Of a stretch of 64,000 bases of DNA, positions 1 through 64,000 are shown piece by piece. Source of the DNA: Patescibacteria group bacterium (GTDB lineage: Bacteria; Patescibacteriota; Minisyncoccia; Phycocordibacterales; PALSA-1337); NCBI GenBank assembly GCA_018971685.1, contig JAGXAG010000001.1, positions 19,162 to 83,161 of the forward strand, in the 5' to 3' direction. The position numbers and the translations under genes were made by a program. Within the stretch, counting starts at the first letter, position 1. The number at the start of each line of letters is the position of its first letter. A model generated the notes under the pieces. The model was not told the DNA's origin. It made no database searches and saw nothing but the letters and a program-made list of their open reading frames with translations.

Positions 1-1017
1 ATTATCTCAATTATCATTGGCCGAGAGTTAAGTAAAACTGTCGGATTAATGAAATTGGAGAGAGCAAGTATGATGAACATGAGTAACAGGGTCCAAATAA
101 ACAAGATAAGATAGTAACCAAGATTCCGCTTAGTCATATCGATGTCAGCTTTGAGAAGCGAAATGAACTTGGTCTCCGAACTGATTGCCATAATGAGAGG
201 GGTGAAGATGAATAGCACTACGAAAATTGGGTGAAAATAATATGCGATCCAGCTTAGATTTGAAAACAGCAAGTTGTTAAAAGTAATCATACTGCCAGGC
301 ATTATCATGTGCAGATAATTCGGAAGCAGAATAACCTGATTAACGAAATTCGTTGATATGAAATAAAGCACCAGATTGAATATAAATAATGGCCTGAAGA
401 ATTTTACAGAATGTTCAGATAGGAGTTCGAAAGATATTGGTTCACGTGACAGTAATCTCGAGAGAAGTGCAATAAAAGCTGATTCGACAATTGTCAGTAG
501 CAGAATGGATAGAACCCCTATGCTGACCAGAGCTATTAGGCTTCCCAATAATACCAATATCTGACTCCCTAAAAAGAAGAGAGCAATAAGAGTTATTACC
601 GCCCCAACTAACAGTGCAAGTGCAGAGTAGAGGGCAGTTTTCTTGATAAAACCTGTCGATCGTAAAATCTTAATTTTCTTGAAGAAAAGTAGAAAAGCGA
701 CTACGAGTCCCAGAACACCGAAAAGCGCCGGAAAGGTAGTTGAGCCCAATACACTCAAAGGGTGAATGGAATGAGTAGCATAGAACAACTTTGCAGTAAT
801 TGATTGCTGGACATATTGATTCACCCCGTTGTTAATTATCGTATTCCCGAGTGTTTGAGTAAGCAGAAATTTCTGTCCTATCAGCGAAGGAATTTTGAAA
901 ATAACGTCGCATGCCACGAAAAATAATATCGTGCCATAAAGCCACTTATTATCGATAATTAGCGCGAAAGATTTTTTGTAATCGGCTACGAGTTCCTTTA
1001 GTATGCTGGCGTTCATT
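1..1017 (-). CDS. hypothetical polytopic membrane protein (C-terminal part; continues past the window start)
   Basis: Uninterrupted minus-strand reading frame from ATG near 1017 to position 1 (MNASILKELVADYKKSF...). Many hydrophobic segments. Absent from the ORF track because no stop lies inside the window. Confidence 0.5.
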
Positions 1018-1095
1018 GCTGTATACAGTACATCGCGAATCGATATAAGTAAAGCGCCAATCTTTTAATTATGTTTCAAACGTGGCATAATCGCA

Positions 1096-1578
1096 GTGAT
1101 GAAAATCCGTGTTAAGAAGTCAATTAGGGTGATATTCGCTCTTATCACAGGAGTCTGGATTTTCTTATTCTTAAGTTCGCTTTACTCATCACTCTGGGAG
1201 TTGCCGATCTTGTTAGGAGTGTTAGGTCTATTTTGGATAATTTTGTTCAAAAAGGTCTTGGTTGATTCGAAGATTGAAATCAATGGAAACAAAATAACCA
1301 TTGTCACGCCAAAATTATTTCGGGTGGCGGCTTATAGGAACTTCACACTTGAAAAATATGAATGGCCCTTGGCCGAAATTAAGTCATTGATACTGAAAAG
1401 AGTTAAGAAGCCTATTCAGAATGAAGCAAGCTATATTGGATACGGTCAATTATCTCTGATTGTCAGTACCTCAACCGGTGAGCATATTATTCCGGTAGAT
1501 ACATTTAGTTATGACGCAATGGTTAGATTATTTAAACCTTTTCCGATTTTCAAAGAAGAAAACCCCACCGGTCGGTGA
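1096..1578 (+). CDS. hypothetical small membrane protein (2 TM helices plus soluble domain)
   Basis: 160-aa ORF. The stop codon lies inside a palindromic repeat copy (1559-1584) that encodes the C-terminal PTGR. Confidence 0.45.
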   Translation: MMKIRVKKSIRVIFALITGVWIFLFLSSLYSSLWELPILLGVLGLFWIILFKKVLVDSKIEINGNKITIVTPKLFRVAAYRNFTLEKYEWPLAEIKSLILKRVKKPIQNEASYIGYGQLSLIVSTSTGEHIIPVDTFSYDAMVRLFKPFPIFKEENPTGR

Positions 1579-1584
1579 GGTTTT
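1559..1584. repeat. GC-rich palindromic element, short variant (AAAACCCCACCGGTCGGTGAGGTTTT); likely terminator
   Basis: Near-perfect palindrome sharing the CACCGGTCGG core with six other copies in the window. Overlaps the stop of the 1096..1578 ORF. Confidence 0.6.
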
Positions 1585-1601
1585 GTGGATCAGTGCCGCA
1601 G

Positions 1602-2165
1602 TCAGGCTGTGCCAATTTCAATGCACGCCATTTTCTGGGGATGATTTGCTAAGCTAATCTTTTTCGAAAGGGCTTCGATCTCTTTTTCAAAACCGACGCT
1701 TGTATGTTCCAGGTCCGGGATCTGAAGGACTTTAACAGGTTCTGGCAATATAATCTCTACCTCCGGACCAGCCTTGCTTTTGACCGCGGAGATGAAGCTT
1801 CGTCTTTGCGTGCAGAAGGGCTCCGGCATTGAATCCCATCCATGGCCCCAGCACTCCATTTCTAACTTTCTCAAAGGCAGGTAGCGGATGAGTAGCTTTG
1901 AAGAAGATATGCGAAGCTCGACATCTTCTCGAGGGTAAAACCTCTGCACCGCAACCTTCATTAAGGTCCGAGGATCACACGTAGCCACTGTGCGGCAATA
2001 CGGACCACCCGGCTCGATGGTTGAGAAAACCAGACCCGGGAAGTGTTTGGTCAAGAGGTCCTTGATTTCAGTCATCGTCAGCACCTCCCGATCGGAATCC
2101 TTTTGACACGAGTCGTCTACGAACTCCTTTAGTCTTGGCAGTAACATTGAATTTTCAATTTTCAT
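1602..2165 (-). CDS. hypothetical protein (island cargo, gene 2 of a two-gene minus-strand operon)
   Basis: Start chosen at MKIENSML, which is preceded by AAGGAG; the track ORF extends to 2198. About 52% GC, unlike the AT-rich left flank. No recognisable motif. Confidence 0.5.
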   Translation of the reverse strand: MKIENSMLLPRLKEFVDDSCQKDSDREVLTMTEIKDLLTKHFPGLVFSTIEPGGPYCRTVATCDPRTLMKVAVQRFYPREDVELRISSSKLLIRYLPLRKLEMECWGHGWDSMPEPFCTQRRSFISAVKSKAGPEVEIILPEPVKVLQIPDLEHTSVGFEKEIEALSKKISLANHPQKMACIEIGTA

Positions 2166-2175
2166 ACAAGTCTCC

Positions 2176-2814
2176 TTATGACGGTTTGACCAGCCCACCT
2201 TCTACCCATTCGATGACACGATAATCGCCGAAGCAACTATCGTTACGCCATTCATTGCAATCCGATAGGGAGCTCCACTCCCAGTTGATTCCATGCCATC
2301 TCATGCAGCGAATGTCCTGCCGGTGTTGCAGACCCAACATCGCTCCATTGGACGTGAAGCCCAGCACTGTTCCGAAGAAGTAGATTTCAAACTCTCTCCA
2401 CTCGACGGGAATCAGGTATGGGTATTGAAGCAGATAATCCAAAAGGTTTGTGTTACATGTAGGCCTGCCGCGAAGCACAGGAATCATTTGACCGATCGTG
2501 GGGAACTTATTTCCTCTTTTCGGTTCAGGTAGACATTCCGGAATGCTTAACCGGACTGCGTCGGGAGCCCAAGTGCGACGCCCCTGCTTCACGTGTTCAT
2601 CAACTCCAAACTGATTCGGAACAAACGGATCAGCATCGCAGTCGATCGTGTGAACGATGTTTTCCCAGCACGGCTGCTTACGTAGGTATCGATTGAGTTG
2701 GTATTCATATTCTGGACCATCTTCACCTGTCACTTTGATCATCAGGTCAGTAAACGGTCCGCGCCAGAACTTGCGGAGCGTTTCTGGATTACCGAGTATG
2801 TTGGTAGACATAGT
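2176..2814 (-). CDS. hypothetical Cys/His/Trp-rich protein (island cargo, gene 1 of the operon)
   Basis: Start chosen at MSTNILGNPETL behind a GGAA RBS; the track ORF runs to 2895. Lies 10 nt upstream of the next gene. No recognisable family. Confidence 0.45.
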   Translation of the reverse strand, partial: TMSTNILGNPETLRKFWRGPFTDLMIKVTGEDGPEYEYQLNRYLRKQPCWENIVHTIDCDADPFVPNQFGVDEHVKQGRRTWAPDAVRLSIPECLPEPKRGNKFPTIGQMIPVLRGRPTCNTNLLDYLLQYPYLIPVEWREFEIYFFGTVLGFTSNGAMLGLQHRQDIRCMRWHGINWEWSSLSDCNEWRNDSCFGDYRVIEWVEGGLVKPS

Positions 2815-3098
2815 CAGTTCCTTTCGTTTTTCGAGGTTCTTGTTGCTGGACTCTTCGCCACAGCGGAAGCTTAACTTCTGACATAACAATACCATTTCTG
2901 TAAGGAATCGTCAATCCCACCCTGTTTTGTACCCCGTTATTGCCACCTGTTCGCCCCTGTGTGCGCTTTTCAGTGCGGAATTGGCCGTTTCCACGCCTTC
3001 GGGCAAGTTCATGCCGGTGTGCCCGAATTTTGCCTAAGTTGCCTATTGCGGAAAAGCTCGGTCGAGAGTTAGGATGGATTTACGTAAAAGAACGCCAT

Positions 3099-3374
3099 AT
3101 GACTACGAACGCCAATGACATCGATGCCGGTATTAAACTCCTTTTAGAAAAGCTATCTGAAGAATTTGAGATAGTAAAAAGGCAGGGTTTTCCTGCAAAA
3201 GCATATTTTCGTTCGTATCCGCCTCGAACGTGTGATGTAAGCATTCCAAGTCCGAGGTGGCATGCCTGGGCTCGTGAGCTCGATGTTGATGAAGTCCGAT
3301 TCGAAGCGTTGATAAAAATTCTGGCAAAAGAAGGTTTTCTGGAAGGTTATAAATTTATCTCTGAAAGCCAATGA
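3099..3374 (+). CDS. hypothetical small protein (possible winged-helix); start uncertain (alternative 2940)
   Basis: ORF 2940..3374; internal start MTTNANDIDAG chosen because the upstream part is Arg/Cys-rich and low-complexity. Its stop overlaps the start of the next gene. Confidence 0.3.
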   Translation: MTTNANDIDAGIKLLLEKLSEEFEIVKRQGFPAKAYFRSYPPRTCDVSIPSPRWHAWARELDVDEVRFEALIKILAKEGFLEGYKFISESQ

Positions 3375-4372
3375 TTAATCTTGAATTATGGTTTCCAGAA
3401 GATTTCGACAAGCGATATGCAAAATATCGTGAGGATCATGTTGAAAATAAAATGCCGGAACCTTTCTTTTCCGAACGTTTGCAGAATGAACGAAAAAATA
3501 TCTTATCTATAAAAACCGAAGATGATTTCCGAAATGAAATTGAAAAGTGGAGTCCCCTTAAAACCATTATTGATGCCATTCATAAAGACCTCTCTCCATT
3601 TTTGCCTAGTAGCGCTCAAGTAATAAATATCGACCTTACAAAATTGGGAATCTCTGAAAAGGAAGCTGGTCATATTTTGATGATGCTGGCCTACGAGCGA
3701 ATTTGCAGATGGAAAATAAATAAGAGCTCGGCAGTCATATCAACAGAGGCTCTGGCGGGGTATTTAGGCGGAAACGGCATCGTCATTCCTGACTACGATA
3801 AATTTCAAGGATTTAGGAAAGAGGTTATGGATTTCTATGAATTTTTAGAGGATCAGAGAAACCAGAAATTTCCGAAAAGTAATGCGGCGAAGGCGGAAAA
3901 TGTGAAGAATAATAAACAGGAATCTGCGGCTGATTCCGACGTAATTGATGAGACTGTAAAAAGAGTGGCCGTATGGGGCGGAGAAACTGTATCCGATTTA
4001 CCACTGATTACCTATAACGAGGTCACTGGCAAAGGTGAGGTTATTGGTAAAAAGAAATTCAAGTTTAAAGACGGTAGCCCGGAGTATAAGATTTTCAATA
4101 TGCTTTATGCCAAGCTGGCTAAAAAGACCGCCAAACTCGAGCGGCAGGACGTGCTGATAGCCGGTGGTTTTTACAAGGATTATGAGGAGCCTGACCCGAC
4201 ACGAAAAACAAACGAAACAGCATTCATAAACGAGGTAGCTAAATCTATCAGAGAAAAGACTGGTTTGGATACCGAGGAGCTCGTGAATAATAACGGCAGT
4301 TTAACCTTGCTCGTCTTGCGGCAGGATAAGAATCCACCAAAAGTCACCAAGTTCGTCCCGGTCTGGGGCTAA
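3371..4372 (+). CDS. hypothetical protein, 333 aa (island cargo)
   Basis: Long ORF translationally coupled to the upstream gene (ATGA overlap at 3371-3374). No recognisable motif. Confidence 0.5.
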   Translation: MINLELWFPEDFDKRYAKYREDHVENKMPEPFFSERLQNERKNILSIKTEDDFRNEIEKWSPLKTIIDAIHKDLSPFLPSSAQVINIDLTKLGISEKEAGHILMMLAYERICRWKINKSSAVISTEALAGYLGGNGIVIPDYDKFQGFRKEVMDFYEFLEDQRNQKFPKSNAAKAENVKNNKQESAADSDVIDETVKRVAVWGGETVSDLPLITYNEVTGKGEVIGKKKFKFKDGSPEYKIFNMLYAKLAKKTAKLERQDVLIAGGFYKDYEEPDPTRKTNETAFINEVAKSIREKTGLDTEELVNNNGSLTLLVLRQDKNPPKVTKFVPVWG

Positions 4373-4452
4373 ATCGCACCAGATTGCCTCTAAATTAAAA
4401 GCTTGCTCAAGAACATAATCTGGCAAGCCCAGCTTTTTTCATTCAGCCAAAT

Positions 4453-4526
4453 CCGAACGCCATGCGGAGAAGTCAATTTTTTGCATAGTCCGTCCTTACT
4501 GGCGTTCGGAACGGATTATGCAAAAA
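4453..4526. promoter_or_regulatory. two interleaved inverted repeats (CCGAACGCCA/TGGCGTTCGG and TTTTTGCATA/TATGCAAAAA) upstream of the excisionase-like gene
   Basis: Read directly from the sequence. Lies in the 170-nt gap between the cargo genes and the int/xis module. Confidence 0.4.
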
Positions 4527-4539
4527 GCGGGCTTCTTAC

Positions 4540-4722
4540 ATGCTGCCACAAGAAGCCATAGATGAGTTCAAAAAGCTCTATAAGGCACGCTTCGGGGTCG
4601 ATCTCACCAATGAGGAAGCGTCTTTCCGAGCCAATAACCTCGTGAATCTGTACGAGGCTGTTTATGATACTTCCTGTGGCAAGCAAAGCGAGGCTCCTGA
4701 ATCTAAACCATGCCAGCCATGA
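4540..4722 (+). CDS. hypothetical small protein (60 aa)
   Basis: ORF-track entry immediately downstream of the inverted repeats. Overlaps the start of the next gene. Confidence 0.3.
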   Translation: MLPQEAIDEFKKLYKARFGVDLTNEEASFRANNLVNLYEAVYDTSCGKQSEAPESKPCQP

Positions 4723-5135
4723 CCAGATTCAACCCTCAAATTATCAGCCGACATTTGAGCTACACCTTGCCGGAAATTGCAGCGAAACTCCACATGACCA
4801 AGAAATCTCTATATCGATGGATTGACGAGGGTCTGCCGATCGTTCCGGGCCAGAGGAAACCCATCCTGATCCATGGCGATGACCTCAAGACGTTCATCAA
4901 TGCCCGCAATTCGAGACATAAAGTGAAGCTGAAAAGACACGAGTTCTACTGCTTCAGATGCAGGGCTCCGAGGCAAGCAAAGAGGGGTACGATAACAAAG
5001 TCCGGCTATACGAGAAGTGGTGAGTGCAGTGTTTGTAACGGCAAAATGCAGAGGAAATTTAGACCCTATCAAAAGGACTATCACATATCCTCATCTCCCG
5101 TCCAAATGTCCACATTGTTCGATAATCTGACATAA
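4710..5135 (+). CDS. excisionase-like HTH (MerR/HTH_17-type) DNA-binding protein with C-terminal Cys4 zinc ribbon
   Basis: LPEIAAKLHMTKKSLYRWIDEGLPIV is a helix-turn-helix. CFRC...CSVC is a zinc ribbon. Sits directly upstream of the integrase. Confidence 0.5.
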   Translation: MPAMTRFNPQIISRHLSYTLPEIAAKLHMTKKSLYRWIDEGLPIVPGQRKPILIHGDDLKTFINARNSRHKVKLKRHEFYCFRCRAPRQAKRGTITKSGYTRSGECSVCNGKMQRKFRPYQKDYHISSSPVQMSTLFDNLT

Positions 5136-5142
5136 CACCAAA

Positions 5143-6291
5143 ATGACAAAAATTAGTGAGAAAAATGAGCCTGAAAAGCTCACCGAGGATACTTCGATTC
5201 CGTACCGAAATGAGCAGGCCAAAAGACGCTTCTTCGAGCACCTTTCTGGCGGTGAAGGGTTCGCCGGTGAGTCGGTTTCAACCTTTGCCGAGGCTGTCGG
5301 CCAATGGCAGCAGTTCTCCAAAAATGATGACTTTGTTAATTTCGATAGAAGTAAGGCAACGGAGTTCGTGGCTTGGCAGAAAACGCGTCCGACCAAAGCC
5401 AAAGGCGGAAAGCTCGCATTGCAGACGCAATATAATTATCTTCGCCGCATCAAGCGATTCTTTATGTGGCTTGCGGAGCAGAAAGATTACAAGAAAATTA
5501 AGAAGGATGACATCGATTATCTGCGCCTGCCAAGAAAAGAGGCTCGAATGGCCACTGCCGGCACGACCAGAGTGATGCCGACGTTCGAGGAAGTGAAGCG
5601 GATCATAATGAGTATCCATCCGAAGAATGAAATCGATGAGCGTGATCGCGCCATATTGAGCTTAGCTTTGATAACTGGCATGCGCATATCGGCCATAGCA
5701 ACCTTGAAGATGAAGAACTTCAACCGAGCAGATAAGCTCTTTGATCAGAACCCAGGCGATGGCGTGTTGACCAAGAACTCAAAGAAAATCCTGACCACGT
5801 TCTTTCCGATCGGCTGGGATGAGCCGGAGCGATTCTTTCTCGACTGGTATGACCACTTGGTATCAAAAGGAGCAAAGCCAGATAGCCCGATATTTCCATC
5901 GACTCTCAAAGGATTTTCGGGCAAGAATGATTACAGCAAGACTCTTGTAAGCGATGAGAGCTGGGCCAGCTCGAGCGGTGCCAGGAAGATATTTGAGAAG
6001 CGATGTAAGGCTGCCGGTGTAACTTACTTCAATCCGCATTCGTTCCGGCATCTCATCGTAAACTATATGAGCAAGGCCAGATTGACTGAGGAAGAAAAGA
6101 AAGCCATCAGTATGAACCTCGGACATGAGAATGTCGGCACAACATTCGGTTCCTATGGTTACGGAAATATGACACCCATTGATGCCGTTCATATCGTGCA
6201 GAAGCTAACGATGACTCCGACCAACGGCCAGAGCGTCATTATTACTCCCGAGGAAAAAGCTGCACTCGAGAAATTATTGAAACGTCTATGA
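5143..6291 (+). CDS. int: tyrosine site-specific recombinase / integrase
   Basis: Catalytic-domain motifs: R in GMRISA, HSFRH, LGHENVGTTFGSYGY (catalytic Tyr). Adjacent to a tRNA gene. Confidence 0.8.
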   Translation: MTKISEKNEPEKLTEDTSIPYRNEQAKRRFFEHLSGGEGFAGESVSTFAEAVGQWQQFSKNDDFVNFDRSKATEFVAWQKTRPTKAKGGKLALQTQYNYLRRIKRFFMWLAEQKDYKKIKKDDIDYLRLPRKEARMATAGTTRVMPTFEEVKRIIMSIHPKNEIDERDRAILSLALITGMRISAIATLKMKNFNRADKLFDQNPGDGVLTKNSKKILTTFFPIGWDEPERFFLDWYDHLVSKGAKPDSPIFPSTLKGFSGKNDYSKTLVSDESWASSSGARKIFEKRCKAAGVTYFNPHSFRHLIVNYMSKARLTEEEKKAISMNLGHENVGTTFGSYGYGNMTPIDAVHIVQKLTMTPTNGQSVIITPEEKAALEKLLKRL

Positions 6292-6337
6292 AGAAAATCA
6301 GCTTGGCTTCCATGCCAAATAAGCACATAATATCAAC

Positions 6338-7963
6338 ATGAAGAACGCCAAGGAAACGCCAGTCAAATACTTCCTGTATGCCAGGAAATCGACCGAATCA
6401 GAAGACCGGCAGGTGCTTTCGATTGAGTCGCAAATCGACGAGCTGAAAGCTATCGCTGACCGAGAGAACATAAAAATTATCGAAGTGCTCCACGAATCGC
6501 GGTCCGCTAAGGCTCTTGGCCGACCAGTATTCAACGATATGATTGACCGCATCAATCGTGGAGAGGCTACCGGCATCCTATGCTGGAAGCTCGATCGCCT
6601 GGCTCGTAATTTCATTGACGCGGGCAAGGTCATCGAGATGTTGCAGCACAGCGTCATTCGGCACATCCGAAGCTATGAAAAAAGCTACTATCCGCAAGAT
6701 AACGTGCTCATGATGAGCCTCGAGTTCGGCGTGGCCAACCAATTCTCCCGCGACCTTGCGGTGAATGTGAACCGAGGCATGAAGAAAAAGGCCGAAATGG
6801 GCTGGTATCCGGTCCAACCACCAATCGGCTATCTGAACAGTAAGAATAAGGGCAAAGGCAAGAACGACATCTCAAAAGACACCGAGCGATACGACATCGT
6901 GCGAAAAGTCTTTGATCTTATGTTGACTGGCACGATGTCAGCTCATCAAGTCTGGCTGACTGCTACGGAAAAATATGGACTGCGAACACGGAAAGATAAG
7001 CTGATTTGCCGCAGCTCGATTTACTACGTGCTGACCAATCCTTTTTACTACGGCATGTTTGAGTGGCCACGAGGAAGCGGGACGTGGTATCGAGGAGCGC
7101 ATGAACCGATGATTACTGAAGAAGAATACGATCGCATTCAGATATTGCTCGGCAGAAAGGGCAAGCCTCGCCCAAAGAGTCACATCTTCGACTTCACCGG
7201 CATGTTTCGATGTGGAGAGTGCGGCGGCGTCATCACGGCAGAGGAGAAGATAAAGCGACCAAAGAACGGAAACGTGCATCGCTACATTTATTATCACTGC
7301 ACAAAGCGTGTCCATCCCGACTGCACGCAAGGCTCTATTGAAGTGACGGAGCTGAAGAAGCAGATCATCAAAAAGATTGAATCCTTGGAGATTCCTCCAG
7401 AGTTCCACACCTATGCCTTAAAATGGTTCAGGAAGAAGAACGAAAAGGACGTTGAGACGAATACAACGATTCTATCCGCGCAACAGAAGGCCTACGATGC
7501 CTGCGTACGAAAAATCGGCGCATTGATTGATATGCGTGCCACCAACGAGATTACATCCGAGGAGTTCGCCGATAGGAAGACATACCTCGTAAAGGAAAAG
7601 AGTCGACTTGAAGAGCTCCTGAACGATACCGGCGATCGCGTCAATAAACAACTTCAGAACGCCGATGATCTATTCACGTTCCTGCGCGATGTTGTCGAAA
7701 AGTTCAATACCAAAGGTTTTGAGACCAGAAGACGCATACTTTCGACACTTGGTCAGAACCTTTTGCTAAAGGACAAAATACTAAGCATTGACTGGGAGAA
7801 ATCGCTGTTGCCATCACAAAAGCTCGCCGGTGAAGTGAAGAAAATCCACGAACGGTTAGAACCTACAAAAAACAAGATGTCACAAGGAGATTTGGAAGAA
7901 ATCTACTCCAAAAATCCAATAGTGTGCGCCCAGTTGGAGTCGAACCAACGACCCACTCCTTAA
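6338..7963 (+). CDS. large serine recombinase (resolvase domain, recombinase domain and zinc ribbon)
   Basis: N-terminal YARKSTESEDRQVLSIESQ with catalytic Ser. CGECGG...YYHC zinc ribbon. Coiled-coil C-terminus. The last ~13 codons overlap tRNA-Lys. Confidence 0.8.
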   Translation: MKNAKETPVKYFLYARKSTESEDRQVLSIESQIDELKAIADRENIKIIEVLHESRSAKALGRPVFNDMIDRINRGEATGILCWKLDRLARNFIDAGKVIEMLQHSVIRHIRSYEKSYYPQDNVLMMSLEFGVANQFSRDLAVNVNRGMKKKAEMGWYPVQPPIGYLNSKNKGKGKNDISKDTERYDIVRKVFDLMLTGTMSAHQVWLTATEKYGLRTRKDKLICRSSIYYVLTNPFYYGMFEWPRGSGTWYRGAHEPMITEEEYDRIQILLGRKGKPRPKSHIFDFTGMFRCGECGGVITAEEKIKRPKNGNVHRYIYYHCTKRVHPDCTQGSIEVTELKKQIIKKIESLEIPPEFHTYALKWFRKKNEKDVETNTTILSAQQKAYDACVRKIGALIDMRATNEITSEEFADRKTYLVKEKSRLEELLNDTGDRVNKQLQNADDLFTFLRDVVEKFNTKGFETRRRILSTLGQNLLLKDKILSIDWEKSLLPSQKLAGEVKKIHERLEPTKNKMSQGDLEEIYSKNPIVCAQLESNQRPTP

Positions 7964-7997
7964 AAGGGAGTTGCTCTACCAGCTGAGCTATGGGCGC
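7925..7997 (-). tRNA. tRNA-Lys (anticodon UUU)
   Basis: Manual fold: GCGCCCA acceptor, GCTC/GAGC D-stem, ACTCC-CTTTTAA-GGAGT anticodon arm, GTTGG-TTCGACT-CCAAC T-arm. 73 nt; CCA not encoded. Confidence 0.75.
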
Positions 7998-8087
7998 ATA
8001 CATTACATGTTCAACAATAACACGGGTTCCGCACTCGATCAAACCAATGCGCGATCAGACACAATAGTCAGATCAGTCAACACGCCG

Positions 8088-8825
8088 TCACAACTCCGAT
8101 TTAATCCCGAGCAACAGTCTTTCGATGCCAAGTTCAAGGTCAATAGCGCCGCGATGAGCGTCGTGGTAGAGAACGGTCAAATTCCGAAGGAGTGAGTGCA
8201 GTTCGACCGACGAATAATTGGCGGCATACCTTTTCGATTTGTTGAAAACGAACGGGTTCATGTCCGATTCGACGACACTTTTTGATTTTGCCGCGACCGC
8301 CATCGATTTTGCTTGCCAGAATAAAGTGCCGACAATATTTTCCGGCTCAGTGCCGGCACCGATCGCTTCGCAGTAGAGCGACCAGGCCTTGAATGAATCG
8401 CGCGCGCCGAGCGCGTCCGCGAGCGCAAATATGCTTTTGCCGTCGGCTTTTCCGGCGCCAAACGAGACGGCATCGTCGTTTTCAACTGACCTTTCCGCGT
8501 GTTTTTCGAACGCTTTTTTCAATTCCGCGTTCAATCTGCCCTCGAGCACGATAAATATGTTCGCCGATTCATTCATAGCCTCGGCAAAACCGGCAATTTG
8601 TTCCTTGGCCTCGATGTTTTCCGCAACCCGGTCTAGGAATATTATGTATTTATTCGAGAACAGCCCTTGGCCGTCCAAGTGTTCCTCTATTGTCGCCGGA
8701 CTCCAATGATCCGCATCGATTGCCACAAAAGCCGCGTCGGGACGCTTGCTTTTCAGTGAATTCAAAAGTGTGTGCGCCTTTTTCGCGCTTAACTCCGTGT
8801 TTTGGCCGTGAAAAACATATAACAT
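8088..8825 (-). CDS. holA: DNA polymerase III delta subunit-like (HolA N-terminal domain pattern)
   Basis: MLYVFHGQN...GLFSNKYIIFLDRV matches the delta-subunit N-terminal pattern. Short at 245 aa. Confidence 0.5.
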   Translation of the reverse strand: MLYVFHGQNTELSAKKAHTLLNSLKSKRPDAAFVAIDADHWSPATIEEHLDGQGLFSNKYIIFLDRVAENIEAKEQIAGFAEAMNESANIFIVLEGRLNAELKKAFEKHAERSVENDDAVSFGAGKADGKSIFALADALGARDSFKAWSLYCEAIGAGTEPENIVGTLFWQAKSMAVAAKSKSVVESDMNPFVFNKSKRYAANYSSVELHSLLRNLTVLYHDAHRGAIDLELGIERLLLGIKSEL

Positions 8826-8833
8826 GGCGGCTA

Positions 8834-9289
8834 TTATTTGTGCATGTCCGACATGTGTATCGATCTGTCGTTTTCGCCGACAGCTTCAAACTCGATCAGG
8901 CGTGTATTGTTCGGCAATATTTCTTTTACTTTTTCCATCCACTCGATCAAGATCAGATTGCCTTCGTCTGCCACAATGTCTTCGAAACCAAGCACCGCCA
9001 GCTCCCTGCCCTCTTCCAATCTATAAGCGTCTATGTGAACCAGTTTTTTCCAAGGTCCGATCTTGGGATCATACAACTTCATGATGACGAAAGTCGGACT
9101 GGTTACCTGTTCGACCACTCCCAATTCCGCGGCAACCGCCTGGGCAAATGCCGTCTTGCCCGAACCCAGATGGCCGGAAAGGCCTACAACTGTCGCTTCA
9201 TCCGCGCTTTTCTCGAACGAAATCACGGTCAGACAGTGGCGGGCGATTTCGCGCGTTTGTTCTGGTGAATGTGAGATGAACAATTTCAT
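8834..9289 (-). CDS. tsaE: tRNA threonylcarbamoyladenosine biosynthesis ATPase TsaE (YjeE)
   Basis: GLSGHLGSGKT P-loop. About 150 aa. Typical TsaE layout. Confidence 0.7.
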   Translation of the reverse strand: MKLFISHSPEQTREIARHCLTVISFEKSADEATVVGLSGHLGSGKTAFAQAVAAELGVVEQVTSPTFVIMKLYDPKIGPWKKLVHIDAYRLEEGRELAVLGFEDIVADEGNLILIEWMEKVKEILPNNTRLIEFEAVGENDRSIHMSDMHK

Positions 9290-9356
9290 AAAATATTTAC
9301 TCCGCTAACGGATTCTCGCTTTCACGGGAATAATAAACCCTTTCAACTATGCACAT

Positions 9357-11912
9357 TCACTTCAGCTCGCCCCAATTATCACCGACGCTCTCATGTGCCG
9401 CCAATATTATCCCTTTCGTATTCTTCGGATCAACAACCGACTCCATGATCCGTTTTATTTCCTTGGCAACCGTTTCAACTTTATCTTCTCTGATTTCGTA
9501 GATCAATTCATCGTGCACTTGCAATAACGGAAAAACTCCGCCGCCTGGATTTTCACACTCCAAATATTCATCGATCTTGACCATGGCCAGCTTGATAATA
9601 TCGGCTTCGGTACCTTGGATCGGCGCGTTGATTGCCATGCGTTCGGCCTGCGCTTTGATATAGGGGATTTTCGAATTTATGCCCTCGAAGTATCTGCGCC
9701 GCCCGAACAAGGTCTCCGTGTAACCGCGGCGCGCCGTTTCTTCCTTGATCTTGTCCAAATAAGAAGCCAGCGTGGCAAATTCCGCAAAGTAATCATTCAA
9801 GAACTTTTGCGCATCTTCCCTGCTCGCGCCCAGATTTTGCTTCAAGGCCAAGACGCCCATGCCGTATATGATGCCGAAATTGATCACTTTCGCCCGGCGT
9901 CTCATTTCCGGCGTAACATTTTCCGGCTTTACCTTGAATGTGAAGGCGGCCACGGCGGTATGGACATCTTCGCCTTTTCTGAAAATATCGATCAGTTTTT
10001 TATCACCCGACAGAAACGCTGCGATGCGTAACTCCATCTGTGAATAGTCGAAAGCCGCCAACTTGAACCCCCTCTCGGCGACAAACGCATATCTGATCGC
10101 CTTGCCGAGTTCCGATTTGACCGGAATGTTTTGCAGATTGGGATTTTCCGACGCCATGCGGCCGGTCGCCGCGCCGCTCTGGATGAAATGCGTGTGCAAT
10201 CTGTCGTTTCCATCCAGCAGCGGCGGTATGGCGTCGATATATGTAGACAACAATTTCGACAACTCACGGTAATCAAATATCATCGGCACCACCGGGTGCA
10301 TATCACGCATCTTTTCCAGCTCCGATTCGCGTGTCGACCGCGCGCCGCCGGCCGTTTTCTTGCCGTTTTTTATCTTCAGCCCCAGCTTGTCGAACAAAAA
10401 TTCGCCCAGCTGCTTCGGCGAGTTTATGTTGAATTCCCCGCCCGCCGCGTCCCAAATCTTCTTTTCGATCATTTCCAACTCGGCGTGGTATTTCTCCGAC
10501 AGTTTTTTCAGCGCGTTTTTGTCGACTTTTATGCCGCGCTGTTCCATCTTGCGCAATACCGGCGCAAGCGGCCGTTCGATCTCATTGTATATTTTACGCT
10601 GGCCGCTTTTATCCAATTCATCGAATATCACTTTTTTGGCTTCATTTAAGTTTTTCACGCCCGTAAAATTCATAATATCTTCCAACTTTGGGTTTGTCAT
10701 ATTGGAATTCACCAGCCATAAGGCGAGCGCCGCCTGTTCGAATTCGCCTTCGTTCGCCGACGCCTTCCGCAAATGAGACCCCTCGAGTTCCGCGACTCTG
10801 CCGCGAAGCAATCCGTCGCCGCGTTTCCCAACCGACAAGTCCGTGCATGTCCGAGAGGACTTGTCGGTTGTGGAAACGCCGACGGTTGCGAGCGGCATTC
10901 GCGAAACTCGAGGGGTCTCATTTGCGGAAGGCGCGGCGCCGGCGAAAGTTGATGAAATGCCAACAGCCTTTTCAAGCCTCTGCGGCAATGTCCGGAACTC
11001 CAATTCGCGCCACAGTGTATTGATTTTCTCCAAATCAAGTCCTTCCTTGAAAGATTTGTCCGGCAGCGAAAATTTGATGGGTGCGTCACGGCGAATCGTC
11101 GCCAGCATTTTACTGAATTCGGCGTCTTCTTTGCTCTCTTTCAATATCTTTAAAAGCCGCGGCGTCAGTCCGGCCTTCTTAAACTTTTCATCATGTCCGG
11201 ATTCCAATTCTCGGTAAATATCATCAATCCCGCCAAAAACGGTTATAAGAGCTGTGGCTGTTTTCTCGCCTATGCCCGCCACGCCAGGAATATTGTCCGA
11301 CGGATCGCCCCGCAGGCCTTTGTAGTCCGGAATCAATTCCGGACCAAAACCGAAACGCTTTCTCACCGCGTTCTCGTCGTACATGATCGTGTCGTTTATG
11401 CCTTTTTTGAGGGTATAAACCTTAACATCTTCGCCGTGAATTAATTGCATGGTATCCATGTCGCCGGAGGCAATAACGATCTCAACTCCATTGTTAGTCT
11501 CCTCCGCCGTCTCGACGAGAGAGGTGGTGGCCAACTGATGAACAATAGTCCCGATAATGTCATCGGCTTCAAAACCCTGCGCATCATATATGGGAATACC
11601 GAGTGCCGCAAAGATATCACGAGAACGAATGATTTGCGCGATGAGATCATCCTCTGTTTTTTTGCGGCCGGCTTTGTATTCTTTGTAAACTTCATGGCGA
11701 TATGTTGGACCTTTGACATCGTAACAGGCGATCATGTAATCCGGCTTCAAATCCTCGATGATTTTTATGAGCATGGTCGAAAGCCCGTAAATCGCGCCCG
11801 TCGGTTCACCCTTTTTAGTCGCGAAATCCGGCAAGGCGTGATAAGCGCGGTGGAGGATCGCGTGGGCGTCGAGCAATACCAAGCGTTTTTTGCCTTGAAT
11901 GGTTTGCGGCAT
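9357..11912 (-). CDS. polA: DNA polymerase I (5'-3' exonuclease plus polymerase domain; no 3'-5' exonuclease domain; palindromic in-frame insert at the domain junction)
   Basis: N-terminal FEN/5'-nuclease motifs (LVLLDAHAILHRAYHAL, EADDIIGT). C-terminal family-A pol motifs (RRRAKVINFGIIYGM, QVHDELIYE). 851 aa. Confidence 0.9.
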   Translation of the reverse strand: MPQTIQGKKRLVLLDAHAILHRAYHALPDFATKKGEPTGAIYGLSTMLIKIIEDLKPDYMIACYDVKGPTYRHEVYKEYKAGRKKTEDDLIAQIIRSRDIFAALGIPIYDAQGFEADDIIGTIVHQLATTSLVETAEETNNGVEIVIASGDMDTMQLIHGEDVKVYTLKKGINDTIMYDENAVRKRFGFGPELIPDYKGLRGDPSDNIPGVAGIGEKTATALITVFGGIDDIYRELESGHDEKFKKAGLTPRLLKILKESKEDAEFSKMLATIRRDAPIKFSLPDKSFKEGLDLEKINTLWRELEFRTLPQRLEKAVGISSTFAGAAPSANETPRVSRMPLATVGVSTTDKSSRTCTDLSVGKRGDGLLRGRVAELEGSHLRKASANEGEFEQAALALWLVNSNMTNPKLEDIMNFTGVKNLNEAKKVIFDELDKSGQRKIYNEIERPLAPVLRKMEQRGIKVDKNALKKLSEKYHAELEMIEKKIWDAAGGEFNINSPKQLGEFLFDKLGLKIKNGKKTAGGARSTRESELEKMRDMHPVVPMIFDYRELSKLLSTYIDAIPPLLDGNDRLHTHFIQSGAATGRMASENPNLQNIPVKSELGKAIRYAFVAERGFKLAAFDYSQMELRIAAFLSGDKKLIDIFRKGEDVHTAVAAFTFKVKPENVTPEMRRRAKVINFGIIYGMGVLALKQNLGASREDAQKFLNDYFAEFATLASYLDKIKEETARRGYTETLFGRRRYFEGINSKIPYIKAQAERMAINAPIQGTEADIIKLAMVKIDEYLECENPGGGVFPLLQVHDELIYEIREDKVETVAKEIKRIMESVVDPKNTKGIILAAHESVGDNWGELK
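10763..10931. repeat. 169-bp imperfect palindrome inside polA (27-bp perfect outer arms 10763-10789 / 10905-10931; 14-bp inner arms 10829-10842 / 10857-10870), kept in frame
   Basis: The outer arms (CCTTCCGCAAATGAGACCCCTCGAGTT and its reverse complement) were read directly. The six-frame track shows open frames on both strands across it. Confidence 0.7.
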
Positions 11913-11981
11913 GACTTTATCTTACACCATCAAGCGGTTGTTGCGCATTACGCGCAAGTCGGATCCGCACATCCGTGTCCA

Positions 11982-11990
11982 TGGTATAAT
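11982..11990 (+). promoter_or_regulatory. extended -10 promoter element TGGTATAAT about 9 nt upstream of the pilB ATG (leaderless or near-leaderless)
   Basis: TGnTATAAT consensus match. No Shine-Dalgarno between it and the start. Confidence 0.35.
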
Positions 11991-11999
11991 AATAATGAC

Positions 12000-13673
12000 A
12001 TGACCATCACTTTTGACGAAGACAAACAGAAGCGCAGGTTGAGTGAACTACACCTGAAAGAAGAAGAGGATCTGGTGCAATTGCTGTCGGCAAAATACGG
12101 TGTGGAGTATGTGAACCTTGCGAGTACGCCGATAAATGCCGACGCCCTGAGACTGATCAGTGAAGCGTCGGCGCGCGAAGCTCAAGCGGCCGCTTGGAGC
12201 ATAGTAGACAAAAAGGTCAAAGTAGCGGCGCGCAATCCGCAATCAGAGAAGACACGAGCCATTATTGACGAACTAAAAACCAAGGGATACCAGCCAGAAT
12301 TATATATATCCTCGATGCACGGCTTGGAAAAGGCATGGGATACTTATAAAGACTTGTCTTTCGCTTATGAAAGCCGGGCCGGTTCGCTCGAAATATCAAA
12401 CGAAGAGATCGCGGCGATCGTTGAACAGGCGAAAAGTTTGCCGACCATCGTCTCGATATTGGAAAACACTCTCGCCGCCAAGAAAAGTTATCGTGTGTCG
12501 CGAATTTTGGAAACGATCATCGCCGGCGCATTGGCTACGGACGCTTCGGATATACATTTGGAGCCAGAGGAAAGCTATGTTCGGCTCAGATACAGAATGG
12601 ACGGCGTGCTTCAAGATGTCATCCGATTCGACAACGATACTTACGGCCTGCTGTTGTCGAGAATAAAACTGCTTTCCGGCATGAAACTGAACATCAAAAA
12701 GGACTCCCAGGACGGCCGTTTCAGCATAAGGTTGCCGATCGGTGACATTGAAGTCCGCGCGTCCGTGCTTCCCGGCGCTTACAACGAATCGATCGTCTTG
12801 CGCCTGCTAAATCCGAAAACCATAAACATTCCGCTCGAAGAACTGGGCATAAACCGCAAATTACTAGATATTTTGCTAGATGAAATAACCCGACCGGATG
12901 GCATGATCCTGACTACCGGCCCGACCGGTTCCGGAAAAACAACAACTCTCTACGCTTTTTTGAAGAAAGTCTACGATCCCGGCGTGAAAATAATAACCAT
13001 CGAAGATCCTATTGAATATCACTTGCCGGGAATCGTCCAAACACAGGTCAACGACAAAGGCTACAATTTCCTGGAAGGTCTCCGCGCGGCAGTTCGCCAA
13101 GATCCGGATATTATAATGGTCGGTGAAATCAGAGATAACGAAACCGCCAACATTGCCCTCAATTCTGCCCTGACCGGACACCTCGTATTCTCGACCCTTC
13201 ACACCAATGACGCCGCAGGCACTTTCCCCCGCCTGGTTGATCTCGGCGTAAATTCAACGATTATCCCGTCGGCGCTTCGGGTCTCAATGGCACAACGGCT
13301 GGTCAGGCGCCTGTGCGATCATTGCAAGAAAGAAAAGCCCGTCGAGGGTGAATCGAAACGAGAAATCGACTTGACGATTGAATCGATCGAGGACAAATCG
13401 CTTGTGCCTCCGGAACATTCCAGAATGTGGACGGCCGTAGGTTGTGATAAGTGCAATCATACCGGCTACAAAGGCCGCATAGGCATATATGAGGCTATTT
13501 TAATGAACGAGCAGATCGAGCGCTCGATCCAATCCGGCGCTAGTAATCGCGATATCTGGCTTGCCGCCAAAGGTCAAGGCATTCTCACCATGAAGCAAGA
13601 TGGGATATTGAAAGTCCTGGCCGGAATTACTTCTTTTGAGGAATTGCAGAGGGTCATTGCGCTCGAAGATTAA
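12000..13673 (+). CDS. pilB: type IV pilus / type II secretion assembly ATPase (GspE/PilB family)
   Basis: Start at MTITFDEDK, in frame inside track ORF 11445..13673. Walker A TGPTGSGKTTT. C-terminal CDHC...CDKC Cys4 cluster. GspE N-terminal domain. Confidence 0.85.
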   Translation: MTITFDEDKQKRRLSELHLKEEEDLVQLLSAKYGVEYVNLASTPINADALRLISEASAREAQAAAWSIVDKKVKVAARNPQSEKTRAIIDELKTKGYQPELYISSMHGLEKAWDTYKDLSFAYESRAGSLEISNEEIAAIVEQAKSLPTIVSILENTLAAKKSYRVSRILETIIAGALATDASDIHLEPEESYVRLRYRMDGVLQDVIRFDNDTYGLLLSRIKLLSGMKLNIKKDSQDGRFSIRLPIGDIEVRASVLPGAYNESIVLRLLNPKTINIPLEELGINRKLLDILLDEITRPDGMILTTGPTGSGKTTTLYAFLKKVYDPGVKIITIEDPIEYHLPGIVQTQVNDKGYNFLEGLRAAVRQDPDIIMVGEIRDNETANIALNSALTGHLVFSTLHTNDAAGTFPRLVDLGVNSTIIPSALRVSMAQRLVRRLCDHCKKEKPVEGESKREIDLTIESIEDKSLVPPEHSRMWTAVGCDKCNHTGYKGRIGIYEAILMNEQIERSIQSGASNRDIWLAAKGQGILTMKQDGILKVLAGITSFEELQRVIALED

Positions 13674-13679
13674 CGCATT

Positions 13680-13708
13680 CCTACGCACCGGTCGGACCGG
13701 TGCGTAGG
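13680..13708. terminator. GC-rich palindromic element (CCTACGCACCGGTCGGACCGGTGCGTAGG), likely pilB terminator
   Basis: Perfect 14-bp arms, 7 nt after the pilB stop. Member of the repeat family. Confidence 0.55.
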
Positions 13709-13803
13709 AGTAATCCCCAGAAAAAGTTGCTTTTTAATGGGAGCGGCGGTAGTGTTGCGACAGAGATGCTCGAGAGCAAGAAAAGAGACGAAAAACGAGC
13801 CGG

Positions 13804-13951
13804 CGAATCTCTAAGCAATATCTCCCGGCGTGATGCCGGAAGTGAGGCAAGGCTTCGAGGATAGATCCAGTCATTTCTTCGTAAAAAAAGAAAACCAGAT
13901 CGTCCTTAACGCCGTGCCCGAACCTGAGTCAGGTCATTGCTTAGAGATTCG
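13804..13951. repeat. 16-bp perfect inverted repeat (CGAATCTCTAAGCAAT / ATTGCTTAGAGATTCG) enclosing about 115 bp with internal hairpins; candidate structured RNA or MITE
   Basis: Read directly from the 330-bp pilB-ruvB intergenic region. Confidence 0.4.
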
Positions 13952-14005
13952 CAAGCTCGTAAATTTATCACAATTTCTCTAACATGCTAGCATATCTATA
14001 TTAAA

Positions 14006-15037
14006 ATGTCAAGAAGTTCAAAAGATGCCGGCGGCAACCAAAAAAATGAACGGGATGACAACAAAGAAACCGGATTCCTCGATCAAACTCTGCGCCCATC
14101 TCGTTGGGATGATTATATCGGACAAAAAGGCGTCAAAAACAACTTACACATACTTCTGACTGCCGCAAAAGAGCGCAATCATCCCCCTGAACACATTCTC
14201 TTTTACGGTCCGCCGGGTTTAGGCAAGACCACCCTTGCAAATCTCATCGCCAAGGAAACCCGGGCACAAATGAAAGTAACCTCCGGGCCGGCAATCATGA
14301 AGATCGGCGATCTGGCCGCCATCCTTACAAACTTATCGGCTGGAGATATTCTTTTCATCGATGAGATCCATCGGTTGAACAAAGCCATCGAGGAGGTACT
14401 GTATCCTGCCATGGAATCTGGGACGCTTGATATCATCATAGGCAAAGGGCCTTCGGCAAGGACGATACAGCTGGAACTTCCCCATTTCACACTGATCGCC
14501 GCCACCACTCGTATCGCCATGATATCATCGCCGCTGCGCTCACGCTTCTCCGGCGGCGTTTTCAAGCTTGAATTTTACTCCATTGCGGAGATTTCGCAAA
14601 TTATCCGCCGGTCAGCGAAAATTCTTGGCGTAGACATCGACGACGATGCTATTAACGAGATCGCCGCTCGTTCAAGATTCACGCCGCGTACAGCCAATTA
14701 TCACCTAAAAAGGTGTAGAGACTACGCACAAATAAACAAAACCGCTATAGACAAGAGATCTGTCCTGGGCGCTTTGGAAATGCTCGGTGTAGATTCTTTG
14801 GGACTGACAAGTGCTGACCGTGATATTTTACGGGTCATCATCCACAAATTCAACGGCGGCCCGGTCGGCCTGAATACCATTTCCGCCGCGCTTTCGGAGG
14901 AACAGGAAACTGTCGAAGAGGTATATGAACCGTACCTTATACAACTCGGCCTTCTGGAGCGTACTCCTCGCGGCCGGACCGCCACGCATAAAGCTTACGA
15001 ACACATCAGTGGGGATGGTGCCGGGATGTTGCTTTAA
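14006..15037 (+). CDS. ruvB: Holliday junction branch-migration helicase RuvB
   Basis: LFYGPPGLGKTTLA Walker A. AAA+ and winged-helix C-terminus typical of RuvB. Confidence 0.9.
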   Translation: MSRSSKDAGGNQKNERDDNKETGFLDQTLRPSRWDDYIGQKGVKNNLHILLTAAKERNHPPEHILFYGPPGLGKTTLANLIAKETRAQMKVTSGPAIMKIGDLAAILTNLSAGDILFIDEIHRLNKAIEEVLYPAMESGTLDIIIGKGPSARTIQLELPHFTLIAATTRIAMISSPLRSRFSGGVFKLEFYSIAEISQIIRRSAKILGVDIDDDAINEIAARSRFTPRTANYHLKRCRDYAQINKTAIDKRSVLGALEMLGVDSLGLTSADRDILRVIIHKFNGGPVGLNTISAALSEEQETVEEVYEPYLIQLGLLERTPRGRTATHKAYEHISGDGAGMLL

Positions 15038-15054
15038 TTGACAATGGTGAAAAC

Positions 15055-15522
15055 ATGAAAATCATCGGAATCGATCCCGGATACGACCGCTTGGGCATCG
15101 CGGTCGTAGAAAAACCGGAAAAAGGCAAAGAGGCGGTATTGTTCTCGGAGTGCTTTTCGACTTCTTCCGAAAAACCGATATACGAAAGATTGTTGGCGAT
15201 AGGAAACGAGGCGGCCGGAATATTGGACAAGTTCAAACCCAACGCCGTAGCGCTCGAAACTTTATTTATAACCAAGAATCAAAAAACCGCCATGCGCGTC
15301 GCCGAGGCGCGCGGTATTATTATTTACGAAGCTGTCAAAAGAAGCGTCCCTTTGTTTGAATACAGTCCAATGGAAATAAAAATGGCTGTTACCGGCGACG
15401 GAACCAGTGATAAGGCGCGCATGATAAAAATGGTCCACTTGTTGGTTCCGATAACGAAGAAGAAACACGACGACGAATATGACGCCATTGCGGTCGCGCT
15501 TACACATGCCGCCAGAACATGA
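15055..15522 (+). CDS. ruvC: Holliday junction resolvase RuvC
   Basis: MKIIGIDPGYDRLGIAVVE N-terminus. 155 aa. Confidence 0.85.
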   Translation: MKIIGIDPGYDRLGIAVVEKPEKGKEAVLFSECFSTSSEKPIYERLLAIGNEAAGILDKFKPNAVALETLFITKNQKTAMRVAEARGIIIYEAVKRSVPLFEYSPMEIKMAVTGDGTSDKARMIKMVHLLVPITKKKHDDEYDAIAVALTHAART

Positions 15523-15529
15523 TTACCGT

Positions 15530-15645
15530 CCATCCGCACAATGCGCCACCCTCCCTTCACTGGCTTCGCAAGACGGAGACGATGATCGAGATAACAAAAA
15601 CTCAACTTGAAGCCAGTGAATGGCGGCGGCGCCTTGTGCGGATGG
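15530..15645. repeat. long imperfect palindrome (about 37-bp arms) downstream of ruvC, followed by a consensus DnaA box
   Basis: CCATCCGCACAATGCGCC...TTCACTGGCTTC pairs with GAAGCCAGTGAA...GGCGCCTTGTGCGGATGG. Confidence 0.45.
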
Positions 15646-15653
15646 GGATGTGG

Positions 15654-15662
15654 TTATCCACA
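15654..15662 (+). promoter_or_regulatory. perfect DnaA box TTATCCACA
   Basis: Exact match to the 9-mer consensus, within the TGTGGTTATCCACA context. Confidence 0.4.
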
Positions 15663-15746
15663 GTTTTATAATTGTACATATTGCCAAGTTTTTATCGCTT
15701 TGCTACAAATTAATCGTTTCGGTATTACAAGTTAAAAACAGCTGCC

Positions 15747-15962
15747 GTGTCCAGAGTAAAAGAAAAAACAAAAAACGCAACGATGGGTGACAGTATCGAT
15801 GAAATAAAAAAGCCGATAGATATCATTGAGATCGATGATGTCGTCGAGGAAAAGCTGGTCGATGCCGTATTGGACGAAGACGACATGGCGTCTGACAATG
15901 ACGAATCTGACGAAATAGACAGTGATATACTTGACTCTCTTCGTGATGAGTGGGAAAGTTAG
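15747..15962 (+). CDS. hypothetical highly acidic small protein (71 aa) upstream of and coupled to the PBP gene
   Basis: ORF ends 4 nt before the PBP1A start. D/E-rich sequence. Confidence 0.35.
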   Translation: MSRVKEKTKNATMGDSIDEIKKPIDIIEIDDVVEEKLVDAVLDEDDMASDNDESDEIDSDILDSLRDEWES

Positions 15963-15965
15963 CTC

Positions 15966-18497
15966 ATGGCCAAACGCCGAACCAAAAAGTATCGTGTGAT
16001 CCGTTCCGCAATCATTCTCATGGTCTCGTCAGTACTCGTTGCTACCGGCGGCGGTGCTTTGTGGGTGGCAACGCTCAAAATGCCGGATCTGAACACTTTC
16101 GATACCAGGGTTGTGGCCCAGTCGACTAAAATATACGACCGTACCGGCACAATACTCCTTTATGATATCAACACCGACGCAAAAAGAACCGTGGTACCGC
16201 TTTCTGATATCTCTCCATACATACAAAAGGCCACTGTCGCCATTGAAGACTCGAATTTTTATACCAATATCGGCATCGAGCCGACCGCCATATTGCGCGC
16301 CTTTGTGGCCGATATATTTTCCGGCGGATTTAGCCAGGGAGCTTCGACAATAACACAACAGGTAGTCAAAAATTCCCTGCTGACCCAAGATAAGACCATT
16401 ACAAGGAAGATCAAGGAGCTTATCTTATCAATAAAATTGACGCGAATGATGAGTAAAGATCAAATATTGCAGACTTATTTGAACGAATCGCCGTACGGCG
16501 GCACCATATACGGAGTCGAGGAGGCTAGTCAATCATTCTTCGGTAAACCTGCGAAAGACGACACCTTAGCGGAAGCGGCCTATTTGGCGGCTATACCGCA
16601 GGCGCCAACATATTACTCGCCATACGGATTGCATTTAGATGATCTTAAGGCCAGACAGCGATTGGTCCTTCAGAGGATGAAAGAACTCAACATGATCTCT
16701 GCCGACGAATACAACTCGGCTCTGGCGGAAAATGTAAAGTTCCTTTCGAAAAATTCATCCGGGATAAGGGCACCTCACTTTGTAATGATGGTAAGAGATT
16801 ATCTGGCGCAAAAATACGGCGAGGACGCGGTAAACAACGGCGGTTTGCGCGTCATAACCACTTTGAACATGGACATGCAACAAAAGATGGAGCAGACGGT
16901 CGCCAAATTCGCTCCGACTTTGGCGCAAAATTATAATGCCAGCAATACCGCCATGGTCGCTATAGACCCAAAAACAGGTGATGTGTTGGCGTTGATGGGT
17001 TCGCGTGATTATTTTGACCCATCAATAGACGGCAATTACAATGTTGCTTTGGGTTTAAGACAGCCGGGCTCAACATTCAAACCGTTTGTGTATGCCACGG
17101 CTTTCAAAAAAGGCTACACGCCAGATACGGCATTATTCGATGTGCGCACAGAATTTTCTACAAAGTGTACTCCGGATGGAAAACCCATCAACCCGACAGA
17201 TGACCCGAAAAAAGTTTGCTACTCGCCGGATGAATACGACAACAATTTCGAAGGCCCCATGACTATGAGATTTGCTCTTGCACAATCACGCAACATTCCG
17301 GCAGTAAAAACTCTTTACCTTGCGGGAATTCCAGATTCAATCCAAACAGCTAAAGATCTTGGTATTACCACGCTGACCGATCCCAACAGATACGGACTGA
17401 CGCTTGTTTTAGGTGGTGGTGAAGTGCGGCTTATAGACATGGTTAGCGCGTATGGTGTATTCGCCGATGACGGCGTCAGAAACCCGTGGAGAACTGTCCT
17501 CGAGGTAGATGATGCCAATGGAAATGTACTGGAAAAAGCAACAACTACCCCATCGCAAGTCCTTGATCAAAATATCGCCAGAGAAATATCCGACATACTT
17601 TCCGACAACAAGGTCCGCATGACCAGTTTGAAGCCCATAGCCAACAGTATAGGCCGCCAGGTAGCTTTAAAAACAGGCACGACCAATGACTACCGCGATG
17701 TTTGGACCATCGGTTATACGCCAAACCTGGTGGTGGGTGCGTGGGCCGGCAATAGCGACAACACACCAATGAGCCATAATATAGCCGGACTCATTATTAC
17801 GCCGCTCTGGGGTGCATATATGGACCAGGTGGCGCGTGATTTTCCTCCGGAAAACTTCCAGCCACCGGAACCGCAACCGGCAAATCTGAAGCCTACATTG
17901 AGAGGCATATGGCAAGGCGGCATATCGTATTGGAAAGACAAAATTTCTGGCAAAGTCGCTACAGAATACACTCCAAACGAAACAAAAGAGGAGGTTGTGT
18001 TCAATAGTGTTCACAGTATATTGAAATGGGTTGATCCTAACAATCCTACAGGGCCGATACCGGAACACCCTGAACAGGACCCGCAGTTTGCCAATTGGGA
18101 ATACGGCGTCCGTGACTGGTTCAAAACTTACCAGGCAGCCAATCCAGACTTCAAAGAGGCGTCTTCTTTTGATATACCAACCGCAACCGACGATGTTCAC
18201 ACCCCAGAAAAAGCTCCGAAAATAAGCGTAGTGTCTCCCGCAAACGGCACGACGGTTGATCCGCAAAAATTATTATCAGTACAGTTGAAAGATGATGGTG
18301 CTTACCCTCCGCAAAAAACAGATGTGTATGTAAACGGCAAGTTTGTGTTATCAGATTCTATCGACCCGTTAAATTTCTCGTTCGTGCCGGCGGATGTCGG
18401 CAACCTTTCTGATACCGGAAACACCTTATCGGTTATTCTTTACGATAGTGTTTTCAACAAAGACCAGGCTGTCATAAATTTCTCGATCAAAAAATAA
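15966..18497 (+). CDS. class A penicillin-binding protein (transglycosylase plus transpeptidase), PBP1A-type
   Basis: N-terminal TM. GT51 motifs (EDSNFY, GASTITQQ). Transpeptidase STFK and KTGTT motifs. C-terminal extension. Confidence 0.85.
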   Translation: MAKRRTKKYRVIRSAIILMVSSVLVATGGGALWVATLKMPDLNTFDTRVVAQSTKIYDRTGTILLYDINTDAKRTVVPLSDISPYIQKATVAIEDSNFYTNIGIEPTAILRAFVADIFSGGFSQGASTITQQVVKNSLLTQDKTITRKIKELILSIKLTRMMSKDQILQTYLNESPYGGTIYGVEEASQSFFGKPAKDDTLAEAAYLAAIPQAPTYYSPYGLHLDDLKARQRLVLQRMKELNMISADEYNSALAENVKFLSKNSSGIRAPHFVMMVRDYLAQKYGEDAVNNGGLRVITTLNMDMQQKMEQTVAKFAPTLAQNYNASNTAMVAIDPKTGDVLALMGSRDYFDPSIDGNYNVALGLRQPGSTFKPFVYATAFKKGYTPDTALFDVRTEFSTKCTPDGKPINPTDDPKKVCYSPDEYDNNFEGPMTMRFALAQSRNIPAVKTLYLAGIPDSIQTAKDLGITTLTDPNRYGLTLVLGGGEVRLIDMVSAYGVFADDGVRNPWRTVLEVDDANGNVLEKATTTPSQVLDQNIAREISDILSDNKVRMTSLKPIANSIGRQVALKTGTTNDYRDVWTIGYTPNLVVGAWAGNSDNTPMSHNIAGLIITPLWGAYMDQVARDFPPENFQPPEPQPANLKPTLRGIWQGGISYWKDKISGKVATEYTPNETKEEVVFNSVHSILKWVDPNNPTGPIPEHPEQDPQFANWEYGVRDWFKTYQAANPDFKEASSFDIPTATDDVHTPEKAPKISVVSPANGTTVDPQKLLSVQLKDDGAYPPQKTDVYVNGKFVLSDSIDPLNFSFVPADVGNLSDTGNTLSVILYDSVFNKDQAVINFSIKK

Positions 18498-18540
18498 TCT
18501 CCAGAAACACATTGTTTGACTTTCAAGTGTGTAAGTAAAA

Positions 18541-18801
18541 TTATTTTATATCTCTTATTTTATACAACTGTTGTGTTTTATTGATCAAAAAAACAATCGG
18601 TTGTTTTTTTATGAAAATTGCCGATCTGGCGGCTTGTGATATATCTTTGATGCTGATTATTCCGCCGCGAACGGAAATCGACTCGATTTTGACACCGAAC
18701 CCAACAATATCTCCGATCGCGCGTTGAACCGCCGAACGAAAAACAACTTCTTTCGCTTGGGCGTTTTGGAATTTCCCAAAAAACTCCTTTATGTTTAGCA
18801 T
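18541..18801 (-). CDS. DUF721/DciA-like small protein downstream of dnaN
   Basis: 86 aa. AVQRAIGDIVGFGVKIESI...GGIISIKD pattern resembles DUF721. DUF721 genes are commonly located at dnaA-dnaN loci. Confidence 0.35.
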   Translation of the reverse strand: MLNIKEFFGKFQNAQAKEVVFRSAVQRAIGDIVGFGVKIESISVRGGIISIKDISQAARSAIFIKKQPIVFLINKTQQLYKIRDIK

Positions 18802-18804
18802 GTT

Positions 18805-19914
18805 TTACCTGTTCATCGGCATCGCCAGATACAAGAACGATTGGTCGCCTGAGACCGGTTTTATAACCATCGGACGGTTAGGGCCGCCCAATTGCAAAGA
18901 AACACTGTCAGAGTCAATGGACTGGAAACAATCTATGATGTACTTGTAGTTGAAGTTGATTTCCATTTTTTCACCGTCTATTTTCGCATCAACCGTTGTT
19001 TTATTCTCGCCGATATCGTTGTTTCTGGTTTCTATTTCGAATACTTTTGTTTTTGGATCGATCGAAAAATGAACTTGGTTGAACTTGTCTGAAAAAATAT
19101 TCGATACTTTTAGGGCGTTAAAAAAATCGTGTTTCAACACAACTGCTTCTGCAATATATGTTTTTGGAATTATTTGTTTGTAATCAGGAAAAACACCATC
19201 AATAATGCGTGAAACCAACCGCAACTTACCATCAACTTCAAAAGATATTAAATTTTTACCAACCGTGATTGTTATATTTTCTCCAATTGCTTCTAAAGTC
19301 CTTACAACGTCGGCTACATTTTTTAACGGCAACAATATGTCATTTATTTTTAAATTACCAGGCAGTTGGACTTTCTTCTCCGCCAAACGAAACGAATCGG
19401 TTGATACAAAAACCAATTTGTCTCCATTGGTGTACAAATACACACTTGAAAGTTCCGGTTTAATACTTGATACCGACGCGCTATACCATACAGACTTTAA
19501 CCCTTTTACCAATAAATCCGGAGGTATCGATGTTTTTTGATCACCATCAAGGTTAGGTATGTTTGGAAAATCTTCATGAGGAACTGTTTTTATAACCCCT
19601 TTTGAGTTTTTGGTGGTTATTTGTATGTTGTTTGATATAGATTCGATTTTTACCGTACCATCATATTCAACAACTTGACTCAAAAAAGACGATAGGATTG
19701 AAGCCGGTACGGCAAAAACGGTTTCCGAATCAGACCTAACAGGAACCGTAACCTCTATTCCCAAATCTAAGTTTGTCGCTTTGATGATTGTGTTATTTTT
19801 TTTTACAACAAACAAAAAACATGATAGTACCGGTAATGTCATGTGTTTACCGGAAATCTTTTCCGAAAGAGATACCGCCTTTTTAAGTTCACTAAAGTTA
19901 ATTTCCATTTTCAT
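18805..19914 (-). CDS. dnaN: DNA polymerase III beta sliding clamp
   Basis: 369 aa; N-terminus MKMEINFSELKKAVSL...LPVLSCFLF; immediately downstream of dnaA. Confidence 0.85.
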   Translation of the reverse strand: MKMEINFSELKKAVSLSEKISGKHMTLPVLSCFLFVVKKNNTIIKATNLDLGIEVTVPVRSDSETVFAVPASILSSFLSQVVEYDGTVKIESISNNIQITTKNSKGVIKTVPHEDFPNIPNLDGDQKTSIPPDLLVKGLKSVWYSASVSSIKPELSSVYLYTNGDKLVFVSTDSFRLAEKKVQLPGNLKINDILLPLKNVADVVRTLEAIGENITITVGKNLISFEVDGKLRLVSRIIDGVFPDYKQIIPKTYIAEAVVLKHDFFNALKVSNIFSDKFNQVHFSIDPKTKVFEIETRNNDIGENKTTVDAKIDGEKMEINFNYKYIIDCFQSIDSDSVSLQLGGPNRPMVIKPVSGDQSFLYLAMPMNR

Positions 19915-19969
19915 AGTAATTATTGAAATTTGTTTCTACGGTATAAAATCAAACAGATTTTATTATAAG

Positions 19970-20121
19970 TGTTGATATGTTGATAATCAGATTTAATCAT
20001 TGTTTATACTTGTTAAAAATTGATCAGTAACGGCATTTAGTTTGTTGATATTTAGCTGGTTTGTTTTGCGTGCGAGGATTTTTGCTTGAGTTGTTACGGA
20101 CAAACAAACAGTTTATCAACA
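19970..20121. promoter_or_regulatory. dnaA-dnaN intergenic AT-rich region with four DnaA-box-like 9-mers (TGTTGATAT, TGTTGATAA, TGTTGATAT, TTATCAACA); candidate oriC half
   Basis: Boxes read at about 19970, 19978, 20043 and 20113. They are one mismatch from TTATCCACA. Confidence 0.5.
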
Positions 20122-20124
20122 CGA

Positions 20125-21471
20125 TTATAACATGGTTCTTATTTGCGATATTTCTTGTGATAATAATTGGTTGTTTTTAATATCGGATCTTATTTTTTCG
20201 TATGAATGTATTATGGTTGTGTGATCTCTGCCACCCAACTTGTCGCCAATAGACGGAAAAGAAATATTAAAGTCTTCGCGCAAAATATACATTATAACTT
20301 GCCGCGGTTTAACCACCTCCTTTCTTCTGGTCTTGCTGTATATACTATCTTCTTCAATGTTGTAAAAACCACACACTGTTTTCACAATCTCTTTTACAGA
20401 TAGCATCTTTTTCGGTTTTATGTTGTTTTTCAGTATAACCTTCACCTCATTCAAGTTTAACATCCTGCCTCTGTGCAGAGTGTTGTGTGCGATAACATTT
20501 ACAATACCCTCAATTTCCCTGATATTGTCTTCGATTTCATCGGCGATAAAGTCAACCAACCCGTCGTCAAGCGATATGTTGTGCGGTGTGCACTTTGCCC
20601 GCACTATAGCCATCCGCGACTCCTTATCCAACTCGGATATATCGATGATCATACCCTGATTGAAGCGGCTTCGAATGCGGTCTTCCAATTCCGGAATAAT
20701 ATTCGGATGACGGTCAGCCGAAAACACCAATTGTCTTGATGTGTCGTAAAAAGTGTTAAATAAATGAAAGAACTCTTCTTGGAATTTTTGTTTACTCGAG
20801 AAAAACTGCACATCATCCATAACGATAACATCGTATTTTCTGTATTTTTCTTTGAACTGTTGAGCTTTGTTGTTTTGCAAAGAATCGAAAAAGTCAGAAC
20901 CGAACCGTTCGGCCGTCAGATAAAAAACCTTTTTGTTTGGAAAGTCATGCTTTATCTTGTTTCCGACAGCTTGTATTAAATGTGTCTTACCTCTGCCGGT
21001 ACCACCATAAACAAACAATGGATTGTAAGCCAGTCCGGGCGTCTTGGCTACGGTTATCGCCGCGGCATGAGCCAATTCATTGAATGGTCCGACCACGAAA
21101 TTGTCAAAAGTATACCTTGAGTTCAAATTGTCTTCTTTGCTCACATAAAAATTCTCCAAAGGCATTGACATGGTCGGTGCAACAAAAGCTTGTTTTTTTG
21201 AGTTTACAGCCTTTTGTTCCTCGTCCTTCAAAACGACATATTCGAGCGCCCTAACCCCCTCATTCAATTGTCTTAATATGCGCAGTATTGAATTGTGGCA
21301 CTTTTTGAACAACCATTCGCGGGTAAATTCATTGGGCACGCCTAGATAGATCACCCCTTCCTCCTCCTTTATCAACCTTGTCGTTTTTACCCAAGTCGAG
21401 TAGTTGGCCGGAGAAACCAACGACTGTATCTCTATAAGCGCGCTTTGCCAGGTTTGTGACAAGTCGTTCAT
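20125..21471 (-). CDS. dnaA: chromosomal replication initiator DnaA
   Basis: Start set at MNDLSQTWQSAL, the typical DnaA N-terminus; the track ORF extends to 21555. Walker A GGTGRGKTHL. C-terminal DnaA-box-binding domain. Confidence 0.9.
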   Translation of the reverse strand: MNDLSQTWQSALIEIQSLVSPANYSTWVKTTRLIKEEEGVIYLGVPNEFTREWLFKKCHNSILRILRQLNEGVRALEYVVLKDEEQKAVNSKKQAFVAPTMSMPLENFYVSKEDNLNSRYTFDNFVVGPFNELAHAAAITVAKTPGLAYNPLFVYGGTGRGKTHLIQAVGNKIKHDFPNKKVFYLTAERFGSDFFDSLQNNKAQQFKEKYRKYDVIVMDDVQFFSSKQKFQEEFFHLFNTFYDTSRQLVFSADRHPNIIPELEDRIRSRFNQGMIIDISELDKESRMAIVRAKCTPHNISLDDGLVDFIADEIEDNIREIEGIVNVIAHNTLHRGRMLNLNEVKVILKNNIKPKKMLSVKEIVKTVCGFYNIEEDSIYSKTRRKEVVKPRQVIMYILREDFNISFPSIGDKLGGRDHTTIIHSYEKIRSDIKNNQLLSQEISQIRTML

Positions 21472-21529
21472 GGTGCTTTGATTATATACCTGTTTATAAA
21501 TATGGAAACTTGTGGAACCATGAAAAATA

Positions 21530-21549
21530 TGTTGATAAGTTGTTGATAA
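21530..21549. promoter_or_regulatory. two tandem DnaA-box-like 9-mers (TGTTGATAA x2) upstream of dnaA
   Basis: Read directly, within the AT-rich divergent dnaA/rpmH spacer. Confidence 0.45.
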
Positions 21550-21605
21550 CCGCACGAGATTTTGTGATCCTTGCGCAAATCAAAAAATAATGCGATACTC
21601 CACCC

Positions 21606-21740
21606 ATGTCATTTACATACAAACCAAACAAAAAGAAACGCGCCCGAACGCACGGATTCATGACCAGAATGAAATCTCCCGGCGGCAAAAAAACGATTGC
21701 ACGCCGCAGAGCCAAAGGAAGATTCAAGCTGGCTGTTTAA
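21606..21740 (+). CDS. rpmH: 50S ribosomal protein L34
   Basis: Translates to MSFTYKPNKKKRARTHGFMTRMKSPGGKKTIARRRAKGRFKLAV (44 aa). Absent from the ORF track because it is under 60 aa. Confidence 0.9.
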   Translation: MSFTYKPNKKKRARTHGFMTRMKSPGGKKTIARRRAKGRFKLAV

Positions 21741-21778
21741 ATGTGCCAAACACCAGTCCCTGTGTGTAATCTCATTTC

Positions 21779-22096
21779 ATGTTAAAAAAGTCGCGCAGAC
21801 TCGTAACCAAACAGTTTAACGAGGTTATGGCAAAAGGGCGGGTCTCGCGAACTCCCCTATTTGTGGTGCGAACGCTCGGCGGCTTCAAAGATACGCGGCT
21901 CGCGGCGGTAATGCCGCAAAAGATCGCCAAAAAAGCGGTGATTAGGAATATGGCTAAAAGGACGATATATCAAGCAGTCGAATCAATCTTCGATAAAATC
22001 AGGAACGGCACGCACGCGCTCATAATTGCCAAAACGGATATCAGCAGTGCCGACATAATGGAAGTATCAGCTGAATTACTTGAAGTTTTGCGATAA
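21779..22096 (+). CDS. rnpA: RNase P protein component
   Basis: 105 aa, basic. Classic rpmH-rnpA-yidC order. Confidence 0.8.
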   Translation: MLKKSRRLVTKQFNEVMAKGRVSRTPLFVVRTLGGFKDTRLAAVMPQKIAKKAVIRNMAKRTIYQAVESIFDKIRNGTHALIIAKTDISSADIMEVSAELLEVLR

Positions 22097-22152
22097 TATA
22101 TACCACTGCACCACAGATTAAATAGTTGTTGGAAATAGTGTATAGTTAAACA

Positions 22153-22899
22153 ATGTACAATACTTTAATCTTTGAACCGCTCTATAATGGTTTGGTCGGC
22201 ATTATGGACTTGTTGCCATGGATTGACCTTGGTATGGCAGTTATTATATTTACGATCATTGTCAAATTGGCGTTATTTCACCTATCGAAATCATCTATTT
22301 TAACTCAAGTGAAAATGAAAGAGGTCGAGCCGGAAGCCAATAAGATCAAAGCGCAATACGCGAACGATCGTCAAACACAGGCGTTAAAGATTATGGAACT
22401 GTATAAATCAAAAGGCATCAAGCCGTTTGCGGGTATTTTGCTGTTAATTATTCAATTGCCGATTTTGCTCGCGCTCTTATCTGTTTTTTACAAGATTATT
22501 CCGACTATAAATCCAGATTACCTGTATTCGTTTGTCAGTATGCCGTCGGTCAAGACAATGTTTCTCGGTTTGATAGATTTGACCAAACCAAGCTTGATTT
22601 TGGCGATTATGACGGCAGTGGCGCAATTTGTGCAGCTGCATTTTTCGTTGGCGTCGAAACAATTCAAGCCGGCTACCGTAAACAAGGACCAGACAGGCAC
22701 TCCGCCGTTGGATTTTGCGGCGTCTATGAACAAGCAAATGAAATATATGTTGCCGGCGCTGGCCTTTATATCAACTTACTGGTTGATTCCGGCCAAATTC
22801 CCGCAGGCGGCTTCCATCATTGCGCTTTATTGGTCAGTAAGCGCGCTATTTACTCTTGGACAGGAATTAGTTATCCGCAAGCGCTATCTGAAAAAGTGA
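22153..22899 (+). CDS. yidC: membrane protein insertase YidC (short form)
   Basis: 248 aa with multiple TM helices. Position after rnpA. Confidence 0.8.
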   Translation: MYNTLIFEPLYNGLVGIMDLLPWIDLGMAVIIFTIIVKLALFHLSKSSILTQVKMKEVEPEANKIKAQYANDRQTQALKIMELYKSKGIKPFAGILLLIIQLPILLALLSVFYKIIPTINPDYLYSFVSMPSVKTMFLGLIDLTKPSLILAIMTAVAQFVQLHFSLASKQFKPATVNKDQTGTPPLDFAASMNKQMKYMLPALAFISTYWLIPAKFPQAASIIALYWSVSALFTLGQELVIRKRYLKK

Positions 22900-22985
22900 C
22901 TCCAGAAACCGTACCTTGCAATTCAACGATATGAGTCCCGCAGATGCGAAAAAAGATGTTGCCTGCTCCATTACGGTTTCAACTT

Positions 22986-24344
22986 TCAATTAGAAGACAC
23001 CAAATCAAGCGACCATAATGACAGGTCGTTTTTGTTCATGAAGAACAAGTATTGATCATTTTCGTCCAACTGCAGATTAAAAGCGTCGATTATGGCGTTG
23101 CCTTGGTTGAGCAGATCGGCGACCTGGCGGACTTGGCCGGTATCGGCGTCGAGGAGCCAAATGCTGTCAATGAATGAATTCTGGCCGAGGTACCAACTGT
23201 CCGGATATGTGCCGGCCGGTATTTGCGAAGATACGCCGCAATAAACCTGTTCTTTGAATACCGCCGACCAAACACATTTGTCAGCCAGTGTCCGGAATAT
23301 GGTTGGTGCCGACTTGCCGCTCTTTATGTCATAAACGGCGGTAGTGATCTTGTTATTGCCGTCATAACTCGAATACAACACTTTGGTGGCGTCTTTGCTT
23401 ACTCTGGTGGCCAGCCCCTTGATATCTCCCATAATTTGTTTGACGACACCGGTCTTTACATTCACGAAATATAAATAGCCCGAATAATAGGCGCTGGCCT
23501 TAGTGGTTACGGCAATAGTGTTGGCTTCTGGCCATTCAACGGTCAATTGAGTAAAAGGCAGGCTGAATAATTGGGTTTGTTTTGACCCGTCAAAATTGGA
23601 GATATAGCCGACGGCACTGTCGTTTTCATCGGTCACCACCAATATTTTGTCTCGTTTTGGCGAAGCGGCGACAGCCAAAATGTCGCCCGAGACGATCTTA
23701 CCTTTTAATTCATAAGGAGTTTCGGTTATGTCAGGCAATTGGGCCGTTGAATTTAATGCCATCGAAGATGAGGCGGTTGAAGATGCGTTTGCTGAAGCTG
23801 CGGTTGGCAAATTCACGGTCGGCTTCGGCAGTGCCCTTTTCAAAACATTTGCGATCACCGTAGTTACCTGGTCGCTGTTATCTCCCAGGTATTGCCCCAC
23901 GAATGTGGTGTCGTCTTTGTTCCACCAGCTTTGGTAAACGCGCGGCAGTAGTGTATTCGAAATAGTGGTAATGTCGAGCGAATCGCCCCGCGCCTCGTAA
24001 ATATTCCCTCTCCCTCTATCTATCCACCTGACTACGGTTGTGCTGGCCGTGGTGCTGGCGGCATATCCTCCCACCGGCGTGGCGCTCAATTGCCTGATCA
24101 CCGGCAAAGGCACGCCGGCATTGCTCGTTGTTGTTGTCGTCCCGTTATTTTGACCACCATTTTCATTTTGCCCTGAATTATTTGCCGGCAGAGCGCGGTT
24201 GAAAGGCACGAATCCGTTCTGAATCTGGTTTGGCGCCGCTGTTATCGACGGTCGCGCTGTCTGGCGGATGAAGAAATACCATAAAGCGCTCAAAACAACA
24301 ATTATGATTATTACTGTGACGATTATGTTTACGGTTTTTTTCAT
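22986..24344 (-). CDS. secreted/membrane-anchored hypothetical protein (N-terminal TM, Thr/Asn-rich linker, probable beta-rich domain); last gene of the T4SS-like operon
   Basis: MKKTVNIIVTVIIIIVVLSALWYFF TM. Start overlaps the upstream gene stop (24341-24344). Confidence 0.5.
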   Translation of the reverse strand: MKKTVNIIVTVIIIIVVLSALWYFFIRQTARPSITAAPNQIQNGFVPFNRALPANNSGQNENGGQNNGTTTTTSNAGVPLPVIRQLSATPVGGYAASTTASTTVVRWIDRGRGNIYEARGDSLDITTISNTLLPRVYQSWWNKDDTTFVGQYLGDNSDQVTTVIANVLKRALPKPTVNLPTAASANASSTASSSMALNSTAQLPDITETPYELKGKIVSGDILAVAASPKRDKILVVTDENDSAVGYISNFDGSKQTQLFSLPFTQLTVEWPEANTIAVTTKASAYYSGYLYFVNVKTGVVKQIMGDIKGLATRVSKDATKVLYSSYDGNNKITTAVYDIKSGKSAPTIFRTLADKCVWSAVFKEQVYCGVSSQIPAGTYPDSWYLGQNSFIDSIWLLDADTGQVRQVADLLNQGNAIIDAFNLQLDENDQYLFFMNKNDLSLWSLDLVSSN

Positions 24345-25615
24345 TTGCCTGAAGAAAATTTTTGGCTAAACGAACTGTTTACTTTGAGCAGTTCGTCTTC
24401 CAAGTTCTGTTTTAATACTGGATCCTGGATGTCTTTTATCGATGTTTGTATTTTATTAAGCTCATCAACCGTAGTCGACTTGAAATCAGTAATTGTAAAA
24501 TAGTCTTGTCCTACCCAAACCCGAGATTGCGCTAATCCAAAAAACTGTGGATCTATGGTCGCACTGTTTATTTTAATTGATTCTCCCTGTAGCTTAAGCA
24601 TAAGCTGATCGGCGTTGGCGTTATCGTTTATACCACCGGGTTTACTTATAGAGTCATATTCTCCCAATTGCGTCAGCTGTGCATTTCGAGTATCTCTTTG
24701 TTGGTCTATAAAGTTTATACCATTGTTAATTTGCTCATCTATACTTTTTGCCGAGATCGAATTATCCAGATTTTGTGCGTTTATATTTTGAATTGTATTC
24801 GAAATACCGCCGTTACTCATGATTGATTTTCCAGTCAAAACGATCATATTTGCTTGTGCGTCGTTTATCTTTTTGTCGATTTGAGCCATCTGCACCTCTG
24901 ACGGTAAGGTGTCTATCTTACTTTGTAGATCTGTTTTCTCTTGAAGTAATTGGTTTACCGTATTTTTGGCTTGCTGAGCTTGGTCTACATATTCTTGTCC
25001 AACGGCATTATATTTTTGTGCCTCCGCATTTAACTGATCAAATAATGTTAGCGGTGACTCCTGTTGTGTAGCTGGGACAGATATGGGCGGTATGCTGGCG
25101 GGAATTGCGACGAGTTTGGGATTGACGGTCTTCAGGATGAGATAAGAGCCGAGGACCATTAGTAATCCCCAAATGGCGTTCCAGAATTTGTCTTTGCCGG
25201 CACTCTTCTTATTCCACGCGTCCGAAGTCATATATTCAAACCCGCCCCAGACCATCATGAACACGGCGGCGACGGCGGATAGGGCGATCAATAGGTTGAA
25301 TGCGTAAATAAAGAAAGTACTCAAATCAACGGTTGTCTGAGGTGCGCCGGCGCCTCCGGGACAATCTACCGTCTTACTCATTCCGCCACCGCCGGGCAGA
25401 TCAACGCTGTAAGTATATGGTATGCACGGCAACGGTTCCAATAAGGTATAACTTTTTACACCGGCAGATGTTACCGTTGGTGTAGGTGTTGGAGTTGGAG
25501 TAGGCGAGTTAGATTGTGCCGCGGATATATTCAAGGTCAATAAAAACACCGAGAGTAACAAGAAAAATGTTCTGAAAAAGCGGCGATATGTTGTTTTGTG
25601 AAGATTATATGCCAT
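24341..25615 (-). CDS. pilin-like protein: signal peptide, PT repeat, Cys pair, two-helix hydrophobic hairpin (VirB2/TrbC-like topology) fused to about 300 aa of coiled coil
   Basis: Start set at MAYNLHK; the track ORF runs to 25747. Topology LSTFFIYAFNLLIALSAVAAVFMMVWGG...FWNAIWGLLMVLGSYLIL. Confidence 0.4.
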   Translation of the reverse strand: MAYNLHKTTYRRFFRTFFLLLSVFLLTLNISAAQSNSPTPTPTPTPTVTSAGVKSYTLLEPLPCIPYTYSVDLPGGGGMSKTVDCPGGAGAPQTTVDLSTFFIYAFNLLIALSAVAAVFMMVWGGFEYMTSDAWNKKSAGKDKFWNAIWGLLMVLGSYLILKTVNPKLVAIPASIPPISVPATQQESPLTLFDQLNAEAQKYNAVGQEYVDQAQQAKNTVNQLLQEKTDLQSKIDTLPSEVQMAQIDKKINDAQANMIVLTGKSIMSNGGISNTIQNINAQNLDNSISAKSIDEQINNGINFIDQQRDTRNAQLTQLGEYDSISKPGGINDNANADQLMLKLQGESIKINSATIDPQFFGLAQSRVWVGQDYFTITDFKSTTVDELNKIQTSIKDIQDPVLKQNLEDELLKVNSSFSQKFSSGK

Positions 25616-26678
25616 TGTAGTTATTAAAAGTTGTGCTAGTGGCGGTTTGAGAACCATTGTCGGAAAAGACGGCAGAGAAACCATTAGATGCGCTTTGGAG
25701 AATATCTTTGGAGTTTTCGACGCGAAGCTGTATGTTGGAAGAGCCACTTTGGCCGGCCGGCGCGCGCAGGACGATCGACTGGCTGGCGGAAAGCGCCGCT
25801 TGAGACAAGGAATTTACCATCCAAGAAAAAGATAAATCATTCGTGTTGCCGGCCAGTCCGTTGAATCCATAAGGAACCGCCAAGACTGAAAGCTCGCCGC
25901 TGGAACCCAAACCGACACTGTTCCCTATCGCTTTATTATACAACGGTCCATATAAAGGGTCGTTATTGTAAAATTGGATGAATGGACTGCCGGCTTGCAA
26001 AATAACAGTCTTTTCAGCCGAAGCAGTGCCATCGCGGGTAGTGACCTTCAGGTTAATCATTCTGGGGCGTGGCACAACCTCGTCTGTCCAGATAAAAACT
26101 TGTTTGCCATAGCCGCTTGCGGATTGGACGACTTTTGTGTCTTTGGTCCACTGATACACCAGTGTTTTCGGATCATATTCTACGCCGGATGAATTGGCGA
26201 TATGGGGAATAGCGATTACTTTGTAGGTGTTTTGATAGACCAACGGTATTTTGCCTTGGAAGAAAGGCGGCGTATAGCCGTCGCTTTCTATAATAAAATC
26301 AATACTGCCGGTAGTTACGGTGATATTCGTGCTCAAGGTTTTGCCGTCCGGCGTGGCGGCTGATACTGCCACGGCAAGCTTTTTGCCCAGGTCGGGCGCT
26401 ATCACTTGGATCGAGGTGACGCCTATGCCTTTTTGGTATGTGTTGCCGTTCAAAGTCCAAGTGATATTGGATGAATTCAAGTCCGCAATGTAACTTTCGG
26501 CCGTAATCGTCAAATTTTGCCCGGGCGTTGGGTTATCGGTTGAAAGTTTCAGGTCTATTCCTTGAATGGAAGTCGGCACGCCTTGCGCGAAGGTGAACAA
26601 GAAAGGCAACATAACAATTGTTGTCATCCCTGCGAATGCGCTGACCCAGAATTTTACCGAAAAAACCAGAGGTCTCAT
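25605..26678 (-). CDS. secreted hypothetical protein (signal peptide; Ig-like/beta-rich)
   Basis: Start set at MRPLVFSVKFW...; the track ORF runs to 26765. Ser/Thr/Asn-rich. Confidence 0.45.
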   Translation of the reverse strand: MRPLVFSVKFWVSAFAGMTTIVMLPFLFTFAQGVPTSIQGIDLKLSTDNPTPGQNLTITAESYIADLNSSNITWTLNGNTYQKGIGVTSIQVIAPDLGKKLAVAVSAATPDGKTLSTNITVTTGSIDFIIESDGYTPPFFQGKIPLVYQNTYKVIAIPHIANSSGVEYDPKTLVYQWTKDTKVVQSASGYGKQVFIWTDEVVPRPRMINLKVTTRDGTASAEKTVILQAGSPFIQFYNNDPLYGPLYNKAIGNSVGLGSSGELSVLAVPYGFNGLAGNTNDLSFSWMVNSLSQAALSASQSIVLRAPAGQSGSSNIQLRVENSKDILQSASNGFSAVFSDNGSQTATSTTFNNYNGI

Positions 26679-26733
26679 TAACAATATTGTACCAATATCG
26701 GAAAAAACTTGCGAAGTTGGTTGTGGAGAGTAT

Positions 26734-27228
26734 TCAAGTCTTAGACGCGCGCCTGATGCCGTCATTTACCAAAGGTTTGGTATTGGCGTTTCTATATGCC
26801 GAAGGGTCGTAAGTGTTTGCCGTTTGCGTAACCATCTGTGGCTGGCGCACGCCGTCCTTATAGAGTGGTTGCTGTACCGTATTTGATAACATTTCCTCCT
26901 GTTCCTTTTGCGCTTGCAGTTCCGCGTCTTCCTGCTTGACTGACCGCTGTATATACCAAATATCGACGATCCAAAAAGAAGCAATGCCGCCGGTAAGTTC
27001 TCCTATACCTGCCACCCCAACCAGCGAGATCAATCTTCCCGGTCGTTTTATCATTGACACGCCGCGAAGCTGGAAATATACGCCGATAAGCGCGCCGCAA
27101 GCCGGATCGAATATCATATTTATTACCTCGCCTATTCCGGTGAAATCAATGACATACTGTATAATGTCTATTATTCCGGTAATTCCATATAAAAACCACC
27201 ACTCCGTTTTTCCGATTTTCGATGCCAT
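26734..27228 (-). CDS. hypothetical small membrane protein
   Basis: 164 aa, 3-4 TM helices. Inside the T4SS-like operon. Confidence 0.45.
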   Translation of the reverse strand: MASKIGKTEWWFLYGITGIIDIIQYVIDFTGIGEVINMIFDPACGALIGVYFQLRGVSMIKRPGRLISLVGVAGIGELTGGIASFWIVDIWYIQRSVKQEDAELQAQKEQEEMLSNTVQQPLYKDGVRQPQMVTQTANTYDPSAYRNANTKPLVNDGIRRASKT

Positions 27229-27251
27229 AATTCTGAATTATAGCACGGCAA

Positions 27252-29066
27252 TTATTTTCCCGATTCCTCCAATTGCCTCTTGGCCTCTTTGATATCCATA
27301 AGCTGCTGCGGATTGGTCGTGATAATCTGGTCTTCCGTGTATGATCCGACGATCTTGATCGCCACATGCTTTAGCCCCACGAAGAATATGCCTTCGCCGA
27401 CATCTGATTCAAGGAGCAAATACTTCTCTTCGTCGGTCAGGTTGAAAGTTCGCTGAATATAATCGATGACCGCCGGCGACTGCTTGAGCAAGACTTGTAT
27501 CGAAGAGTTCGTGACGATCGGCATGCCATAAGGCGATTTCAAGAAGTCGTCGACATCCTGGGTTATAGTGGCAAGTCCCAAGAAGTATTTGCGGCCTCTT
27601 TTCGCCAAACCGAATAGGAATGAAGCCGTGTCTTCGGATTTCATCATCCACCAAGCTTCGTCGATGACCAGTAGGCGCTTTTTCAGATTTTTGCGAATGG
27701 CGTTCCATATGTAGTGAGTGATCAAGTACATGGCCACCGGCTTCAGCTCATCCTCCATGTCCCGGAGCGAAAACACGACGAATTTCTTGTTAATGTCGAT
27801 GTTGGACGGACGGTTGATGAAGCCCGACCAAGTGCCCTTGGTGTACTTGGATAACCTTTCAACCAGCGAGTCTGCACCCTCCATACCGGCTAAGACAAGT
27901 TCGAAGTCGGAGAGCAGCGGCGGTTCGACACTGCGAAAATCAGAATCGGGAGTTATGTCTTTCAAGGCGTAAGTCTCAGTTATGGCGCGGTCGATGATGG
28001 CGTCTTCTTCCTGGGTCAAGCCGCCCAACATTATCCGGAACAATCCGACCAAATTGATGATGTTTGAGCGCAAGACATCTGAGGCGGACTCGTCCTCTCT
28101 CGGTATCGGCAGGTCGAATGGGTTGATATGATGCTCGGAATTGAGCGAAATGTTGAAATATTTGCCTCCGGTCGCACCCGCCATGTACTCGTATTCTTTT
28201 TCCGGGTCGATCACGATGACATCCGTATCGAACATAAGCGTGCGCAAGATTTCCAGCTTTGTGCAATACGATTTGCCAGCGCCGGCGACCGCGAAAGTCA
28301 CCGAATTGTAATTTTCGAGCGAGAAACGGTCGAAAAGCACCAGTGAAGAATTGTGGCGGTTGATGCCGTAAAGAATTCCTTTGTCGGAAGTTAGGTCGAA
28401 AGACACGAACGGGAACAAGCTGGAGAGCGGCGAAGAATTCAGCTTCGAATGTACGCTCAACTGATCGTCGCCCATGGGCAATACGCTTTTGAAGCCCTGT
28501 TCTTGCTGGAACAACGCCGGTTTCAAGTAGACAAGCTTCGATTCGAGGATCGACTTGATCTCCGATTCGAGCTTGTCCAATTCGCCTTCGGAATCGGCGA
28601 AAATCGTTATATATACGCCGACATCGAACAGCCTTTCTTGCGCCTGCATCAGCTGATCGCGCAAGGCCTCTAGGTCTTGGTAGGCGGTGTCCAGGGCCGG
28701 ATCGCGCACCAATCCGCGCTCTTCCCTTCTCGATATCTGGCTTTGAACCTCGGCTACTTTCTTCTGGAAATGGCGCAGGATTTTAGCCGTGTCTACCGGA
28801 TGGATGAATACGGAAATATTAAAGACCTTGTCCAAATTTATAATCGGCGCGAACCAGCTTTCTTGCAGGAATCTGGGATATGAAATGACGAACAGTGTGC
28901 GCCCGACCTTCTCTCCCAGATTCAGGTCTTTCGGGCTGACTTTGAGCGCCGAGGGCGCGATGATGTCTTTCAATTCAAGCACGCCGGCCTGATAGATTTC
29001 TTCGGGCAGGATTGATACTATTGGCGACTGCTCTTTTCTCTTGAATATGTTGTTGAAGAATGACAT
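27252..29066 (-). CDS. virB4: type IV secretion ATPase VirB4/TrbE/CagE family (C-terminal ATPase part)
   Basis: Walker A FAVAGAGKSYCTK. Walker B RLLVIDEAWWMM. FLGLATITQD motif. Confidence 0.85.
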   Translation of the reverse strand: MSFFNNIFKRKEQSPIVSILPEEIYQAGVLELKDIIAPSALKVSPKDLNLGEKVGRTLFVISYPRFLQESWFAPIINLDKVFNISVFIHPVDTAKILRHFQKKVAEVQSQISRREERGLVRDPALDTAYQDLEALRDQLMQAQERLFDVGVYITIFADSEGELDKLESEIKSILESKLVYLKPALFQQEQGFKSVLPMGDDQLSVHSKLNSSPLSSLFPFVSFDLTSDKGILYGINRHNSSLVLFDRFSLENYNSVTFAVAGAGKSYCTKLEILRTLMFDTDVIVIDPEKEYEYMAGATGGKYFNISLNSEHHINPFDLPIPREDESASDVLRSNIINLVGLFRIMLGGLTQEEDAIIDRAITETYALKDITPDSDFRSVEPPLLSDFELVLAGMEGADSLVERLSKYTKGTWSGFINRPSNIDINKKFVVFSLRDMEDELKPVAMYLITHYIWNAIRKNLKKRLLVIDEAWWMMKSEDTASFLFGLAKRGRKYFLGLATITQDVDDFLKSPYGMPIVTNSSIQVLLKQSPAVIDYIQRTFNLTDEEKYLLLESDVGEGIFFVGLKHVAIKIVGSYTEDQIITTNPQQLMDIKEAKRQLEESGK

Positions 29067-29069
29067 ATT

Positions 29070-29705
29070 TTATGTTATTTGTATCGGCTTCTCGGTCTCG
29101 CCGGGGTTGAATAACTTATAGAACAATTCTACCACTTCTTCCGTGCCCAATTCCGCGGTTCTGATGCCGCATCTGACCAGTCCCTGTTCGACCACTGAGA
29201 CTCTCTGTTCCAGTTGCGTGCGGTATTCATTGAACTGTTCGTCCGGGGTCGGCCCCTGGCCGCCGTTTTTCCGACCGGGCAGGAATTTTGAAACAGGGTT
29301 TTTGCTCGCGGTCATGATCGGCGGGTCATAAGGTACGACAACGAAGAAGCTCTTGGTCATAATGTTGGTGTTTTCGACGAAAGTCTTGATGAAGTCTATG
29401 TATTCGCGGACCTGGATCTTCATCAGCTCGGTAGTCTGTTCTTTGTACCGCCCTTCCAACAGGGCGATATACGGCCGTATGTCTAGCTTCTTCGATTGCA
29501 CGAATATTTGCACCGAAAAATCCAGCGAATTCAGGAAATTCTGGAACTGGAACATGATGGAATTTTGTTCATCGGCGGACTTCAGGGCGAAATTCAAGGA
29601 CGATGCCAAGACGACGGATCTCATGCCGCCGTTACGCAGGATGATCACACCGTCGCGAATTTCGCGGATTGGCACGAAGTCTTGGGTTGTTTGTGATTTG
29701 GTGGC
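29070..29705 (-). CDS. VirB4 N-terminal (CagE_TrbE_VirB) domain protein, encoded separately (split VirB4)
   Basis: Start set at MATKSQTTQDF (ATGA overlap with the PrgI-like stop); the track ORF runs to 29900. The FVPIREIRDGVIILRNGG pattern is typical of the VirB4 N-domain. Confidence 0.55.
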   Translation of the reverse strand, partial: ATKSQTTQDFVPIREIRDGVIILRNGGMRSVVLASSLNFALKSADEQNSIMFQFQNFLNSLDFSVQIFVQSKKLDIRPYIALLEGRYKEQTTELMKIQVREYIDFIKTFVENTNIMTKSFFVVVPYDPPIMTASKNPVSKFLPGRKNGGQGPTPDEQFNEYRTQLEQRVSVVEQGLVRCGIRTAELGTEEVVELFYKLFNPGETEKPIQIT

Positions 29706-29707
29706 CA

Positions 29708-30145
29708 TTATTTCTGGTTCTTGTTCGAATAAACGCTCTCTTTGATATCCAGACTCCACGCCAAGTCTTTCAATTTGCTGTCGGATATTTTCGGCACCAT
29801 TACGGAAGCGTAATTCCGGATCTCTTTTGCGGCGGCTTGGCCGCTTGCCGGCGGCTTCTTGTCTTCTTTTTTCCATATGTACAGCTTGCCCCCCCGCCAA
29901 TATTTGAACGCCGACTCGGCGACACTCAACAACGGGAAGTGGTTGTAGACTTTGTAGAAAGCGAGCGCCGCGGATACGGCCATTATTACAAGCATTGGGA
30001 TCAAAGCCAATGCCAAGTTGCCGATGATGACATAGGTTATGAATGACAAGCCTCCCCCGCCGGCCAGGTATATGAATTGCTTCAAGGTGAGCGGGCCGAA
30101 AATTTTGTCCTCTACCTCTATGAATTGGGGAACTTGGAAGCGCAT
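29708..30145 (-). CDS. PrgI/VirB3-like small T4SS membrane protein
   Basis: MRFQVPQFIEVEDKIFGPLTLKQFIYLAGGGGLSF followed by 2 TM helices. PrgI family pattern. Confidence 0.55.
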   Translation of the reverse strand: MRFQVPQFIEVEDKIFGPLTLKQFIYLAGGGGLSFITYVIIGNLALALIPMLVIMAVSAALAFYKVYNHFPLLSVAESAFKYWRGGKLYIWKKEDKKPPASGQAAAKEIRNYASVMVPKISDSKLKDLAWSLDIKESVYSNKNQK

Positions 30146-30216
30146 TGATTATATTATAGCGGAATATTCGGTTTAACGCTCTCGTTTGTTGCCGTACATG
30201 TATATTTGGTGGGGAT

Positions 30217-30987
30217 TTATTGTATGGGTTCGCGATACGGATCTTTCTCGTAAGGTTTATTTTTCACCCCTGCCTCTTTTGGTTGCTCCATTTGCTTTTT
30301 CACCTCCACCGGCAAATTCGCCGGCACGGTACCTTTTTGTTGTTCCTCATCCTCTTTCACATCCACCGCGCCCTTTTTCTCGTCCGACACAATTCTCGTA
30401 ACCTTTTCCGTGACTGTCGCGGTCGTGTTTGCCAACAAGTGGTCGACTATCGGGTCCGTATGTTCCTCATCCTTCCAAATTTTTCCATATCTACCGCCCC
30501 CGCCCCCGATTTCATTGCCGTTATCGTTGCCATTTCCGCCATCATTGTCACTCTCGTCCTTCACGATCTCAAATTCCCCCGCCCGCTCCACCGCCGCAAT
30601 ATCGCGTTCTTTCTGCGCGGTGTTCGGGGAATATATTTTTTGTTCCAGTCCATCTTCCGGAGTGATTTGTTCCTCCATTTTTTGCAGGTGCTGTCGAATA
30701 GGATTAAATACTTCCGAATTGATGTCAGTGGCGATTTCCAACGCCGTTTTTCTGTCTATTGAACATCTCGATGCCATATGGCTTGTAAAATCAGCCGATC
30801 TTGCCAAACCCAACATCACCAATCCCACTTCGTCGACCAATTCTCCCGTCTGATCTATCAACAGTCCGTGTTTTTTCGCCACAGCTTCGATTTTGTCATT
30901 CATTTCCGTAGAAGTTATTGCCTCCCGCACTTCCGCCGGGAGCTTTTCAAACTGATTTTGTATTTCTTCTGAAGTAAATTGTCTCAT
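30217..30987 (-). CDS. hypothetical acidic/Gly-Asn-rich protein
   Basis: 256 aa. Start overlaps the VirB6-like stop (30984-30987). Confidence 0.45.
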   Translation of the reverse strand: MRQFTSEEIQNQFEKLPAEVREAITSTEMNDKIEAVAKKHGLLIDQTGELVDEVGLVMLGLARSADFTSHMASRCSIDRKTALEIATDINSEVFNPIRQHLQKMEEQITPEDGLEQKIYSPNTAQKERDIAAVERAGEFEIVKDESDNDGGNGNDNGNEIGGGGGRYGKIWKDEEHTDPIVDHLLANTTATVTEKVTRIVSDEKKGAVDVKEDEEQQKGTVPANLPVEVKKQMEQPKEAGVKNKPYEKDPYREPIQ

Positions 30988-32891
30988 GTTTTTGGTTTTT
31001 CTTCTTTCCTTTCGCCTCCTCCACCCTCCTCCTCTTTCAGTTTATCTTGCAAGGCCTTTGCAAGTTTGGCCATGTCTTTTCCACCCTTCACTTTCTCGCC
31101 CTCATCTATATCCTTCTGTATTTCATCAAGCTGTTTCTGATATTTTTCTACGATTTTAGCCCTTTGTTCTTTCAGGCTCTTCACTTTTTCTAACTCAGAC
31201 TCGTCTTCTGTGGCCTCAGCGATATTCTGTGCGTACGCAATTTGCTTATCTAATTCTCCCGTCTCTTCTTTAATCTTTGCATTTATCTCAGCTCTTTTTC
31301 CATAGTTCTTTTTAAGATTATCAGCTAACGAATCGCGAGATAATTTCGTAGCTGATTCGCGAGCGCCTCTGCTAGTCAACATTCCGTAGAAGACGCTTCT
31401 CTTTGGCAGATTCTGTCTAAATCCTTCTTGTGCTCTTTCGGCTCTTTCTTTTGCCGCATTGAATTCCGCATCGGTAGTGTAATCGCTTCTTTCTACTTCT
31501 CCAAGTCTCTTATGCATAGCCTCGATATCTTTCTTTTCTTTCTTTAGGGCGGCATCATATCCGCCTTTCTTCCCACCAAATCCAGCCGAACTCACCTTCG
31601 ACAACCCCTTTGAAACCATCATGCCCGTCGCAGGACTAAAGGCCGCAAGACGAGCCACGGCGCCACTTTTATTTAATGCATAAGCAGCTTGGCCTGCAGT
31701 ATTTCTTCCAATAAATTCTCCAACCCTACTTCTGGCCCAGTTGCTGAATTTACCGGTTATTGTCCCCGATGCTCCAGAAAACTGCAGTGCGGTTGCAAGC
31801 GGAATGTTTATGAGGAAGATAGATACGGCAAAACCGACGAATAGTTGTAGATACGGCACATACCAGTAAGTGCCGGTGGTTCCGACCAAACCGGTTTGTT
31901 GTCCCAGACTGCTCAGGTTCATAGCCATCATGAGTTGTACTACCACATAGGTGAGAAAGAGATAGACCGGTAGAAAGATCAGATTGGCTTTCAAATGATT
32001 CCACCATTTTCCAGACATTTCTTTTTGTATTTGTGGTAGAACAAAACCGGCAATCCACAGAGGAGAAAATGCTAGTAGAAGGATCAGAATAACTACACGC
32101 CAAAGGGCCGCCGCGGCCGCGCCTATGAAGCTAAGTCCTGCGAAAATTGTAACCACAATTGCCGCAGAGTTGATCAAAATAAGGCGAATGCCGGCGTCTA
32201 TTCGAGTTCCCATGTTTTGTAATTGTCCTTTGTTTCCCCACCACTGCGTAACATCTAATGCACCCATGAATACATTTGCTATGCCGCCGTTTCCGTTTAT
32301 GCTCGTGATTGCCCCGATAGAGCAGGTAATATAAGTATTCACCCCAGCATTATTTTCACATGAGGATAGAGAGGCAGATGAAGACATGGCATTGTAAAAC
32401 TCCAATGACACAATATTTGAAGCGTCGATAAGCACTCTGGTAAAAAAGAAGCTGAAATTAATCAAGATGCCGGCAATGACTATATTCTTTATAAGGGTAC
32501 CCCAGCTGGCCGGTTTCAAGTCAAGGATCATCTGTATGGCGGCGATCAATATCAGAAAGATCAAAACCATTGTAGCTAGATCCCTTACAGTTCCCCATAT
32601 CTGGAATATTGCCGGAGTGTTATTTATGAATACACCCAAGTGAGTTGTAAGATACATAGCAAAATTCAAGACAACAGCAGCTAGAGAAAGTCCGAAGCTA
32701 ACTATTGTGAGAGCGAAATATATTAGATAACCGATAACTTGTAACGCGAATCCAATGGTTAAATCTTGAAGTCCTAAATATCCCGACACGGCTTGTGCCA
32801 ATTGTGCATTTGCCACATGCCAACTTCCTATCCACGCAAAAATCACCATAGATATTACGGGAACAATTTTTTTGTAATTTATCTTGGGCAT
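30984..32891 (-). CDS. VirB6/TrbL-like polytopic membrane protein with C-terminal charged coiled-coil tail
   Basis: At least 8 TM helices over about 450 aa, then a K/E-rich tail. TrbL/VirB6-like architecture. Confidence 0.55.
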   Translation of the reverse strand: MPKINYKKIVPVISMVIFAWIGSWHVANAQLAQAVSGYLGLQDLTIGFALQVIGYLIYFALTIVSFGLSLAAVVLNFAMYLTTHLGVFINNTPAIFQIWGTVRDLATMVLIFLILIAAIQMILDLKPASWGTLIKNIVIAGILINFSFFFTRVLIDASNIVSLEFYNAMSSSASLSSCENNAGVNTYITCSIGAITSINGNGGIANVFMGALDVTQWWGNKGQLQNMGTRIDAGIRLILINSAAIVVTIFAGLSFIGAAAAALWRVVILILLLAFSPLWIAGFVLPQIQKEMSGKWWNHLKANLIFLPVYLFLTYVVVQLMMAMNLSSLGQQTGLVGTTGTYWYVPYLQLFVGFAVSIFLINIPLATALQFSGASGTITGKFSNWARSRVGEFIGRNTAGQAAYALNKSGAVARLAAFSPATGMMVSKGLSKVSSAGFGGKKGGYDAALKKEKKDIEAMHKRLGEVERSDYTTDAEFNAAKERAERAQEGFRQNLPKRSVFYGMLTSRGARESATKLSRDSLADNLKKNYGKRAEINAKIKEETGELDKQIAYAQNIAEATEDESELEKVKSLKEQRAKIVEKYQKQLDEIQKDIDEGEKVKGGKDMAKLAKALQDKLKEEEGGGGERKEEKPKT

Positions 32892-32893
32892 GA

Positions 32894-34567
32894 TTATCGA
32901 TTAAACAAGAACGAACTCCCCGCGCTATCGGGGAAACTGTCGCAGGATTGCTGGAACTTAGCCGCTTCGTCGGCGAACGGCTTCAGGGCATCTTGGACGG
33001 TCTTAAGGTCAGTTTGTGAACCTTGAACATCGTCCTGTGATATGTACAAGGAAGAAACATAAGTCGAATTGTCTGATCCGCTCGCACCTGAACCGTTAAA
33101 TCGTGTAGAAATAGCATTGATATCGTCTACGGTCGAGGCTGAGTTTATGTCGGAAATCAATTGCTTCGCAGCTACGACTTTTTGGTCGGCCGCCGCCATT
33201 TTCACTCCGTAAATGGTTTCTAACGGCTCAACTTTCGTAGCAATGGCCGAATCGATAGCCGCCATCTGCCCACGCGCATAATTCAAGGCTGCCTGGTTAA
33301 CGAAGGCTGTTTGTGTTGTAGAGCCGACTTTGCCGTCAAAGCAAGTCTTTGCTGCCGAGTACTGATTTTTGGTTGCGGTGATAGAGTCGGTAATTTGCTT
33401 GTAAGTTTGGTCGTATTGTGAAGCGAGCGAATAATAGTCGTTTGCCGCGGACAAAATGGATTGTTTGGCGCTTGCGAGTTGCTCGTTTTGCGATTGTTGT
33501 TGCAATTGATAAATAGCGCCAGGCAAGCCACTACTTCCTCCCGGGCTACTGGCAGTATGCAAACCGCCGGTCAGAACTTTGGTTACTAGTTGTCCGAACA
33601 ATGCTCCGACCACTTCGTTTATGGAATTGGCCAAGTTTAGCTGATCCTGCGGAATGCCCAAGGATTTGTTGATGGAACCGGCGATAACCGATCCCGGCGT
33701 CTGTGTTTCGCAATCTTGGTAGCTGACGGTTCCGTCTTTGTTCTGTTGTCTCGTAAGCCCCGCGTTCTCGTACGACATGGCCGTGTTATAGTTATCCGGC
33801 GAGAGGTCGTTCGGGTCTATAGTATCCACCGTTTGACATTTCTGCCAGGACAAGAACCCGCCACCTTGGGCCAATTGCTCGTGATATTGTCCTTGTTTTG
33901 ACGATATCCTAGACAAAAGGTCACTTTGGGCCACGAGATATGCACCAACCGGATTATTCTGCGGCTGGGTAGTCATGGTTATGAATGCCGGCCAGCCGCC
34001 CTGCTTGAAATCACCGTTCATAAAGCCCTGAATGCTGTAACCGTTAACCGTCGAATTTGCCACGCTCTGAATGACGGTGGATAAGGTGCAAGTGTAGCGC
34101 GGATACAAGTTAGCTTGTCCCAAAGCGAGTGCCAAGCGTATGTCGACATTGAACGGCGTACACAAATTCGCCAGTATGCCGGTCTGAGCTATGAAGTCTC
34201 CAGTTACCTGATCGGCCACATCAAGGAAAAAAGCTTGTGGATTTGTCAAAAACGCCGGATTGCCTTGAAAACCAGAATTAATCCAATTGACTACGCTAGT
34301 CGTGACCTCTTGGAGCGCAATCTTCGCCACTGTCCAAGCCACGCCATCCCAGGTGCATTTGGCACTTTTCATTGCGTCAGTGCTGTTGTCTTGTACTGGT
34401 ACCCTCTGGCTGAAGCTCACATTCAGACTTTTGCAACCGAACAAGCTACCCAGTTGCGCGTGTGCTGGGACCGGGTTGAAAATTAATACTGTCGCCAGCA
34501 TAGGCATAATTGCCGCAATCAGGCACAACGAGGCAAGCAGTGAATTTTGGCCATCAGATTTGAACAT
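32894..34567 (-). CDS. large secreted hypothetical protein (signal peptide, Cys-containing, Gln/Ser-rich)
   Basis: 557 aa. MFKSDGQNSLLASLCLIAAIMPMLATVLIF signal/anchor. Abuts neighbours with 2-nt gaps. Confidence 0.5.
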   Translation of the reverse strand: MFKSDGQNSLLASLCLIAAIMPMLATVLIFNPVPAHAQLGSLFGCKSLNVSFSQRVPVQDNSTDAMKSAKCTWDGVAWTVAKIALQEVTTSVVNWINSGFQGNPAFLTNPQAFFLDVADQVTGDFIAQTGILANLCTPFNVDIRLALALGQANLYPRYTCTLSTVIQSVANSTVNGYSIQGFMNGDFKQGGWPAFITMTTQPQNNPVGAYLVAQSDLLSRISSKQGQYHEQLAQGGGFLSWQKCQTVDTIDPNDLSPDNYNTAMSYENAGLTRQQNKDGTVSYQDCETQTPGSVIAGSINKSLGIPQDQLNLANSINEVVGALFGQLVTKVLTGGLHTASSPGGSSGLPGAIYQLQQQSQNEQLASAKQSILSAANDYYSLASQYDQTYKQITDSITATKNQYSAAKTCFDGKVGSTTQTAFVNQAALNYARGQMAAIDSAIATKVEPLETIYGVKMAAADQKVVAAKQLISDINSASTVDDINAISTRFNGSGASGSDNSTYVSSLYISQDDVQGSQTDLKTVQDALKPFADEAAKFQQSCDSFPDSAGSSFLFNR

Positions 34568-34569
34568 GA

Positions 34570-35469
34570 CTATTGAATGAGTGTATTCATAATATCTTGA
34601 TTAAAATCAAACGATACACCATGTACTTTGAGCGAGTCAGTCATACCTTTTAGAGCGTCAACCAAGTCTTGTATTCCTTTCGGGTGGGCGCTTACGCCGG
34701 CCAAGCCCTTAACAGGATCAGCCGCAAGCGATCTCAATTGTTCGGCCGCGAATTCAAGCGTGGCAAAAGCGTTGATCAACGCGGCGTCTTGTGAAGACAA
34801 CTCTTGTGGTACTGGTACATTCAACAGTTCGGAAACTATGCGTTTATAAGCGACGACAATGGGATCTATCCCTCCAAGAACCGACGGATCGTTGTTCGTC
34901 AGATATTCCTGAACCACGGCCGATTCATTTTTCGTCACATCGTACGAATTGATTATGCCGACCAGCGCATTGCTGAACGCCTGCACGGAAGCAGCATCGG
35001 TCGCGCCTGTTATGCGAAGATCATCCGCGGTATAAGTCTTCGGCGGAGAATCGTTAAACGATGAGTTGACTGTATTTGCCATGGCCTGGCTTATCATATC
35101 AGAATTGGTGTCAAGCCCGGCCTGCTTCAACATCGTGTATCTGGAAAAGAAATCGCGCCCAAGCCTATCTGTATCAGTCAAAACGGCGCGGTTATTCGTG
35201 TTCGATACACTTGACCTGTAGTTTATCGTTTTTCCGGTCGAGGGAGCCGTTGTTGTACCGCTATCAAAAAATTCCTTTTGCCAATTTGCCGACGAGTTGT
35301 CCGCCGAGATTTTATAGTCGTAATGGGCCGATGCCGCCAAGTCCGGCCGGCTTTGCGCGTCCGCGGAACCTATTTGCCCGGAATTCACATAAGCAGCCAC
35401 GCCTATTACAATTGCGGCGCTTGCGACGAATACGAATATCGTTTGTCGGCGCGAGTAGAAAGACACCAT
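34570..35469 (-). CDS. membrane-anchored hypothetical protein (N-terminal TM plus about 270-aa extracytoplasmic domain; VirB8-like size and topology)
   Basis: Start at MVSFYSRRQTIFVFVASAAIVIGVAAYV; the track ORF runs to 35490. First gene of the minus-strand operon. Confidence 0.4.
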   Translation of the reverse strand: MVSFYSRRQTIFVFVASAAIVIGVAAYVNSGQIGSADAQSRPDLAASAHYDYKISADNSSANWQKEFFDSGTTTAPSTGKTINYRSSVSNTNNRAVLTDTDRLGRDFFSRYTMLKQAGLDTNSDMISQAMANTVNSSFNDSPPKTYTADDLRITGATDAASVQAFSNALVGIINSYDVTKNESAVVQEYLTNNDPSVLGGIDPIVVAYKRIVSELLNVPVPQELSSQDAALINAFATLEFAAEQLRSLAADPVKGLAGVSAHPKGIQDLVDALKGMTDSLKVHGVSFDFNQDIMNTLIQ

Positions 35470-35564
35470 AATATTATTATACCAAAGCAAGGATCAAAAC
35501 GATTGAATCGTGGGGATAACAAGCGCCGCGGCTAAATATTCTGCGGTCTGATATAATCATAGTT

Positions 35565-36623
35565 ATGGCCAAGCGCGCGCGATTTAACATACTGATAATT
35601 ATTGCGGCATGTGTTGTATTTACCGGTACGACTTACGCCTCCGGAATATTTGCGAGAAACCTGTCCATAGGCATGAGCGGCGCAGATGTCGAAAAACTGC
35701 AACAATTGCTGAATTCCGATCCTACCACAGCGGTTTCTTCTTACGGGCCCGGTTCCGCCGGCGCCGAGACTGATTATTTTGGCGCAAAAACGGCCGCGGC
35801 TGTAGCCAAATTCCAGGAAAAATACGCGCGAGATATCCTTACGCCGGCGAGATTGTCTTATGGCACCGGATATGTCGGGCCGCTGACGCGGGCAAAATTG
35901 GAGACTGTCGCCGCGAAACTGTTTCAGCCGACAGTCTCGACGGCTTCGTCAGGCCCCGCGGTGCCAGAAGCAACGGCTTACGCTGAAGCTCAAGATGTCT
36001 CGACATTGCAAAAGTCACTGGCGCGCGGTGTCATACCGCAGTGGGCAGCTTTCGCAGCTCTACATGCTGACGATTTGTTGATATTCGGACTTTCCAATGA
36101 TAAAGTAAAACCGGGCGATATACTCGTCGTTTCCGGTTTTGGCCTTGATCCCGATACGACAATTCACTTCGGCAACAAGGTTTCAACATCGGTATCAACT
36201 TCATCCGGCAACGAATTGATCGTGAAAATACCATCTATTCCCTACGGTGTGTACGATGTTTGGGTGAGCAACACGCGCGGGACAACCTTGGGTAAGACGC
36301 CGTTCAAGATAACGATTGGTGCGGTTACCGATAACAGACCTATGATTTTTTCCGTATCTCCTACACACGCGACCAGAGACGATGAAGTTACTGTGACTGC
36401 AAAAGGGCTGGATGCATCCGGCAACAATATTTACTCATCTCTTGGTATAATAAAGTCGATATCGTCCAGCGACGGCAAGACGATACGATTCAAAGTTACC
36501 GATTTGCCGAATGCTTACGGTTTTTTCAACAGCCCATCGCTCAATAAATTTACCGTAACTTTTGGAATCAGAACCGGCGACGGATTGAGTGTAAATTACG
36601 GATACTTCATCATTTCAAAATGA
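35565..36623 (+). CDS. secreted protein with peptidoglycan-binding (PG_binding_1-like) domain and beta-sandwich repeats
   Basis: GMSGADVEKLQQLLN...FGAKTAAAVAKFQEKY PG-binding motif. Signal peptide. Confidence 0.55.
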   Translation: MAKRARFNILIIIAACVVFTGTTYASGIFARNLSIGMSGADVEKLQQLLNSDPTTAVSSYGPGSAGAETDYFGAKTAAAVAKFQEKYARDILTPARLSYGTGYVGPLTRAKLETVAAKLFQPTVSTASSGPAVPEATAYAEAQDVSTLQKSLARGVIPQWAAFAALHADDLLIFGLSNDKVKPGDILVVSGFGLDPDTTIHFGNKVSTSVSTSSGNELIVKIPSIPYGVYDVWVSNTRGTTLGKTPFKITIGAVTDNRPMIFSVSPTHATRDDEVTVTAKGLDASGNNIYSSLGIIKSISSSDGKTIRFKVTDLPNAYGFFNSPSLNKFTVTFGIRTGDGLSVNYGYFIISK

Positions 36624-37153
36624 TTATAAAACAAACCTCATTTGACAGATTTTCGCAGCGAAAGGCGCGGTTTAACCGGCTGTTCGTCTTGGCAGTTATA
36701 AGCATAATGATTTTTTCTCCACTTCACACTCTGGCACAGATGAACAATTTTGACGGAGGCACCCTTCAAGGTATGGATAGCGAATGTTCGTGTTCAGGCG
36801 GCGAGACTATCAAGGTCCAAAGTTATGTAGATGATAGCCAGCATGTGTATCTGTACCAACCGGGTGTGACCACACTTGATATGAATTATAATATCATGTC
36901 AAGCGGCAATTATTTCTTGACGACACTTTTTCCTTTTGCCATGTGTCTGGATGCCAGCGAAGACTGTGAGGGCAGTAGCGGCCAACAGCCGTCAGGCATA
37001 TTTCTGGAAATTGGCACCTCTCTTAGATTCGATAAGAATTCGTTGATGGCGTTTCTGGATCAATTTCCCGGCGCAACACAGTTGTCCGGAGCTGTTACCA
37101 GGGCGTTCTCTCCAAATCAAACCACTTTTCCAAGTTTAAGTCCTCCGCTCTGA
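36620..37153 (+). CDS. secreted Cys-rich hypothetical protein
   Basis: N-terminal signal/TM. The 3' end overlaps ksgA convergently by about 59 nt, so the exact stop is questionable. Confidence 0.4.
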   Translation: MIIKQTSFDRFSQRKARFNRLFVLAVISIMIFSPLHTLAQMNNFDGGTLQGMDSECSCSGGETIKVQSYVDDSQHVYLYQPGVTTLDMNYNIMSSGNYFLTTLFPFAMCLDASEDCEGSSGQQPSGIFLEIGTSLRFDKNSLMAFLDQFPGATQLSGAVTRAFSPNQTTFPSLSPPL

Positions 37154-37901
37154 CTTTTTCGCTCAGTGACTTATCACGCCACACGGCGTCAATTCTCTCC
37201 GCGCCAAATATGCCTTCCAAATTATTGCGCAGCAACTTCCTCTTGTGCGCAAAGCCGGCCTTGACGATCCGGAAGAATTTTTCGATTGAGACGCCGTTTT
37301 CTTTGAATCGTTTATCGGAAATGTCCATTATTGAAAGTATCGCCGAATCGACATTCGGCGGCGGATAGAAAGCGCCGCGCGGCACTTTTGCCATGATTTT
37401 CGGCGTGCTGAACGCTTTTACCGAAATTGAAAGAATGCTTTCCTTGCCGTCGCGCGCGATAATTCTTTCCGCCACTTCCTTCTGGACCAACATGACCATT
37501 CTGTTCGGCCGCGGCTCTTTTTCCAAGAATTTCTCCAAGATCGCGCCGGTTATGTAATACGGAATGTTTGCGATCAGCGCATATCCTGCGTTCTCCAATC
37601 CGGTTGCCGTTGGATCAAATACCAAAACATCGCCCCGGATGATTTTAAGATGGCCGTTGGCACATTCGGCGGAGAATTGATCTTTTAGCAATTCCATGGC
37701 TCTCCCATCCTTTTCTATGGCAATAACCTCCGCGCCCGCCGCCAACAATCCACGCGTCAAAAATCCCGTTCCCGGCCCGATTTCCAATACTTTCTCACCC
37801 CGCCTGATGTCAGCCGCCGCCATGATCTGATCCAAAACATGTCTCGAACGCAAAAAATGTTGCCCCAGTGATTTTTTCGGTTTGATTTGTTTAGTTTTCA
37901 T
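37095..37901 (-). CDS. ksgA: 16S rRNA (adenine1518/1519-N6) dimethyltransferase
   Basis: SLGQHFL, LEIGPGTGFLT SAM motif, NIPYYIT. The track ORF starts at a TTG (37919). ATG at M7 chosen; it is preceded by TGTGTTATTCT. Confidence 0.85.
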   Translation of the reverse strand: MKTKQIKPKKSLGQHFLRSRHVLDQIMAAADIRRGEKVLEIGPGTGFLTRGLLAAGAEVIAIEKDGRAMELLKDQFSAECANGHLKIIRGDVLVFDPTATGLENAGYALIANIPYYITGAILEKFLEKEPRPNRMVMLVQKEVAERIIARDGKESILSISVKAFSTPKIMAKVPRGAFYPPPNVDSAILSIMDISDKRFKENGVSIEKFFRIVKAGFAHKRKLLRNNLEGIFGAERIDAVWRDKSLSEKVRAEDLNLEKWFDLERTPW

Positions 37902-37943
37902 GAAATGAGAATAACACAAACATCTAGAATTTTCGTCAGCCGC

Positions 37944-40025
37944 CTAAAAATCAATAAAAATCGCCTTGGCACCCGTCGGTTTCTCCGGGACATGTTCCTC
38001 GAGCGACTCTTTCGCGATATCATCAATAAACTCCGACGGCGCACTAACCCTCTGCGCCCCATAAATATTCCGCACGATCGCGTAGCTCAAAAACACCTTT
38101 TTCTTCGCTCTCGTCAGCGCTACATAGAAAAGCCGCCGCTCCTCTTCCTCATCCGCCCGGCTCACTTCCTTTTCGTCCGCGCGTTTGAACGGGAATAAAT
38201 CCTGTTCCAGCCCGGCGACGAAGACCGCGTCAAATTCAAGGCCTTTCGACGCATGCACTGTCATCAGCTTCACCGCATCTTCGTTTTTTTCTAGTTCGTC
38301 CTGATCCGTCGCCAGCGCCGCGTTTTCCAGGAATTTTTCTATGCCGCTTGCGCCGTCTTGCGCCGTTTGCACAGTCCCCGCATGCGCAAACGCTCCCGCG
38401 GCAGGCAGATCATCGTATTGCGTCGCCACCGAAACCAATTCTTGAATGTTCCTCAGCCGTTCCTCGTCATCAATGTCCCCTTTTTGGAATACCCGCGACA
38501 TTCCGGTTTCTTCGATGATAAATTTCACCGCCTCTGACGGCTTCTTTTCCATGATCTCTTTCTTGATATCGCCGAGCAGTTTCCAGAAGCCGGCGACTTT
38601 TTCTTTCATTGCCGGCGGCAGATCCGTCACGCCGGACGCCAGTTTTATGACCGTCGCTTTGCCTATGCCGCGCGGCGGCACATTGATGATTCTCGCTATG
38701 TCGCCCCAACTTTCGCTCGGTTCACCGGCGGGTTCGCTGAGGTCCGACTTCAGTATACTGATGTCCGACCTCAGCGAACCGTCGTGATTCAGCGCCGCGC
38801 GGACATAAGAAAGCACATCTTTTACCTCTTTCCGTTCGAAGAAGCGGGTGCCGATCAATTGGTATGGTATGTTTTTCTTTATAAACGCTTCTTCCAACGC
38901 CCTCGATTGAAAATTCGCCCGATACAGCACCGCGATTTCCCCGGGTGAAATGCCCGAAGCAATCAGCCTCTTGGCGGTGTCGGCGATCGCGCGCGCCTCG
39001 TCATTTTCGGTGTATGAAACCAGTAGTGAAATTTTTTCGCCCTCGATATTGTCCGTATAGAGCGTCTTGTCTTTGCGCAGAATGTTCTTCTTGATGATGT
39101 CATTCGCCGCCGACAGAATGATCTTCGTTGAGCGATAATTTTTCTCCAGCGTAATGACCGTCGCATCCGGATAATCTTTCTCGAAATTCAATATGTTTTC
39201 GATCGTCGCGCCGCGCCAGCCGTAAATATTCTGGTCCGCGTCGCCGACCGCGCAGATATTCGGCCGCGCCGCGCCGGCCAAGACTTGCCCGTCAGTCAGA
39301 TATTTGGCGATCTTGTATTGTACCCTATTCGTGTCTTGATATTCGTCTATATGCAGATATTGCCAAAGGCCGCCGTAATATTTGCGCATACCCTCGCGTT
39401 TTTCCAAGAATTGAGCCGTCTTCAGAAGCAAATCGTCGAAATCAAGCGCTTTTTCTTTGGCCAGAATCAATTCGTATTTTTCCCAGACGCCGGCCGCCAT
39501 TTCCTCGATGAAATCTTTGGCCGCGCCGAAATATTCGAGCCGGCCGATCCCGTCGCCTTTGGCCAGCGATATCTTGTTCAAGATAAATCCCGGATCGAAT
39601 TTTTTCGGATCGATCGACGACTGTTCCATCGCCTCTTTTATCGCCCTCTTCGAATCCGCCCGGTCGTATATCGTAAAATGCCTCGTCAAACCGAACTCTC
39701 TGGCATGCGCGCGTATGATCTGCACACCCAAGGAATGAAAAGTCGAGACGAACGGCCTTTCGCCGCGCGAATTTGACATCGAGACAGGCAAATTCAAGTC
39801 TTTGTCATTTGCGATCAGGCTCGCCACGCGGTCCCGCATCTCTCTTGCCGCCTTATTGGTGAAAGTTATTGCCAGGATGTTGTGCGGCGCCACTCCATTC
39901 CTGATCAAGTTCAATATTCGGTGCGTTATTACCCGCGTCTTGCCCGAACCCGCCCCGGCAATTATCAGCACCGGCCCATCAATCGTGTTCACCGCCTTTA
40001 ATTGTTCCGGATTTAACCCATCCAT
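37944..40025 (-). CDS. uvrD: ATP-dependent DNA helicase UvrD/PcrA family
   Basis: LNPEQLKAVNTIDGPVLIIAGAGSGKTRVITHRI, i.e. helicase motif I. SF1 motifs throughout. Confidence 0.9.
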   Translation of the reverse strand: MDGLNPEQLKAVNTIDGPVLIIAGAGSGKTRVITHRILNLIRNGVAPHNILAITFTNKAAREMRDRVASLIANDKDLNLPVSMSNSRGERPFVSTFHSLGVQIIRAHAREFGLTRHFTIYDRADSKRAIKEAMEQSSIDPKKFDPGFILNKISLAKGDGIGRLEYFGAAKDFIEEMAAGVWEKYELILAKEKALDFDDLLLKTAQFLEKREGMRKYYGGLWQYLHIDEYQDTNRVQYKIAKYLTDGQVLAGAARPNICAVGDADQNIYGWRGATIENILNFEKDYPDATVITLEKNYRSTKIILSAANDIIKKNILRKDKTLYTDNIEGEKISLLVSYTENDEARAIADTAKRLIASGISPGEIAVLYRANFQSRALEEAFIKKNIPYQLIGTRFFERKEVKDVLSYVRAALNHDGSLRSDISILKSDLSEPAGEPSESWGDIARIINVPPRGIGKATVIKLASGVTDLPPAMKEKVAGFWKLLGDIKKEIMEKKPSEAVKFIIEETGMSRVFQKGDIDDEERLRNIQELVSVATQYDDLPAAGAFAHAGTVQTAQDGASGIEKFLENAALATDQDELEKNEDAVKLMTVHASKGLEFDAVFVAGLEQDLFPFKRADEKEVSRADEEEERRLFYVALTRAKKKVFLSYAIVRNIYGAQRVSAPSEFIDDIAKESLEEHVPEKPTGAKAIFIDF

Positions 40026-40289
40026 GTTGTTGAAAATAACACAAAGCCCGTTGCTAATCTATCCTAATCTCCTTTCACCGACCATTCCGCATAAATTATT
40101 GACATCTTGGCAACAAACATGACTGTGTACAAACTCGATTGACAATTCTCTCTCACCTGCTATTCTGCACAAAGCACCCTAATGACAAATCATCATTGAG
40201 TGGCTCAACCGAGCCATTTGTTCATTAAGGAGCCACCTCCTGAAAGGATGGACGAAAGTAACGGCTGAACTCGGAAAGAAACACAATTT

Positions 40290-41423
40290 ATGCGATTTTC
40301 ATCAAATCCTCATAACAAAAATAAAAGTCATTTGAAGCGCCCATATTCATGGACAGCGACTTTAATCATAGCCATTACTACGCTTGTAGTTTCTTCAGGG
40401 ACCGCTTATGCCGGCCTCTTTTCTTTCCTGGCGCCACTCATCGAAGGTTCGCCGGTTTCGGCGCAAACTGTTACCGATAATAATCTGCAAAACCTTCAGA
40501 CCCTGGCTTTATTGCAAGCGGCTGTCAATACTGACCCAAACCCCAACAAGATTGCCGACGAAATACCGATCGAAAACAACAACACATTGTCTCCAAGCGT
40601 AGCTGCTTCCAATACTGGTACCGATTCCGACCAACTCAATACGCAAGTTACCAGTTACTCTGTCCAAGAGGGAGACAATCTCTCGGTTATCGCAAACATG
40701 TTCGACATCTCGGTTGATACAATCAAACAAGCTAATCATTTGATCGGCAATAATGTTCATGTCGGCCAATCACTGGTTATATTGCCTGTCTCTGGCGTTT
40801 TGTACGCTGTGAAAGCCGGTGATTCGATACAAAAAATTGCCGATAGGTACAAAGTAGACGAGAGTGATATTTACGCATACAACAATCTAACATCCTCGTC
40901 AGTCATAGTGAAAGGTCAAGAACTCATCATTCCTCACGGTAAACCTTCAGTTTCGGATGTCAATTCGTTCTTGGCTAGACAGAAAATGCATGTGCCTTCG
41001 TTTGAACCACTACTCGACCCTGTATGGAATTGGCCGTCGTACACCGATTATTGGACTTGTCCGGTACCCGGTGCACATCTATCTCAAGGTTTGCATGGGC
41101 ACAATGCTGTTGATTTAGCTATTGGCTTGAATACCCCTATACGCGCTGCCGCCGCCGGTACAGTCATTGTCAGCAAGTCTAATGGCTATTATGGACGCAG
41201 CTCTAACGGCGGTTATGGTAACTTCGTCATGATCGCTCATCCTAACGGCGCCGAAACCCTCTATGCCCACATGTCTAGACCGGCAGTTTCCGTCGGAGAG
41301 AGTGTTGCCCAGGGTGAAATCATCGGTTATATAGGTATGACCGGCATGACGACCGGACCCCATGTTCACTTTGAAATCCGCAATGCCGCCAATCCATTCG
41401 TCGACCCCGCGCTGTGTAAATGA
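40290..41423 (+). CDS. LysM-domain M23 family peptidase (cell-wall hydrolase)
   Basis: Two LysM repeats (YSVQEGDNLSVIA; YAVKAGDSIQKIA). M23 HxxxD/HxH motifs (GLHGHNAVDL; GPHVHFEI). Preceded by a 264-nt structured leader. Confidence 0.8.
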   Translation: MRFSSNPHNKNKSHLKRPYSWTATLIIAITTLVVSSGTAYAGLFSFLAPLIEGSPVSAQTVTDNNLQNLQTLALLQAAVNTDPNPNKIADEIPIENNNTLSPSVAASNTGTDSDQLNTQVTSYSVQEGDNLSVIANMFDISVDTIKQANHLIGNNVHVGQSLVILPVSGVLYAVKAGDSIQKIADRYKVDESDIYAYNNLTSSSVIVKGQELIIPHGKPSVSDVNSFLARQKMHVPSFEPLLDPVWNWPSYTDYWTCPVPGAHLSQGLHGHNAVDLAIGLNTPIRAAAAGTVIVSKSNGYYGRSSNGGYGNFVMIAHPNGAETLYAHMSRPAVSVGESVAQGEIIGYIGMTGMTTGPHVHFEIRNAANPFVDPALCK

Positions 41424-41425
41424 CA

Positions 41426-42943
41426 TCATAACCTTTGCCTGTATTGTAACGCCTCAAGAATATGGTCTTTTTCGACCGTCTCACTGTCCGCCAGGTCCGC
41501 AATCGTACGCGCCACTTTGATGACGCGATGGAAGGCGCGTCCGGAGAGTTCGAATCGGCCAGCCGATATTGATAATATTGAGCGCGCCTCGGAGCTCATT
41601 TCTATGCATTTTTCGATGTCTTTGGCGCCCATTTCGCTGTTATAAAATTTATCCGCGCGTAATGACTTGAATCTGTTCAGCTGTTTTTCCCTGGCGGCGG
41701 TTACGCGCCTCCTGATAACTTCTGATGGTTCGGCGTCTGATTCTCGTTGGGCTAATTTATCGTAATCAACCTTGTTAACATCGATCCAAATGTCGATACG
41801 GTCCAGAATAGGACCCGATATCCGCTTTTTATAAAATTCCAGCAGCCGTTCGGAACAATTACAACCGCGGTCTTTGCCTTTGCCGCAAGGACATGGATTC
41901 ATCGAAGCGATCAGCATGCATTGAGCCGGGAATCTGATCGTGCCCCGTGCCCGCGAAATCGTTATAAGCCGATCTTCCAGCGGCTGGCGTAAAGCTTCAA
42001 TGACGCTGCGGTCAAATTCCGGAAACTCGTCCATGAATAAGACGCCTCTGTGAGCCAGCGTGATTTCTCCGGGCCGAGGGAAAGCACCGCCGCCGACAAT
42101 CGAAGGGTATGATGCGGTATGGTGCGGCGATCGGAATGGCGGGCGCGTGATCAATCCGGATTGCAATACATGGGCCGCTGAATGAATACCTGTGACCTCG
42201 ACCGACTGTTCATAAGAAAGTGGCGGCAAGATCGAACAAAAGCTGTGTGCCAGCATTGTCTTGCCCGTTCCCGGCGGTCCGCACATGAGAATGTTATGCG
42301 CTCCGGCCGCGGCTATTTCCATGCCTCTTTTGGCGGTTTCATTGCCTCTGATTGTTCGCATGTTTATACACTCTTCCGATACTATGCTTTTATCATCGGT
42401 AGGCTTTAACGGCATAAGCTGCGCAGATCCGCCAATATGACCGATGATTTCATTGAGTGACGACGCAGCGAATATGGTTATACCGCGCGCCAGAGACGCT
42501 TCGATAGAGTTTTCTGCAGGTATGAACGCTTCTGTAAAGCCGTTCGCTGGCGCCTGACAAAGTATTGGCAGAAGCCCGGTTATTCTGCGGATATTCCCTC
42601 CCAGTGATAGCTCACCAAGGAACAATTTTCCTTTCGGATCGAATGAAATTTCTTCGGCTGCCGCAAGGTAAGCGAGCGCCATGGCCAAATCAAAAGCAGC
42701 CCCTTCCTTTCTGGCATCGGCCGGTGCCAACGATATAACAACTTTTTGGTTTTTCTGTTTGGGCGAGGCATAGCCGGAATTTTTCACTGCGGCCGAGACG
42801 CGATCTTTGGCTTCTTCCACAGCACGATCGCCCAAACCGACGATTGATAGGGCGTTAAGGCCGTTCGAGATGTCGACCTCTACGGTAACGATTTCCGACT
42901 GCAGTCCTACTAATTGCGCGCTGTATGATTTGGCGATGCTCAT
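41426..42943 (-). CDS. comM: Mg-chelatase-like AAA+ ATPase ComM/YifB
   Basis: N-terminal Lon-like domain. Walker A CGPPGTGKT. C-terminal ChlI domain. Confidence 0.85.
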   Translation of the reverse strand: MSIAKSYSAQLVGLQSEIVTVEVDISNGLNALSIVGLGDRAVEEAKDRVSAAVKNSGYASPKQKNQKVVISLAPADARKEGAAFDLAMALAYLAAAEEISFDPKGKLFLGELSLGGNIRRITGLLPILCQAPANGFTEAFIPAENSIEASLARGITIFAASSLNEIIGHIGGSAQLMPLKPTDDKSIVSEECINMRTIRGNETAKRGMEIAAAGAHNILMCGPPGTGKTMLAHSFCSILPPLSYEQSVEVTGIHSAAHVLQSGLITRPPFRSPHHTASYPSIVGGGAFPRPGEITLAHRGVLFMDEFPEFDRSVIEALRQPLEDRLITISRARGTIRFPAQCMLIASMNPCPCGKGKDRGCNCSERLLEFYKKRISGPILDRIDIWIDVNKVDYDKLAQRESDAEPSEVIRRRVTAAREKQLNRFKSLRADKFYNSEMGAKDIEKCIEMSSEARSILSISAGRFELSGRAFHRVIKVARTIADLADSETVEKDHILEALQYRQRL

Positions 42944-43062
42944 GAAAGCATCTTACCAAAGCGAGATTACAGTTTGATTACAAACTGGTTACTTTTTGAT
43001 AACAAAAGTATGACTTTTTAATGACAAGATTTTACAAAATTGTCCGTGATTATTCCTCAAAA

Positions 43063-43428
43063 TCATTTGTGGAGGTGTTTGATGGAAATTCTAGCGCTCG
43101 GGTTGGCATCCAACCGTTCTCTTTCTATCGGTTCACCGCATTTCTCGCATATTCCGTAAGTTCCATTGGCTATCCTGTCCAACGCCGAGTTTATTTCCGA
43201 TAATTGATTTTCCAATTGTCCGGCGATGCCGGCGTTTTCTTCCAGTTCCTCGAATTTGTCGGCGACTTCATTTTCGTCCGCCGCATCTACTTCTATTTTG
43301 CCGCTGGTTGCTTCCCAGCCGCCTGGTCCGCTCGAGTCTTTCTGACTGATGCCGGAAAGTTCGGCCTCGATGTCGGCCTTTTCCGCCAGCAATTTTTTCT
43401 TGAAGTATTCCAAGTCTCTTTTGGTCAT
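43063..43428 (-). CDS. DksA/TraR-family zinc-finger protein (degenerate Cys pattern)
   Basis: Coiled-coil N-terminus. C-terminal GICEKCGEPIERERLDANPSARISIKH. Confidence 0.5.
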   Translation of the reverse strand: MTKRDLEYFKKKLLAEKADIEAELSGISQKDSSGPGGWEATSGKIEVDAADENEVADKFEELEENAGIAGQLENQLSEINSALDRIANGTYGICEKCGEPIERERLDANPSARISIKHLHK

Positions 43429-43437
43429 GGCATAATC

Positions 43438-45003
43438 CTAGCGCATAAAGCTTTGTTGTTCAAGCCGCGAGACGATTTCCGACAAGGATGCCTCGCCGCC
43501 GGAGAAGACCAGCTTGCTATTATCGACGAATGAATACAGGAACAAGGTGCGTCCGTCGCCGGTCTGGAATTCTCGTACATCTTTGTTGTGCACGATTCGA
43601 TCGACGAATTTTCCGCTTGGCGGCAGGTAATATTGCATGGTAAATCCCAGGTTTGCCGCAGAAGTGTTTGTCGAAGACGCGTTTACAGTTGCGGATGTTG
43701 TCGAGGATGTTATCGTTCCTCCCATGGTTGTAGTGGCGGTTGTGCTTGCAATCGGCGATTGCGAAACGGGCAGATTTGAAGTTACTATTGGCAAATACTG
43801 TTTCAGATCATCAGTCATGACGCTTTCCCAAGCCAGCATGCCGGCGAAAGCGTTTTGGAAATAATTGGTAGTGACGATTACGAAAGGCTGTTTTGTTCCG
43901 TCGGGACCGGCATAAACGCCGAACATCCACTGATCAGTTATTGTCCGTGCCAATGAATCTGGCACTGGTATATTCATCAAGCGGAGCATTTCCGGTCCAG
44001 TTACGGCGAGCGTTTGATTTCCGCTTATCTCCGTAAAATCGAATGCTTTGACGGTATTTGGTGCCTGTGGTTTTGCGATTTCCGCCTGCACACGGCTGAT
44101 TATTTGGTTGGCCGAAAGTCCGTCAACAGATATCGATACTATGGCATCGACCGGAATCATTTCGGTATTTGCCTGTTGTATCGGTGTAACGGTTTTGGGC
44201 GAAAGCGGGCTTTGATAATAAAGGTAATATGATCCGATCGAACCGATGCCGATCAAAATCAAGCTCAGGATCAGTAGCAATAATTTTTTGCCGGTATGCG
44301 AACTTTTATGGCTCGTTTTTTCATTGGAAACCGATCCCTGCTCGCCACCCTTTTTGTTTTCGGCTACTACCATCGAAGCCACTGATGCTTTTCTGTGGGC
44401 CATAAATCCTGCCACATCGCCTTCATATGTCCGAAGTGCTTTCTGGACGAAATTACCACCTTCTTTCTCTCTAAATTTTTCGATTATCGGCTGGCCGTCT
44501 TCACCCAGCGTTAGCGGTTTCGGCTGATCAATGATCATGTCCGTAGCTGTTTTGGGAATTGTTTCCGGAGTTTTCTGTGCTTTTGCTATGGATTGCGATA
44601 AATCCGAAATGGGTATGGATTGTTTTAGCGGTTGTTTAACAGGCTGTTTTGCTGATTGCGTCGGTTGTTGGATTTGAGGCATAGCGCCTTGATTTTTGTT
44701 TGATGTGCGATGTATGACAGCCTCAATGTTCATCTTCTTTATTTCGTCTTGAAGCGCGGTATTTGGCTGATCTTCATTCTGGATAGAGTTTGGTCTGTCG
44801 GGCACCTGTTCGTCGGTATCCCCGATCGGTTTTATATCGAAGTCCGGAGAAATTTCGAATATATGTTCGGGCGGGGCATCTGTTTCTTGTTCGGTTACAT
44901 CAGCTATGCCGCTCGGCGGCACCTCCGTTTCTGATTGCGGCTGAAATTTCGTATCGGGTTTGGCTGAATATTTTGGTAATGGCCGATTTTGTTCGTTGTT
45001 CAT
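43438..45003 (-). CDS. hypothetical membrane protein (long disordered N-terminus, one TM, C-terminal domain)
   Basis: 521 aa. TM segment LLLLILSLILIGIGSIGSYYLY. Confidence 0.45.
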   Translation of the reverse strand: MNNEQNRPLPKYSAKPDTKFQPQSETEVPPSGIADVTEQETDAPPEHIFEISPDFDIKPIGDTDEQVPDRPNSIQNEDQPNTALQDEIKKMNIEAVIHRTSNKNQGAMPQIQQPTQSAKQPVKQPLKQSIPISDLSQSIAKAQKTPETIPKTATDMIIDQPKPLTLGEDGQPIIEKFREKEGGNFVQKALRTYEGDVAGFMAHRKASVASMVVAENKKGGEQGSVSNEKTSHKSSHTGKKLLLLILSLILIGIGSIGSYYLYYQSPLSPKTVTPIQQANTEMIPVDAIVSISVDGLSANQIISRVQAEIAKPQAPNTVKAFDFTEISGNQTLAVTGPEMLRLMNIPVPDSLARTITDQWMFGVYAGPDGTKQPFVIVTTNYFQNAFAGMLAWESVMTDDLKQYLPIVTSNLPVSQSPIASTTATTTMGGTITSSTTSATVNASSTNTSAANLGFTMQYYLPPSGKFVDRIVHNKDVREFQTGDGRTLFLYSFVDNSKLVFSGGEASLSEIVSRLEQQSFMR

Positions 45004-45026
45004 TAATCATATTATACAGAGAAAAT

Positions 45027-45059
45027 GAAAAGCCCGCACCTTTTCGATGCGGGCTTTTC
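45027..45059 (-). terminator. Rho-independent terminator downstream of pnp (AAAAGCCCGCA...TGCGGGCTTTT)
   Basis: 11-bp GC-rich stem flanked by A/T runs, 22 nt after the pnp stop. Bidirectional shape. Confidence 0.6.
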
Positions 45060-45080
45060 ATAAGAACGATATTTTTCGAT

Positions 45081-47234
45081 CTAATACCTCTTGCGGAATC
45101 CGCCGCCGAAGCCGTGGCGCGGCGGCTTGGGGGTTTCTTCTTTTTTGGCGAAGAAGTTGGGGTCGGCTTGTTTGACGGACAAATTGATACGACCTTTTTC
45201 GTCTATTTCTTTCACCACCACGGGTACTTTCATGCCTTCTTTGACATAGGTTTCGACTCTCTCAACTCGGAATGGAGCCATTTCCGAGACATGCACCATA
45301 CCTTCGGCGTTCGGTCCGATCTTCACGAAGAAGCCGAAGTCCATGAGTCGCGTTACTTCCCCGTCGAATCGTTCGCCGGGCATGTATTCACGGGTCATGT
45401 TGTATATGATTTCCTTGGCCTTCTCCGCGGTGCCGCCTTTGCCGGTGATGAATACCGATCCGTCGTCTTCGATTGTGATGTCTTCAACATGGGTGACATC
45501 GCGGATTTCGTTTATTGTTTTGCCGCCGGAACCGATGACTAGGCCGATCTGGTCGGGCTTTATTTTCATCGAGATGATTTCAGGCGCGTTTGGCGAGATT
45601 GATTCTCGCGGCCTGGCGATTTCTTTTTCGATCATGTCCAGGATTTGATAGCGGGCTTTCTTGGCCTTTTCGAGCGCTTCGGCTAGGATTTTGAGCGGTA
45701 TGCCGCCGACTTTGATATCCATCTGTACGGCCGTGATGCCTTCGCGCGTCCCGGCGACCTTAAAGTCCATGTCACCGTGGTGATCTTCGGGACCTTGGAT
45801 GTCGGTAAGGAGTTTGTATTCCTTGGGATTTCTCATCATAAGTCCACTGGCAATGCCCGCAACCGGCGCCTTGATAGGTACGCCCCCATCCATGAGTGCA
45901 AGAGTGGAGCCGCATACGGAACCCATAGAAGTGGAACCGTTGGATGCCATAGCTTCCGATACCAGCCGGATCGTGTAAGGGAATAGTTCTTTATTGGGGA
46001 TAACGGGTAGCAGTGCTTTTTCGGCGAGCGCGCCGTGGCCGATCATTCTCCGGTTTGTGCCGCCTATTCTGCCGGTTTCGCCGGTGGAGAACGGCGGGAA
46101 ATTGTAATGGTGCATGAAGCGCTTGTTTTCTTCAACAGTAACACCTTCGATAACCAAAGCATCGCCGGGACTGCCCAAGGTCAAAGTCGAAAGTATGTGC
46201 GTACCGCCGCGATAGAATATGCCGGAACCGTGAAGTATCGGCGACACCCCGCCTGCTTTGACGAACAGCGGTCGGATCTCATCCATTCCCCTTCCGTCGG
46301 CGCGCTTGCCGTTGTCTATAGCTTCGTCGTGGATCAATCGGTTGACGGCCTCTTCGAAAACTTCCTGCGCCATACCGGCATTGCCTTCCGGCATTTTCTC
46401 GGCGAAAGTCTCAGTCCAAATTTCATTGATCTCGGCGATCTTTTTCTTGCCGGGTTCATTCGAGAATACATATTTTTTGAGTTTTGGCGCGATCTCTTTG
46501 TCGAAAAGCTCTTGAGTACCGGGTGTCGGCTCCGGCAATTCGACCTTGGCCTTCGTTTTGCCGATTTCTTGAATGATCTGCGCTTGCCACTTTTGGATCT
46601 TCTCGATTTCCTCCGACGCTCTTGCCAATCCGTCATTCACAAGAGATTCGCCAACCTCTTTTGACGCGACTTCTATCATATTTATCATGCCGTCTTTGCC
46701 ACAGGCGACCAAATCCAGGACGATGCCGGCGTCTTCTTTGGCCTTAAAGTCGGGATTGACTATCCAATCGTGGTTTTTGCCTATTCTTACGGCCGAAACT
46801 GGTCCGTTCCAAGGGATATCGGATGTTCCGAGCGCGAGCGAAGCCGCGATGACGGATACGACATCGGGATCTTCATCGGCAATGGAGATTGTCGTCAATA
46901 CGACTTGAACTTCATTGCGCATTTTCTGGTCGAAAAGCGGCCTTATGGTGCGGTCTACGACGCGCCCTGAGAGTATGGCTTCGGTCGAGGGCCGCCCTTC
47001 CCTGCGCACGAACCGCGAACCCAAAATTCTGCCGGTGGCGTAAAATCTTTCTTCGTAATCGACGGTCAGCGGGAAAAAGTCCCCATCCTTTTTGCCGCCC
47101 ATGACGGCGGTGGCGAGAACGACGGTGTCGCCGTATCTCACCATCACGGCGCCGTTCGCCTGATCTGCGAGGTCGTTGAACTCCGCGGTCAATGTTTTGC
47201 CGCCGACCTCTATCGAGTATTCTTCTTTGGTCAT
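45081..47234 (-). CDS. pnp: polyribonucleotide nucleotidyltransferase (PNPase)
   Basis: Two RNase PH domains, KH, S1, Gly/Arg-rich C-terminal tail. 717 aa. Confidence 0.9.
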   Translation of the reverse strand: MTKEEYSIEVGGKTLTAEFNDLADQANGAVMVRYGDTVVLATAVMGGKKDGDFFPLTVDYEERFYATGRILGSRFVRREGRPSTEAILSGRVVDRTIRPLFDQKMRNEVQVVLTTISIADEDPDVVSVIAASLALGTSDIPWNGPVSAVRIGKNHDWIVNPDFKAKEDAGIVLDLVACGKDGMINMIEVASKEVGESLVNDGLARASEEIEKIQKWQAQIIQEIGKTKAKVELPEPTPGTQELFDKEIAPKLKKYVFSNEPGKKKIAEINEIWTETFAEKMPEGNAGMAQEVFEEAVNRLIHDEAIDNGKRADGRGMDEIRPLFVKAGGVSPILHGSGIFYRGGTHILSTLTLGSPGDALVIEGVTVEENKRFMHHYNFPPFSTGETGRIGGTNRRMIGHGALAEKALLPVIPNKELFPYTIRLVSEAMASNGSTSMGSVCGSTLALMDGGVPIKAPVAGIASGLMMRNPKEYKLLTDIQGPEDHHGDMDFKVAGTREGITAVQMDIKVGGIPLKILAEALEKAKKARYQILDMIEKEIARPRESISPNAPEIISMKIKPDQIGLVIGSGGKTINEIRDVTHVEDITIEDDGSVFITGKGGTAEKAKEIIYNMTREYMPGERFDGEVTRLMDFGFFVKIGPNAEGMVHVSEMAPFRVERVETYVKEGMKVPVVVKEIDEKGRINLSVKQADPNFFAKKEETPKPPRHGFGGGFRKRY

Positions 47235-47250
47235 TAGTTTTATTTGCGCG

Positions 47251-47283
47251 GCTCACCGCACCGGTCGGACCGGTGCGGTGAGC
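47251..47283. repeat. GC-rich palindromic element (GCTCACCGCACCGGTCGGACCGGTGCGGTGAGC)
   Basis: Perfect 16-bp arms. Lies between the TspO stop and the pnp start. Confidence 0.6.
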
Positions 47284-47316
47284 CGTTTTTCGCCCGCGAA
47301 TTTCAGACTTGAAGAG

Positions 47317-47337
47317 TACACCGGTCGGACCGGTGTA
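47317..47337. repeat. GC-rich palindromic element (TACACCGGTCGGACCGGTGTA)
   Basis: Second copy, 34 nt from the first. Confidence 0.6.
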
Positions 47338-47451
47338 AGCGTTCAAACCTGCCTATTCACAGGCGAATTATGCTTTTAATGTGCCCCTTACGGGTAGTTA
47401 CAATTTAGCAGATATGATGTCAGAATACCAGGATCATCGCCATCTTTTCTG

Positions 47452-48174
47452 CTATAGAGTCGATATCGAATGCCACTCCCCGAGTACCTGCACTTTTGGC
47501 GGCCAATCCACCGTGTTTATGTATTTCATTCCTACATCCGCCGGATATTTGAATGAAATGCCGGTCGCCGCGTTTGTAACCTTAGACCAACTGTTATATT
47601 GAGTGGAATCATTCATTTGCCACAAGGAATAGTTCAAGACTCCGGCGAAACTGACCCAGAGCAGATACGGCAACAACAGCCAAGCGGCCGCTCTGGAAAC
47701 ACGCCGGAAATTGACCATCACATAGACGATAGATACCCACAATGCCAACAGCCAGAAGAAAGCCAAACCCGTTTGATGATAACCGAAAAATATTATTGAC
47801 CAGAATACATTCAAGGCCAATTGCACCGCGAATACGGCTATGATATTCGCCTTTTGCCAGTCGCCGTTCCAGAATCTATCCGACCATTTGTTCCAGCTTC
47901 TCCTGGTGCCGATATCTCCATTCCCGACATCGCCGACGATATCTGATCTCACGCGCCAACCATTTTTCCACACGAGGAAAAGAGCAACACCCATGAGCAG
48001 ATATAACACCGTCCAAACAGGGCCAAATACCCAGTTGGGTGGATTGAAAGCGGGCTTTGCAAGCGTCATGTACCAACCCCCTATTGCCGGAGCGGTGAAT
48101 ATGGAGCCGATGATTCCGGCGAGTTCGGTTATGGCTATCGATATCATGAGTTTGGCGATATTGTTTGCACTCAT
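47452..48174 (-). CDS. tspO: TspO/MBR family tryptophan-rich membrane protein (with loop insertion and C-terminal extension)
   Basis: AFNPPNWVFGPVWTVLYLLMG signature. 5 TM helices. Extra roughly 80-aa C-terminal domain. Confidence 0.65.
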   Translation of the reverse strand: MSANNIAKLMISIAITELAGIIGSIFTAPAIGGWYMTLAKPAFNPPNWVFGPVWTVLYLLMGVALFLVWKNGWRVRSDIVGDVGNGDIGTRRSWNKWSDRFWNGDWQKANIIAVFAVQLALNVFWSIIFFGYHQTGLAFFWLLALWVSIVYVMVNFRRVSRAAAWLLLPYLLWVSFAGVLNYSLWQMNDSTQYNSWSKVTNAATGISFKYPADVGMKYINTVDWPPKVQVLGEWHSISTL

Positions 48175-48348
48175 AATTATTTATTTTTCTCGGCGAAAAA
48201 TCTGGTCAGATAATACGCCACATTTTTCTTCCGGTTCCATGAGGATATTATACTACATCTTTCTGCTGTCATATGCCAAATGCAATATGGCTTGTCTATG
48301 TATCGACTTGCATCAATGCGGGCCGTTTTTTCATGCTACACTACCATC

Positions 48349-48918
48349 ATGCAATACTCCGACATCATCGGCTCAATCGTATCGGGCGCGTGGTTGGTAT
48401 TCATCGCGGTTTGGCTGGTGTCGGCCATGTTCACGAAGAAGTACGCCAAGCGCTCCGGCGGACGCTTCATTGTTTTCAGGCTGATTTTCGCTGTTCTCGT
48501 AATTGCGATCCTCAAATATTACGGCCGGAACGCCTCATTCATCCTATTGCATATAGCAAATCCCGCCGTACGCTGGACCGGCGCAGTTTTTGTCATTTTG
48601 GGCATAGTTCTGGCCTTCTGGGCCCGCTATCACCTAGGCAGGAATTGGGGCCAGCCCATGTCGGTCAAAGAAGGCGCCGACCTCGTGACCACCGGACCGT
48701 ACGCTTATATACGCAACCCGATATATGCCGCCATCCTCGTGGCTTTGATCGGCTCGGCTATGGTCTACGGCCTTCTATTCCTGTTCGCTCTCGTGCTATA
48801 TATTGCCTATTTCATTCCCAGCGTTTTCGTCGAAGAAAAGATCATGCTCCGCCTATTCCCGGACAAATATCCCGAATACAAAGCCGGCACAAAGAGGCTA
48901 ATTCCTTGGATTTGGTAG
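48349..48918 (+). CDS. isoprenylcysteine carboxyl methyltransferase (ICMT)/phospholipid methyltransferase-family membrane protein
   Basis: GPYAYIRNPIYAA signature. Multiple TM helices. Start set at MQYSDIIG; the track ORF starts at 48280. Confidence 0.6.
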   Translation: MQYSDIIGSIVSGAWLVFIAVWLVSAMFTKKYAKRSGGRFIVFRLIFAVLVIAILKYYGRNASFILLHIANPAVRWTGAVFVILGIVLAFWARYHLGRNWGQPMSVKEGADLVTTGPYAYIRNPIYAAILVALIGSAMVYGLLFLFALVLYIAYFIPSVFVEEKIMLRLFPDKYPEYKAGTKRLIPWIW

Positions 48919-48919
48919 C

Positions 48920-49825
48920 TTATTCGATCCCTCTCAGCGCCTTCACCCTATCCTCCACTGGCGGGTGTGTCATAAATAGTTTTGCCATACCTTTGAAAGC
49001 ATGCGGACCGAACGGATTGGCAATGAAGAGGTGCGCGGTGGCGTTGTTGGCTTTCTTCATCGGTTCGCCGTGCGCTTGGATCTTGAGCAGAGCGGACGCC
49101 AACCCTTCGGGATAGCGGGTGAGCAAAGCGCCATCGGTGTCCGCCAACAATTCCCGCTTGCGTGATATGGCCAGCTGGATCAATTGCGCCACGATCGGCG
49201 ACAAGATGACAAAAATAATACCTACAATCGCCAAGATCGCTCCCGATTGCCCGTTCCCTTCGCCGTCGTTTTGTTTTCTGCCGCCGCCGAACCACAAACT
49301 TCTGGTGAATATATTGGCTAGAATGGCGATGAAACCGACCAGAACGACTACGACCGTTGACAATAATATGTCGCGATTGCCTATATGCGACAGCTCGTGT
49401 GCGATCACTCCTTCCAGTTCGTTTTTGTCCATCATGCCTAGAAGTCCGCTGGTTACCGCTACGGCGGCATGGTCTTTGTCTCTACCTGTCGCAAAAGCGT
49501 TCGGTGCCGGATCGTCGATGATGTAAATTTTCGGCATGGGCAAACCGGCAGTTATAGACAAGTTTTCCACCACGCGGAACAATTCAAGGTTATCTTCCCT
49601 ATCTGCCGGCTTTGCGCCTGAAATCGACAAGGCGATTTTGTCAGAATACCAGTAACTTGCGATATTCATCAGCACCGCGAATAAGATCGCGATCGCCAGT
49701 ATCCATGAATCGTTGTAGTAATAGCTTATGAACCAGCCCAAAGCCACGACAACGACCAAGAATAATCCCATCAAGAACCATGTCCGCCTGACATTCTTCG
49801 ATTGTTCAGTGTATAGAGTAGCCAT
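48920..49825 (-). CDS. htpX: HtpX-like M48 zinc metalloprotease
   Basis: HELSHIGNRD HExxH motif. 4 TM helices. Confidence 0.8.
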   Translation of the reverse strand: MATLYTEQSKNVRRTWFLMGLFLVVVVALGWFISYYYNDSWILAIAILFAVLMNIASYWYSDKIALSISGAKPADREDNLELFRVVENLSITAGLPMPKIYIIDDPAPNAFATGRDKDHAAVAVTSGLLGMMDKNELEGVIAHELSHIGNRDILLSTVVVVLVGFIAILANIFTRSLWFGGGRKQNDGEGNGQSGAILAIVGIIFVILSPIVAQLIQLAISRKRELLADTDGALLTRYPEGLASALLKIQAHGEPMKKANNATAHLFIANPFGPHAFKGMAKLFMTHPPVEDRVKALRGIE

Positions 49826-50412
49826 TAAAACTGCACCTTGACCGGCTCTTTGGTGGCCGCGTCACTCTCGTCCAGCTGGAAGAATTCCATGGTCGTGAAG
49901 TGGAAAGCGCCGGCGATCATGTTGCCGGGAAAGGCCTGAATATATATGTTCAAGTCGCGTACATTACCGTTGTAGAAGCGCCTGGCGGCTTGAATTTTAT
50001 CTTCGGTGTCAGTCAGTTCAGACTGCAAAGCCAGGAAGTTTTGGTTGGCTTTCAATTCCGGATACGCCTCGGCGATGGCGAAGACCGACTTCAAGGCGCC
50101 GGCCAGCGTTGCTTCCGCTTGTCCTTTCTCCGCCATATTGCCCGCGCCCATAGCCACCGCGCGCGCTTTGGTGACATTTTCGAATGCGGTTTTTTCGTGC
50201 GCGGCGTAACCCTTGACTGTATTGACCAGATTAGGTATCAGGTCGTATCGCCGTTTCAACTGCACATCGATATCGGCCCAAGCTTCTTTTGCCCTGTTGG
50301 AGAGCGAAACCAAGCGATTGAAAGCCGCTATCGCCCAGATAATCAGCAAGACTACCAATATCAGTATTGCCCAAGATATTATTGACATATTAGTGGTTAT
50401 TAACTTTCCCAA
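49825..50412 (-). CDS. lemA: LemA family protein
   Basis: N-terminal TM plus conserved LemA core (NRLVSLSNRAKEAWADIDVQLKRRYDLIPNLV). Coupled to htpX. Confidence 0.75.
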   Translation of the reverse strand: MGKLITTNMSIISWAILILVVLLIIWAIAAFNRLVSLSNRAKEAWADIDVQLKRRYDLIPNLVNTVKGYAAHEKTAFENVTKARAVAMGAGNMAEKGQAEATLAGALKSVFAIAEAYPELKANQNFLALQSELTDTEDKIQAARRFYNGNVRDLNIYIQAFPGNMIAGAFHFTTMEFFQLDESDAATKEPVKVQF

Positions 50413-50543
50413 TATTAATAACCACAGTATAGTCTACCACCTGTTAATTTTCAATTGGCTGAATGAGTGCAATATGTATCTGACCTTAGTCATCGGCAGT
50501 GCAATATGCATGCGGCCTTAGGCGTTATTTGAGAAGTTACGCC

Positions 50544-51062
50544 TCATTTCCTACTGTTTCTCAGCAGAAATTTCGCCGGACTTTCATCAAGGTCCATGAA
50601 GTGGTCGGCGGCCTCGATCAGTTTCGCCGAGGTCGATTTGCCGAATGAGACGACCTCGACTTGGCAACCTTCGTGCATCTGCAGATATTCGACCAGCGGC
50701 ACGAAGTCGCCGTCACCCGTAACCAGTATTACGGCATCCAATTTCGGCGCCAATTTTACTGCATCGACGGCCAAGCCGACATCCCAGTCCGCTTTTTTTG
50801 CGCCGGAGCCGAAGATTTGCAAGTCTTTCACCTTGGTTTCGATCTTCATTTTTGTCAGCGCCTCAAAGAAAGCGTTTTCTTCGCCCGATTCGGTAGCGAT
50901 AACATATGCCACTGCGCGCACCAAGCGCCTGCCGCCGACCGCGTCATCGACGATTTTGCCGAAATTCACCTTTGATCTGTATATATTCTTGGCGCTGTGA
51001 TAAAGGTTCTGCGTATCTATAAAGACTCCTACTCTCTGCTCCAAATGTTTTATTACTGACAT
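50544..51062 (-). CDS. NYN-domain (LabA/DUF88-like) protein
   Basis: GVFIDTQNLYH...VILVTGDGDFVPLV PIN-like acidic motifs. Confidence 0.6.
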   Translation of the reverse strand: MSVIKHLEQRVGVFIDTQNLYHSAKNIYRSKVNFGKIVDDAVGGRRLVRAVAYVIATESGEENAFFEALTKMKIETKVKDLQIFGSGAKKADWDVGLAVDAVKLAPKLDAVILVTGDGDFVPLVEYLQMHEGCQVEVVSFGKSTSAKLIEAADHFMDLDESPAKFLLRNSRK

Positions 51063-51155
51063 TTTATGAAAATGATTATTGTTTTTTTAAATATCTGGCA
51101 AAATCGCGGTCAGGCAGTCCCTCGGCCTACAAAAATTACTTACGGTTTCAAAATA

Positions 51156-51422
51156 CTATTTTTTCAACTCCAACTTTTTGGCGATCGCCGAATACCTGCG
51201 AGGATAATTTTTGCGCAAATAATTCATGTGCGTTTGCCTGTCTGCTACCATGCCTAGTAGCCCCCTTCTCGAGTGGTTGTCTTTGCGATGTTTTTTCAGG
51301 TGTGCAGTCAATTCGTCAATCTTCTTTGACAAAAGCGCTATTTGAACCTCCGGCGAGCCGGTGTCCTTGTCATGTATTCCGGTTTCTTTGATTATCTTGG
51401 CCTTTTTCTTCGGTTTAAGCAT
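51156..51422 (-). CDS. rpsO: 30S ribosomal protein S15
   Basis: 88 aa. GSPEVQIALLSKKIDELTAHLKKHRKDNHSRRGLL. Confidence 0.9.
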   Translation of the reverse strand: MLKPKKKAKIIKETGIHDKDTGSPEVQIALLSKKIDELTAHLKKHRKDNHSRRGLLGMVADRQTHMNYLRKNYPRRYSAIAKKLELKK

Positions 51423-51470
51423 GATGACTTACAATAGCATATTGCCGTTATTCCTGCAAGCGGCTACAAT

Positions 51471-52400
51471 GTGAGCATGTCGCACAATCTTAGGATTCTA
51501 AAGAGTCAATTCCTGGAATATGTGGAGATCGAAAAGGGCCGTGCCCTCAAAACCGTTGAGAATTATGATCATTATCTGAGTCGTTTTCTTCAATTCCTGA
51601 ATAGTGACAACCCGTCAGCCATTACCGGCGAAACCGTAAGCCGTTTTCGCCTCTGGCTCAACAGACAGCCCAGCAAATACAACAAACAAGGGGGCGGCAC
51701 CATGAAGAAAAGAACCCAGAATTACTATCTGATAGCTTTACGGGCTTTCCTGAAATATCTCGCCAAACGAGGCGTTCCTTCTCTCTCCGCCGAACATATC
51801 GAACTTGCCAAGGTCGGCGAACGCGAACTTGATCTTATCACCAATGAAGAGCTTCACCGTCTGATAGAATCGCCCAAAGGCAATGAACTGCGCGCTTTGC
51901 GCGATCGCGCCATCATGAAATTGCTTTTTTCGACCGGATTGCGCGTGTCGGAACTCTGTTCTCTGACTCGCGATATCAATCTAAAATCTGACAGCATGTC
52001 TATTCGTGGCAAAGGCGACAAAGTAAGGGTTGTTTTCCTATCCGACGAAGCCAAGGAAGCGGTAAAAAGGTATTTGGACAAACGAACCGACCTTGATGAT
52101 GCGCTTTTTGTCAGGATTACGGATAAACAAAACCAAAAAGGCAATTTGGCGCTTGATAAGCGCTCTGTTGAGCGCATTGTGAAGTATTGGGCGGTGCGCG
52201 CCGGCATTTCCAAGAAGGTTACGCCCCATATTCTACGCCATGTTTTCGCCACCGATCTCCTAGGCAATGGCGCCGATTTGCGCTCTGTTCAGATGCTACT
52301 TGGACATGCCAATATTTCCACTACTCAAATATATACTCATGTTACAGACGCGGAATTGAGGCGTGTTCATAAGCAGTTTCATAACAAAAGATCTGGTTAA
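51471..52400 (+). CDS. xerC: tyrosine recombinase XerC/XerD family
   Basis: R...HILRHVFAT...LLGHANISTTQIYTHV catalytic motifs. 309 aa. Confidence 0.85.
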   Translation: MSMSHNLRILKSQFLEYVEIEKGRALKTVENYDHYLSRFLQFLNSDNPSAITGETVSRFRLWLNRQPSKYNKQGGGTMKKRTQNYYLIALRAFLKYLAKRGVPSLSAEHIELAKVGERELDLITNEELHRLIESPKGNELRALRDRAIMKLLFSTGLRVSELCSLTRDINLKSDSMSIRGKGDKVRVVFLSDEAKEAVKRYLDKRTDLDDALFVRITDKQNQKGNLALDKRSVERIVKYWAVRAGISKKVTPHILRHVFATDLLGNGADLRSVQMLLGHANISTTQIYTHVTDAELRRVHKQFHNKRSG

Positions 52401-52443
52401 ACACTGCTTAATTTTTGAAATGTGCTACACTTTGATTTAGATT

Positions 52444-52629
52444 ATGAACACTATAGAGACGGAAAAAGGTATCCGAGACCTTGACCTTATGCTTGGGCCG
52501 ATACCAGATTCAACTTGTGTGCATCCTGCTCCAATGAAAGATCCTGAAGAACATGAGTTCGTCCTTGAACGATATGTCGTCGATCGGGATGGCACGATGA
52601 AAGTCTCGGTAGGTCAAGGCAACCACTAA
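52444..52629 (+). CDS. hypothetical small protein (61 aa)
   Basis: Only ORF filling the 270-nt xerC-xth spacer. No motif. Confidence 0.25.
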   Translation: MNTIETEKGIRDLDLMLGPIPDSTCVHPAPMKDPEEHEFVLERYVVDRDGTMKVSVGQGNH

Positions 52630-52673
52630 CAACTGGCCCCACTCTTTGTGTTTGGGGCCACAATTTTAATATC

Positions 52674-53462
52674 ATGCGCATCATTTCCTGGAATGTGAAT
52701 GGACTGCGGGCGAATGTCAAAAAAGGCGGGTTTGATTGGTTTTTAAATGAAAGTCCCGATATTTACTGTTTGCAAGAAACAAAGGCGAATAAAGATCAGC
52801 TCGAAGAAGGCATTGCCAATCCGCCAGGATATCACTCCTATTTTGACCACTCAAAAGGCCGTAAAGGTTACAGCGGAGTCGCCGTTTATTCCAAGATCCG
52901 ACCTTGGAAAGTTGAATATGGCTTGGGAATCGAGCAATATGACCAAGAAGGCCGATTTTTGGGACTATTCTTCGGCGAAATTATAAAGGACATTCCGAAA
53001 TTGGCGCTTTTTAATATTTACTTCCCTAACGGCGGCGGAGGTCCCGACAGATTGCAGTTCAAACTCGAATACTACGATGAATTTTTGAAATATGTTAACC
53101 GCTTGAAGAAAGACGGTTATGAAATAATATTCTGCGGCGATGTTAATACAGCCCACACGAAAATAGATTTGGCAAGACCGAAGGAGAATGCCGACAACAC
53201 CGGCTTCTTGCCGATAGAGCGCGCGTGGATGGATAAAGTTATTGACAATGGCTTCACGGATGTGTTCAGAAATATGCATCCGAATGAACCGGATAGATAC
53301 ACTTATTGGGACATGAAGACCTTCGCCAGAGAACGCAATGTCGGATGGCGTATCGACTACTTTTTCGTTACCGCCGGACTGTTAAAAAAGGTGACAAAAT
53401 CCAGAATTCTTGATCAAATACTAGGCTCTGACCATTGTCCGATAGATATTTTTGTTGGCTAA
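52674..53462 (+). CDS. xth: exodeoxyribonuclease III (AP endonuclease)
   Basis: MRIISWNVNGLRA; EEP-family motifs (QETK, GDVNTAH, SDHCP). Confidence 0.85.
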   Translation: MRIISWNVNGLRANVKKGGFDWFLNESPDIYCLQETKANKDQLEEGIANPPGYHSYFDHSKGRKGYSGVAVYSKIRPWKVEYGLGIEQYDQEGRFLGLFFGEIIKDIPKLALFNIYFPNGGGGPDRLQFKLEYYDEFLKYVNRLKKDGYEIIFCGDVNTAHTKIDLARPKENADNTGFLPIERAWMDKVIDNGFTDVFRNMHPNEPDRYTYWDMKTFARERNVGWRIDYFFVTAGLLKKVTKSRILDQILGSDHCPIDIFVG

Positions 53463-53821
53463 TATTGAAGCTCTACAGAGCCGTATTAAGTTAAATCTTC
53501 ACATAAATTTTTTTATGCGTACCCAGGTCGGACCTCAAAGATAAAACCGCGTCAATAGCGGTCTCGAGAATAATTGAGTACGCCTGACGCGGTCTCGAAG
53601 CTCGATAAAAGAACTTATCCAAGTCATTCCTTGGTAAGTGACATGCATCTTTCCTCGAATCAATGCTCTCCTGTTGGGAGGCTTATTTTTGTTGAGAAAG
53701 CATATGTCACCTTTTGTCACCAAGCAATAAGAGGACGAAAACAAACATTCGAGCTTCATGAAAAGGAGTGCGGTACTACCCTTACCGCAGAGTTTTTGAA
53801 AAGATCAATGCTCGTTTTCTC

Positions 53822-53990
53822 TGTGCTCGTCAAAATATTCACCATGCTCTATTAGCGCCGCGCCTCTCTCCTTGCAACGACGAAATATTTCCCTCCATGC
53901 CAGCTTTCGCTTGCGTCGGGAAACACCTATCGCCGGCTCGACAGTCGAGACTATGCATACCACGGTTTAATAAATATTTTGACGAGCACA
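53822..53990. ncRNA. candidate structured RNA or MITE: 18-bp perfect inverted repeat (TGTGCTCGTCAAAATATT / AATATTTTGACGAGCACA) closing about 130 nt with internal hairpins, inside a 600-bp convergent non-coding gap
   Basis: Read directly. No convincing ORF in 53463-54069. Strand unknown. Confidence 0.3.
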
Positions 53991-54069
53991 GCAGACCTCG
54001 GACAACGAACGGATCTGTCTTTATTCTATGTCCTTTACAGACTCGCGTAAAGGACATAGCTGTGGATAA

Positions 54070-55560
54070 CTAAAGGACATGATATTTCGCCCTTATTTTT
54101 CCTATGTCTTTTTGCTCCACTTCCACCTTTTTAGTCCTACCTTTTTCACCGCGCGCTCGCAATTCATTTTCCGGAAGTTTCATCAGTTCAAATGTTCTTT
54201 TTTCTAAGTATTCTTTCGTATTAAGTTCCGGATTATCCAACACTTCATCAAATAAGGCATATAAAATATAGCCAACGGCAAGTGACTGTACAAGTTCCGT
54301 AAGCTCTTTTATGCGGTCACCATTTATTTTCAACATTTTCAAAGTTACCGGATCACGCATAGCTTCTTCAACCATCGATTTATATTTTCTAAGTCGATAC
54401 GGATTTTCTTTTGGTCTGCCTGTACCAACCCTGTCGCAAATGCGTAGATTCATCAGATCCCAAACATTATCTTTACCGACATTGGAAATCAATCTCCGGA
54501 CAGCAGAAATGGTAACAATGTTGGTATCAGAGAAAAACATGTGCCAACGGACCAGTTTTGACACTTTTTCGGTTGTTTCATGTGAAAACCTCATTCTCTC
54601 TAATATTTTGCGTGTTTCACGTGAACCATACATTTCATGGTTATAAAAGGTAATTTGCCCTGTTTCATGTGAAATGTCCTTGGTAATTGGCTTAGAAATA
54701 TCATGAAATAGGGCCGCTAGACGCAATTCCAGCCCATAATCTTTGTCTGCTGCCGCTTGTAAACTTCTAAGCAAATGTTCCCAAACATCGTATTTATGAG
54801 CCTGATTTTGTGTAACACCGATGGATTTTCCCAATTCCGGCAAAAATTGATCCAAAAGTTTCAATTCAGCAAGCAATTCCAAGCCTTTTTTCGGTTGTGA
54901 TGATTTTATGATCTTTACGAATTCGTCTCGGATTCTTTCTATGGCAATCTCTTTTAGCAGGGAATTCAGCTGTCTTATGGCTTCGAAAGTACTTTTTTCA
55001 ATGCTGAAGTCAAGTTCTACCGCCAAACGAACGGCGCGCATCATTCTAAGAGCGTCTTCGTTGAATCTATCAGACGGATTACCAACGGTACGAATTTTTT
55101 TGTCCTTTAAATCATTGAAGCCGCCATGAAGATCAATAATGTCTTTTATAGCTCCTTTCGAAAGGGACACAGCCATGGCATTTACGGTAAAGTCTCGCCT
55201 TTTCAGATCGTCCTCGATCTTATCGCTGAATTTCACTTGATCGGGATGTCTACGGTCGGAATAACCCGATTCCAGTCTATACGGCGTGACCTCTATGTTT
55301 TTAACGGTTTCATCTTCAGTTAATTCATTTATAACTACCACGGTTCCATATATGTTCTCGTATACGGTTTTTGTGAATAATCCTTGAATTTGTTCCGGGT
55401 TGGCATTTGTAGTAATATCCCAATCTTTCGGTATTTTGCCTAAAAGCAAGTCTCGAACACAGCCGCCGACCAAATATGTCTGAAAACCAGCATTCTCAAG
55501 CGTTTCAACAGTGTTTATAACTTCCGCCGGAATGGCGCTTTTGTTCATCTTTTCTTTCAT
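54070..55560 (-). CDS. cca: CCA-adding tRNA nucleotidyltransferase with HD domain
   Basis: GGCVRDLLLG...DWD polymerase-beta motif and HD domain (FHDISKP). The track ORF starts at GTG 55578. ATG at M7 chosen; it is preceded by TGTGTTATTCT. Confidence 0.85.
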   Translation of the reverse strand: MKEKMNKSAIPAEVINTVETLENAGFQTYLVGGCVRDLLLGKIPKDWDITTNANPEQIQGLFTKTVYENIYGTVVVINELTEDETVKNIEVTPYRLESGYSDRRHPDQVKFSDKIEDDLKRRDFTVNAMAVSLSKGAIKDIIDLHGGFNDLKDKKIRTVGNPSDRFNEDALRMMRAVRLAVELDFSIEKSTFEAIRQLNSLLKEIAIERIRDEFVKIIKSSQPKKGLELLAELKLLDQFLPELGKSIGVTQNQAHKYDVWEHLLRSLQAAADKDYGLELRLAALFHDISKPITKDISHETGQITFYNHEMYGSRETRKILERMRFSHETTEKVSKLVRWHMFFSDTNIVTISAVRRLISNVGKDNVWDLMNLRICDRVGTGRPKENPYRLRKYKSMVEEAMRDPVTLKMLKINGDRIKELTELVQSLAVGYILYALFDEVLDNPELNTKEYLEKRTFELMKLPENELRARGEKGRTKKVEVEQKDIGKIRAKYHVL

Positions 55561-55608
55561 GTCGTAAGAATAACACACTTATGTTTTTTCATGATAGTAT
55601 GGCTTAAT

Positions 55609-55683
55609 GCCCTCGTGGTGAAACGGATATCACAGCGGTCTTCGGAACCGTTATTGCAGGTTCGATTCCTGCCGAGGGCACCA
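55609..55683 (+). tRNA. tRNA-Arg (anticodon UCG), CCA encoded
   Basis: Manual fold: GCCCTCG/CGAGGGC acceptor, GTGA/TCAC D-stem, GCGGT-CTTCGGA-ACCGT anticodon arm, GCAGG-TTCGATT-CCTGC T-arm, then ACCA. Confidence 0.65.
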
Positions 55684-55766
55684 TATAGGAAGTTGCAGTA
55701 ATTTTGCGAAAATATGATTATCGGGTATACTTGATTGTGAGAGTTGTGGTTTGTTATTGTCCGTAT

Positions 55767-55837
55767 GCGGGTATCGTTTAGTGGTAGGACGCGTCCTTGC
55801 CAAGGACGAGGTTGGAGTTCGATTCTCCATACCCGCA
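55767..55837 (+). tRNA. tRNA-Gly (anticodon GCC)
   Basis: GCGGGTA/TACCCGC acceptor, CGTCC-TTGCCAA-GGACG anticodon arm, TGGAG-TTCGATT-CTCCA T-arm. Confidence 0.7.
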
Positions 55838-56051
55838 CAAGTAAAATTTGTTGTCTTTATGTGAATATGGTCTGTATAAAATGGCTTAGGACCGTTATTT
55901 TCGGCATTGAAACTGTGGATAAGTCTGTTAACAGTGTTGATAAAAGTCACAAAAAATGGCTTTAATATGTTGACTTTGTTCTTTATTAGCCGGTCCATAA
56001 AAATTTAATGGCTTAACCGTAGAATTTATCAAGGAAATAATTTTAAAAGTC

Positions 56052-56444
56052 ATGGAAATTGTGTTGCACAAACGAGCAAAAGGGAATAAAGGTGAAGATA
56101 TTGCATGTAAATTTTTGGAACGGCATAATTTCAATGTTATTGACCGTAATTATCAGAAAAAGTGTGGAGAACTCGACATAATAGCCAAAAAGGACAAGGT
56201 TGTTCATTTCTTCGAAGTCAAAAGTGTAACCGGCGATTTTTCTGAAAAATTTTTAGACGCCCATCGTCCCGAGGATAATGTTGATCAATGGAAAATAAGG
56301 CATTTAAGGCGCATTATAGAGACTTATATTGCTGACAAGAAATTAGGTCCCGAAGCAGAATTTCATTTTCATGTTCTGTGTGTTTACATGAACTTGGATA
56401 ATAGGCGTGCCGTGGTCAAGTGGCTAAAAGACATTATTTTATGA
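56052..56444 (+). CDS. yraN: YraN/UPF0102 family PD-(D/E)xK endonuclease
   Basis: KGEDIACKFLERHNFNVIDRNYQKKCGELDIIAKKD...FFEVK motif order. Confidence 0.7.
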   Translation: MEIVLHKRAKGNKGEDIACKFLERHNFNVIDRNYQKKCGELDIIAKKDKVVHFFEVKSVTGDFSEKFLDAHRPEDNVDQWKIRHLRRIIETYIADKKLGPEAEFHFHVLCVYMNLDNRRAVVKWLKDIIL

Positions 56445-56508
56445 TAAAGTATAGTCATATACCTCGTCGTAACCTTTAACGAAATGAGAGGTTACGGCGA
56501 GGTAATAC

Positions 56509-56581
56509 CGGAGCGTGGTGTAACGGCTAACATACCTGTTTTGGGTACAGGTGACTCCGGGTTCGAATCCCGGCGCTCCGA
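56509..56581 (+). tRNA. tRNA-Pro (anticodon UGG)
   Basis: CGGAGCG/CGCTCCG acceptor, CCTGT-TTTGGGT-ACAGG anticodon arm, CCGGG-TTCGAAT-CCCGG T-arm. Confidence 0.7.
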
Positions 56582-56634
56582 CATGTGGATACAAATATGC
56601 GAATTTTACTAATGATACGAATATTACAAATAAT

Positions 56635-57084
56635 ATGAAGAAGATCGTACACTTTTTCGACAAGTTGGAAGATAGGATACGCGAGCATTTGAGCCACTAT
56701 CCTATTCTTTATACGATCATAGGGGGCGTAGCCATCGTGCTTTTCTGGAGAGGAGTATGGCATACGGCTGATATGTTGGAAGGACAAGGCGGCTGGCTCG
56801 GTTTTATATTCTATGAGCCAATAAATCTGTTGATCGTTGTCATCATACTGCTTATGACTGGTCTTTTCGTGTCATACTTTATCGGGGATACTATACTCAT
56901 GAGTGGTTTGAAACATCAGAAAAAATCCACTGAGAAAACGGAAAGAGAAGTACAGGAAGAAGAGTCAGAATTAAAAAATATAAGATCTACCATAAAAGAG
57001 ATGAAAAAGGAGGTTGATGAGATAAAGGACGCAGTTAACACCGGTCGGACCCGTGCCACCGGTCAGACCGGTGTAAGATCATGA
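56635..57084 (+). CDS. hypothetical membrane protein with C-terminal coiled coil; last about 14 codons encoded by a palindromic repeat
   Basis: Start at MKKIVHFFDK; the track ORF begins at 56551 over the tRNA-Pro 3' end, which is implausible. Two TM helices. Confidence 0.45.
   Translation: MKKIVHFFDKLEDRIREHLSHYPILYTIIGGVAIVLFWRGVWHTADMLEGQGGWLGFIFYEPINLLIVVIILLMTGLFVSYFIGDTILMSGLKHQKKSTEKTEREVQEEESELKNIRSTIKEMKKEVDEIKDAVNTGRTRATGQTGVRS
57038..57074. repeat. composite GC-rich palindromic element (ACACCGGTCGGACCCGTGCCACCGGTCAGACCGGTGT)
   Basis: Overlaps the 3' end of the upstream CDS. Identical copy at 57453-57489. Confidence 0.6.
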
Positions 57085-57449
57085 TTTCATACGAAGATTT
57101 CAAAAAAGTCGAGATAAAAGCGGGCAAGATATTGTCTGCGGAGAAAGTTCCCGATACCGATAAGCTATTGAGGCTATCAGTTGATTTTGCCGAGAATAGG
57201 GAAGTGACCGGTGAAGATGGTGTTGTCGTGGCAAAACCGCATGTCCGTCAGATAATTTCGGGCATATCTGCGTATTTTCCAGATCCGCAGTTGCTTGTAG
57301 GTAAAACATGCATGTTCGTGACCAATCTGGAGCCGAGAGTTATTCGCGGTTTAGAGAGTCAAGGCATGATATTGGCGGCGAAGACTGATACAGGCTTTTC
57401 TCTACTGGAGCCTAATGATTCTATTCATCCCGGTGCCACCGCTTCATAA
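57081..57449 (+). CDS. tRNA-binding domain protein (CsaA/YgjH, EMAP-like OB fold)
   Basis: FKKVEIKAGKILSAEKVPDTDKLLRLSVDF...GISAYFP matches the Trbp111/CsaA pattern. Start overlaps the upstream stop (ATGA). Confidence 0.6.
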   Translation: MISYEDFKKVEIKAGKILSAEKVPDTDKLLRLSVDFAENREVTGEDGVVVAKPHVRQIISGISAYFPDPQLLVGKTCMFVTNLEPRVIRGLESQGMILAAKTDTGFSLLEPNDSIHPGATAS

Positions 57450-57452
57450 ATA

Positions 57453-57489
57453 CACCGGTCGGACCCGTGCCACCGGTCAGACCGGTGTA
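57453..57489. repeat. composite GC-rich palindromic element, second copy
   Basis: Identical 37-mer, 4 nt after the CsaA-like stop. Confidence 0.6.
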
Positions 57490-57530
57490 TAATGCGCTTG
57501 TCAACGGAATCTGTTAGTATAGAAATCGCG

Positions 57531-57601
57531 CGGGATTAGTTAAATGGTATAATAACAGTTTTCCAAACTGTGGTCAGGAGTTCGATTCTCCTATCCCGCA
57601 C
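57531..57601 (+). tRNA. tRNA-Gly (anticodon UCC)
   Basis: GCGGGAT/ATCCCGC acceptor, ACAGT-TTTCCAA-ACTGT anticodon arm, AGGAG-TTCGATT-CTCCT T-arm. Confidence 0.65.
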
Positions 57602-57630
57602 AATATTTAACAATTAATAAATTTATTAAA

Positions 57631-58080
57631 ATGAACATAAATGATATTTTTAAAATACAGAATAGTAATGAAAAAATCATTGCGTTACATGAGTTTTGTA
57701 TGGGTTTAAGTCCATCTGATTTAAAAGGTGCGGAAATGGTTGTTTATTCTATTGAGAATATGGAAAATGAGGTTATGAATGGCGGATTTCGGCAGTATTT
57801 TCTAAATTCATCCGGAGATACTTGGAAAGATTGTCTAGAATCACTGAAAAAAGTTAACGCAACTAAATCTTTAGACTTGTTCCTAAAATCACTGAGTATT
57901 TTTAAAGATCACAACCCGCCTATAGATTGGTCAGCGCGAAAAATAGTAGTTGATCAATTATCAAAAGCACAAATTGACTTATTAGATGAATTGGACAAAG
58001 AGTTTTATAAGTATGAAGATAAATTGCAAGATTTAGTTCTTGCATACGCAGAAGAACACAAAGAAGATTTTAGCCGTTAA
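57631..58080 (+). CDS. DUF4375 (DMP19-like) domain protein; compositionally AT-rich (about 32% GC)
   Basis: MNGGFRQYFLNSSG matches the conserved NGG...QYF motif of DUF4375. Confidence 0.4.
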   Translation: MNINDIFKIQNSNEKIIALHEFCMGLSPSDLKGAEMVVYSIENMENEVMNGGFRQYFLNSSGDTWKDCLESLKKVNATKSLDLFLKSLSIFKDHNPPIDWSARKIVVDQLSKAQIDLLDELDKEFYKYEDKLQDLVLAYAEEHKEDFSR

Positions 58081-58102
58081 TATTGTTCAATAGAGACAAG
58101 CA

Positions 58103-58140
58103 AAAACCGCTCCGATGTACATCGGAGCGGTTTTGTATTT
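58103..58140. terminator. bidirectional Rho-independent terminator (AAAACCGCTCCGATG ta CATCGGAGCGGTTTT)
   Basis: 13-bp perfect stem with an A-run 5' and a T-run 3'. Sits between the convergent DUF4375 and hup genes. Confidence 0.7.
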
Positions 58141-58187
58141 CGGAAAGGAAATAGAGCGCTCTAATTCCGATCCGTAAAGAAGTGGTG

Positions 58188-58460
58188 TTATTTCACCGCA
58201 TCCTTGAGCGCTTTTGCGGCGCGGAACTTGGGAACCTTCATGGCCGGAACCTTGATGGCTTCGCCGGTGCGCGGATTCCTGGCCTCGCGTGCGGCACGCT
58301 GCTTGACCGAGAAGATGCCGAGACCTGCAATCGAAACCTCTTCGCCTTTCTTGAGGGCGTCGACGATCGTATTAATCATAGTCTCGACCGCCTGTTCGGC
58401 TTGAACCTTGGTTCCGCCGAGAATGCCGTGCACTGCATCGGCAATTGCTGCTTTGTTCAT
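58188..58460 (-). CDS. hup: DNA-binding protein HU
   Basis: Start at MNKAAIADAV; the track ORF runs to 58550. GLGIFSVKQRAAREARNPRTGEAIKVPA arm motif. Confidence 0.85.
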   Translation of the reverse strand: MNKAAIADAVHGILGGTKVQAEQAVETMINTIVDALKKGEEVSIAGLGIFSVKQRAAREARNPRTGEAIKVPAMKVPKFRAAKALKDAVK

Positions 58461-58652
58461 TGTTTTTATTATTAATACTGATAATTTGGTCTCGGCCCGT
58501 CCGCCGCTTGGGTAAGAGCGAACGGAATCGAGTCTCGAACCTGTACCCACTATTATATATTAAGCCGTATTTTAGGCAATGCCTTGTCAACGGGGCTGTG
58601 AACTATGCAATGATATCCAGAATCTGTCACACACCGGTCCGATCGGTACAAA

Positions 58653-60182
58653 TCATCTGGCAAATTCGACGGCGCGGGTCTCGCGAATGACATTCACTTT
58701 GATTTCGCCGGGATATTTCAAGTCCTTTTCGATTTTCATGGCTATGTCTCGGGCCAGATTTTTGGCTTCAAGATCGCCAATTGTTTCCGGTTTGACGAAG
58801 ATACGGATTTCCCGTCCAGCTTGCAGAGCATATGATTTTTCTATACCAGGGAATGAATTGGCAAGGGCTTCGAGGTCTCCCAAACGCTTCAAGTAATTCT
58901 CGATGTTGTCGCGACGGGCTCCTGGACGGGCACCGGAAATAGCGTCAGCTGTCTGTACAATGCGCGATTCGATCGTCTCGTACGGATATTCCTCATGATG
59001 CGCCTGCATGGCTTTTATCACTTCTTCGGGTGCGCCGAACTTTTGTAATATTCTGCGGCCGATTTCCACATGGGTCCCGCTAACTTCATGATCAAGAGCT
59101 TTGCCGATATCGTGCAGAAGGGCGCCGGCTTTGGCAACTTGGACATTGGCGCCCAATTCCTCGGCAATCATGCCGGCGATATGGGCCATTTCTATGGAGT
59201 GTTGCAAGACATTGTGACCGTAACTGGTTCTGAAGTTTAAGCGGCCCAAGATCAAGAGGATACGCGGATCAAGGCCCAACACGCCGCATTCATAAGCGGC
59301 CTGTTCGCCTTTTTCTTTGATTGTCTTGTTGACATCCTGCTTGGCCTTTTCGACGACTTGTTCAATCCTGGCCGGCTGGATGCGGCCGTCTTTGATGAGT
59401 TCTTCGAGCGCAACCCTGGCGACATGGCGGCGTACGGGGTCAAAGGAAGAAATTGTTATGGCGCCGGGCGTATCGTCAACAAGCACTTCGGTGCCGCTGA
59501 TACGTTCGAACGCCTTGATATTACGGCCTTCCTTGCCGATGACTTTGCCTTTGATATCGTCGGATGGTATCGGCACCACGGTCGACATGATGTCGGAAGC
59601 GACCGAGGTAGCTAGGCGTTGGATGGAGATTGCCAATATGTCCTTGGCCCGGTTCTCCAACATTTCTTCGCCTTGGGATTCCAGTTTGCCCATGCGGGCC
59701 AATAAATCCTGTTCGGATTGTTCCTCGACCAATTTTACGAGTTCGTCTCTGGCCTCGCTTGCGCTCATCTTTGATATTTTCTCGAGCTCTTGCTTTCTAT
59801 GTTCCTCGAGCTTGTCGGCTTGTTCGCGGATGGTTTTTATCTCGGCGACGCGCTGTTTGACGGCCTCAACTTCACGGTCCAAATCACCTTGGCGCTTGTC
59901 GAGCAAGTCTTCCTTTTTGATAAGTCGTTCTTCGTTTTGGTGAACCTTGTCTTCTTTGACCTTGATCTCGCTTCGGGCGTCCTCCAGAACCTTCAATCCT
60001 TTGGCCTCGGCATCCATGGTTATCTTCTTGGCCTCTTCCTTGGCGGCCAGAAGCATCTCCTTTATCTCCAGCTCCATCGAACCTTTCTTGCCGAGTGAAA
60101 TGATGAGCCGCAGGTAATAACCGATAGCGACGCCTACGACTCCGGCTATGGAGAGGAATAACGCTACTAATTTGAGTGACAT
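58653..60182 (-). CDS. rny: ribonuclease Y
   Basis: N-terminal TM, coiled coil, KH domain (GKVIGKEGRNIK) and HD domain (LLHDIGKA). Confidence 0.9.
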   Translation of the reverse strand: MSLKLVALFLSIAGVVGVAIGYYLRLIISLGKKGSMELEIKEMLLAAKEEAKKITMDAEAKGLKVLEDARSEIKVKEDKVHQNEERLIKKEDLLDKRQGDLDREVEAVKQRVAEIKTIREQADKLEEHRKQELEKISKMSASEARDELVKLVEEQSEQDLLARMGKLESQGEEMLENRAKDILAISIQRLATSVASDIMSTVVPIPSDDIKGKVIGKEGRNIKAFERISGTEVLVDDTPGAITISSFDPVRRHVARVALEELIKDGRIQPARIEQVVEKAKQDVNKTIKEKGEQAAYECGVLGLDPRILLILGRLNFRTSYGHNVLQHSIEMAHIAGMIAEELGANVQVAKAGALLHDIGKALDHEVSGTHVEIGRRILQKFGAPEEVIKAMQAHHEEYPYETIESRIVQTADAISGARPGARRDNIENYLKRLGDLEALANSFPGIEKSYALQAGREIRIFVKPETIGDLEAKNLARDIAMKIEKDLKYPGEIKVNVIRETRAVEFAR

Positions 60183-60444
60183 GGCGGTTGCGATCCGCCC
60201 TCATCTTCCTTAGGGTAAAAGTCTTGTTTTATGAATCTCTTTTGCGGTTCCCGGCCGTTTTTCGGGCGTTTTTGCGTTCTTTTTTGGAATCATAATTTTC
60301 ATTTCTTTTTGGTCACTAAGTTCGAAAAGGGTGAATCAAAAAATTTAATTTGGTAACAAACCCATCTTACGATATTTGTCCTTGAATGTAAAGCGTCCGC
60401 CCGGAGACGCTTTTGACATATAAAATTCGGCAACTTCCTAACTC

Positions 60445-61005
60445 TCAATTCTTCGCAAACCCGAATTGACCCTTTGAAGGTACCGGTTCATTCAATAGAT
60501 GTTTGATTATTTGCAAGACCTGTGCCAATTGTTTGCCTTGTTTTTCTTGTTCGTTCTCAAGGATCTGCATCTTGGCGGCCAATTCCTTGTGAGTCGAGAG
60601 TATTTCGCGTAGCTTCATGAAGGCCCTCACTATAAATACGCTTACGGTTACCGCGCGTGGACTCTTGAGAACGGCGGATAACATGGCGACACCGTGTTCA
60701 GTGAAGACGAAAGGTAAATGCGGAGAGAATTTGAGTTTGTTTAGGTTATCACAAATTGTGATAACCTCCTGTTTTTCCTGTTTCGTAAGTCTGAACATGA
60801 AATCCGAAGGGAAACGACGCAGATTTCTTTTCACCGCTTGATTGAGTTGCATTGTAGATACGCCGTACAGGTTGGCGATATCAGCGTCTAGCATAACCTT
60901 AACTCCACGAACCAAGAGTATTCTCCGTTCGATTGTTTCTACAGGTATTGTTATGGAAATGTCTTTCTCAAATGATCTGGGTGACATAGGTAAATCATAC
61001 AACAA
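60445..61005 (-). CDS. ORF6N-domain protein (phage antirepressor-like DNA-binding regulator)
   Basis: VRGVKVMLDADIANLYGVSTMQLNQAVKRNLRRFPSDFMFRLT matches the ORF6N pattern. C-terminal coiled coil. Confidence 0.5.
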   Translation of the reverse strand: MLYDLPMSPRSFEKDISITIPVETIERRILLVRGVKVMLDADIANLYGVSTMQLNQAVKRNLRRFPSDFMFRLTKQEKQEVITICDNLNKLKFSPHLPFVFTEHGVAMLSAVLKSPRAVTVSVFIVRAFMKLREILSTHKELAAKMQILENEQEKQGKQLAQVLQIIKHLLNEPVPSKGQFGFAKN

Positions 61006-61078
61006 AAAATGGATTAAACCATATTGCAGAAGCCTTACTTGTGTGTTATGTTTTCGCTATAACATTTAAGAAAAAACC

Positions 61079-61678
61079 ATGTCCATACTCATACCAACAG
61101 TCATAGAAAAGAGCAGTTTCGGGGAGAGGGCCTATGATATATATTCGCGCTTGTTGAAAGAAAACATCGTGTTTCTAGGTGGACCGATAGATGACACCGT
61201 CGCCAATATCGTCATCGCGCAACTTTTATTCTTGCAGTCGGAAGACCCAAAAAAGGAAATAAATATGTACATCAATTCGCCGGGCGGTTCGGTCACTTCG
61301 ACCTTGGCCATAGTGGACACGATGCAACATATCAAAAATGACATATCCACAGTATGCGTCGGCATCGCCGCTTCGGGCGCCGCCCTCGTACTGTCTGCCG
61401 GCACCAAAGGCAAGAGAATGTCATTGCCCAATTCCGAAGTCATGATTCATCAACCGATCGGAGGGGCGGAAGGGCAAGCTACCGATATTGAAATAAGCGC
61501 CAAGCATATCTTGAAAACCCGGGCCACGCTGAATAAAATTCTTGCGAAAAATACCGGGCAATCGTTGTCAAAGATTGAGAAAGATGTCGAACGGGACTTC
61601 TTCATGGATGCGGAAGAAGCGAAAAAATACGGCATTATCGATCAAGTCGTAATGAGTCCGAAAATTTCGGCGAAATAA
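61079..61678 (+). CDS. clpP: ATP-dependent Clp protease proteolytic subunit
   Basis: [19 protein letters not shown] (Ser), MIHQP (His). 199 aa. Confidence 0.9.
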
Positions 61679-61710
61679 TATTACACAGGTCGGACCTGTG
61701 TAATATTATT
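61674..61710. terminator. 37-bp perfect palindrome (AATAATATTACACAGGTCGGACCTGTGTAATATTATT) containing the clpP and tig stop codons; bidirectional terminator
   Basis: A-variant of the CACCGGTCGGACCGGTG core. TAA of clpP and TAA of tig (minus strand) sit symmetrically in the arms. Confidence 0.65.
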
Positions 61711-62809
61711 CGGGTTTTTCCAAAAACTGAAAAACTTTTTCGTTAGTCAGCACTGTTTCGGCGTAAATATGCGCGCCTTCTTTGTCCGAGTCTTTGTAGT
61801 GTTCAAGAACATGTTTGACTTCGTGCTCGACCTCTTCTGTCGAAGGGAACAGTTTTTCTTTCTCGGCGATCTTATTGAGCACTAGTTGCAATTTCGCTTT
61901 TTTCTCAGCATGGGGACGCCACTCTTTCTTGATATCCTCAATTGTCTTCTTGGCATGTTTGAGATAATCTTCTATTTTTACTCCCATTCTCTCTATGTCC
62001 GCCCTGAATTGGGCTTCGGTGCGATGGAGTTCGCTTTCGATCATGATTTCCGGTAATTCAACAGGGATTTGAGCCAGAATGGCATCTGCGATTTTCATCC
62101 TTGTTTTATCCTTGGCTTCAGCCCTTTTTTGTTCGATAAGCATGGCCGTTATCTTTTCACGGAAATCTGCGACATTAGAAAATGGCCCTAACTGTTTCAC
62201 GAGCGAATCAGTCAGTTCGGGCGGATTGGTCTCAACCACCTCCCTTGCTTCTGCGGGCACCGTCTTTTCGTGATCAGGGCTGTGTCCCCCGGAACCGTCG
62301 GAGGGGGCCTTCGTGTGCGGTGTTGCCGATATGACATTCTTAATCGTATTCTCAATTTCTTCAGAAGTCAACTTCACATCGTCCGGATTTTGTTTCTTAA
62401 TCTGTTCTTGTGCCAATTTATTATAATCAGGCAGGGAAATCTCCGGGACGATTGCAGTTGTGATTTTGAACTCGAGAGGATTGCCGGTTGCAAGCTTTGT
62501 CACTTGAATTGCCGGTTTTCCTATGGCATCCAGTTTGTTGTCCATAATGATATCCAGATATGCGGGTCCGAGCGCCAACTCCGCCATCTCTTCCAGTACG
62601 GCCATCTCGCCGACTTTGGCGATGAGTATGTTTTCGGGTATCATGCCTTTCCTGAAACCGTCGATCGTCACTGACTCATTGATGTTCTTTATCGCCTTTG
62701 CGCGATGTTTTTCCCATATCTCGTTCGATATTGAGCCGGTAATCTCCGCGCGCGAATTTTCCAGCCGTTTCACGGAAGCGGCTCCATAGTTTTTTGCCTG
62801 ATTTGTCAT
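61706..62809 (-). CDS. tig: trigger factor (short form, apparently without a canonical PPIase domain)
   Basis: N-terminal ribosome-binding GFRKGMIP motif. C-terminal helical domain. Start at MTNQAKN; the track ORF runs to 62845. Confidence 0.7.
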   Translation of the reverse strand: MTNQAKNYGAASVKRLENSRAEITGSISNEIWEKHRAKAIKNINESVTIDGFRKGMIPENILIAKVGEMAVLEEMAELALGPAYLDIIMDNKLDAIGKPAIQVTKLATGNPLEFKITTAIVPEISLPDYNKLAQEQIKKQNPDDVKLTSEEIENTIKNVISATPHTKAPSDGSGGHSPDHEKTVPAEAREVVETNPPELTDSLVKQLGPFSNVADFREKITAMLIEQKRAEAKDKTRMKIADAILAQIPVELPEIMIESELHRTEAQFRADIERMGVKIEDYLKHAKKTIEDIKKEWRPHAEKKAKLQLVLNKIAEKEKLFPSTEEVEHEVKHVLEHYKDSDKEGAHIYAETVLTNEKVFQFLEKPE

Positions 62810-62928
62810 GATTTGCAGTCTACCGATTTTCTTCGGTATGTGCAAGGAAAATTAAAAGGTTAGTCCTCGCTTAAACGGGGACTAACCTCTTTGTGAAACG
62901 GGTGCGGGTAAGATCGGCGGAAATCTGA

Positions 62929-63273
62929 CTAAAAATTCTGTGAATCCAACCCCTGAGTCGCCTTGTTCAGATCGGCTTGCAGAGATTGCACATCGTCCGC
63001 TTTGTTTGTAATAGGTTGCACAGATTGTTGAGGTGTCGCCGAGATCCCGACGCCAGCCGTATTTGCGGTCGAAGGCGTTTGCTGCTGATTGTTCAGGCGT
63101 GAAGCGAACAGGTACAAAGCCGCTATGATGAGTACCAATACGATAACCAGAGTCGCGATTATCGGTCCGACTTTCTTGTGACTGTTGCCGTTGCCGTTCG
63201 GCACATACGGATGGCCCGCCGTTTCGTTATTCATGCCGTTTATATTCGCTGTCGTTTGCAAATTTTGGTCCAT
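62929..63273 (-). CDS. hypothetical small membrane protein (one TM helix)
   Basis: 114 aa. TM segment IIATLVIVLVLIIAALYLF. Confidence 0.4.
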   Translation of the reverse strand: MDQNLQTTANINGMNNETAGHPYVPNGNGNSHKKVGPIIATLVIVLVLIIAALYLFASRLNNQQQTPSTANTAGVGISATPQQSVQPITNKADDVQSLQADLNKATQGLDSQNF

Positions 63274-63312
63274 AGTTTTGTTGATTATTTTTGTTTAACT
63301 GATAATTGTTAT

Positions 63313-63990
63313 TTACTGCGTTGTCGTGGTTGAAGTAACAGTCGTCGAGGCGTTTGCTGTAGTAGAAGTTGCGGTTGAAGACGACGAATCATTCGACCCC
63401 GTCTCCATTGTGCTTGTCGCCTCAATGCCCAGTTTCAATCCCATTGCGTGCGCTATCGCCCGAACGACTTGTATCAGAGCGTCTCGAGCATCCTTGATAG
63501 TTTGTATTGCTTCGGAGCCGATCCGGCGCGGTTTGGAAAGATCAACCGTAGTCGACGCATTTGCAGTGGTAGAAGCCGTTACCGCTGTCGGCGTATAATT
63601 TTGGACCGAAAGGATGGCGGCTTTGGCTACTGTTATCTTGTTTTGCGCGACTGCCAATAACTGCTTGGCCTGCGTCATGTCTATGCCGTTTGCCGACGCC
63701 GTGTCGATGCGGTCTGAAATTCTGCCCGCAATCTGCTCCAAGTTCGAGACTGCCAGACTCAACTGGCTTACCAGTTCGTCCTGATGATTTTTGAACATGT
63801 CAAAATGTTCATTTTGTCTTACCTCCCTTTGTGTTTGTGTCGATGAAGCATCACGCAGTTCGTTTGCCGTCTCGGTGTGTATCTGGGCGTTCTCACGCAA
63901 TCCGTCTGCTTTGATATTGGCGCGTTCTTCGGTCGCCGAAGCTTGTGCCTCGACTGTTTGATCGGTTGTTGATGATCTCTGCTCTAGCAT
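63313..63990 (-). CDS. hypothetical coiled-coil, Ser/Thr-rich protein (may extend beyond the window end)
   Basis: 225-aa ORF reaching within 10 nt of the window edge. Low-complexity T/S-rich ends. Confidence 0.35.
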   Translation of the reverse strand: MLEQRSSTTDQTVEAQASATEERANIKADGLRENAQIHTETANELRDASSTQTQREVRQNEHFDMFKNHQDELVSQLSLAVSNLEQIAGRISDRIDTASANGIDMTQAKQLLAVAQNKITVAKAAILSVQNYTPTAVTASTTANASTTVDLSKPRRIGSEAIQTIKDARDALIQVVRAIAHAMGLKLGIEATSTMETGSNDSSSSTATSTTANASTTVTSTTTTQ

Positions 63991-64000
63991 CTGATTGCGC

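Follow-up and report, generated by a model that had tools for sequence, protein, structure and literature searches.

A co-directional cluster of 11 genes next to dnaA

The window, by which we mean the whole 64,000-nucleotide stretch of DNA analyzed here, carries a co-directional block of minus-strand genes at positions 22986 to 35469/35490. The original prediction had described this block as an operon at 22986 to 35490 with thirteen genes. The block itself was recovered, whereas independent gene calls, concordant on three assemblies, yielded 11 genes in 22986 to 35469, all of them intact. Its tight packing was evident, with a coding density of 98.9% and intergenic distances, from the first gene to the last, of 2, 2, −4, 71, −1, 3, 23, 55, −11, and −4 nt (four overlapping junctions and three spacers of 2 to 3 nt). 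The GC content of the cluster is similar to that of its flanks, and no integrase, repeats, or tRNA was found at its borders.

The direct neighbors of the cluster are dnaA, dnaN, rpmH, rnpA, and yidC, as expected from the predicted location beside oriC. However, the position of oriC near the cluster is one that we infer. Four TTATCAACA boxes in total flank dnaA, but DnaA-box matches over the whole window were not above chance. Elsewhere in the window, a PilB/GspE-type ATPase (VirB11 superfamily) is encoded at 12000 to 13673, and its size and architecture are not VirB11-like. An integrase and recombinase module is located at a tRNA-Lys gene 15 kb from the cluster, and polA, the PilB-type ATPase gene, ruvB, ruvC, a PBP gene, dnaN, dnaA, rnpA, and yidC lie between the two.

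Five genes encode recognizable T4SS parts

Profile searches supported five T4SS parts in the cluster, namely VirB4, a TrsD-like protein, PrgI/VirB3, a VirB6-like protein, and a VirB2-type pilin domain; homology to VirB4, PrgI, and VirB6 had all been anticipated. The gene coordinates in parentheses below are window positions on the minus strand. The PrgI/VirB3-like protein (29708 to 30145; 145 aa) is a small membrane protein with a two-helix hairpin, for which TM segments were predicted at residues 24 to 42 and 44 to 62. It matches Pfam PrgI (PF12666) with 44.8 bits at a cutoff of 27, and this family also appears among the precomputed matches on the source contig. Its family HMM also matches TrsC of pGO1 (E = 0.005) and a 116-aa protein of Pontibacillus (E = 5e-9).

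The PrgI stop is overlapped by 1 nt by the start of a gene for a 212-aa TrsD-like protein (29070 to 29708), a detached N-terminal module of VirB4. This protein aligns with positions 99 to 233 of 894 in NCBIfam VirB4_plasma (E = 1.3e-10), with positions 2 to 118 of 752 in the CD1110 VirB4 model (E = 1.5e-4), and with positions 11 to 142 of 201 in NCBIfam TrsD (E = 2.6e-6), the last at 27 bits and under the cutoff of 200; a precomputed match to the TraC-like family PF26593 is also available. Median identity among its relatives is 65%, and its HMM matches a 274-aa protein encoded immediately upstream of the Pontibacillus VirB4 (E = 2e-36). Next to it lies the gene for a 604-aa VirB4-family ATPase of the "short" TrsE type (27252 to 29066), which matches PF19044 (86 bits), AAA_10, and NF045971 conju_CD1110 (371 bits, cutoff 325; model positions 175 to 732 of 752). 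Walker A (GAGKS, residues 262 to 266) and Walker B (DE, residues 469 to 470) are present, and the Walker residues are invariant. The VirB4 HMM aligns end to end with TrsE of pGO1 but with PrgJ of pCF10 only from residue 222. The nearest plasmid VirB4s, every one from a Gram-positive host, are 28 to 37% identical, and CedB gives a weak partial match confined to the P-loop region (E = 1.6e-8). Judged by sequence, a catalytically intact VirB4 is divided between two genes, one for a TrsD-like N-module and one for a TrsE-like body. The split VirB4 of the original prediction was thereby borne out.

The gene g635 (30984 to 32891) encodes a polytopic membrane protein with approximately eight predicted TM helices and a C-terminal tail of ~230 aa that forms a charged coiled coil. 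Pfam TrbL (PF04610) matches 5 of the 27 orthologues (best E = 5.4e-5), and precomputed PF04610 or PF19590 is found in 5 of 76 homologues, whereas the window copy has no Pfam match. An AF2 model of residues 1 to 420 (pLDDT 79.6, pTM 0.73) had R388 TrwI/VirB6 chains as its best Foldseek matches in the PDB (probability 0.97 to 0.98, E = 0.06, TM 0.39 to 0.42), and the family HMM matches a 779-aa protein at the corresponding position of the Pontibacillus T4SS cluster (E = 2.5e-14). The VirB6/TrbL assignment of g635 is only moderately supported and statistically weak.

The predicted pilin-like protein corresponds to g424 (24341 to 25615), in which a signal peptide, a Pro/Thr linker, and a two-helix hairpin (approximately residues 100 to 160) are followed by a variable C-terminal coiled-coil extension of ~260 aa. 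PF18895 (T4SS_pilin) matches all 27 orthologues (best E = 1.3e-8), and the window copy itself scores 22.2 bits, under the cutoff of 26.6; TrbC/VirB2 (PF04956) matches two orthologues. Other C-terminal domains occur in single orthologues, including He_PIG (E = 1.2e-11) and, weakly, CHAP and M15 (E ~0.0025). The HMM also matches two small pilin-like proteins of the Pontibacillus cluster (E = 1.5e-12 and 6e-11). No second pilin gene was found in the window, and with its 260-aa extension, the pilin domain of g424 may not polymerize as VirB2 does.

Six accessory proteins lack a known family

The remaining six genes (g299, g557, g256, g164, g357, and g452) have no known family, in agreement with the expectation that most parts would be annotatable only by their architecture, and their products are mostly secreted or membrane anchored. 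The first gene of the cluster, g299 (34570 to 35469; 299 aa), encodes a predicted bitopic protein with an N-terminal anchor at residues 10 to 28 and an ectodomain of ~270 aa. It is probably the "VirB8-sized anchored protein" of the original prediction: the anchor is there, but comparison with VirB8, PrgL, TcpC, and Orf13 gave no sequence similarity, and profile searches of Pfam, NCBIfam, and PDB gave no match. Extracellular TSP3 repeats occur in 7 of 27 orthologues, and median identity among relatives is 28%.

Large secreted proteins had also been foreseen, and g557 (32894 to 34567; 557 aa) and g357 (25605 to 26678; 357 aa) indeed have signal-peptide-like N-termini, while g452 carries an N-terminal membrane anchor. 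The g557 product, secreted or anchored, contains a conserved Cys-containing domain (approximately residues 60 to 340) and ends in a bundle of long helices at the C terminus. That of g357, found in 76 loci, probably consists of Ig-like beta-sandwich repeats; a profile search gave a weak match to Hoc, an Ig-like protein of phage (E = 0.0025), and a few orthologues weakly match Ig_3, PKD, and BiPBP_C. The last gene, g452 (22986 to 24344), encodes a TM segment (residues 7 to 25) joined by a linker rich in Ser, Thr, and Asn to a beta-rich ectodomain of ~330 aa, which is possibly a beta-propeller. Pfam and PDB profile searches with the window copy gave no match, and DPPIV_N is weakly matched by 2 of 27 orthologues. 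It is kept at the same position in ~57 loci with a median identity of 30%.

The other two proteins are different in character. The g256 product (30217 to 30987; 256 aa) is acidic (net charge −19) and soluble, with a low-complexity center, no TM segment, and only subthreshold Pfam matches; it is probably cytoplasmic. The gene occupies the same position in 50 related loci, where the median match covers 45% of the protein at 33% identity. The small g164 product (26734 to 27228), glycine rich and hydrophobic with a polar tail, is probably membrane associated and has no significant family match in Pfam or NCBIfam; positional orthologues were detected in 55 of 75 loci by HMM (E < 1e-3), and jackhmmer raised this to 62 of 75. 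Across the envelope proteins of the cluster, median identities are 28 to 37%, and adhesin-type domains (TSP3, Ig-like, and F5/8 type C) have been gained in some lineages.

Conjugation partners are absent from the locus, and gene order is conserved

The reported lack of VirD4, relaxase, and VirB11 in the window was reproduced: no T4CP, relaxase, or VirB11 was found among its ORFs of at least 180 aa lying on no larger gene, nor did any precomputed Pfam match on the source contig from 4905 to 81440 (76.5 kb) point to one. Neither of the two outcomes named beforehand as contradicting the original prediction, lack of profile homology or a nearby relaxase and coupling protein, occurred, and its interpretation is supported in most points. 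A T4CP or relaxase could be encoded elsewhere in the draft genome; VirD4-like genes occur in most Patescibacteria genomes, usually distant from virB4 (PMC12102498). Since neither partner is at hand, we propose that the machine does not conjugate, and from its gene content, the T4SS is probably nonconjugative.

Conserved synteny, suggested earlier as a check, was found in ~40 species-level genomes of the Paceibacteria type (Taylor-, Zambryski-, and Campbellbacteria), in which full-length loci of different species have the identical order uvrD-ksgA-[11 genes]-yidC-rnpA-dnaA-dnaN-PBP1. VirB4 is 77 to 93% identical to 80 species representatives, compared with 51 to 72% for DnaA, and in each of the 46 genomes compared, its conservation exceeds that of DnaA, a contrast slightly inflated by the choice of loci by VirB4 similarity. 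The dN values are 0.06 to 0.08 for VirB4 versus 0.22 to 0.23 for DnaA, i.e., VirB4 evolves ~3 times more slowly (dS is saturated). More than 8,000 relatives are present in the database, and the best 120 are all at least 89% identical. Judged by its best matches, VirB4 appears to belong to the Patescibacteria clade. Overall, the sequence comparisons support a chromosomal, vertically inherited cluster.

Relation to known systems

The cluster is very probably the known chromosomal T4SS-like machine of ultra-small Patescibacteria in its Paceibacteria-type layout. Paceibacteria is the best-represented class in a T4SS survey (PMC12102498), and the systems described there and in Southlakia epibionticum (SEML1_0006-0019; PMC10633639) share with our locus VirB4, TrsD, PrgI/VirB3, VirB6, and a VirB2-like pilin, the neighbors dnaA, dnaN, rnpA, rpmH, and ksgA, an unrecognizable VirB8, and the lack of a relaxase and of a nearby T4CP. 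Nothing essential is different. Here, a single pilin-domain gene has a long C-terminal extension, whereas Saccharimonadia have an array of small pilins, and the six syntenic accessory genes are unannotated in the PMC12102498 survey.

Among plasmid systems, trs of pGO1 (Staphylococcus aureus, MPF-FATA subclass) has VirB4 split into TrsD and TrsE, the same order trsC(VirB3)-trsD-trsE, and a small VirB2/CagC-like gene upstream. However, the pGO1 plasmid also encodes a relaxase, a T4CP (TrsK), a CHAP hydrolase (TrsG), a topoisomerase, and SSB, none of which is present in our cluster; sequence identity is low, and the TrsD likeness is seen only via NCBIfam profiles, below their cutoff. The prg/pcf system of pCF10 (Enterococcus faecalis) has PrgI (VirB3) and a CD1110-family VirB4, PrgJ, the best reference match (E = 2e-50), and shares the monoderm architecture without VirB7, VirB9, and VirB10. 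PrgJ is a single, unsplit protein, whose N-terminal ~220 residues correspond to a separate TrsD-like gene here, and pCF10 has PrgK (hydrolase), PrgL (VirB8-like), PcfC (T4CP), a relaxase, and the PrgB adhesin but no pilin.

The closest T4SS-like cluster found outside Patescibacteria lies on a megaplasmid of Pontibacillus sp. ALD_SL1 (NZ_CP062975, 350 to 361 kb), where two pilin-like genes are followed by genes for a 779-aa membrane protein and 116-aa VirB3-like, 274-aa TrsD-like, and 621-aa VirB4 proteins, all matched by our family HMMs (E = 6e-11 to 3e-132). Within 12 kb of it, the annotation lists neither a T4CP nor a relaxase. It differs in its plasmid location and Bacillota host, in an M23 endopeptidase directly after VirB4, in a VirB4 only 35% identical, and in lacking homologues of g299, g557, g256, g164, and g357, with a marginal match only to g452.

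Helicobacter ComB, Bordetella Ptl, Brucella VirB, and archaeal Ced are also driven by VirB4 without a coupling protein or relaxase; ComB functions in DNA uptake and Ced in DNA import, and Ptl and Brucella VirB export proteins. None of them is close in sequence. The diderm systems among them (ComB, Ptl, and Brucella VirB) contain VirB7, VirB9, and VirB10, with VirB11 retained in Ptl and Brucella VirB, whereas Ced has its own CedA proteins. For T4SSs without a T4CP, both import and export are possible (PMC12857230, PMC12102498).

Proposed function in the epibiont-host interaction

In the mechanism that we propose, VirB3 and VirB6 in the single membrane would provide the docking site for a VirB4/TrsD hexamer, which would power extraction of the pilin-domain protein and its assembly into a short pilus or a conduit at the cell surface. 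The lineage-specific g299, g557, g357, g452, and g164 proteins would cross or decorate the cell wall, touch the host cell, and stand in for VirB8 and VirB1, which are missing. The machine would more likely serve an episymbiotic lifestyle, with macromolecules moved across the epibiont-host interface. In Southlakia, of another class (Saccharimonadia), epibiotic growth requires the T4SS but not comEC (PMC10633639; PMC12857230), and tubular T4SS-like structures have been reported at a parasite-host interface (bioRxiv 10.64898/2026.06.21.733656); functional evidence on such T4SSs all comes from Saccharimonadia, not from the class of this locus.

An integrative conjugative element, or its decayed remnant, could have come to lie near the origin by chance, its relaxase and T4CP being nearby out of view or lost. 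Outside Patescibacteria, VirB4 has its closest relatives on conjugative plasmids from Gram-positive bacteria, and the integrase and recombinase module at tRNA-Lys is 15 kb off. Yet polA to yidC stand between that element and the cluster, the borders and GC content bear no mark of an insertion, and a slowly evolving VirB4 among 11 intact genes fits neither decay nor recent transfer. An ordinary element of this kind is largely refuted because of the strict synteny and core-gene flanks across ~40 species, and we regard it as extremely improbable. A device for adhesion or pilus assembly only, in which VirB4 just assembles a pilin fiber with adhesive proteins and no substrate channel exists, would account for the long variable extension of the pilin-domain protein and for fast-evolving secreted partners that gain adhesin-like domains. 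It is nonetheless quite unlikely, as the VirB6-like channel subunit is retained at a conserved position, and adhesion is already served by type IV pili in Patescibacteria, with a PilB-type ATPase encoded in the window.

As to the direction of transport, our best guess, a tentative one at less than even odds, is uptake of host-derived material. A machine for uptake of DNA or other nucleic acids, like ComB or Ced, could supply from host nucleic acids the nucleotides that the cell cannot make. As in ComB, the cluster has no T4CP, relaxase, or VirB11, and VirB4 partially matches CedB, but that match is confined to the generic ATPase core, and no DNA-binding or nuclease component is found in the cluster. 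Import of DNA or other macromolecules has been proposed (PMC12102498), and VirB4 and PNPase have been tied to host RNA acquisition (bioRxiv 10.64898/2026.06.21.733656); against this, transformation of Southlakia needs comEC, with type IV pili implicated, and its T4SS is essential independently of comEC. Export of effector or toxin proteins to a host bacterium, like the T4CP-less Ptl, Brucella VirB, or Streptococcus suis 89K systems, we consider slightly less likely than uptake. Protein-secreting T4SSs without a T4CP are known (PMC12857230, PMC12102498), and the Southlakia system "may instead export proteins" (Wang 2023, PMC10633639), but no candidate effector or chaperone was recognized in the cluster or adjoining it, g256 being the sole soluble unknown, and Ptl and Brucella VirB keep the VirB11 that is absent here.

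The reading of the original prediction agrees almost fully with PMC12102498 and PMC10633639, and a near-origin, vertically inherited, probably nonconjugative T4SS without a relaxase has been described before (Wang 2023; Quinonero-Coronel 2025; 2025 FEMS review). New, although minor, are the six conserved unannotated accessory proteins and the core of five homologous genes on a megaplasmid of Bacillota.

Organization of the gene cluster and its chromosomal setting

The minus strand of the window carries one unbroken run of long open reading frames (ORFs) between 22986 and 35490. The original prediction had divided this run into 13 genes, but independent gene calling on three contigs, the source contig and two more that share an identical locus, yielded 11, whose products are, in order, 299, 557, 635, 256, 145, 212, 604, 164, 357, 424, and 452 amino acids (aa) long; several are named below by their lengths (g299, g557, and so on). 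The genes had also been described as tightly packed and overlapping, which was right, because 98.9% of the cluster is coding with the called gene starts and the ten junctions measure 2, 2, -4, 71, -1, 3, 23, 55, -11, and -4 nt. The GC content is 0.472 in the cluster, 0.421 and 0.494 in its flanks, and 0.466 on average over the window. Contig positions given below follow the numbering of JAGWKR010000001.1 (GCA_028865255.1), in which the window spans 9763 to 73762.

Directly downstream of the cluster lie dnaN, dnaA, rpmH, rnpA, and yidC, and upstream lie the gene of a PG-binding/TIG protein, ksgA, and uvrD. The dnaA gene is flanked by four TTATCAACA boxes, a suggestive local group; over the whole window, DnaA-box matches showed no excess above chance, and the cumulative GC skew displayed no clear origin switch at dnaA. 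Judged from the sequence, a replication origin likely lies at dnaA here. Within the cluster, a TATAAT-like or TGnTACAAT box occurs in each of the three longer spacers, at 30146 to 30216 (before the PrgI gene), 27229 to 27251 (before g164), and 26679 to 26733 (before g357). Internal promoters before these three genes are suggested, though the regional scan for promoters and terminators stayed at chance level, not above shuffled expectation.

Conservation and inheritance of the cluster

When one genome per GTDB species was scanned, 581 VirB4 relatives were obtained, and the best 80 were examined. Conserved synteny had been proposed as a check on the original prediction, and in approximately 40 fully flanked loci the order was always uvrD-ksgA-(g299-g557-g635-g256-PrgI-TrsD-VirB4-g164-g357-g424-g452)-yidC-rnpA-dnaA-dnaN-PBP1. 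The syntenic genomes are labeled Taylor-, Zambryski-, and Campbellbacteria, Paceibacterota, and the like.

The median identity to the window protein was 80.7% for VirB4, 64.6% for the TrsD-like protein, 55.9% for PrgI, 55.8% for DnaA, 51.7% for UvrD, 49.1% for DnaN, and only 28 to 37% for the envelope proteins, and the identity of VirB4 exceeded that of DnaA in 46 of 46 genomes. Selecting the loci by VirB4 similarity slightly biases any comparison of VirB4 with the other proteins, but the gap between VirB4 and DnaA is too large for this bias to explain. Since dS was saturated, dN was used and no dN/dS was calculated; against three relatives, dN was 0.06 to 0.08 for VirB4, 0.22 to 0.23 for DnaA, and 0.47 to 0.83 for the envelope proteins. 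One operon therefore shows a steep gradient, in which the cytoplasmic motor evolves about 3 times more slowly than DnaA and the surface proteins 2 to 3.5 times faster. Because of this pattern (slow motor, fast surface, and fixed synteny), the cluster is an old, vertically inherited core function, with a motor under extreme constraint and a fast-evolving surface, rather than anything resembling a mobile element.

Conjugation partners and the mobile-element alternative

The Pfam scan took in the window ORFs that reach 180 aa and lie on no larger gene. No coupling protein (VirD4/TcpA), relaxase, or VirB11 was present among them, as the original prediction had held, and the wider search it called for gave the same result: precomputed Pfam matches over contig positions 4905 to 81440 (76.5 kb) included none of the three. 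A cryptic coupling protein among the large unannotated ORFs of the window was considered and rejected, as a Walker A motif was found in none of them. The VirB7/VirB9/VirB10 core and VirB11 of diderm VirB/D4 systems likewise gave no match to TrwF, TrwE, TrwD, or the Pfam families.

A PilB/GspE-type secretion ATPase of 557 aa (T2SSE plus a weak MshEN), judged from precomputed matches, is encoded at 12000 to 13673 on the plus strand. Its gene is flanked by polA and ruvB and, seen from the cluster, lies beyond dnaA at a distance of about 9 kb. This protein was the only ATPase of the T2SSE superfamily found in the window; by its domains, it is a member of the VirB11 superfamily but has a type IV pilus architecture. 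A second T2SSE and T2SSF pair lies just beyond the right end of the window.

A rival explanation, that the cluster belongs to an ordinary integrative conjugative element (ICE), could appeal to the only integrase module in the region, but 15 kb separate the cluster from this module, which is located at tRNA-Lys. No integration module was found at the cluster borders, which are formed by yidC and by ksgA or the PG-binding gene, and the ICE was rejected on synteny, the same gene order recurring in approximately 40 species. These data essentially exclude an ICE.

A VirB4 motor split into two proteins

The only universal T4SS marker is a VirB4-family ATPase with intact Walker A and B motifs, and by both profile scores and motifs the 604-aa protein is such an ATPase. 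It scored 86 bits against P-loop_TraG (PF19044; cut-off, 25.8), also matched AAA_10, and reached 371 bits against NF045971, "VirB4-like conjugal transfer ATPase, CD1110 family" (curated NCBIfam cut-off, 325). Residues G262, G264, K265, and S266 of Walker A (GAGKS) and D469 and E470 of Walker B (DE) are invariant in 28 sequences.

The original prediction of a split VirB4 was correct, because the two products cover the CD1110 model in a complementary manner. The 604-aa protein spans only model positions 175 to 732, and its family HMM aligned end to end with TrsE of pGO1 (672 aa), whereas the alignment with the unsplit PrgJ of pCF10 (796 aa) began only at residue 222. The 212-aa protein, encoded between PrgI and VirB4, corresponds to the VirB4 N-terminal region, matching NF045975 at 99 to 233 (E = 1.3e-10), NF045971 at 2 to 118, and TIGR00929 at 3 to 178; its E values for the VirB4 and TrsD models of NCBIfam ranged from 1.3e-10 to 1.5e-4. 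By these profiles it is a TrsD homologue but not a member of the curated TrsD subfamily, because its match to the TrsD model (E = 2.6e-6) reached 27 bits, far under the NCBIfam cut-off of 200. A precomputed match assigns it to PF26593 ("TraC-like"), and the Pfam copy scanned directly gave none. An hhalign comparison of the TrsD-like family with the VirB4 family of the window also returned nothing, so the kinship is visible through the NCBIfam profiles only. The same TrsD/TrsE split is known from pGO1, where the order trsC-trsD-trsE equals VirB3-TrsD-VirB4 of the cluster.

Membrane components and an extended pilin

The small VirB3-like membrane partner of VirB4 is the 145-aa protein, encoded two genes upstream of VirB4 and predicted to form a two-transmembrane (TM) hairpin; it scored 44.8 bits against PrgI (PF12666; cut-off, 27), in agreement with its initial annotation as PrgI/VirB3-like.

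For g635, which had been proposed as VirB6/TrbL-like, approximately 8 TM helices and a charged tail are predicted. Pfam TrbL (PF04610) matched 5 of 27 orthologues of the family (best E, 5.4e-5), leaving the window copy unmatched, and precomputed PF04610 or PF19590 matches exist for 5 of 76 homologues. The AF2 model (pLDDT, 79.6; pTM, 0.73) had TrwI/VirB6 chains of R388 as its top PDB matches (probability, 0.97 to 0.98; TM score, 0.39 to 0.42), at an E value of only 0.06. The family HMM also matched the protein at the corresponding position of a Pontibacillus cluster (E = 2.5e-14). Four lines, the first three of them weak, thus converge on a VirB6-like protein, an assignment in which we place modest confidence; the orthologues and the fold speak for the proposal, and the unmatched window copy and the E value of the fold match against it.

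The pilin-like protein of the original prediction is g424, whose family carries T4SS_pilin (PF18895) in 27 of 27 orthologues, the window copy itself scoring 22.2 bits, below the cut-off of 26.6. The pilin domain is followed by a variable extension of about 260 aa, which is atypical for pilins. Single orthologues bear further C-terminal domains, namely, a He_PIG Ig domain and weak CHAP and M15 matches (E of about 0.0025). A second pilin or other paralogues were sought in the window, and none was found.

Six accessory proteins without a family

Neither Pfam nor NCBIfam assigned g299, g557, g256, g164, g357, or g452 to a family. PDB profile searches with the families of g299, g557, g357, g452, g635, and the TrsD-like protein returned coiled-coil or Ig noise only. 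When the HMMs of all 11 families were run by hmmsearch against 47 reference T4SS proteins from pGO1, pCF10, pCW3, and R388, VirB4 matched strongly and PrgI weakly, with no match for any other cluster family. The six accessory families therefore showed no similarity to the reference proteins, which include the VirB8-like PrgL, TcpC, Orf13, and TrwG.

Signal or anchor segments are predicted in four of the six. Some orthologues carry extracellular additions, including TSP3 repeats (g299), Ig-like and F5/8 type C domains (g557), and Ig/PKD domains (g357), and the g452 family gave a weak match of the beta-propeller type. The g164 protein appeared poorly conserved by tblastn, yet its HMM places it at the same position in 55 to 62 of 75 loci. 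Only g557 shows a link to another T4SS, in that a few of its relatives gave a weak DUF4141 signal; in the conjugative transposons of Bacteroides, DUF4141 genes lie between traG and traJ.

A VirB8-sized anchored protein had been proposed as well, but it found no counterpart in sequence similarity: none of the cluster families matched TrwG, PrgL, PrgD, TcpC, or Orf13 as a VirB8-like bitopic NTF2-domain protein, and PDB profile searches with g299, g452, and g357 were negative, although one of these three could still be a structural analogue of VirB8. Among the 11 cluster genes there is also no domain of a cell wall hydrolase (VirB1 analogue). Divergent from the cluster is the PG_binding_1/TIG protein gene (35565 to 36623, plus strand), which recurs at this place in about 19 related loci, and an M23/LysM peptidase gene (40290 to 41423, plus strand) lies 5 kb from the cluster; at least 6 loci have it upstream of uvrD as well. 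The missing VirB1-like wall-remodeling partner could be the product of either gene.

Relatives in and outside the phylum

VirB4 relatives at least 89% identical to the window protein come by the thousands from Patescibacteria-named metagenome-assembled genomes. In PLSDB, all 4258 matches were below 60% identity, and the best (28 to 37%) were CD1110-family ATPases of Bacillota and Actinomycetota plasmids; the best NCBIfam model was also that of the CD1110 (CTn2/pCF10-type) family. Judged by best matches, VirB4 may group with monoderm (FATA) VirB4s inside the Patescibacteria clade.

A counterpart of the core was found on the megaplasmid NZ_CP062975 of Pontibacillus sp. ALD_SL1 (350 to 361 kb; positions 7489 to 17042 of the locus examined), where two pilin-like genes are followed by genes for proteins of 779 aa (VirB6-like), 116 aa (VirB3-like), and 274 aa (TrsD-like), a 621-aa VirB4, and, directly after it, a 1050-aa M23 endopeptidase; flagellar genes lie about 5.6 kb downstream. 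The window family HMMs matched the first six of these genes in order, with E values from 6e-11 to 3e-132. Because of this ordered match, the five-part core (pilin, VirB6-like, VirB3, TrsD, and VirB4) is, by profile homology, common to a monoderm system. The accessory proteins differ, with only g452 giving a marginal match (E = 8e-4). No coupling protein or relaxase is annotated within 12 kb of the Pontibacillus cluster, and the plasmid is typed as nonmobilizable.

A known system and its possible function

In their survey of 3,035 Patescibacteria genomes, Quinonero-Coronel et al. (2025; PMC12102498) described a monophyletic Patescibacteria VirB4 clade nested in MPF-FATA. TrsD was its commonest partner, accompanied by PrgI/VirB3, VirB6, and VirB2-like pilins, and VirB8 was almost absent; relaxases occurred in only 103 genomes, coupling proteins lay mostly far from virB4, and the T4SS neighborhood in Paceibacteria consisted of dnaA, dnaN, rnpA, ksgA, and rpmH. 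The authors concluded that the system was repurposed, perhaps importing DNA or other macromolecules. Among the supplement entries available from that survey, GCA_028865255.1 was not found. Traits of this clade are present here, namely, a chromosomal cluster near dnaA, dnaN, rnpA, rpmH, and ksgA with no relaxase, a separate TrsD-like protein beside virB4, and a VirB2-like pilin gene near virB4, which is unusual for monoderm systems. By Tn-seq, Wang et al. (2023; PMC10633639) found the Southlakia T4SS (SEML1_0006-0019), which has no recognizable coupling or relaxase proteins, to be essential for epibiotic growth. A 2025 FEMS review (PMC12857230) repeats the points of both papers. The original interpretation of the cluster, as a probably non-conjugative machinery, was thus correct and is already in print.

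The cluster is a real, well-delimited instance of a described system, and it adds little as a discovery because publications already cover its existence, its composition, the lack of conjugation parts, and its place near the origin. What novelty remains is in the extension of the pilin, in how strongly VirB4 is conserved, in the six accessory proteins that are conserved but unannotated, and in the Bacillota cluster that shares the core. The T4SS is probably central to the host-bound life of a large share of uncultivated ultra-small bacteria; it is essential in the one species tested, and its motor is here more conserved than the replication initiator DnaA.

The sequence shows which proteins form the motor and the membrane parts, that VirB4 is split, that a pilin domain is present, that conjugation partners are missing nearby, and that the cluster is fixed in the chromosome under selective constraint. 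In the mechanism that we infer, VirB4 and TrsD seated on VirB3 and VirB6 would energize assembly of a pilin-based conduit, which lineage-specific wall-spanning and adhesive proteins would complete and which would serve macromolecule exchange with the host. For the function of such a conduit, uptake seems to us a little more probable than protein export and far more probable than adhesion alone. A more specific scheme seems rather unlikely to us: g299, g557, g164, g357, and g452 would form a Paceibacteria-specific extracellular module replacing VirB8 and VirB1, and the soluble g256 might be their partner in the cytoplasm; joined by the pilin-domain protein and its extension, they would make up a new kind of wall-spanning, host-contacting conduit, through which the highly conserved VirB4/TrsD motor would import macromolecules of the host, for instance RNA or DNA. 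If so, the cargo would be macromolecules that these cells cannot synthesize.

A 2026 preprint (bioRxiv 10.64898/2026.06.21.733656) reports T4SS-pilus-like tubes at the parasite-host interface together with feeding on host RNA, and it names PNPase and VirB4 together as ancestral traits of the phylum that are connected with this feeding. A PNPase gene (two RNase_PH domains, KH, and S1) is located at 45081 to 47234 on the minus strand, 10 kb from the cluster.

Several leads follow. The locus offers a clean 11-gene reference layout of the Paceibacteria type; the six accessory proteins, five of them surface or membrane proteins, are obvious targets for structural and genetic studies of wall crossing and host contact by a monoderm T4SS; and the homologous five-gene core on the Bacillota megaplasmid could be a tractable model.

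Other features of the window

Positions 1 to 8000, continuing leftward beyond the window, probably represent an element integrated at tRNA-Lys (7924 to 7997, minus strand). It encodes an excisionase-like HTH_17 protein (4710 to 5135), a tyrosine integrase (5143 to 6291), and a large serine recombinase (6338 to 7963) whose 3' end overlaps the tRNA, along with several ORFs without a family match, and the GC content of the first 2 kb is 0.405. No relaxase or coupling protein was seen in this element; the contig sequence immediately upstream encodes a PemK toxin and a DUF3800 protein. Elsewhere, a 521-aa ORF without a family match (43438 to 45003, minus strand) has a long polar N-terminal half and one central TM helix, and it is adjoined by a DksA/TraR-type zinc-finger gene at 43063 to 43428.

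Follow-up and report, generated by a model that had tools for sequence, protein, structure and literature searches.

We identified a 424-aa pilin-type protein, encoded in a 64-kb stretch of Patescibacteria DNA (the whole stretch analysed, hereafter the window), in which a conserved membrane hairpin is joined to a hypervariable C-terminal domain. The protein is of modular build, with a signal peptide, a YTLLEPLPC ecto-motif, a two-helix hairpin, a Pro-rich linker, and a helical domain of ~236 aa, and is the PF18895 'VirB2-like' subunit of a conserved, chromosomal, oriC-proximal type IV secretion system (T4SS) operon of Paceibacteria-type Patescibacteria. It is the only pilin-type subunit found in this operon and, on balance, probably serves as a conserved assembly module that displays a hypervariable extracellular contact domain. 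The pilin-plus-tail form is an apparently undescribed, widespread variant within the known Patescibacteria T4SS and does not represent a new kind of system. A first-pass annotation of the DNA had called the fusion an architecture not described before; this holds in so far as no published description of the C-terminal extension was found in the searchable literature, but the form itself is common (at least 196 database clusters) and some members are already named 'pilin' by NCBI.

Gene and operon context

The ORF was confirmed as real at the coordinates given in the first-pass annotation and encodes 424 aa plus stop (Table 1). An identical database protein (MBU6426660.1, 100% identity) is annotated as 'DUF308 domain-containing protein [Patescibacteria group bacterium]'. 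The stop-to-stop ORF extends to an upstream GTG at 25747, which was rejected as start in favour of the ATG at 25615 because the homologues begin at a MAY(K/N) methionine, with N-termini reading MAYK or MAYN. This ATG overlaps the stop codon of g386 by 11 nt and the TGA of the pilin gene overlaps the start codon of g452 (ATGA), and these overlaps suggest translational coupling of the pilin with both neighbours.

The pilin gene is the third downstream of virB4 in a chromosomal, dnaA-proximal T4SS operon adjoined by dnaA, dnaN, and yidC, a type of operon already described for Patescibacteria (PMC12102498). The suspected link to a T4SS-like system was thereby borne out, as the operon also encodes PrgI, a TrsD-like VirB4 fragment, and a VirB4 ATPase. 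The TrsD-like protein additionally matched the N-terminal parts of VirB4 models, and its counterparts in homologous loci are annotated as PF26593 TraC-like. The 635-aa polytopic membrane protein had no Pfam or NCBIfam match and is VirB6-like by position and topology only, while g386 consists of three tandem Ig/FN3-like domains. No second PF18895-like ORF and no stand-alone tail were found within the window, and its scanned large ORFs comprised housekeeping genes and two recombinases, with no coupling protein or relaxase among them.

Table 1. Position of the pilin gene, its operon neighbours, and the segments of its product in the window; residue numbers (aa ranges) are those of the pilin.
Feature	Coordinates	Strand	Evidence and remarks
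Long-form T4SS pilin gene	24341..25615	(-)	ORF; identical database protein
Sec-type signal peptide, aa 1–33	25517..25615	(-)	hydropathy; AF2 helix 6–30 followed by disordered stretch; pattern common to homologues
Pro/Thr linker SPTPTPTPTPTV, aa 36–48	25472..25510	(-)	disordered, unconserved; pLDDT <50 at residues 33–51
Extracellular N-terminal motif YTLLEPLPC and Cys64...Cys85 loop	25325..25456	(-)	conserved; AF2, alignment
Pilin-type transmembrane helical hairpin, aa 98–165 (PF18895 region)	25121..25324	(-)	Pfam, AF2, alignment
Pro-rich linker NPKLVAIPASIPPISVP..., aa 166–188	25052..25120	(-)	alignment; pLDDT 57–69
C-terminal extracellular helical-bundle domain, aa 189–424	24344..25051	(-)	six helices, hypervariable sequence
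Aromatic/Gly beta-hairpin DPQFFGLAQSRVWVGQDYFTIT, aa 352–374	24494..24562	(-)	AF2 strands 352–355, 365–369, 371–374
g452, downstream partner; N-terminal membrane anchor and large domain of unknown fold	22986..24344	(-)	start overlaps pilin stop (ATGA)
g386, upstream partner, secreted or anchored	25605..26765	(-)	maximal ORF; NCBI start 26612
g164, small membrane-associated protein between virB4 and g386	26734..27228	(-)	detected in 27 loci
VirB4-like T4SS ATPase, 604 aa	27252..29066	(-)	NF045971 conju_CD1110 371 bits (cut-off 325); PF19044 E = 2.4e-24
TrsD-like, separately encoded N-terminal VirB4 domain, 212 aa from internal ATG	29070..29708	(-)	NF041427 TrsD E = 5.7e-7
PrgI/VirB3-like two-TM protein, 145 aa	29708..30145	(-)	PF12666 PrgI E = 1.8e-11
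Polytopic membrane protein, 635 aa, at least 6 TM segments, charged C-terminal tail	30984..32891	(-)	hydropathy; conserved position

The search for homologues in CPR genomes that had been suggested with the first-pass annotation retrieved orthologous loci of the pilin-plus-tail form, in a constant operon slot, from 45 species-level genomes. The tail was detected in 43 of these; one of the remaining loci is ended by a contig edge and in the other the tail is too diverged. Each of the 45 loci has one pilin-domain ORF, of ~360–530 aa when measured from stop to stop, and no further pilin lies within 6 kb. The gene order g256-PrgI-TrsD-VirB4-g164-g386-pilin-g452 was found in every locus that reached far enough, with VirB4 contained in 41, g386 in 46, and g452 in 45 loci. 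The position of the pilin is conserved in all 41 loci with virB4, and g452 follows the pilin in 45 of 47. VirB4 is 85–93% identical between loci. For the cultured Ca. Yanofskyibacterium, which has a long-form orthologue, a PF18895 gene of 1230 nt with transcript signal and, after it, a gene of 1323 nt have been listed (PMC10936435 supplement).

Family assignment of the hairpin

Against PF18895 (T4SS_pilin) the target scored 22.2 bits (E = 1.5e-4; aa 105–155 on profile positions 12–62 of 71), which is under the gathering threshold of 26.6 bits. The profile was matched by all 56 aligned homologues, which are 25–43% identical to the target, at E < 0.01 (best 3.4e-10), and a precomputed PF18895 match is present on most of the 120 listed relatives, several of which NCBI names 'pilin'. 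Under the thresholds by which pilins were accepted in PMC12102498 (i-E < 0.001 and >50% coverage), the target would count as one. It shares with PF18895 proteins the signal peptide, the two hydrophobic helices, the short basic turn, and the T4SS cluster near virB4, and departs from them in not being a small hairpin-only protein (424 aa, with a 250-aa C-terminal domain). Judged by profile similarity, the hairpin is a member of Pfam PF18895.

The NCBI name derives from a match to PF03729 (DUF308; E = 0.0073), and hydrophobic hairpins cross-match many families weakly, so that the hairpin might be pictured as an ordinary double-pass anchor of an unrelated DUF308/HdeD-like family that by chance lies inside a T4SS operon. 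We consider this highly improbable. The DUF308 match reached 17 bits against a cut-off of 25, covered a single hairpin, and recurred in 13 of the 56 homologues at E ≤ 1, versus 56 of 56 for PF18895; several hairpin repeats in tandem are typical of HdeD-type proteins. Moreover, no part of the protein is better conserved than the hairpin, whose invariant Gly, Tyr, and Pro residues set it apart from a passive anchor, and its operon position is fixed in 45 genomes. The database name DUF308 is misleading and is corrected by the PF18895 assignment.

The hairpin had first been read as having VirB2/TrbC pilin topology, with a profile comparison proposed as a check. This reading stood as far as the hairpin is of the T4SS_pilin type (PF18895, 56/56 homologues), but similarity to VirB2/TrbC itself was insignificant. 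PF04956 (TrbC/VirB2) matched the target at E = 0.73 and 11 of the 56 homologues at E ≤ 1 (best 6.4e-4), no better than the unrelated hairpin families DctQ (19/56) and DUF308 (13/56). An hhalign comparison of the N-terminal domain profile with eight authentic plasmid VirB2/TrbC proteins, both profiles being so shallow that a distant homology may have been missed, aligned hairpin on hairpin at P = 0.14, and the cross-controls for this and for the VirB5 comparison described below were equally null. Because significant VirB2/TrbC similarity was lacking, it is topology, context, and the name of the Pfam family that connect the protein with VirB2. In these respects the target resembles VirB2/TrbC/TraA pilins (PF04956 and relatives): both have a signal peptide, a short basic turn between two hydrophobic helices, a (predicted) N-out/C-out topology, and a VirB4-containing operon. 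VirB2-type pilins are ~70–120 aa long, in some cases C-terminally trimmed or cyclised, and have no folded C-terminal domain, whereas the target carries such a domain and its host is a monoderm.

Signal peptide, ecto-motif, and hairpin

The first-pass annotation had noted a signal peptide, a PT linker, a pair of cysteines, and a basic loop between two hydrophobic helices, all of which were seen in the sequence. The signal-peptide-like segment has a basic n-region (K7, R11, R12, R15) and a hydrophobic core (aa 17–28) followed by SAA and Gln, and cleavage would be expected after SAA. The ecto-motif region (aa 54–97) was modelled by AF2 as a small four-stranded sheet (strands 55–63, 67–72, 78–83, and 92–97), in which Y56, L59, L62, and P63 are invariant among the homologues. 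C64 and C85 are the only two cysteines of the target, and the pair is retained or lost jointly among homologues. Kyte-Doolittle hydropathy peaks at aa 96–127 and 146–165 correspond to AF2 helices 98–130 and 134–164, with Lys-rich sequence at the turn (K136, K137, K141, K143). Residues I110, G124, G125, Y128, G150, L151, and P166, in or directly after the hairpin, are invariant in the homologue alignment, and the first half of the adjoining Pro-rich linker is conserved with the consensus DPRLVxIPxTLVPPL.

Export by the Sec pathway and cleavage of the signal peptide would give an N-out/C-out protein with the Lys-rich turn in the cytoplasm, i.e. the topology of VirB2/TraA propilins. The tail is placed outside the cell because of the Lys cluster in the turn, the even number of tail cysteines (0, 2, or 4) in 54 of 56 homologues, and the joint loss of the ecto-domain cysteines.

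The C-terminal domain

A coiled-coil tail of ~300 aa, as first described, was not recovered; the C-terminal extension comprises ~250 aa (176–424; 232–296 aa across the 56 aligned homologues) and is modelled by AF2 as a folded bundle of six helices (189–234, 240–283, 289–316, 329–351, 375–393, and 399–423), with pLDDT >90 across most of residues 190–420. A crude home-made heptad scan of the tail placed a single stretch, aa 207–247, above the 95th percentile of shuffled sequences. A fibrous coiled coil was rejected on the basis of the helix lengths (19–46 residues) and the five breaks, which lie at Pro or Gly; instead, the helices are predicted to fold back into an elongated bundle, with a small beta-hairpin (aa 352–374) at what would be its membrane-distal tip. 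The aligned region that holds this hairpin (aa 346–378) is a hot spot of length variation, being 4–57 aa long in the homologues and repeatedly bearing FFGL/WFGL/WYGLHG motifs or hydrophobic inserts rich in Gly/Ala; in some lineages the aromatic/Gly-rich hairpin is enlarged to a 50-aa Gly/Ala-rich hydrophobic segment. The description of the tail as Gln/Asn-rich is apt for the target (21% Q+N) but does not extend to the family, whose mean of 16% (range 10–27%) shows that such richness is no family trait.

Mean pairwise identity falls from 62% in the hairpin and 47% in the ecto-motif to 17% in the tail. A search with the tail only retrieved 22 proteins among 1.84 billion, all of ~300–430 aa and with the tail at the same C-terminal position. 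The tail is thus confined to the pilin architecture and diverges far faster than the hairpin. A PDB sequence search with the family profile gave only marginal coiled-coil matches (E ≥ 0.005) and no significant match to any solved fold, and no recognisable adhesin or receptor-binding fold was found in the tail.

The shape of the tail, an elongated helical bundle with a small non-helical appendage, bears a gross resemblance to VirB5/TraC, the minor pilin that caps pili in diderm systems, and both are extracellular and T4SS-associated. A VirB2-VirB5 fusion is hardly tenable, as the tail profile, compared by hhalign with five VirB5 proteins, aligned over 8 columns at P = 0.28 and a Pfam VirB5-type match occurred in none of the 56 members, which essentially refutes homology at the sequence level; VirB5 is moreover a soluble, separate protein with no membrane hairpin.

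Tail-less orthologues and a natural fusion

Tail-less orthologues of 179 and 204 aa lie between g386 and g452 in two metagenomic contigs (L057 and L058), and a 124-aa relative (P0133) ends just past the second helix, on a contig too short to show the operon slot. Short orthologues were among the five matches, the most that the index yields, of a word-indexed database search with the pilin domain alone. An origin of the short forms as assembly artefacts was rejected, since the region contains no Ns or gaps and the next gene lies only 17–22 nt past the pilin stop. In an NJ tree of g452, L057 is the sister of a long-form locus. As tail-less orthologues exist, the tail is not essential to the T4SS machine. 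One genome carries a natural g386-pilin fusion without the signal peptide of the pilin. It is unlikely to stem from a frameshift artefact, because the signal-peptide core is missing from all three frames at the junction.

RP4 TrbC and Ti VirB2 propilins undergo C-terminal processing. By analogy, the tail could be cut off within the Pro-rich linker, either as a pro-domain or as a secreted protein that acts separately, to leave a short mature pilin. The tail-less orthologues would agree with a short form that suffices as pilin, the conserved DPRLVxIPxTLVPPL stretch lies exactly at the junction, and the low AF2 confidence there suggests a flexible, accessible linker. We nevertheless regard such processing as quite improbable: the conserved operon showed no dedicated peptidase, a stand-alone tail gene was never found, and the retention of a well-folded domain of 232–296 aa in 56 of 56 homologues speaks for an independent function.

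Proposed role of the pilin-plus-tail protein

If the protein is a conserved module that displays a variable domain, the hairpin would be its assembly part and, on the VirB4/PrgI/VirB6-like platform, would form a pilus of the VirB2-like kind or else a shorter stalk that spans the wall. The tail would project from this assembly as an elongated antiparallel helical bundle of ~65–70 Å (from helices of 44–46 residues) and, with its hypervariable aromatic/Gly-rich distal hairpin, could offer the host cell a variable surface for contact or adhesion. The pilin may cooperate with the upstream triple-Ig protein g386 and the downstream anchored g452; for g386, a partnership is suggested by the start/stop overlap, the natural g386-pilin fusion, and the three Ig/FN3-like domains.

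Rather unlikely, though next to be weighed, is a subunit that does not polymerise, its hairpin docked in the VirB6-like/PrgI/VirB4 platform while the bundle, g386, and g452 form a fixed wall-spanning strut or cap. The presence of one copy per operon would suit this, as would the codon overlaps with g386 and g452, which suggest coupled translation at a fixed stoichiometry; the g386-pilin fusion would furnish the hairpin with large domains at both ends, VirB2 homology is insignificant, and pili are normally absent from monoderm T4SSs (PMC12102498). On the other side, the hairpin module also occurs free-standing in proteins of 124–204 aa, a size typical of pilins, its PF18895 relatives in Saccharibacteria form multi-gene pilin arrays that are essential (PMC10633639, PMC12102498), and a tail identity of 17%, beside ~90% for VirB4, would be unusually low if the tail were a fixed internal strut.

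For the displayed-domain reading, polymerisation raises a question of packing. An appendage of 28 kDa on each subunit (in the g386 fusion, a further ~350 aa) has no precedent among VirB2-type pilins and might prevent the subunits from packing helically. For the T4SS of Patescibacteria, such a structure has been termed a possibility (PMC12857230), with no pilus or filament yet demonstrated. The boldest version, in which a monoderm builds a filament or stalk of VirB2 type with a four-helix-bundle 'arm' on each subunit, and the distal hairpin of the arm engages or inserts into the host envelope so that the pilin would be conduit, adhesin, and host-specificity determinant in one, is speculative and in our judgement unlikely.

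Comparison with known pilins and implications

Patescibacteria pilins have been surveyed by Quinonero-Coronel et al. 2025 (PMC12102498), and an essential pilin array is known from Ca. Southlakia epibionticum. The target has in common with the PF18895 pilins of Patescibacteria the Pfam hairpin module, the Sec signal peptide, a sequence-variable surface, adjacency to virB4/PrgI/TrsD, and a chromosomal, often dnaA-proximal T4SS without relaxase. The described pilins are small and often form arrays of 2–11 divergent paralogues, whereas the target is a single-copy protein of 424 aa with a conserved hairpin (62%) and its variability in the appended bundle of ~250 aa. A single conserved pilin thus seems to outsource variation to an appended domain, in contrast to the arrays of divergent short pilins in Saccharimonadia. 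Conserved polymerisation modules with a variable displayed domain are also found in FimH/PapG tip adhesins of the chaperone-usher type and in flagellins with outer D2/D3 domains. The analogy is functional only, with unrelated folds and assembly pathways, and FimH/PapG-type adhesins are minor subunits beside a major pilin, whereas no second pilin was found in the target operon.

The Patescibacteria T4SS is essential for epibiotic life in the one genetically tested species, and its pilins are the main reason why reviewers suspect a pilus in a monoderm. Two very different architectures are lumped together in surveys of 'VirB2-like pilins'. If, across many Paceibacteria genomes, the sole pilin to be found in the operon is a protein of 400 aa with a folded and hypervariable surface domain, models of the T4SS must accommodate the tail, and the tail domain would be an obvious candidate for host recognition and a practical target for antibodies, host-envelope pull-downs, and population-genetic scans. 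Should the reading as a decorated pilus be true, it would reveal a previously unseen class of conjugative-type pilus and provide a handle on how epibionts choose and tap their hosts.

Genomic context and sequence features

A single ORF of 424 aa encodes the pilin-domain protein. It belongs to a minus-strand operon of eleven genes that spans 35490 to 22986 and is adjoined by yidC, dnaA, and dnaN. A chromosomal, dnaA-proximal, relaxase-less T4SS with TrsD and PrgI is known for Patescibacteria, and 'VirB2-like pilins' of this system were detected with PF18895 (PMC12102498); the operon is this described T4SS. The mechanically called TrsD-like ORF runs into the PrgI gene, and its likely start is the ATG at 29708, which coincides with the PrgI stop and gives a protein of 212 aa. 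The pilin stop-to-stop frame extends on to a GTG at 25747, which we rejected as start codon because homologues begin with MAYK or MAYN, in agreement with the ATG at 25615. The first 11 nt from this ATG overlap the end of g386, the gene upstream, including its stop codon, and the pilin TGA overlaps the start codon of the downstream gene g452 (ATGA). Because of these overlaps at both ends, the three genes appear translationally coupled.

Most sequence features described in the first-pass annotation were recovered, namely a signal peptide (basic n-region, hydrophobic core, ending SAA/Q), a PT linker (SPTPTPTPTPTV, aa 37–48), a cysteine pair (C64 and C85, the only two cysteines), two hydrophobic helices (KD peaks 96–127 and 146–165), and a basic loop between them (K136, K137, K141, K143). 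The tail was shorter than the proposed ~300 aa, extending from ~aa 176 to 424 (~250 residues; Q+N 21%). A second pilin-like ORF or free tail was not found in the window; the scanned large ORFs elsewhere in it were housekeeping genes and two recombinases. The latter two are neighbours, with housekeeping genes around them, and may represent a small integrated element (5143–7963). Two further proteins, one divergent from the operon and one 5 kb away, are candidate wall-remodelling (VirB1-like) partners.

Features of the T4SS operon (genes numbered in transcription order), of its surroundings, and of the AlphaFold2 model of the pilin
Feature	Position	Strand	Remarks
Operon gene 1		-	306-aa anchored protein
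Operon gene 2		-	557-aa secreted protein
Operon gene 3		-	635-aa polytopic membrane protein, VirB6-like by position only
Operon gene 4 (g256)		-	256-aa soluble protein
Operon gene 5, PrgI	29708-30145	-	PF12666, E=1.8e-11
Operon gene 6, TrsD-like	29070-29900	-	separate N-terminal VirB4 domain, mechanical ORF
Operon gene 7, VirB4	27252-29066	-	NF045971, 371 bits
Operon gene 8 (g164)		-	164-aa membrane protein
Operon gene 9, g386	25605-26765	-	
Operon gene 10, pilin	24341-25615	-	
Operon gene 11, g452	22986-24344	-	
Tyrosine integrase	5143-6291	+	PF00589
Large serine recombinase	6338-7963	+	Resolvase, Recombinase, Zn ribbon
Secreted protein	35565-36623	+	PG_binding_1, TIG
LysM/M23 peptidase	40290-41423	+	
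Signal-peptide helix	N-terminus		
PT linker			disordered
Four-stranded sheet	aa 55-97		small, on invariant YTLLEPLP motif
Helical hairpin	aa 98-130, 134-164		tight
Pro-rich linker	between hairpin and tail		low confidence
Tail helices	aa 189-234, 240-283, 289-316, 329-351, 375-393, 399-423		C-terminal domain pLDDT mostly >90
Tail beta-hairpin	aa 352-374		

Family affiliation of the hairpin

Pilin residues 105–155 matched PF18895 (T4SS_pilin) with E=1.5e-4 in Pfam, at a score (22.2 bits) below the 26.6-bit cut-off; all 56 aligned family members matched it with E<0.01. Database searches recovered at least 196 relatives, mostly 380–430 aa long, which come from Paceibacterota, Taylorbacteria, and other Parcubacteria. 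The majority have a PF18895 match, and some are named 'pilin' at NCBI. No Pfam family covers the tail consistently among the 56 aligned members. For an identical protein, MBU6426660.1, the public name 'DUF308 domain-containing protein' stems from a sub-threshold hairpin match (17 bits vs the 25-bit cut-off). Given the PF18895 matches, a double-pass anchor from an unrelated family such as DUF308 is very improbable, and 'T4SS pilin-domain protein' would be the more informative name.

Similarity to true VirB2/TrbC was weak. PF04956 gave E=0.73 for the target and E<=1 for only 11 of the 56 members, no better than the unrelated hairpin families DctQ (19/56) and DUF308 (13/56) used for comparison. 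In hhalign against eight authentic VirB2/TrbC proteins from plasmids, hairpin aligned on hairpin, but with P=0.14. A VirB2–VirB5 fusion is the least credible reading, as the tail showed no relation to VirB5 (P=0.28).

Conservation of the locus and variability of the tail

Scanning one genome per species yielded 45 loci, all from Patescibacteria, each with exactly one pilin-domain ORF (~360–530 aa stop-to-stop) and with no further pilin in the surrounding 6 kb. As far as the contigs extend, all loci share the order g256-PrgI-TrsD-VirB4-g164-g386-pilin-g452, and yidC is encoded on the other strand. A tail could be recognised in 43 of these 45 loci, the exceptions being cut by a contig end (L038) or too diverged for detection (L045). 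Mean identity within the family is 62% for the hairpin, 47% for the ecto-motif (the YTLLEPLP stretch and Cys loop preceding the hairpin), and 17% for the tail. Searched alone against 1.84 billion representatives, the tail matched only 22 proteins, all at the same C-terminal position in pilin-type proteins; it is a lineage-restricted, fast-evolving accretion. VirB4 is 85–93% identical across 41 species-level loci (compared with L001–L047), and in the same loci identities are 60–82% for YidC, 38–68% for g452, and 28–55% for the pilin. The VirB4 ATPase is thus far more conserved than YidC, a housekeeping insertase.

Two tail-less orthologues, P0131 (179 aa, L057 1831–2370) and P0130 (204 aa, L058 1926–2540), lie between g386 and g452 orthologues in otherwise homologous loci, 17–22 nt from the next gene and with no Ns in the region. 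A third short protein (P0133, 124 aa) ends directly past the second helix, on a 1152-bp contig too short to assign the operon slot. Since tail-less orthologues occupy the same slot, the tail is dispensable and the functional core is the hairpin module. In a g452 neighbour-joining tree (no bootstrap), the closest relative of L057 is a long-form locus and the lineages around the two are long-form as well, which suggests that its short form arose by loss of the tail.

Predicted structure and topology

The AlphaFold2 model, built from the 56-sequence alignment, has a mean pLDDT of 83.8. It gave no Foldseek match in the PDB at E<=1e-3, and a profile search of PDB sequences returned nothing beyond marginal coiled-coil noise. 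The concentration of lysines in the turn, the joint retention or loss of both ecto-domain cysteines among homologues, and the even number of tail cysteines in 54 of 56 homologues, often bracketing loops, fit an N-out/C-out topology with an extracytoplasmic tail. Cleavage of the tail during maturation, by analogy with the C-terminal processing of TrbC/VirB2, is a rival reading that we regard as improbable. The most variable part is the region aligned to aa 346–378 (24482–24580), which holds the predicted beta-hairpin and ranges from 4 to 57 aa. Aromatic-Gly motifs (FFGL, WFGL, WYGLHG, WYLPG) recur there, and ~6 of 56 homologues carry a Gly/Ala-rich hydrophobic insert of ~50 aa (maximum 15-residue hydropathy 1.4–1.9).

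Proposed role

The upstream partner g386 is predicted with high confidence to have a signal peptide followed by three Ig/FN3-like beta-sandwich domains in tandem; it has no match in Pfam or NCBIfam and is well conserved (46–70% identity, >250 relatives). In one genome, an orthologue of g386 is fused to a long pilin, and the fusion gene occupies the usual slot of the operon (P0060, 732 aa, L056 8001–10199). A frameshift artefact is unlikely, as the pilin signal-peptide core is missing at the junction in all three frames. The fusion is a Rosetta-stone hint that g386 and the pilin work together on the outer face of the membrane.

On balance we favour, with moderate confidence, a model in which ecto-motif and hairpin would serve the T4SS as its pilin-type assembly module, the tail bundle would be displayed outside on a pilus or shorter stalk, and this bundle would act jointly with g452 and the Ig-repeat protein g386 as a rapidly diversifying contact surface facing the host. 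In F/T-pilus lattices, about five subunits are packed into each 13 Å rise of a tube of ~85 Å; by rough geometry, a four-helix bundle that projects radially from such a lattice may be sterically tolerated. A fixed, non-polymerising strut is a less likely but serious alternative.

Neither the T4SS nor its genomic position nor the Pfam family is new; we found no mention in the literature of a C-terminal domain on Patescibacteria T4SS pilins. In Ca. Yanofskyibacterium, a Paceibacterium in culture, a PF18895 gene of 1230 nt precedes one of 1323 nt and transcript signal is recorded (PMC10936435 supplement), so that an experimental system is already available.

Follow-up and report, generated by a model that had tools for sequence, protein, structure and literature searches.

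Two GC-rich palindromes lie close together around positions 47,251–47,337 of the window (the whole stretch of 64,000 nt that was analysed, from a Patescibacteria group bacterium), in the spacer between tspO and pnp, and similar sequences recur elsewhere in it. The locus raises the question of whether such palindromes are hairpin terminators at gene ends, as an earlier note had thought probable, or copies of a repeat that has spread through the genome, as the same note had also suggested. The pattern ACCGGTCGGACCGGT, scanned on both strands with up to 2 mismatches, gave 19 strand-matches at 10 positions of the window, against 0.05 matches expected by chance (dinucleotide-preserving shuffles), so that a family of GC-rich palindromes enriched far above chance is indeed present. 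The family (core CACCGGTCNGACCGGTG and close variants) is represented at 9 loci of the window, and 15 were counted in a 79.9 kb stretch of this one genome (window coordinates −6629 to 73273). The flanks of this stretch were taken from the 148-kb contig JAGWKR010000001.1 of MAG GCA_028865255.1, on which window position 1 falls at 9763, and from a sister assembly that is 100% identical. Within the 79.9 kb, all of the most frequent 12- to 16-mers come from the elements. A search of the window with Rfam returned tRNAs only, with no match at the elements. The host genome has a GC content of 42–50% and is about 90% coding, and its RNase Y is 82–90% identical to proteins of "Candidatus Paceibacterota" and "Candidatus Taylorbacteria" MAGs.

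The repeat unit, a palindrome of 17 nt (CACCGGTC-N-GACCGGTG), is found either singly, often within longer palindromic arms that are specific to the copy, or as a dimer with 1 nt between the two units. About 24 units are present at the 15 loci, a density of about one locus per 5–7 kb, and exact 17-mers of the form CACCGGTC-G-GACCGGTG start at 13686, 47259 and 47319. Intact copies are predicted to form strong hairpins (fold z-scores −4.9 to −9.4); each 37-nt dimer closes into a single long hairpin that contains internal mismatches (z −4.9 to −5.5). The copies in the window, and the gene and elements of the transposase locus described below, are listed in the table.

Table. Palindromic elements of the window and of the transposase locus beyond its end. 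Positions are those of the window unless L159 is named; folding is given in kcal/mol, followed by the z-score.
Feature	Position	Strand	Sequence or form	Folding	Gene context
Doubtful member	1559..1584	.	hairpin AAAACCCCACCGGTCGGTGAGGTTTT	−6.3; z −1.9 (weak)	between convergent genes; encodes ...PTGR*
Single REP-like unit	13680..13708	.	core CACCGGTCGGACCGGTG in perfect 29-nt palindrome (CCTACG...CGTAGG)	DNA hairpin −18; z −7.5	6 nt past pilB1 stop, 297 nt before ruvB
Inverted dimer, 50 nt	38731..38780	.	older-type variant TGAGGTCCGACTTCA / TGATGTCCGACCTCA	−23.6; z −7.5	within uvrD
Single unit	47249..47285	.	37-nt perfect palindrome CGGCTCACCG-core-CGGTGAGCCG	hairpin −25.6; z −8.7	14 nt upstream of pnp start
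Minimal single unit	47317..47337	.	TACACCGGTCGGACCGGTGTA	hairpin −9; z −4.9	tspO-pnp spacer, in tandem with 47249..47285
Weak relative	53521..53537	.	core hit; 11-nt palindrome AGGTCGGACCT only (core GGTCGGACC)	no significant fold	after Exo_endo_phos
Dimer	57038..57074	+	CACCGGTCGGACCCGTG-C-CACCGGTCAGACCGGTG, 17-nt units 1 nt apart	−14.4; z −4.9	ends 6 nt before tRNA_bind start
Dimer	57453..57489	+	matches first dimer (57039-57074 = 57453-57488)		3 nt after tRNA_bind stop, 40 nt before tRNA gene
Degenerate single unit	58631..58647	-	15/17 matches (TACCGATCGGACCGGTG)	no significant fold	5 nt after RNase Y stop
A-variant	61674..61710	.	CACAGGTCGGACCTGTG at 61684-61700, in 37-nt palindrome with AT-rich arms	hairpin −16; z −9.4	between convergent clpP and tig
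Transposase gene, 197 aa	about 67924..68517 (L159:4757-5350)	-			about 4 kb past window end
Dimer	L159 4583..4617				139 nt upstream of transposase ATG
Dimer	L159 4717..4751				5 nt upstream of transposase ATG
Single unit	L159 5332..5348				encodes transposase end ...ITPVRPV*, including the stop
Dimer	L159 5449..5483				96 nt downstream of transposase gene

Six of the seven copies listed in the earlier note belong to the family. The seventh (1559–1584) is doubtful, as it has only 10 nt (CACCGGTCGG) in common with the core and folds weakly; given its A-run and T-run flanks, an ordinary terminator acting in both directions is the likelier reading, although a deleted derivative of the element is also suggested. 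The 160-aa ORF 1096–1578 has no exact record in the protein look-up, because its called start differs. Both of the degenerate relatives proposed near 53525–53535 and 58629–58648 were recovered, neither with a significant fold. The membership of the first is uncertain, and its core GGTCGGACC is the core of the repeats that flank a transposase gene in other genomes (see below); the spacer that holds the second could not be aligned with the corresponding spacers of relatives. A further match at 12915 was rejected as an element, because it codes for the Walker A motif (TGPTGSGK) of a PilB-type ATPase. Seven loci were added to the list: the 50-nt dimer in uvrD, and six just outside the window (E1 upstream and E11 to E15 downstream).

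The positions of the 15 loci relative to genes are far from uniform. Ten are wholly intergenic, where intergenic DNA makes up 10.5% of the 79.9 kb, and four are crowded into 900 bp at the transposase gene. The association with gene 3′ ends that had been described for all copies holds for a part of them: six loci overlap a stop codon or sit within 6 nt of one, whereas five are 5–14 nt upstream of starts (pnp, tRNA_bind, H+-PPase, the transposase and pilB2) and two are inside genes (uvrD and fpg). Nor do all copies lie 0–10 nt from a stop codon, since 47249–47285 is 166 nt after the tspO stop, 47317–47337 is 114 nt away from the same stop, and 53521–53537 is 58 nt after the stop of Exo_endo_phos.

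Several copies contribute to proteins. The dimer at 57038–57074 forms the last 12 codons of a 149-aa gene, which ends ...NTGRTRATGQTGVRS*, as the earlier note had read it; the stop of this gene is 8 nt downstream of the dimer and overlaps the tRNA_bind start (ATGA). The other C-terminus that had been ascribed to an element, ...PTGR, is the product of the doubtful copy at 1559–1584. Between clpP and tig, the arms of the 61674–61710 palindrome provide the TAA stops of both convergent genes, symmetrically, as had been noticed before. The dimer within uvrD translates in frame to ...GSLRSDISILKSDLSEP..., giving UvrD about 17–23 added residues, opposite a gap of about 23 residues in the aligned PcrA (1pjr). 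Likewise, the fpg dimer upstream of the window encodes TGPTCGTGRT, about 12 residues, in a loop that is absent from MutM. Both copies are thus in-frame insertions relative to solved homologues.

Could the palindromes be Rho-independent terminators, or 3′ hairpins that stabilise mRNA, kept alike by selection or gene conversion without any mobility? They resemble intrinsic terminators in being stable GC-rich hairpins often found just past stop codons (the six stop-proximal loci), all intact copies fold very stably, and a T-run follows the clpP/tig copy, which scored as terminator-like; REPs of E. coli, moreover, stabilise upstream mRNA. However, the clpP/tig copy is the only one flagged by a consensus terminator scan, and the only one with a T-run on the transcribed strand. 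No T-run follows the hairpin at 13680–13708 on either strand, and that of 47249–47285 is on the + strand, where no upstream gene lies. Unlike intrinsic terminators, most copies lack a U-tract, and many sit before starts or within genes. The ordinary, canonical terminators of this genome (45025–45061, after pnp, and 58103–58134, between DMP19 and hup) are unrelated in sequence to the elements, and identical sequences of 17 to 37 nt with shared asymmetries would be unexpected among terminators that had evolved independently, as would the link, in four genomes, to a flanked Y1 transposase described below. A general role as terminators is not supported, and the explanation as a whole is improbable. 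Protection of mRNA 3′ ends, by analogy with the REPs of E. coli, is plausible.

The asymmetries in question are found in the dimers. Four of them (57038, 57453, E1 and E12) have GACC[C]GTG-C-CAC in common, while E14 has GACC[T]GTG-C-CAC instead, and the second unit carries a central A in the dimers at 57038, 57453 and E14, and also in E15 on its other strand. The sharing of such derived features suggests that the dimers were copied from a common master or source rather than having arisen by convergent evolution. The perfect arm extensions of three single copies, CCTACG...CGTAGG at 13680, CGGCTCACCG...CGGTGAGCCG at 47249 and AATAATATTA...TAATATTATT at 61674, are specific to each copy, and simple copying does not account for them. 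They may reflect insertion into the middle of hairpins that already existed, or palindrome "correction" by template switching.

At the four orthologous sites compared, the elements are missing from related genomes. In three syntenic relatives (RNase Y 86–90% identical), no copy was detected at up to 3 mismatches in 13–21 kb. In one of these comparisons (relative L130), tig and clpP abut without a spacer and both C-termini differ from those of the host, and the orthologue of the 149-aa gene ends ...DVVEGK*, without the 12-codon tail supplied by the element. The dimer that follows tRNA_bind is absent from L130 and L134. In L131, a different palindrome (AATACCGAGATCGGATCTCGGTATT) occupies the slot after the tRNA_bind stop; the 21 kb of this relative hold 3 copies of a repeat family of its own, TACCGAGATCSGATCTCGGTA, and the presence of one of these copies in that slot suggests that sites of this kind have received insertions independently and more than once. 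The identical dimers on either side of tRNA_bind had also been considered as integron attC-like cassette boundaries, a reading that was rejected because relatives keep the gene in place without the repeats.

In public genome and metagenome collections, the matches listed were single ones that look due to chance. Those of the exact 17-mer in species-representative genomes were in unrelated high-GC genomes and are uninformative. A metagenome scan with the 21-nt sequence YRCACCGGTCGGACCGGTGYR gave 23 single matches on contigs of 50–71% GC, none with further copies, and no relative bearing the exact variant. The contigs of the sister MAG and of the Logan runs are all 99.99–100% identical to the window, so that no recent gain or loss of a copy was seen among them.

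A candidate for the enzyme that spreads the repeats is encoded about 4 kb past the end of the window. The 197-aa protein is matched by the Pfam Y1_Tnp (IS200-like) model at 27.4 bits (gathering score 23), and its sole NCBIfam match is the REP_Tyr_transpos equivalog, at 24 bits, far under the cut-off of 80. An alignment of 32 homologues shows invariant or near-invariant motifs YHxYNRGAH, CLMPNHFH (the HUH motif), HSGTIFQG and Y-IHLNP, and H73-x-H75 and Y133 (the candidate catalytic tyrosine) are invariant throughout. The AlphaFold model of the protein (pLDDT 90.5, pTM 0.87) was used in a fold search, in which the best PDB match was 4er8_A (E 4e-6, probability 1.0), the REP-associated tyrosine transposase of E. 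coli bound to a REP hairpin; the TnpA structures of IS608, ISDra2 and IS200 came next. By sequence the relationship is very distant, with only 12% identity to E. coli TnpAREP, no match in a sequence-only search of the PDB, and a marginal one (E 0.05) in a profile search. Homologues number 2,188 at E values up to 1e-5, and those with a named source are mostly from Patescibacteria; some carry the JGI annotation "REP element-mobilizing transposase RayT". The nearest is 64% identical, and the identical protein occurs on just 2 contigs. Of 120 homologues, 28 have tripeptides encoded by the core (RSDL, VRP, GPT and others) among their C-terminal 18 residues, where the density of these tripeptides is 19 times that of the rest of the protein.

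The same arrangement was found around homologues of the gene in all three of the other Paceibacterota genomes compared. These differ in GC content (45% in L164, 52% in L167 and 37% in L169), and their proteins are 64%, 58% and 49% identical, respectively, to the one described here. In each of them one repeat abuts the transposase ATG and another overlaps its stop, in the form of palindrome dimers, and solo copies are dispersed in the vicinity. The flanking repeat of L164 is TGAGGTCGGACCTCCAGATCTGGAGGTCCGACCTCA, to which the unit of the uvrD dimer is similar. L167 has two upstream copies of GAGGTCGGACCTACGTAGGTCGGACCT, one at the stop, and dispersed single units, and L169 has two upstream copies of CAGGTCCGACCTCGGTACCGAGGTCGGACCTG, a trimer across the stop and a solo copy nearby. 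The apex GGTCSGACC is common to all four genomes, while the stems differ in each. A GTAG tag is found on the units of L167 and on none of those of L164 or L169; in the present genome only two copies have GTAG, the one at 13680–13708 (CGTAGG) and the one across the transposase stop codon (GTGTAGG), and the rest are flanked by TA, GC or other bases. A prediction from the tail GRSDLGT of the protein P0230, that it would be accompanied by GATC-type repeats as in L131, failed, and repeats of the GGTCSGACC type were found.

Similar observations might be made of an autonomous insertion sequence of the IS200/IS605 type, with the dispersed palindromes as its solo ends or as derived MITEs (palindrome-associated transposable elements), in place of a domesticated REP/RAYT system. 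The Pfam match and the next-best fold matches fit such an origin, subterminal hairpins are also used by IS200/IS605 elements, and the gene neighbourhood varies among genomes: the transposase gene is in or beside a pilus cluster here and in L169, and is near gyrA in L164 and L167. IS200/IS605 elements (IS608, ISDra2) and hairpin-ended MITEs also have in common with the present system the Y1 HUH fold, the HUH and Tyr motifs and, as far as can be inferred here, the recognition of single-stranded hairpins. Unlike them, one and the same palindrome is found at both ends, in place of distinct left and right ends, tnpB is absent from the transposase locus, and numerous solo hairpins are scattered at sites that lack the gene. 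With the identical protein on only 2 contigs and the nearest relative at 64% identity, nothing points to several copies of the gene, nor was a second one seen in the about 80 kb covered, and the syntenic position shared by L164 and L167 suggests vertical inheritance. The best structural match is TnpAREP, and the protein, at 197 aa and extended at its C-terminus, is closer to RAYTs (REP-associated tyrosine transposases) in this respect than to the IS200 TnpA of about 130–150 aa. An autonomous element of this type is an unlikely source of the palindromes.

The conservation of GGTCSGACC across genomes of very different GC content might also be taken to mean that it is the site of another factor, either a regulator of transcription or a receptor for DNA uptake, as for the DUS of Neisseria, and that the link to the transposase is incidental. 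Many copies are just upstream of genes, and the transposase homologue is in or beside type IV pilus genes in two genomes. DUS of Neisseria also occur as inverted pairs after genes, and the stable hairpins past stop codons, including the convergent-gene copy with its T-run, resemble such pairs. Known uptake sequences occur at roughly 1 per kb, and the elements, strongly intergenic and at one locus per 5–7 kb, are far sparser than DUS or USS. The element directly flanks the Y1 transposase gene in four of the four genomes examined, no candidate regulator or receptor was identified, and the absence of copies at the same genes in close relatives argues against a conserved regulon, making this the least probable of the explanations considered. 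Two others were dismissed: nothing was found in support of a restriction-site or methylation motif, and there is no intron here that would make the palindromes targets of a class C group II intron, which inserts at terminators.

The palindromes are very probably non-autonomous hairpin repeats of the REP/REPIN type, spread by one RAYT. Such elements, with their RAYT (TnpAREP) transposases, have been described in Proteobacteria, including E. coli, Pseudomonas and Stenotrophomonas (PMC3116915, PMC5581495, PMC3479197). The main features of those systems are found here: short GC-rich palindromes that are mostly extragenic, present as singles and as doublets folding as one hairpin; a Y1 HUH transposase gene flanked by the repeats; a predicted fold closest to that of TnpAREP (4er8); and a repeat sequence that is lineage-specific. 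The earlier suggestion of a propagating, REP/MITE-like repeat is thereby strengthened, by the flanked transposase and its predicted TnpAREP-like fold, by the same layout in three other genomes, by the relatives that lack the elements at orthologous sites, and by the derived asymmetries of the dimers. There are also differences. Unlike proteobacterial REPs, the units are near-perfect 17-nt palindromes with a dimer spacer of 1 nt, and they lack the conserved GTAG or CGTC end tag, the hairpin apex GGTCSGACC being conserved instead. At the transposase gene, repeats lie directly against the start codon and supply the C-terminus together with the stop, the protein falls below the NCBIfam cut-off for RAYTs, and the host is a Patescibacteria/Paceibacterota MAG.

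RAYTs are Y1 HUH enzymes that act on single-stranded DNA hairpins, and the 197-aa protein is probably the mobilising enzyme of the present family. We infer that the protein is active and the elements mobile: the enzyme would recognise the apex GGTCSGACC in single-stranded DNA and would cut and rejoin it, so copying the elements. Copies would then persist mostly at gene boundaries, presumably because a genome that is 90% coding tolerates insertions only there. There they may in some cases provide a gene with its stop codon, a C-terminal tail or an in-frame loop, and may also stabilise the 3′ ends of mRNAs.

In Proteobacteria, REP/REPIN-RAYT systems are viewed as long-lived, vertically inherited "replicators" in genomes. 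A comparable history in Paceibacterota, with an ancient and largely vertical REPIN-RAYT partnership keyed on the apex GGTCSGACC in place of a GTAG tag and with repeats that have been co-opted as gene-boundary modules, can be put forward only tentatively. The position of the transposase gene is shared by L164 and L167, and is different here and in L169. Under such a history the repeats would supply stops and C-terminal tails (that of the transposase among them), take up the spacer ahead of starts and form loops in housekeeping proteins such as UvrD and Fpg, and those that embed the start and stop of the transposase gene may autoregulate it.

The in-frame additions in uvrD and fpg, and the several C-terminal tails, also recall the Rickettsia palindromic elements (RPE), which are 100–150 bp long, insert in frame in protein genes and add peptide segments. 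The likeness is one of resemblance only: the units described here are 17–50 nt and are tied to a Y1 transposase, whereas we know of no cognate transposase for RPE.

To our knowledge, nearly all work on REP/REPIN-RAYT systems has been done in Proteobacteria, and none of the papers searched links REP or RAYT to Patescibacteria or CPR. The present case is most likely a known kind of system in an ultra-small CPR bacterium, and automatic annotation already names some of the proteins RayT. It would extend REP/REPIN-RAYT to ultra-small genomes of about 90% coding density, in which repeats are expected to be purged. Besides this Patescibacteria genome, at least three further Paceibacterota have relatives of the system, and its transposase has about 2,000 homologues. 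A conserved 9-nt apex combined with variable stems offers a simple, testable idea of how the substrate is recognised. For the annotation of CPR MAGs, the repeats matter because they give rise to in-frame insertions and to C-terminal tails that look artificial (RSDL, TGRT and others), and because they mimic terminators; they could also cause breaks in the assembly of such genomes.

Further palindromes occur in the window genome and among its syntenic relatives (L130, L131 and L134). The ORF6N-domain gene carries a perfect palindrome of 25–31 nt in the window genome and in two relatives (L130 and L131), and its sequence is not the same in any of the three (e.g., …TCACAAATTGTGA…, …GTCGCAAATTGCGAC…); these palindromes are unrelated to the REP family. 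The relative L131 has a separate palindrome family of its own (TACCGAGATCSGATCTCGGTA), together with a single GAGGTCTGACCTC-type palindrome. One of the L131 copies is immediately 3′ of the tRNA_bind stop codon, and two appear to lie within an RNA methyltransferase gene.

The coding sequence for the Walker A motif of PilB-type ATPases (TGPTGSGK) resembles the core of the REP repeat, and this mimicry produces false positives in motif scans, both here and in GC-rich genomes.

Positions of the features described, by locus
Feature	Locus	Position	Strand	Context
HTH_17 protein, tyrosine integrase and Zn_ribbon_recom recombinase genes	window	4540-7997		adjoining tRNA gene
tRNA gene	window	7925-7997	minus	beside integrase/recombinase genes
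Walker A coding sequence	window	12914-12930		PilB-type ATPase
Gene cluster (PrgI, TraC-like, VirB4/TraG-like P-loop proteins)	window	22986-35469	minus	
GC-rich segment, ~60 nt	window	58470-58540	minus	between conserved hup promoter and hup start codon
ORF6N-gene palindrome	window	60743-60767		
ORF6N-gene palindrome	L130	5817-5843		
ORF6N-gene palindrome	L131	7850-7880		
Walker A coding sequence	past window end	~69676		pilB2
TACCGAGATCSGATCTCGGTA family and one GAGGTCTGACCTC-type copy	L131	6368-6388, 12728-12752, 16803-16827, 6416-6438		
RVT_1 gene	L134	1076-2026		adjoining nusA
Transposase	L159 (window genome)	1-5350		range takes in the adjoining pilB2/pilC
Transposase homologue	L169	1907-14489		range takes in pilM-pilB-pilT-pilC-pilins

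The HTH_17, integrase and recombinase genes beside the tRNA gene are probably an integrated mobile element. The long cluster encoding PrgI, many of whose genes are without a Pfam match, resembles those for type IV secretion or for a conjugation-like apparatus; it adjoins the dnaA/dnaN/rpmH origin region (~18.8-22.9 kb). The reverse-transcriptase gene of L134, which may represent a group II intron or a retron, is not present in the window. The GC-rich segment of the hup leader, common to the window genome and L131 and missing in L130 and L134, has no Rfam match; it could be a leader that folds into a structure, or else a short inserted stretch.

Type IV pilus gene clusters lie beside or around the transposase homologue in two genomes, those of the window and of L169 (a locus in another Paceibacterota genome). 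The homologues at L164 and L167, from two further Paceibacterota genomes, have another, conserved neighbourhood, namely gyrA/Lactamase_B_3/S1.
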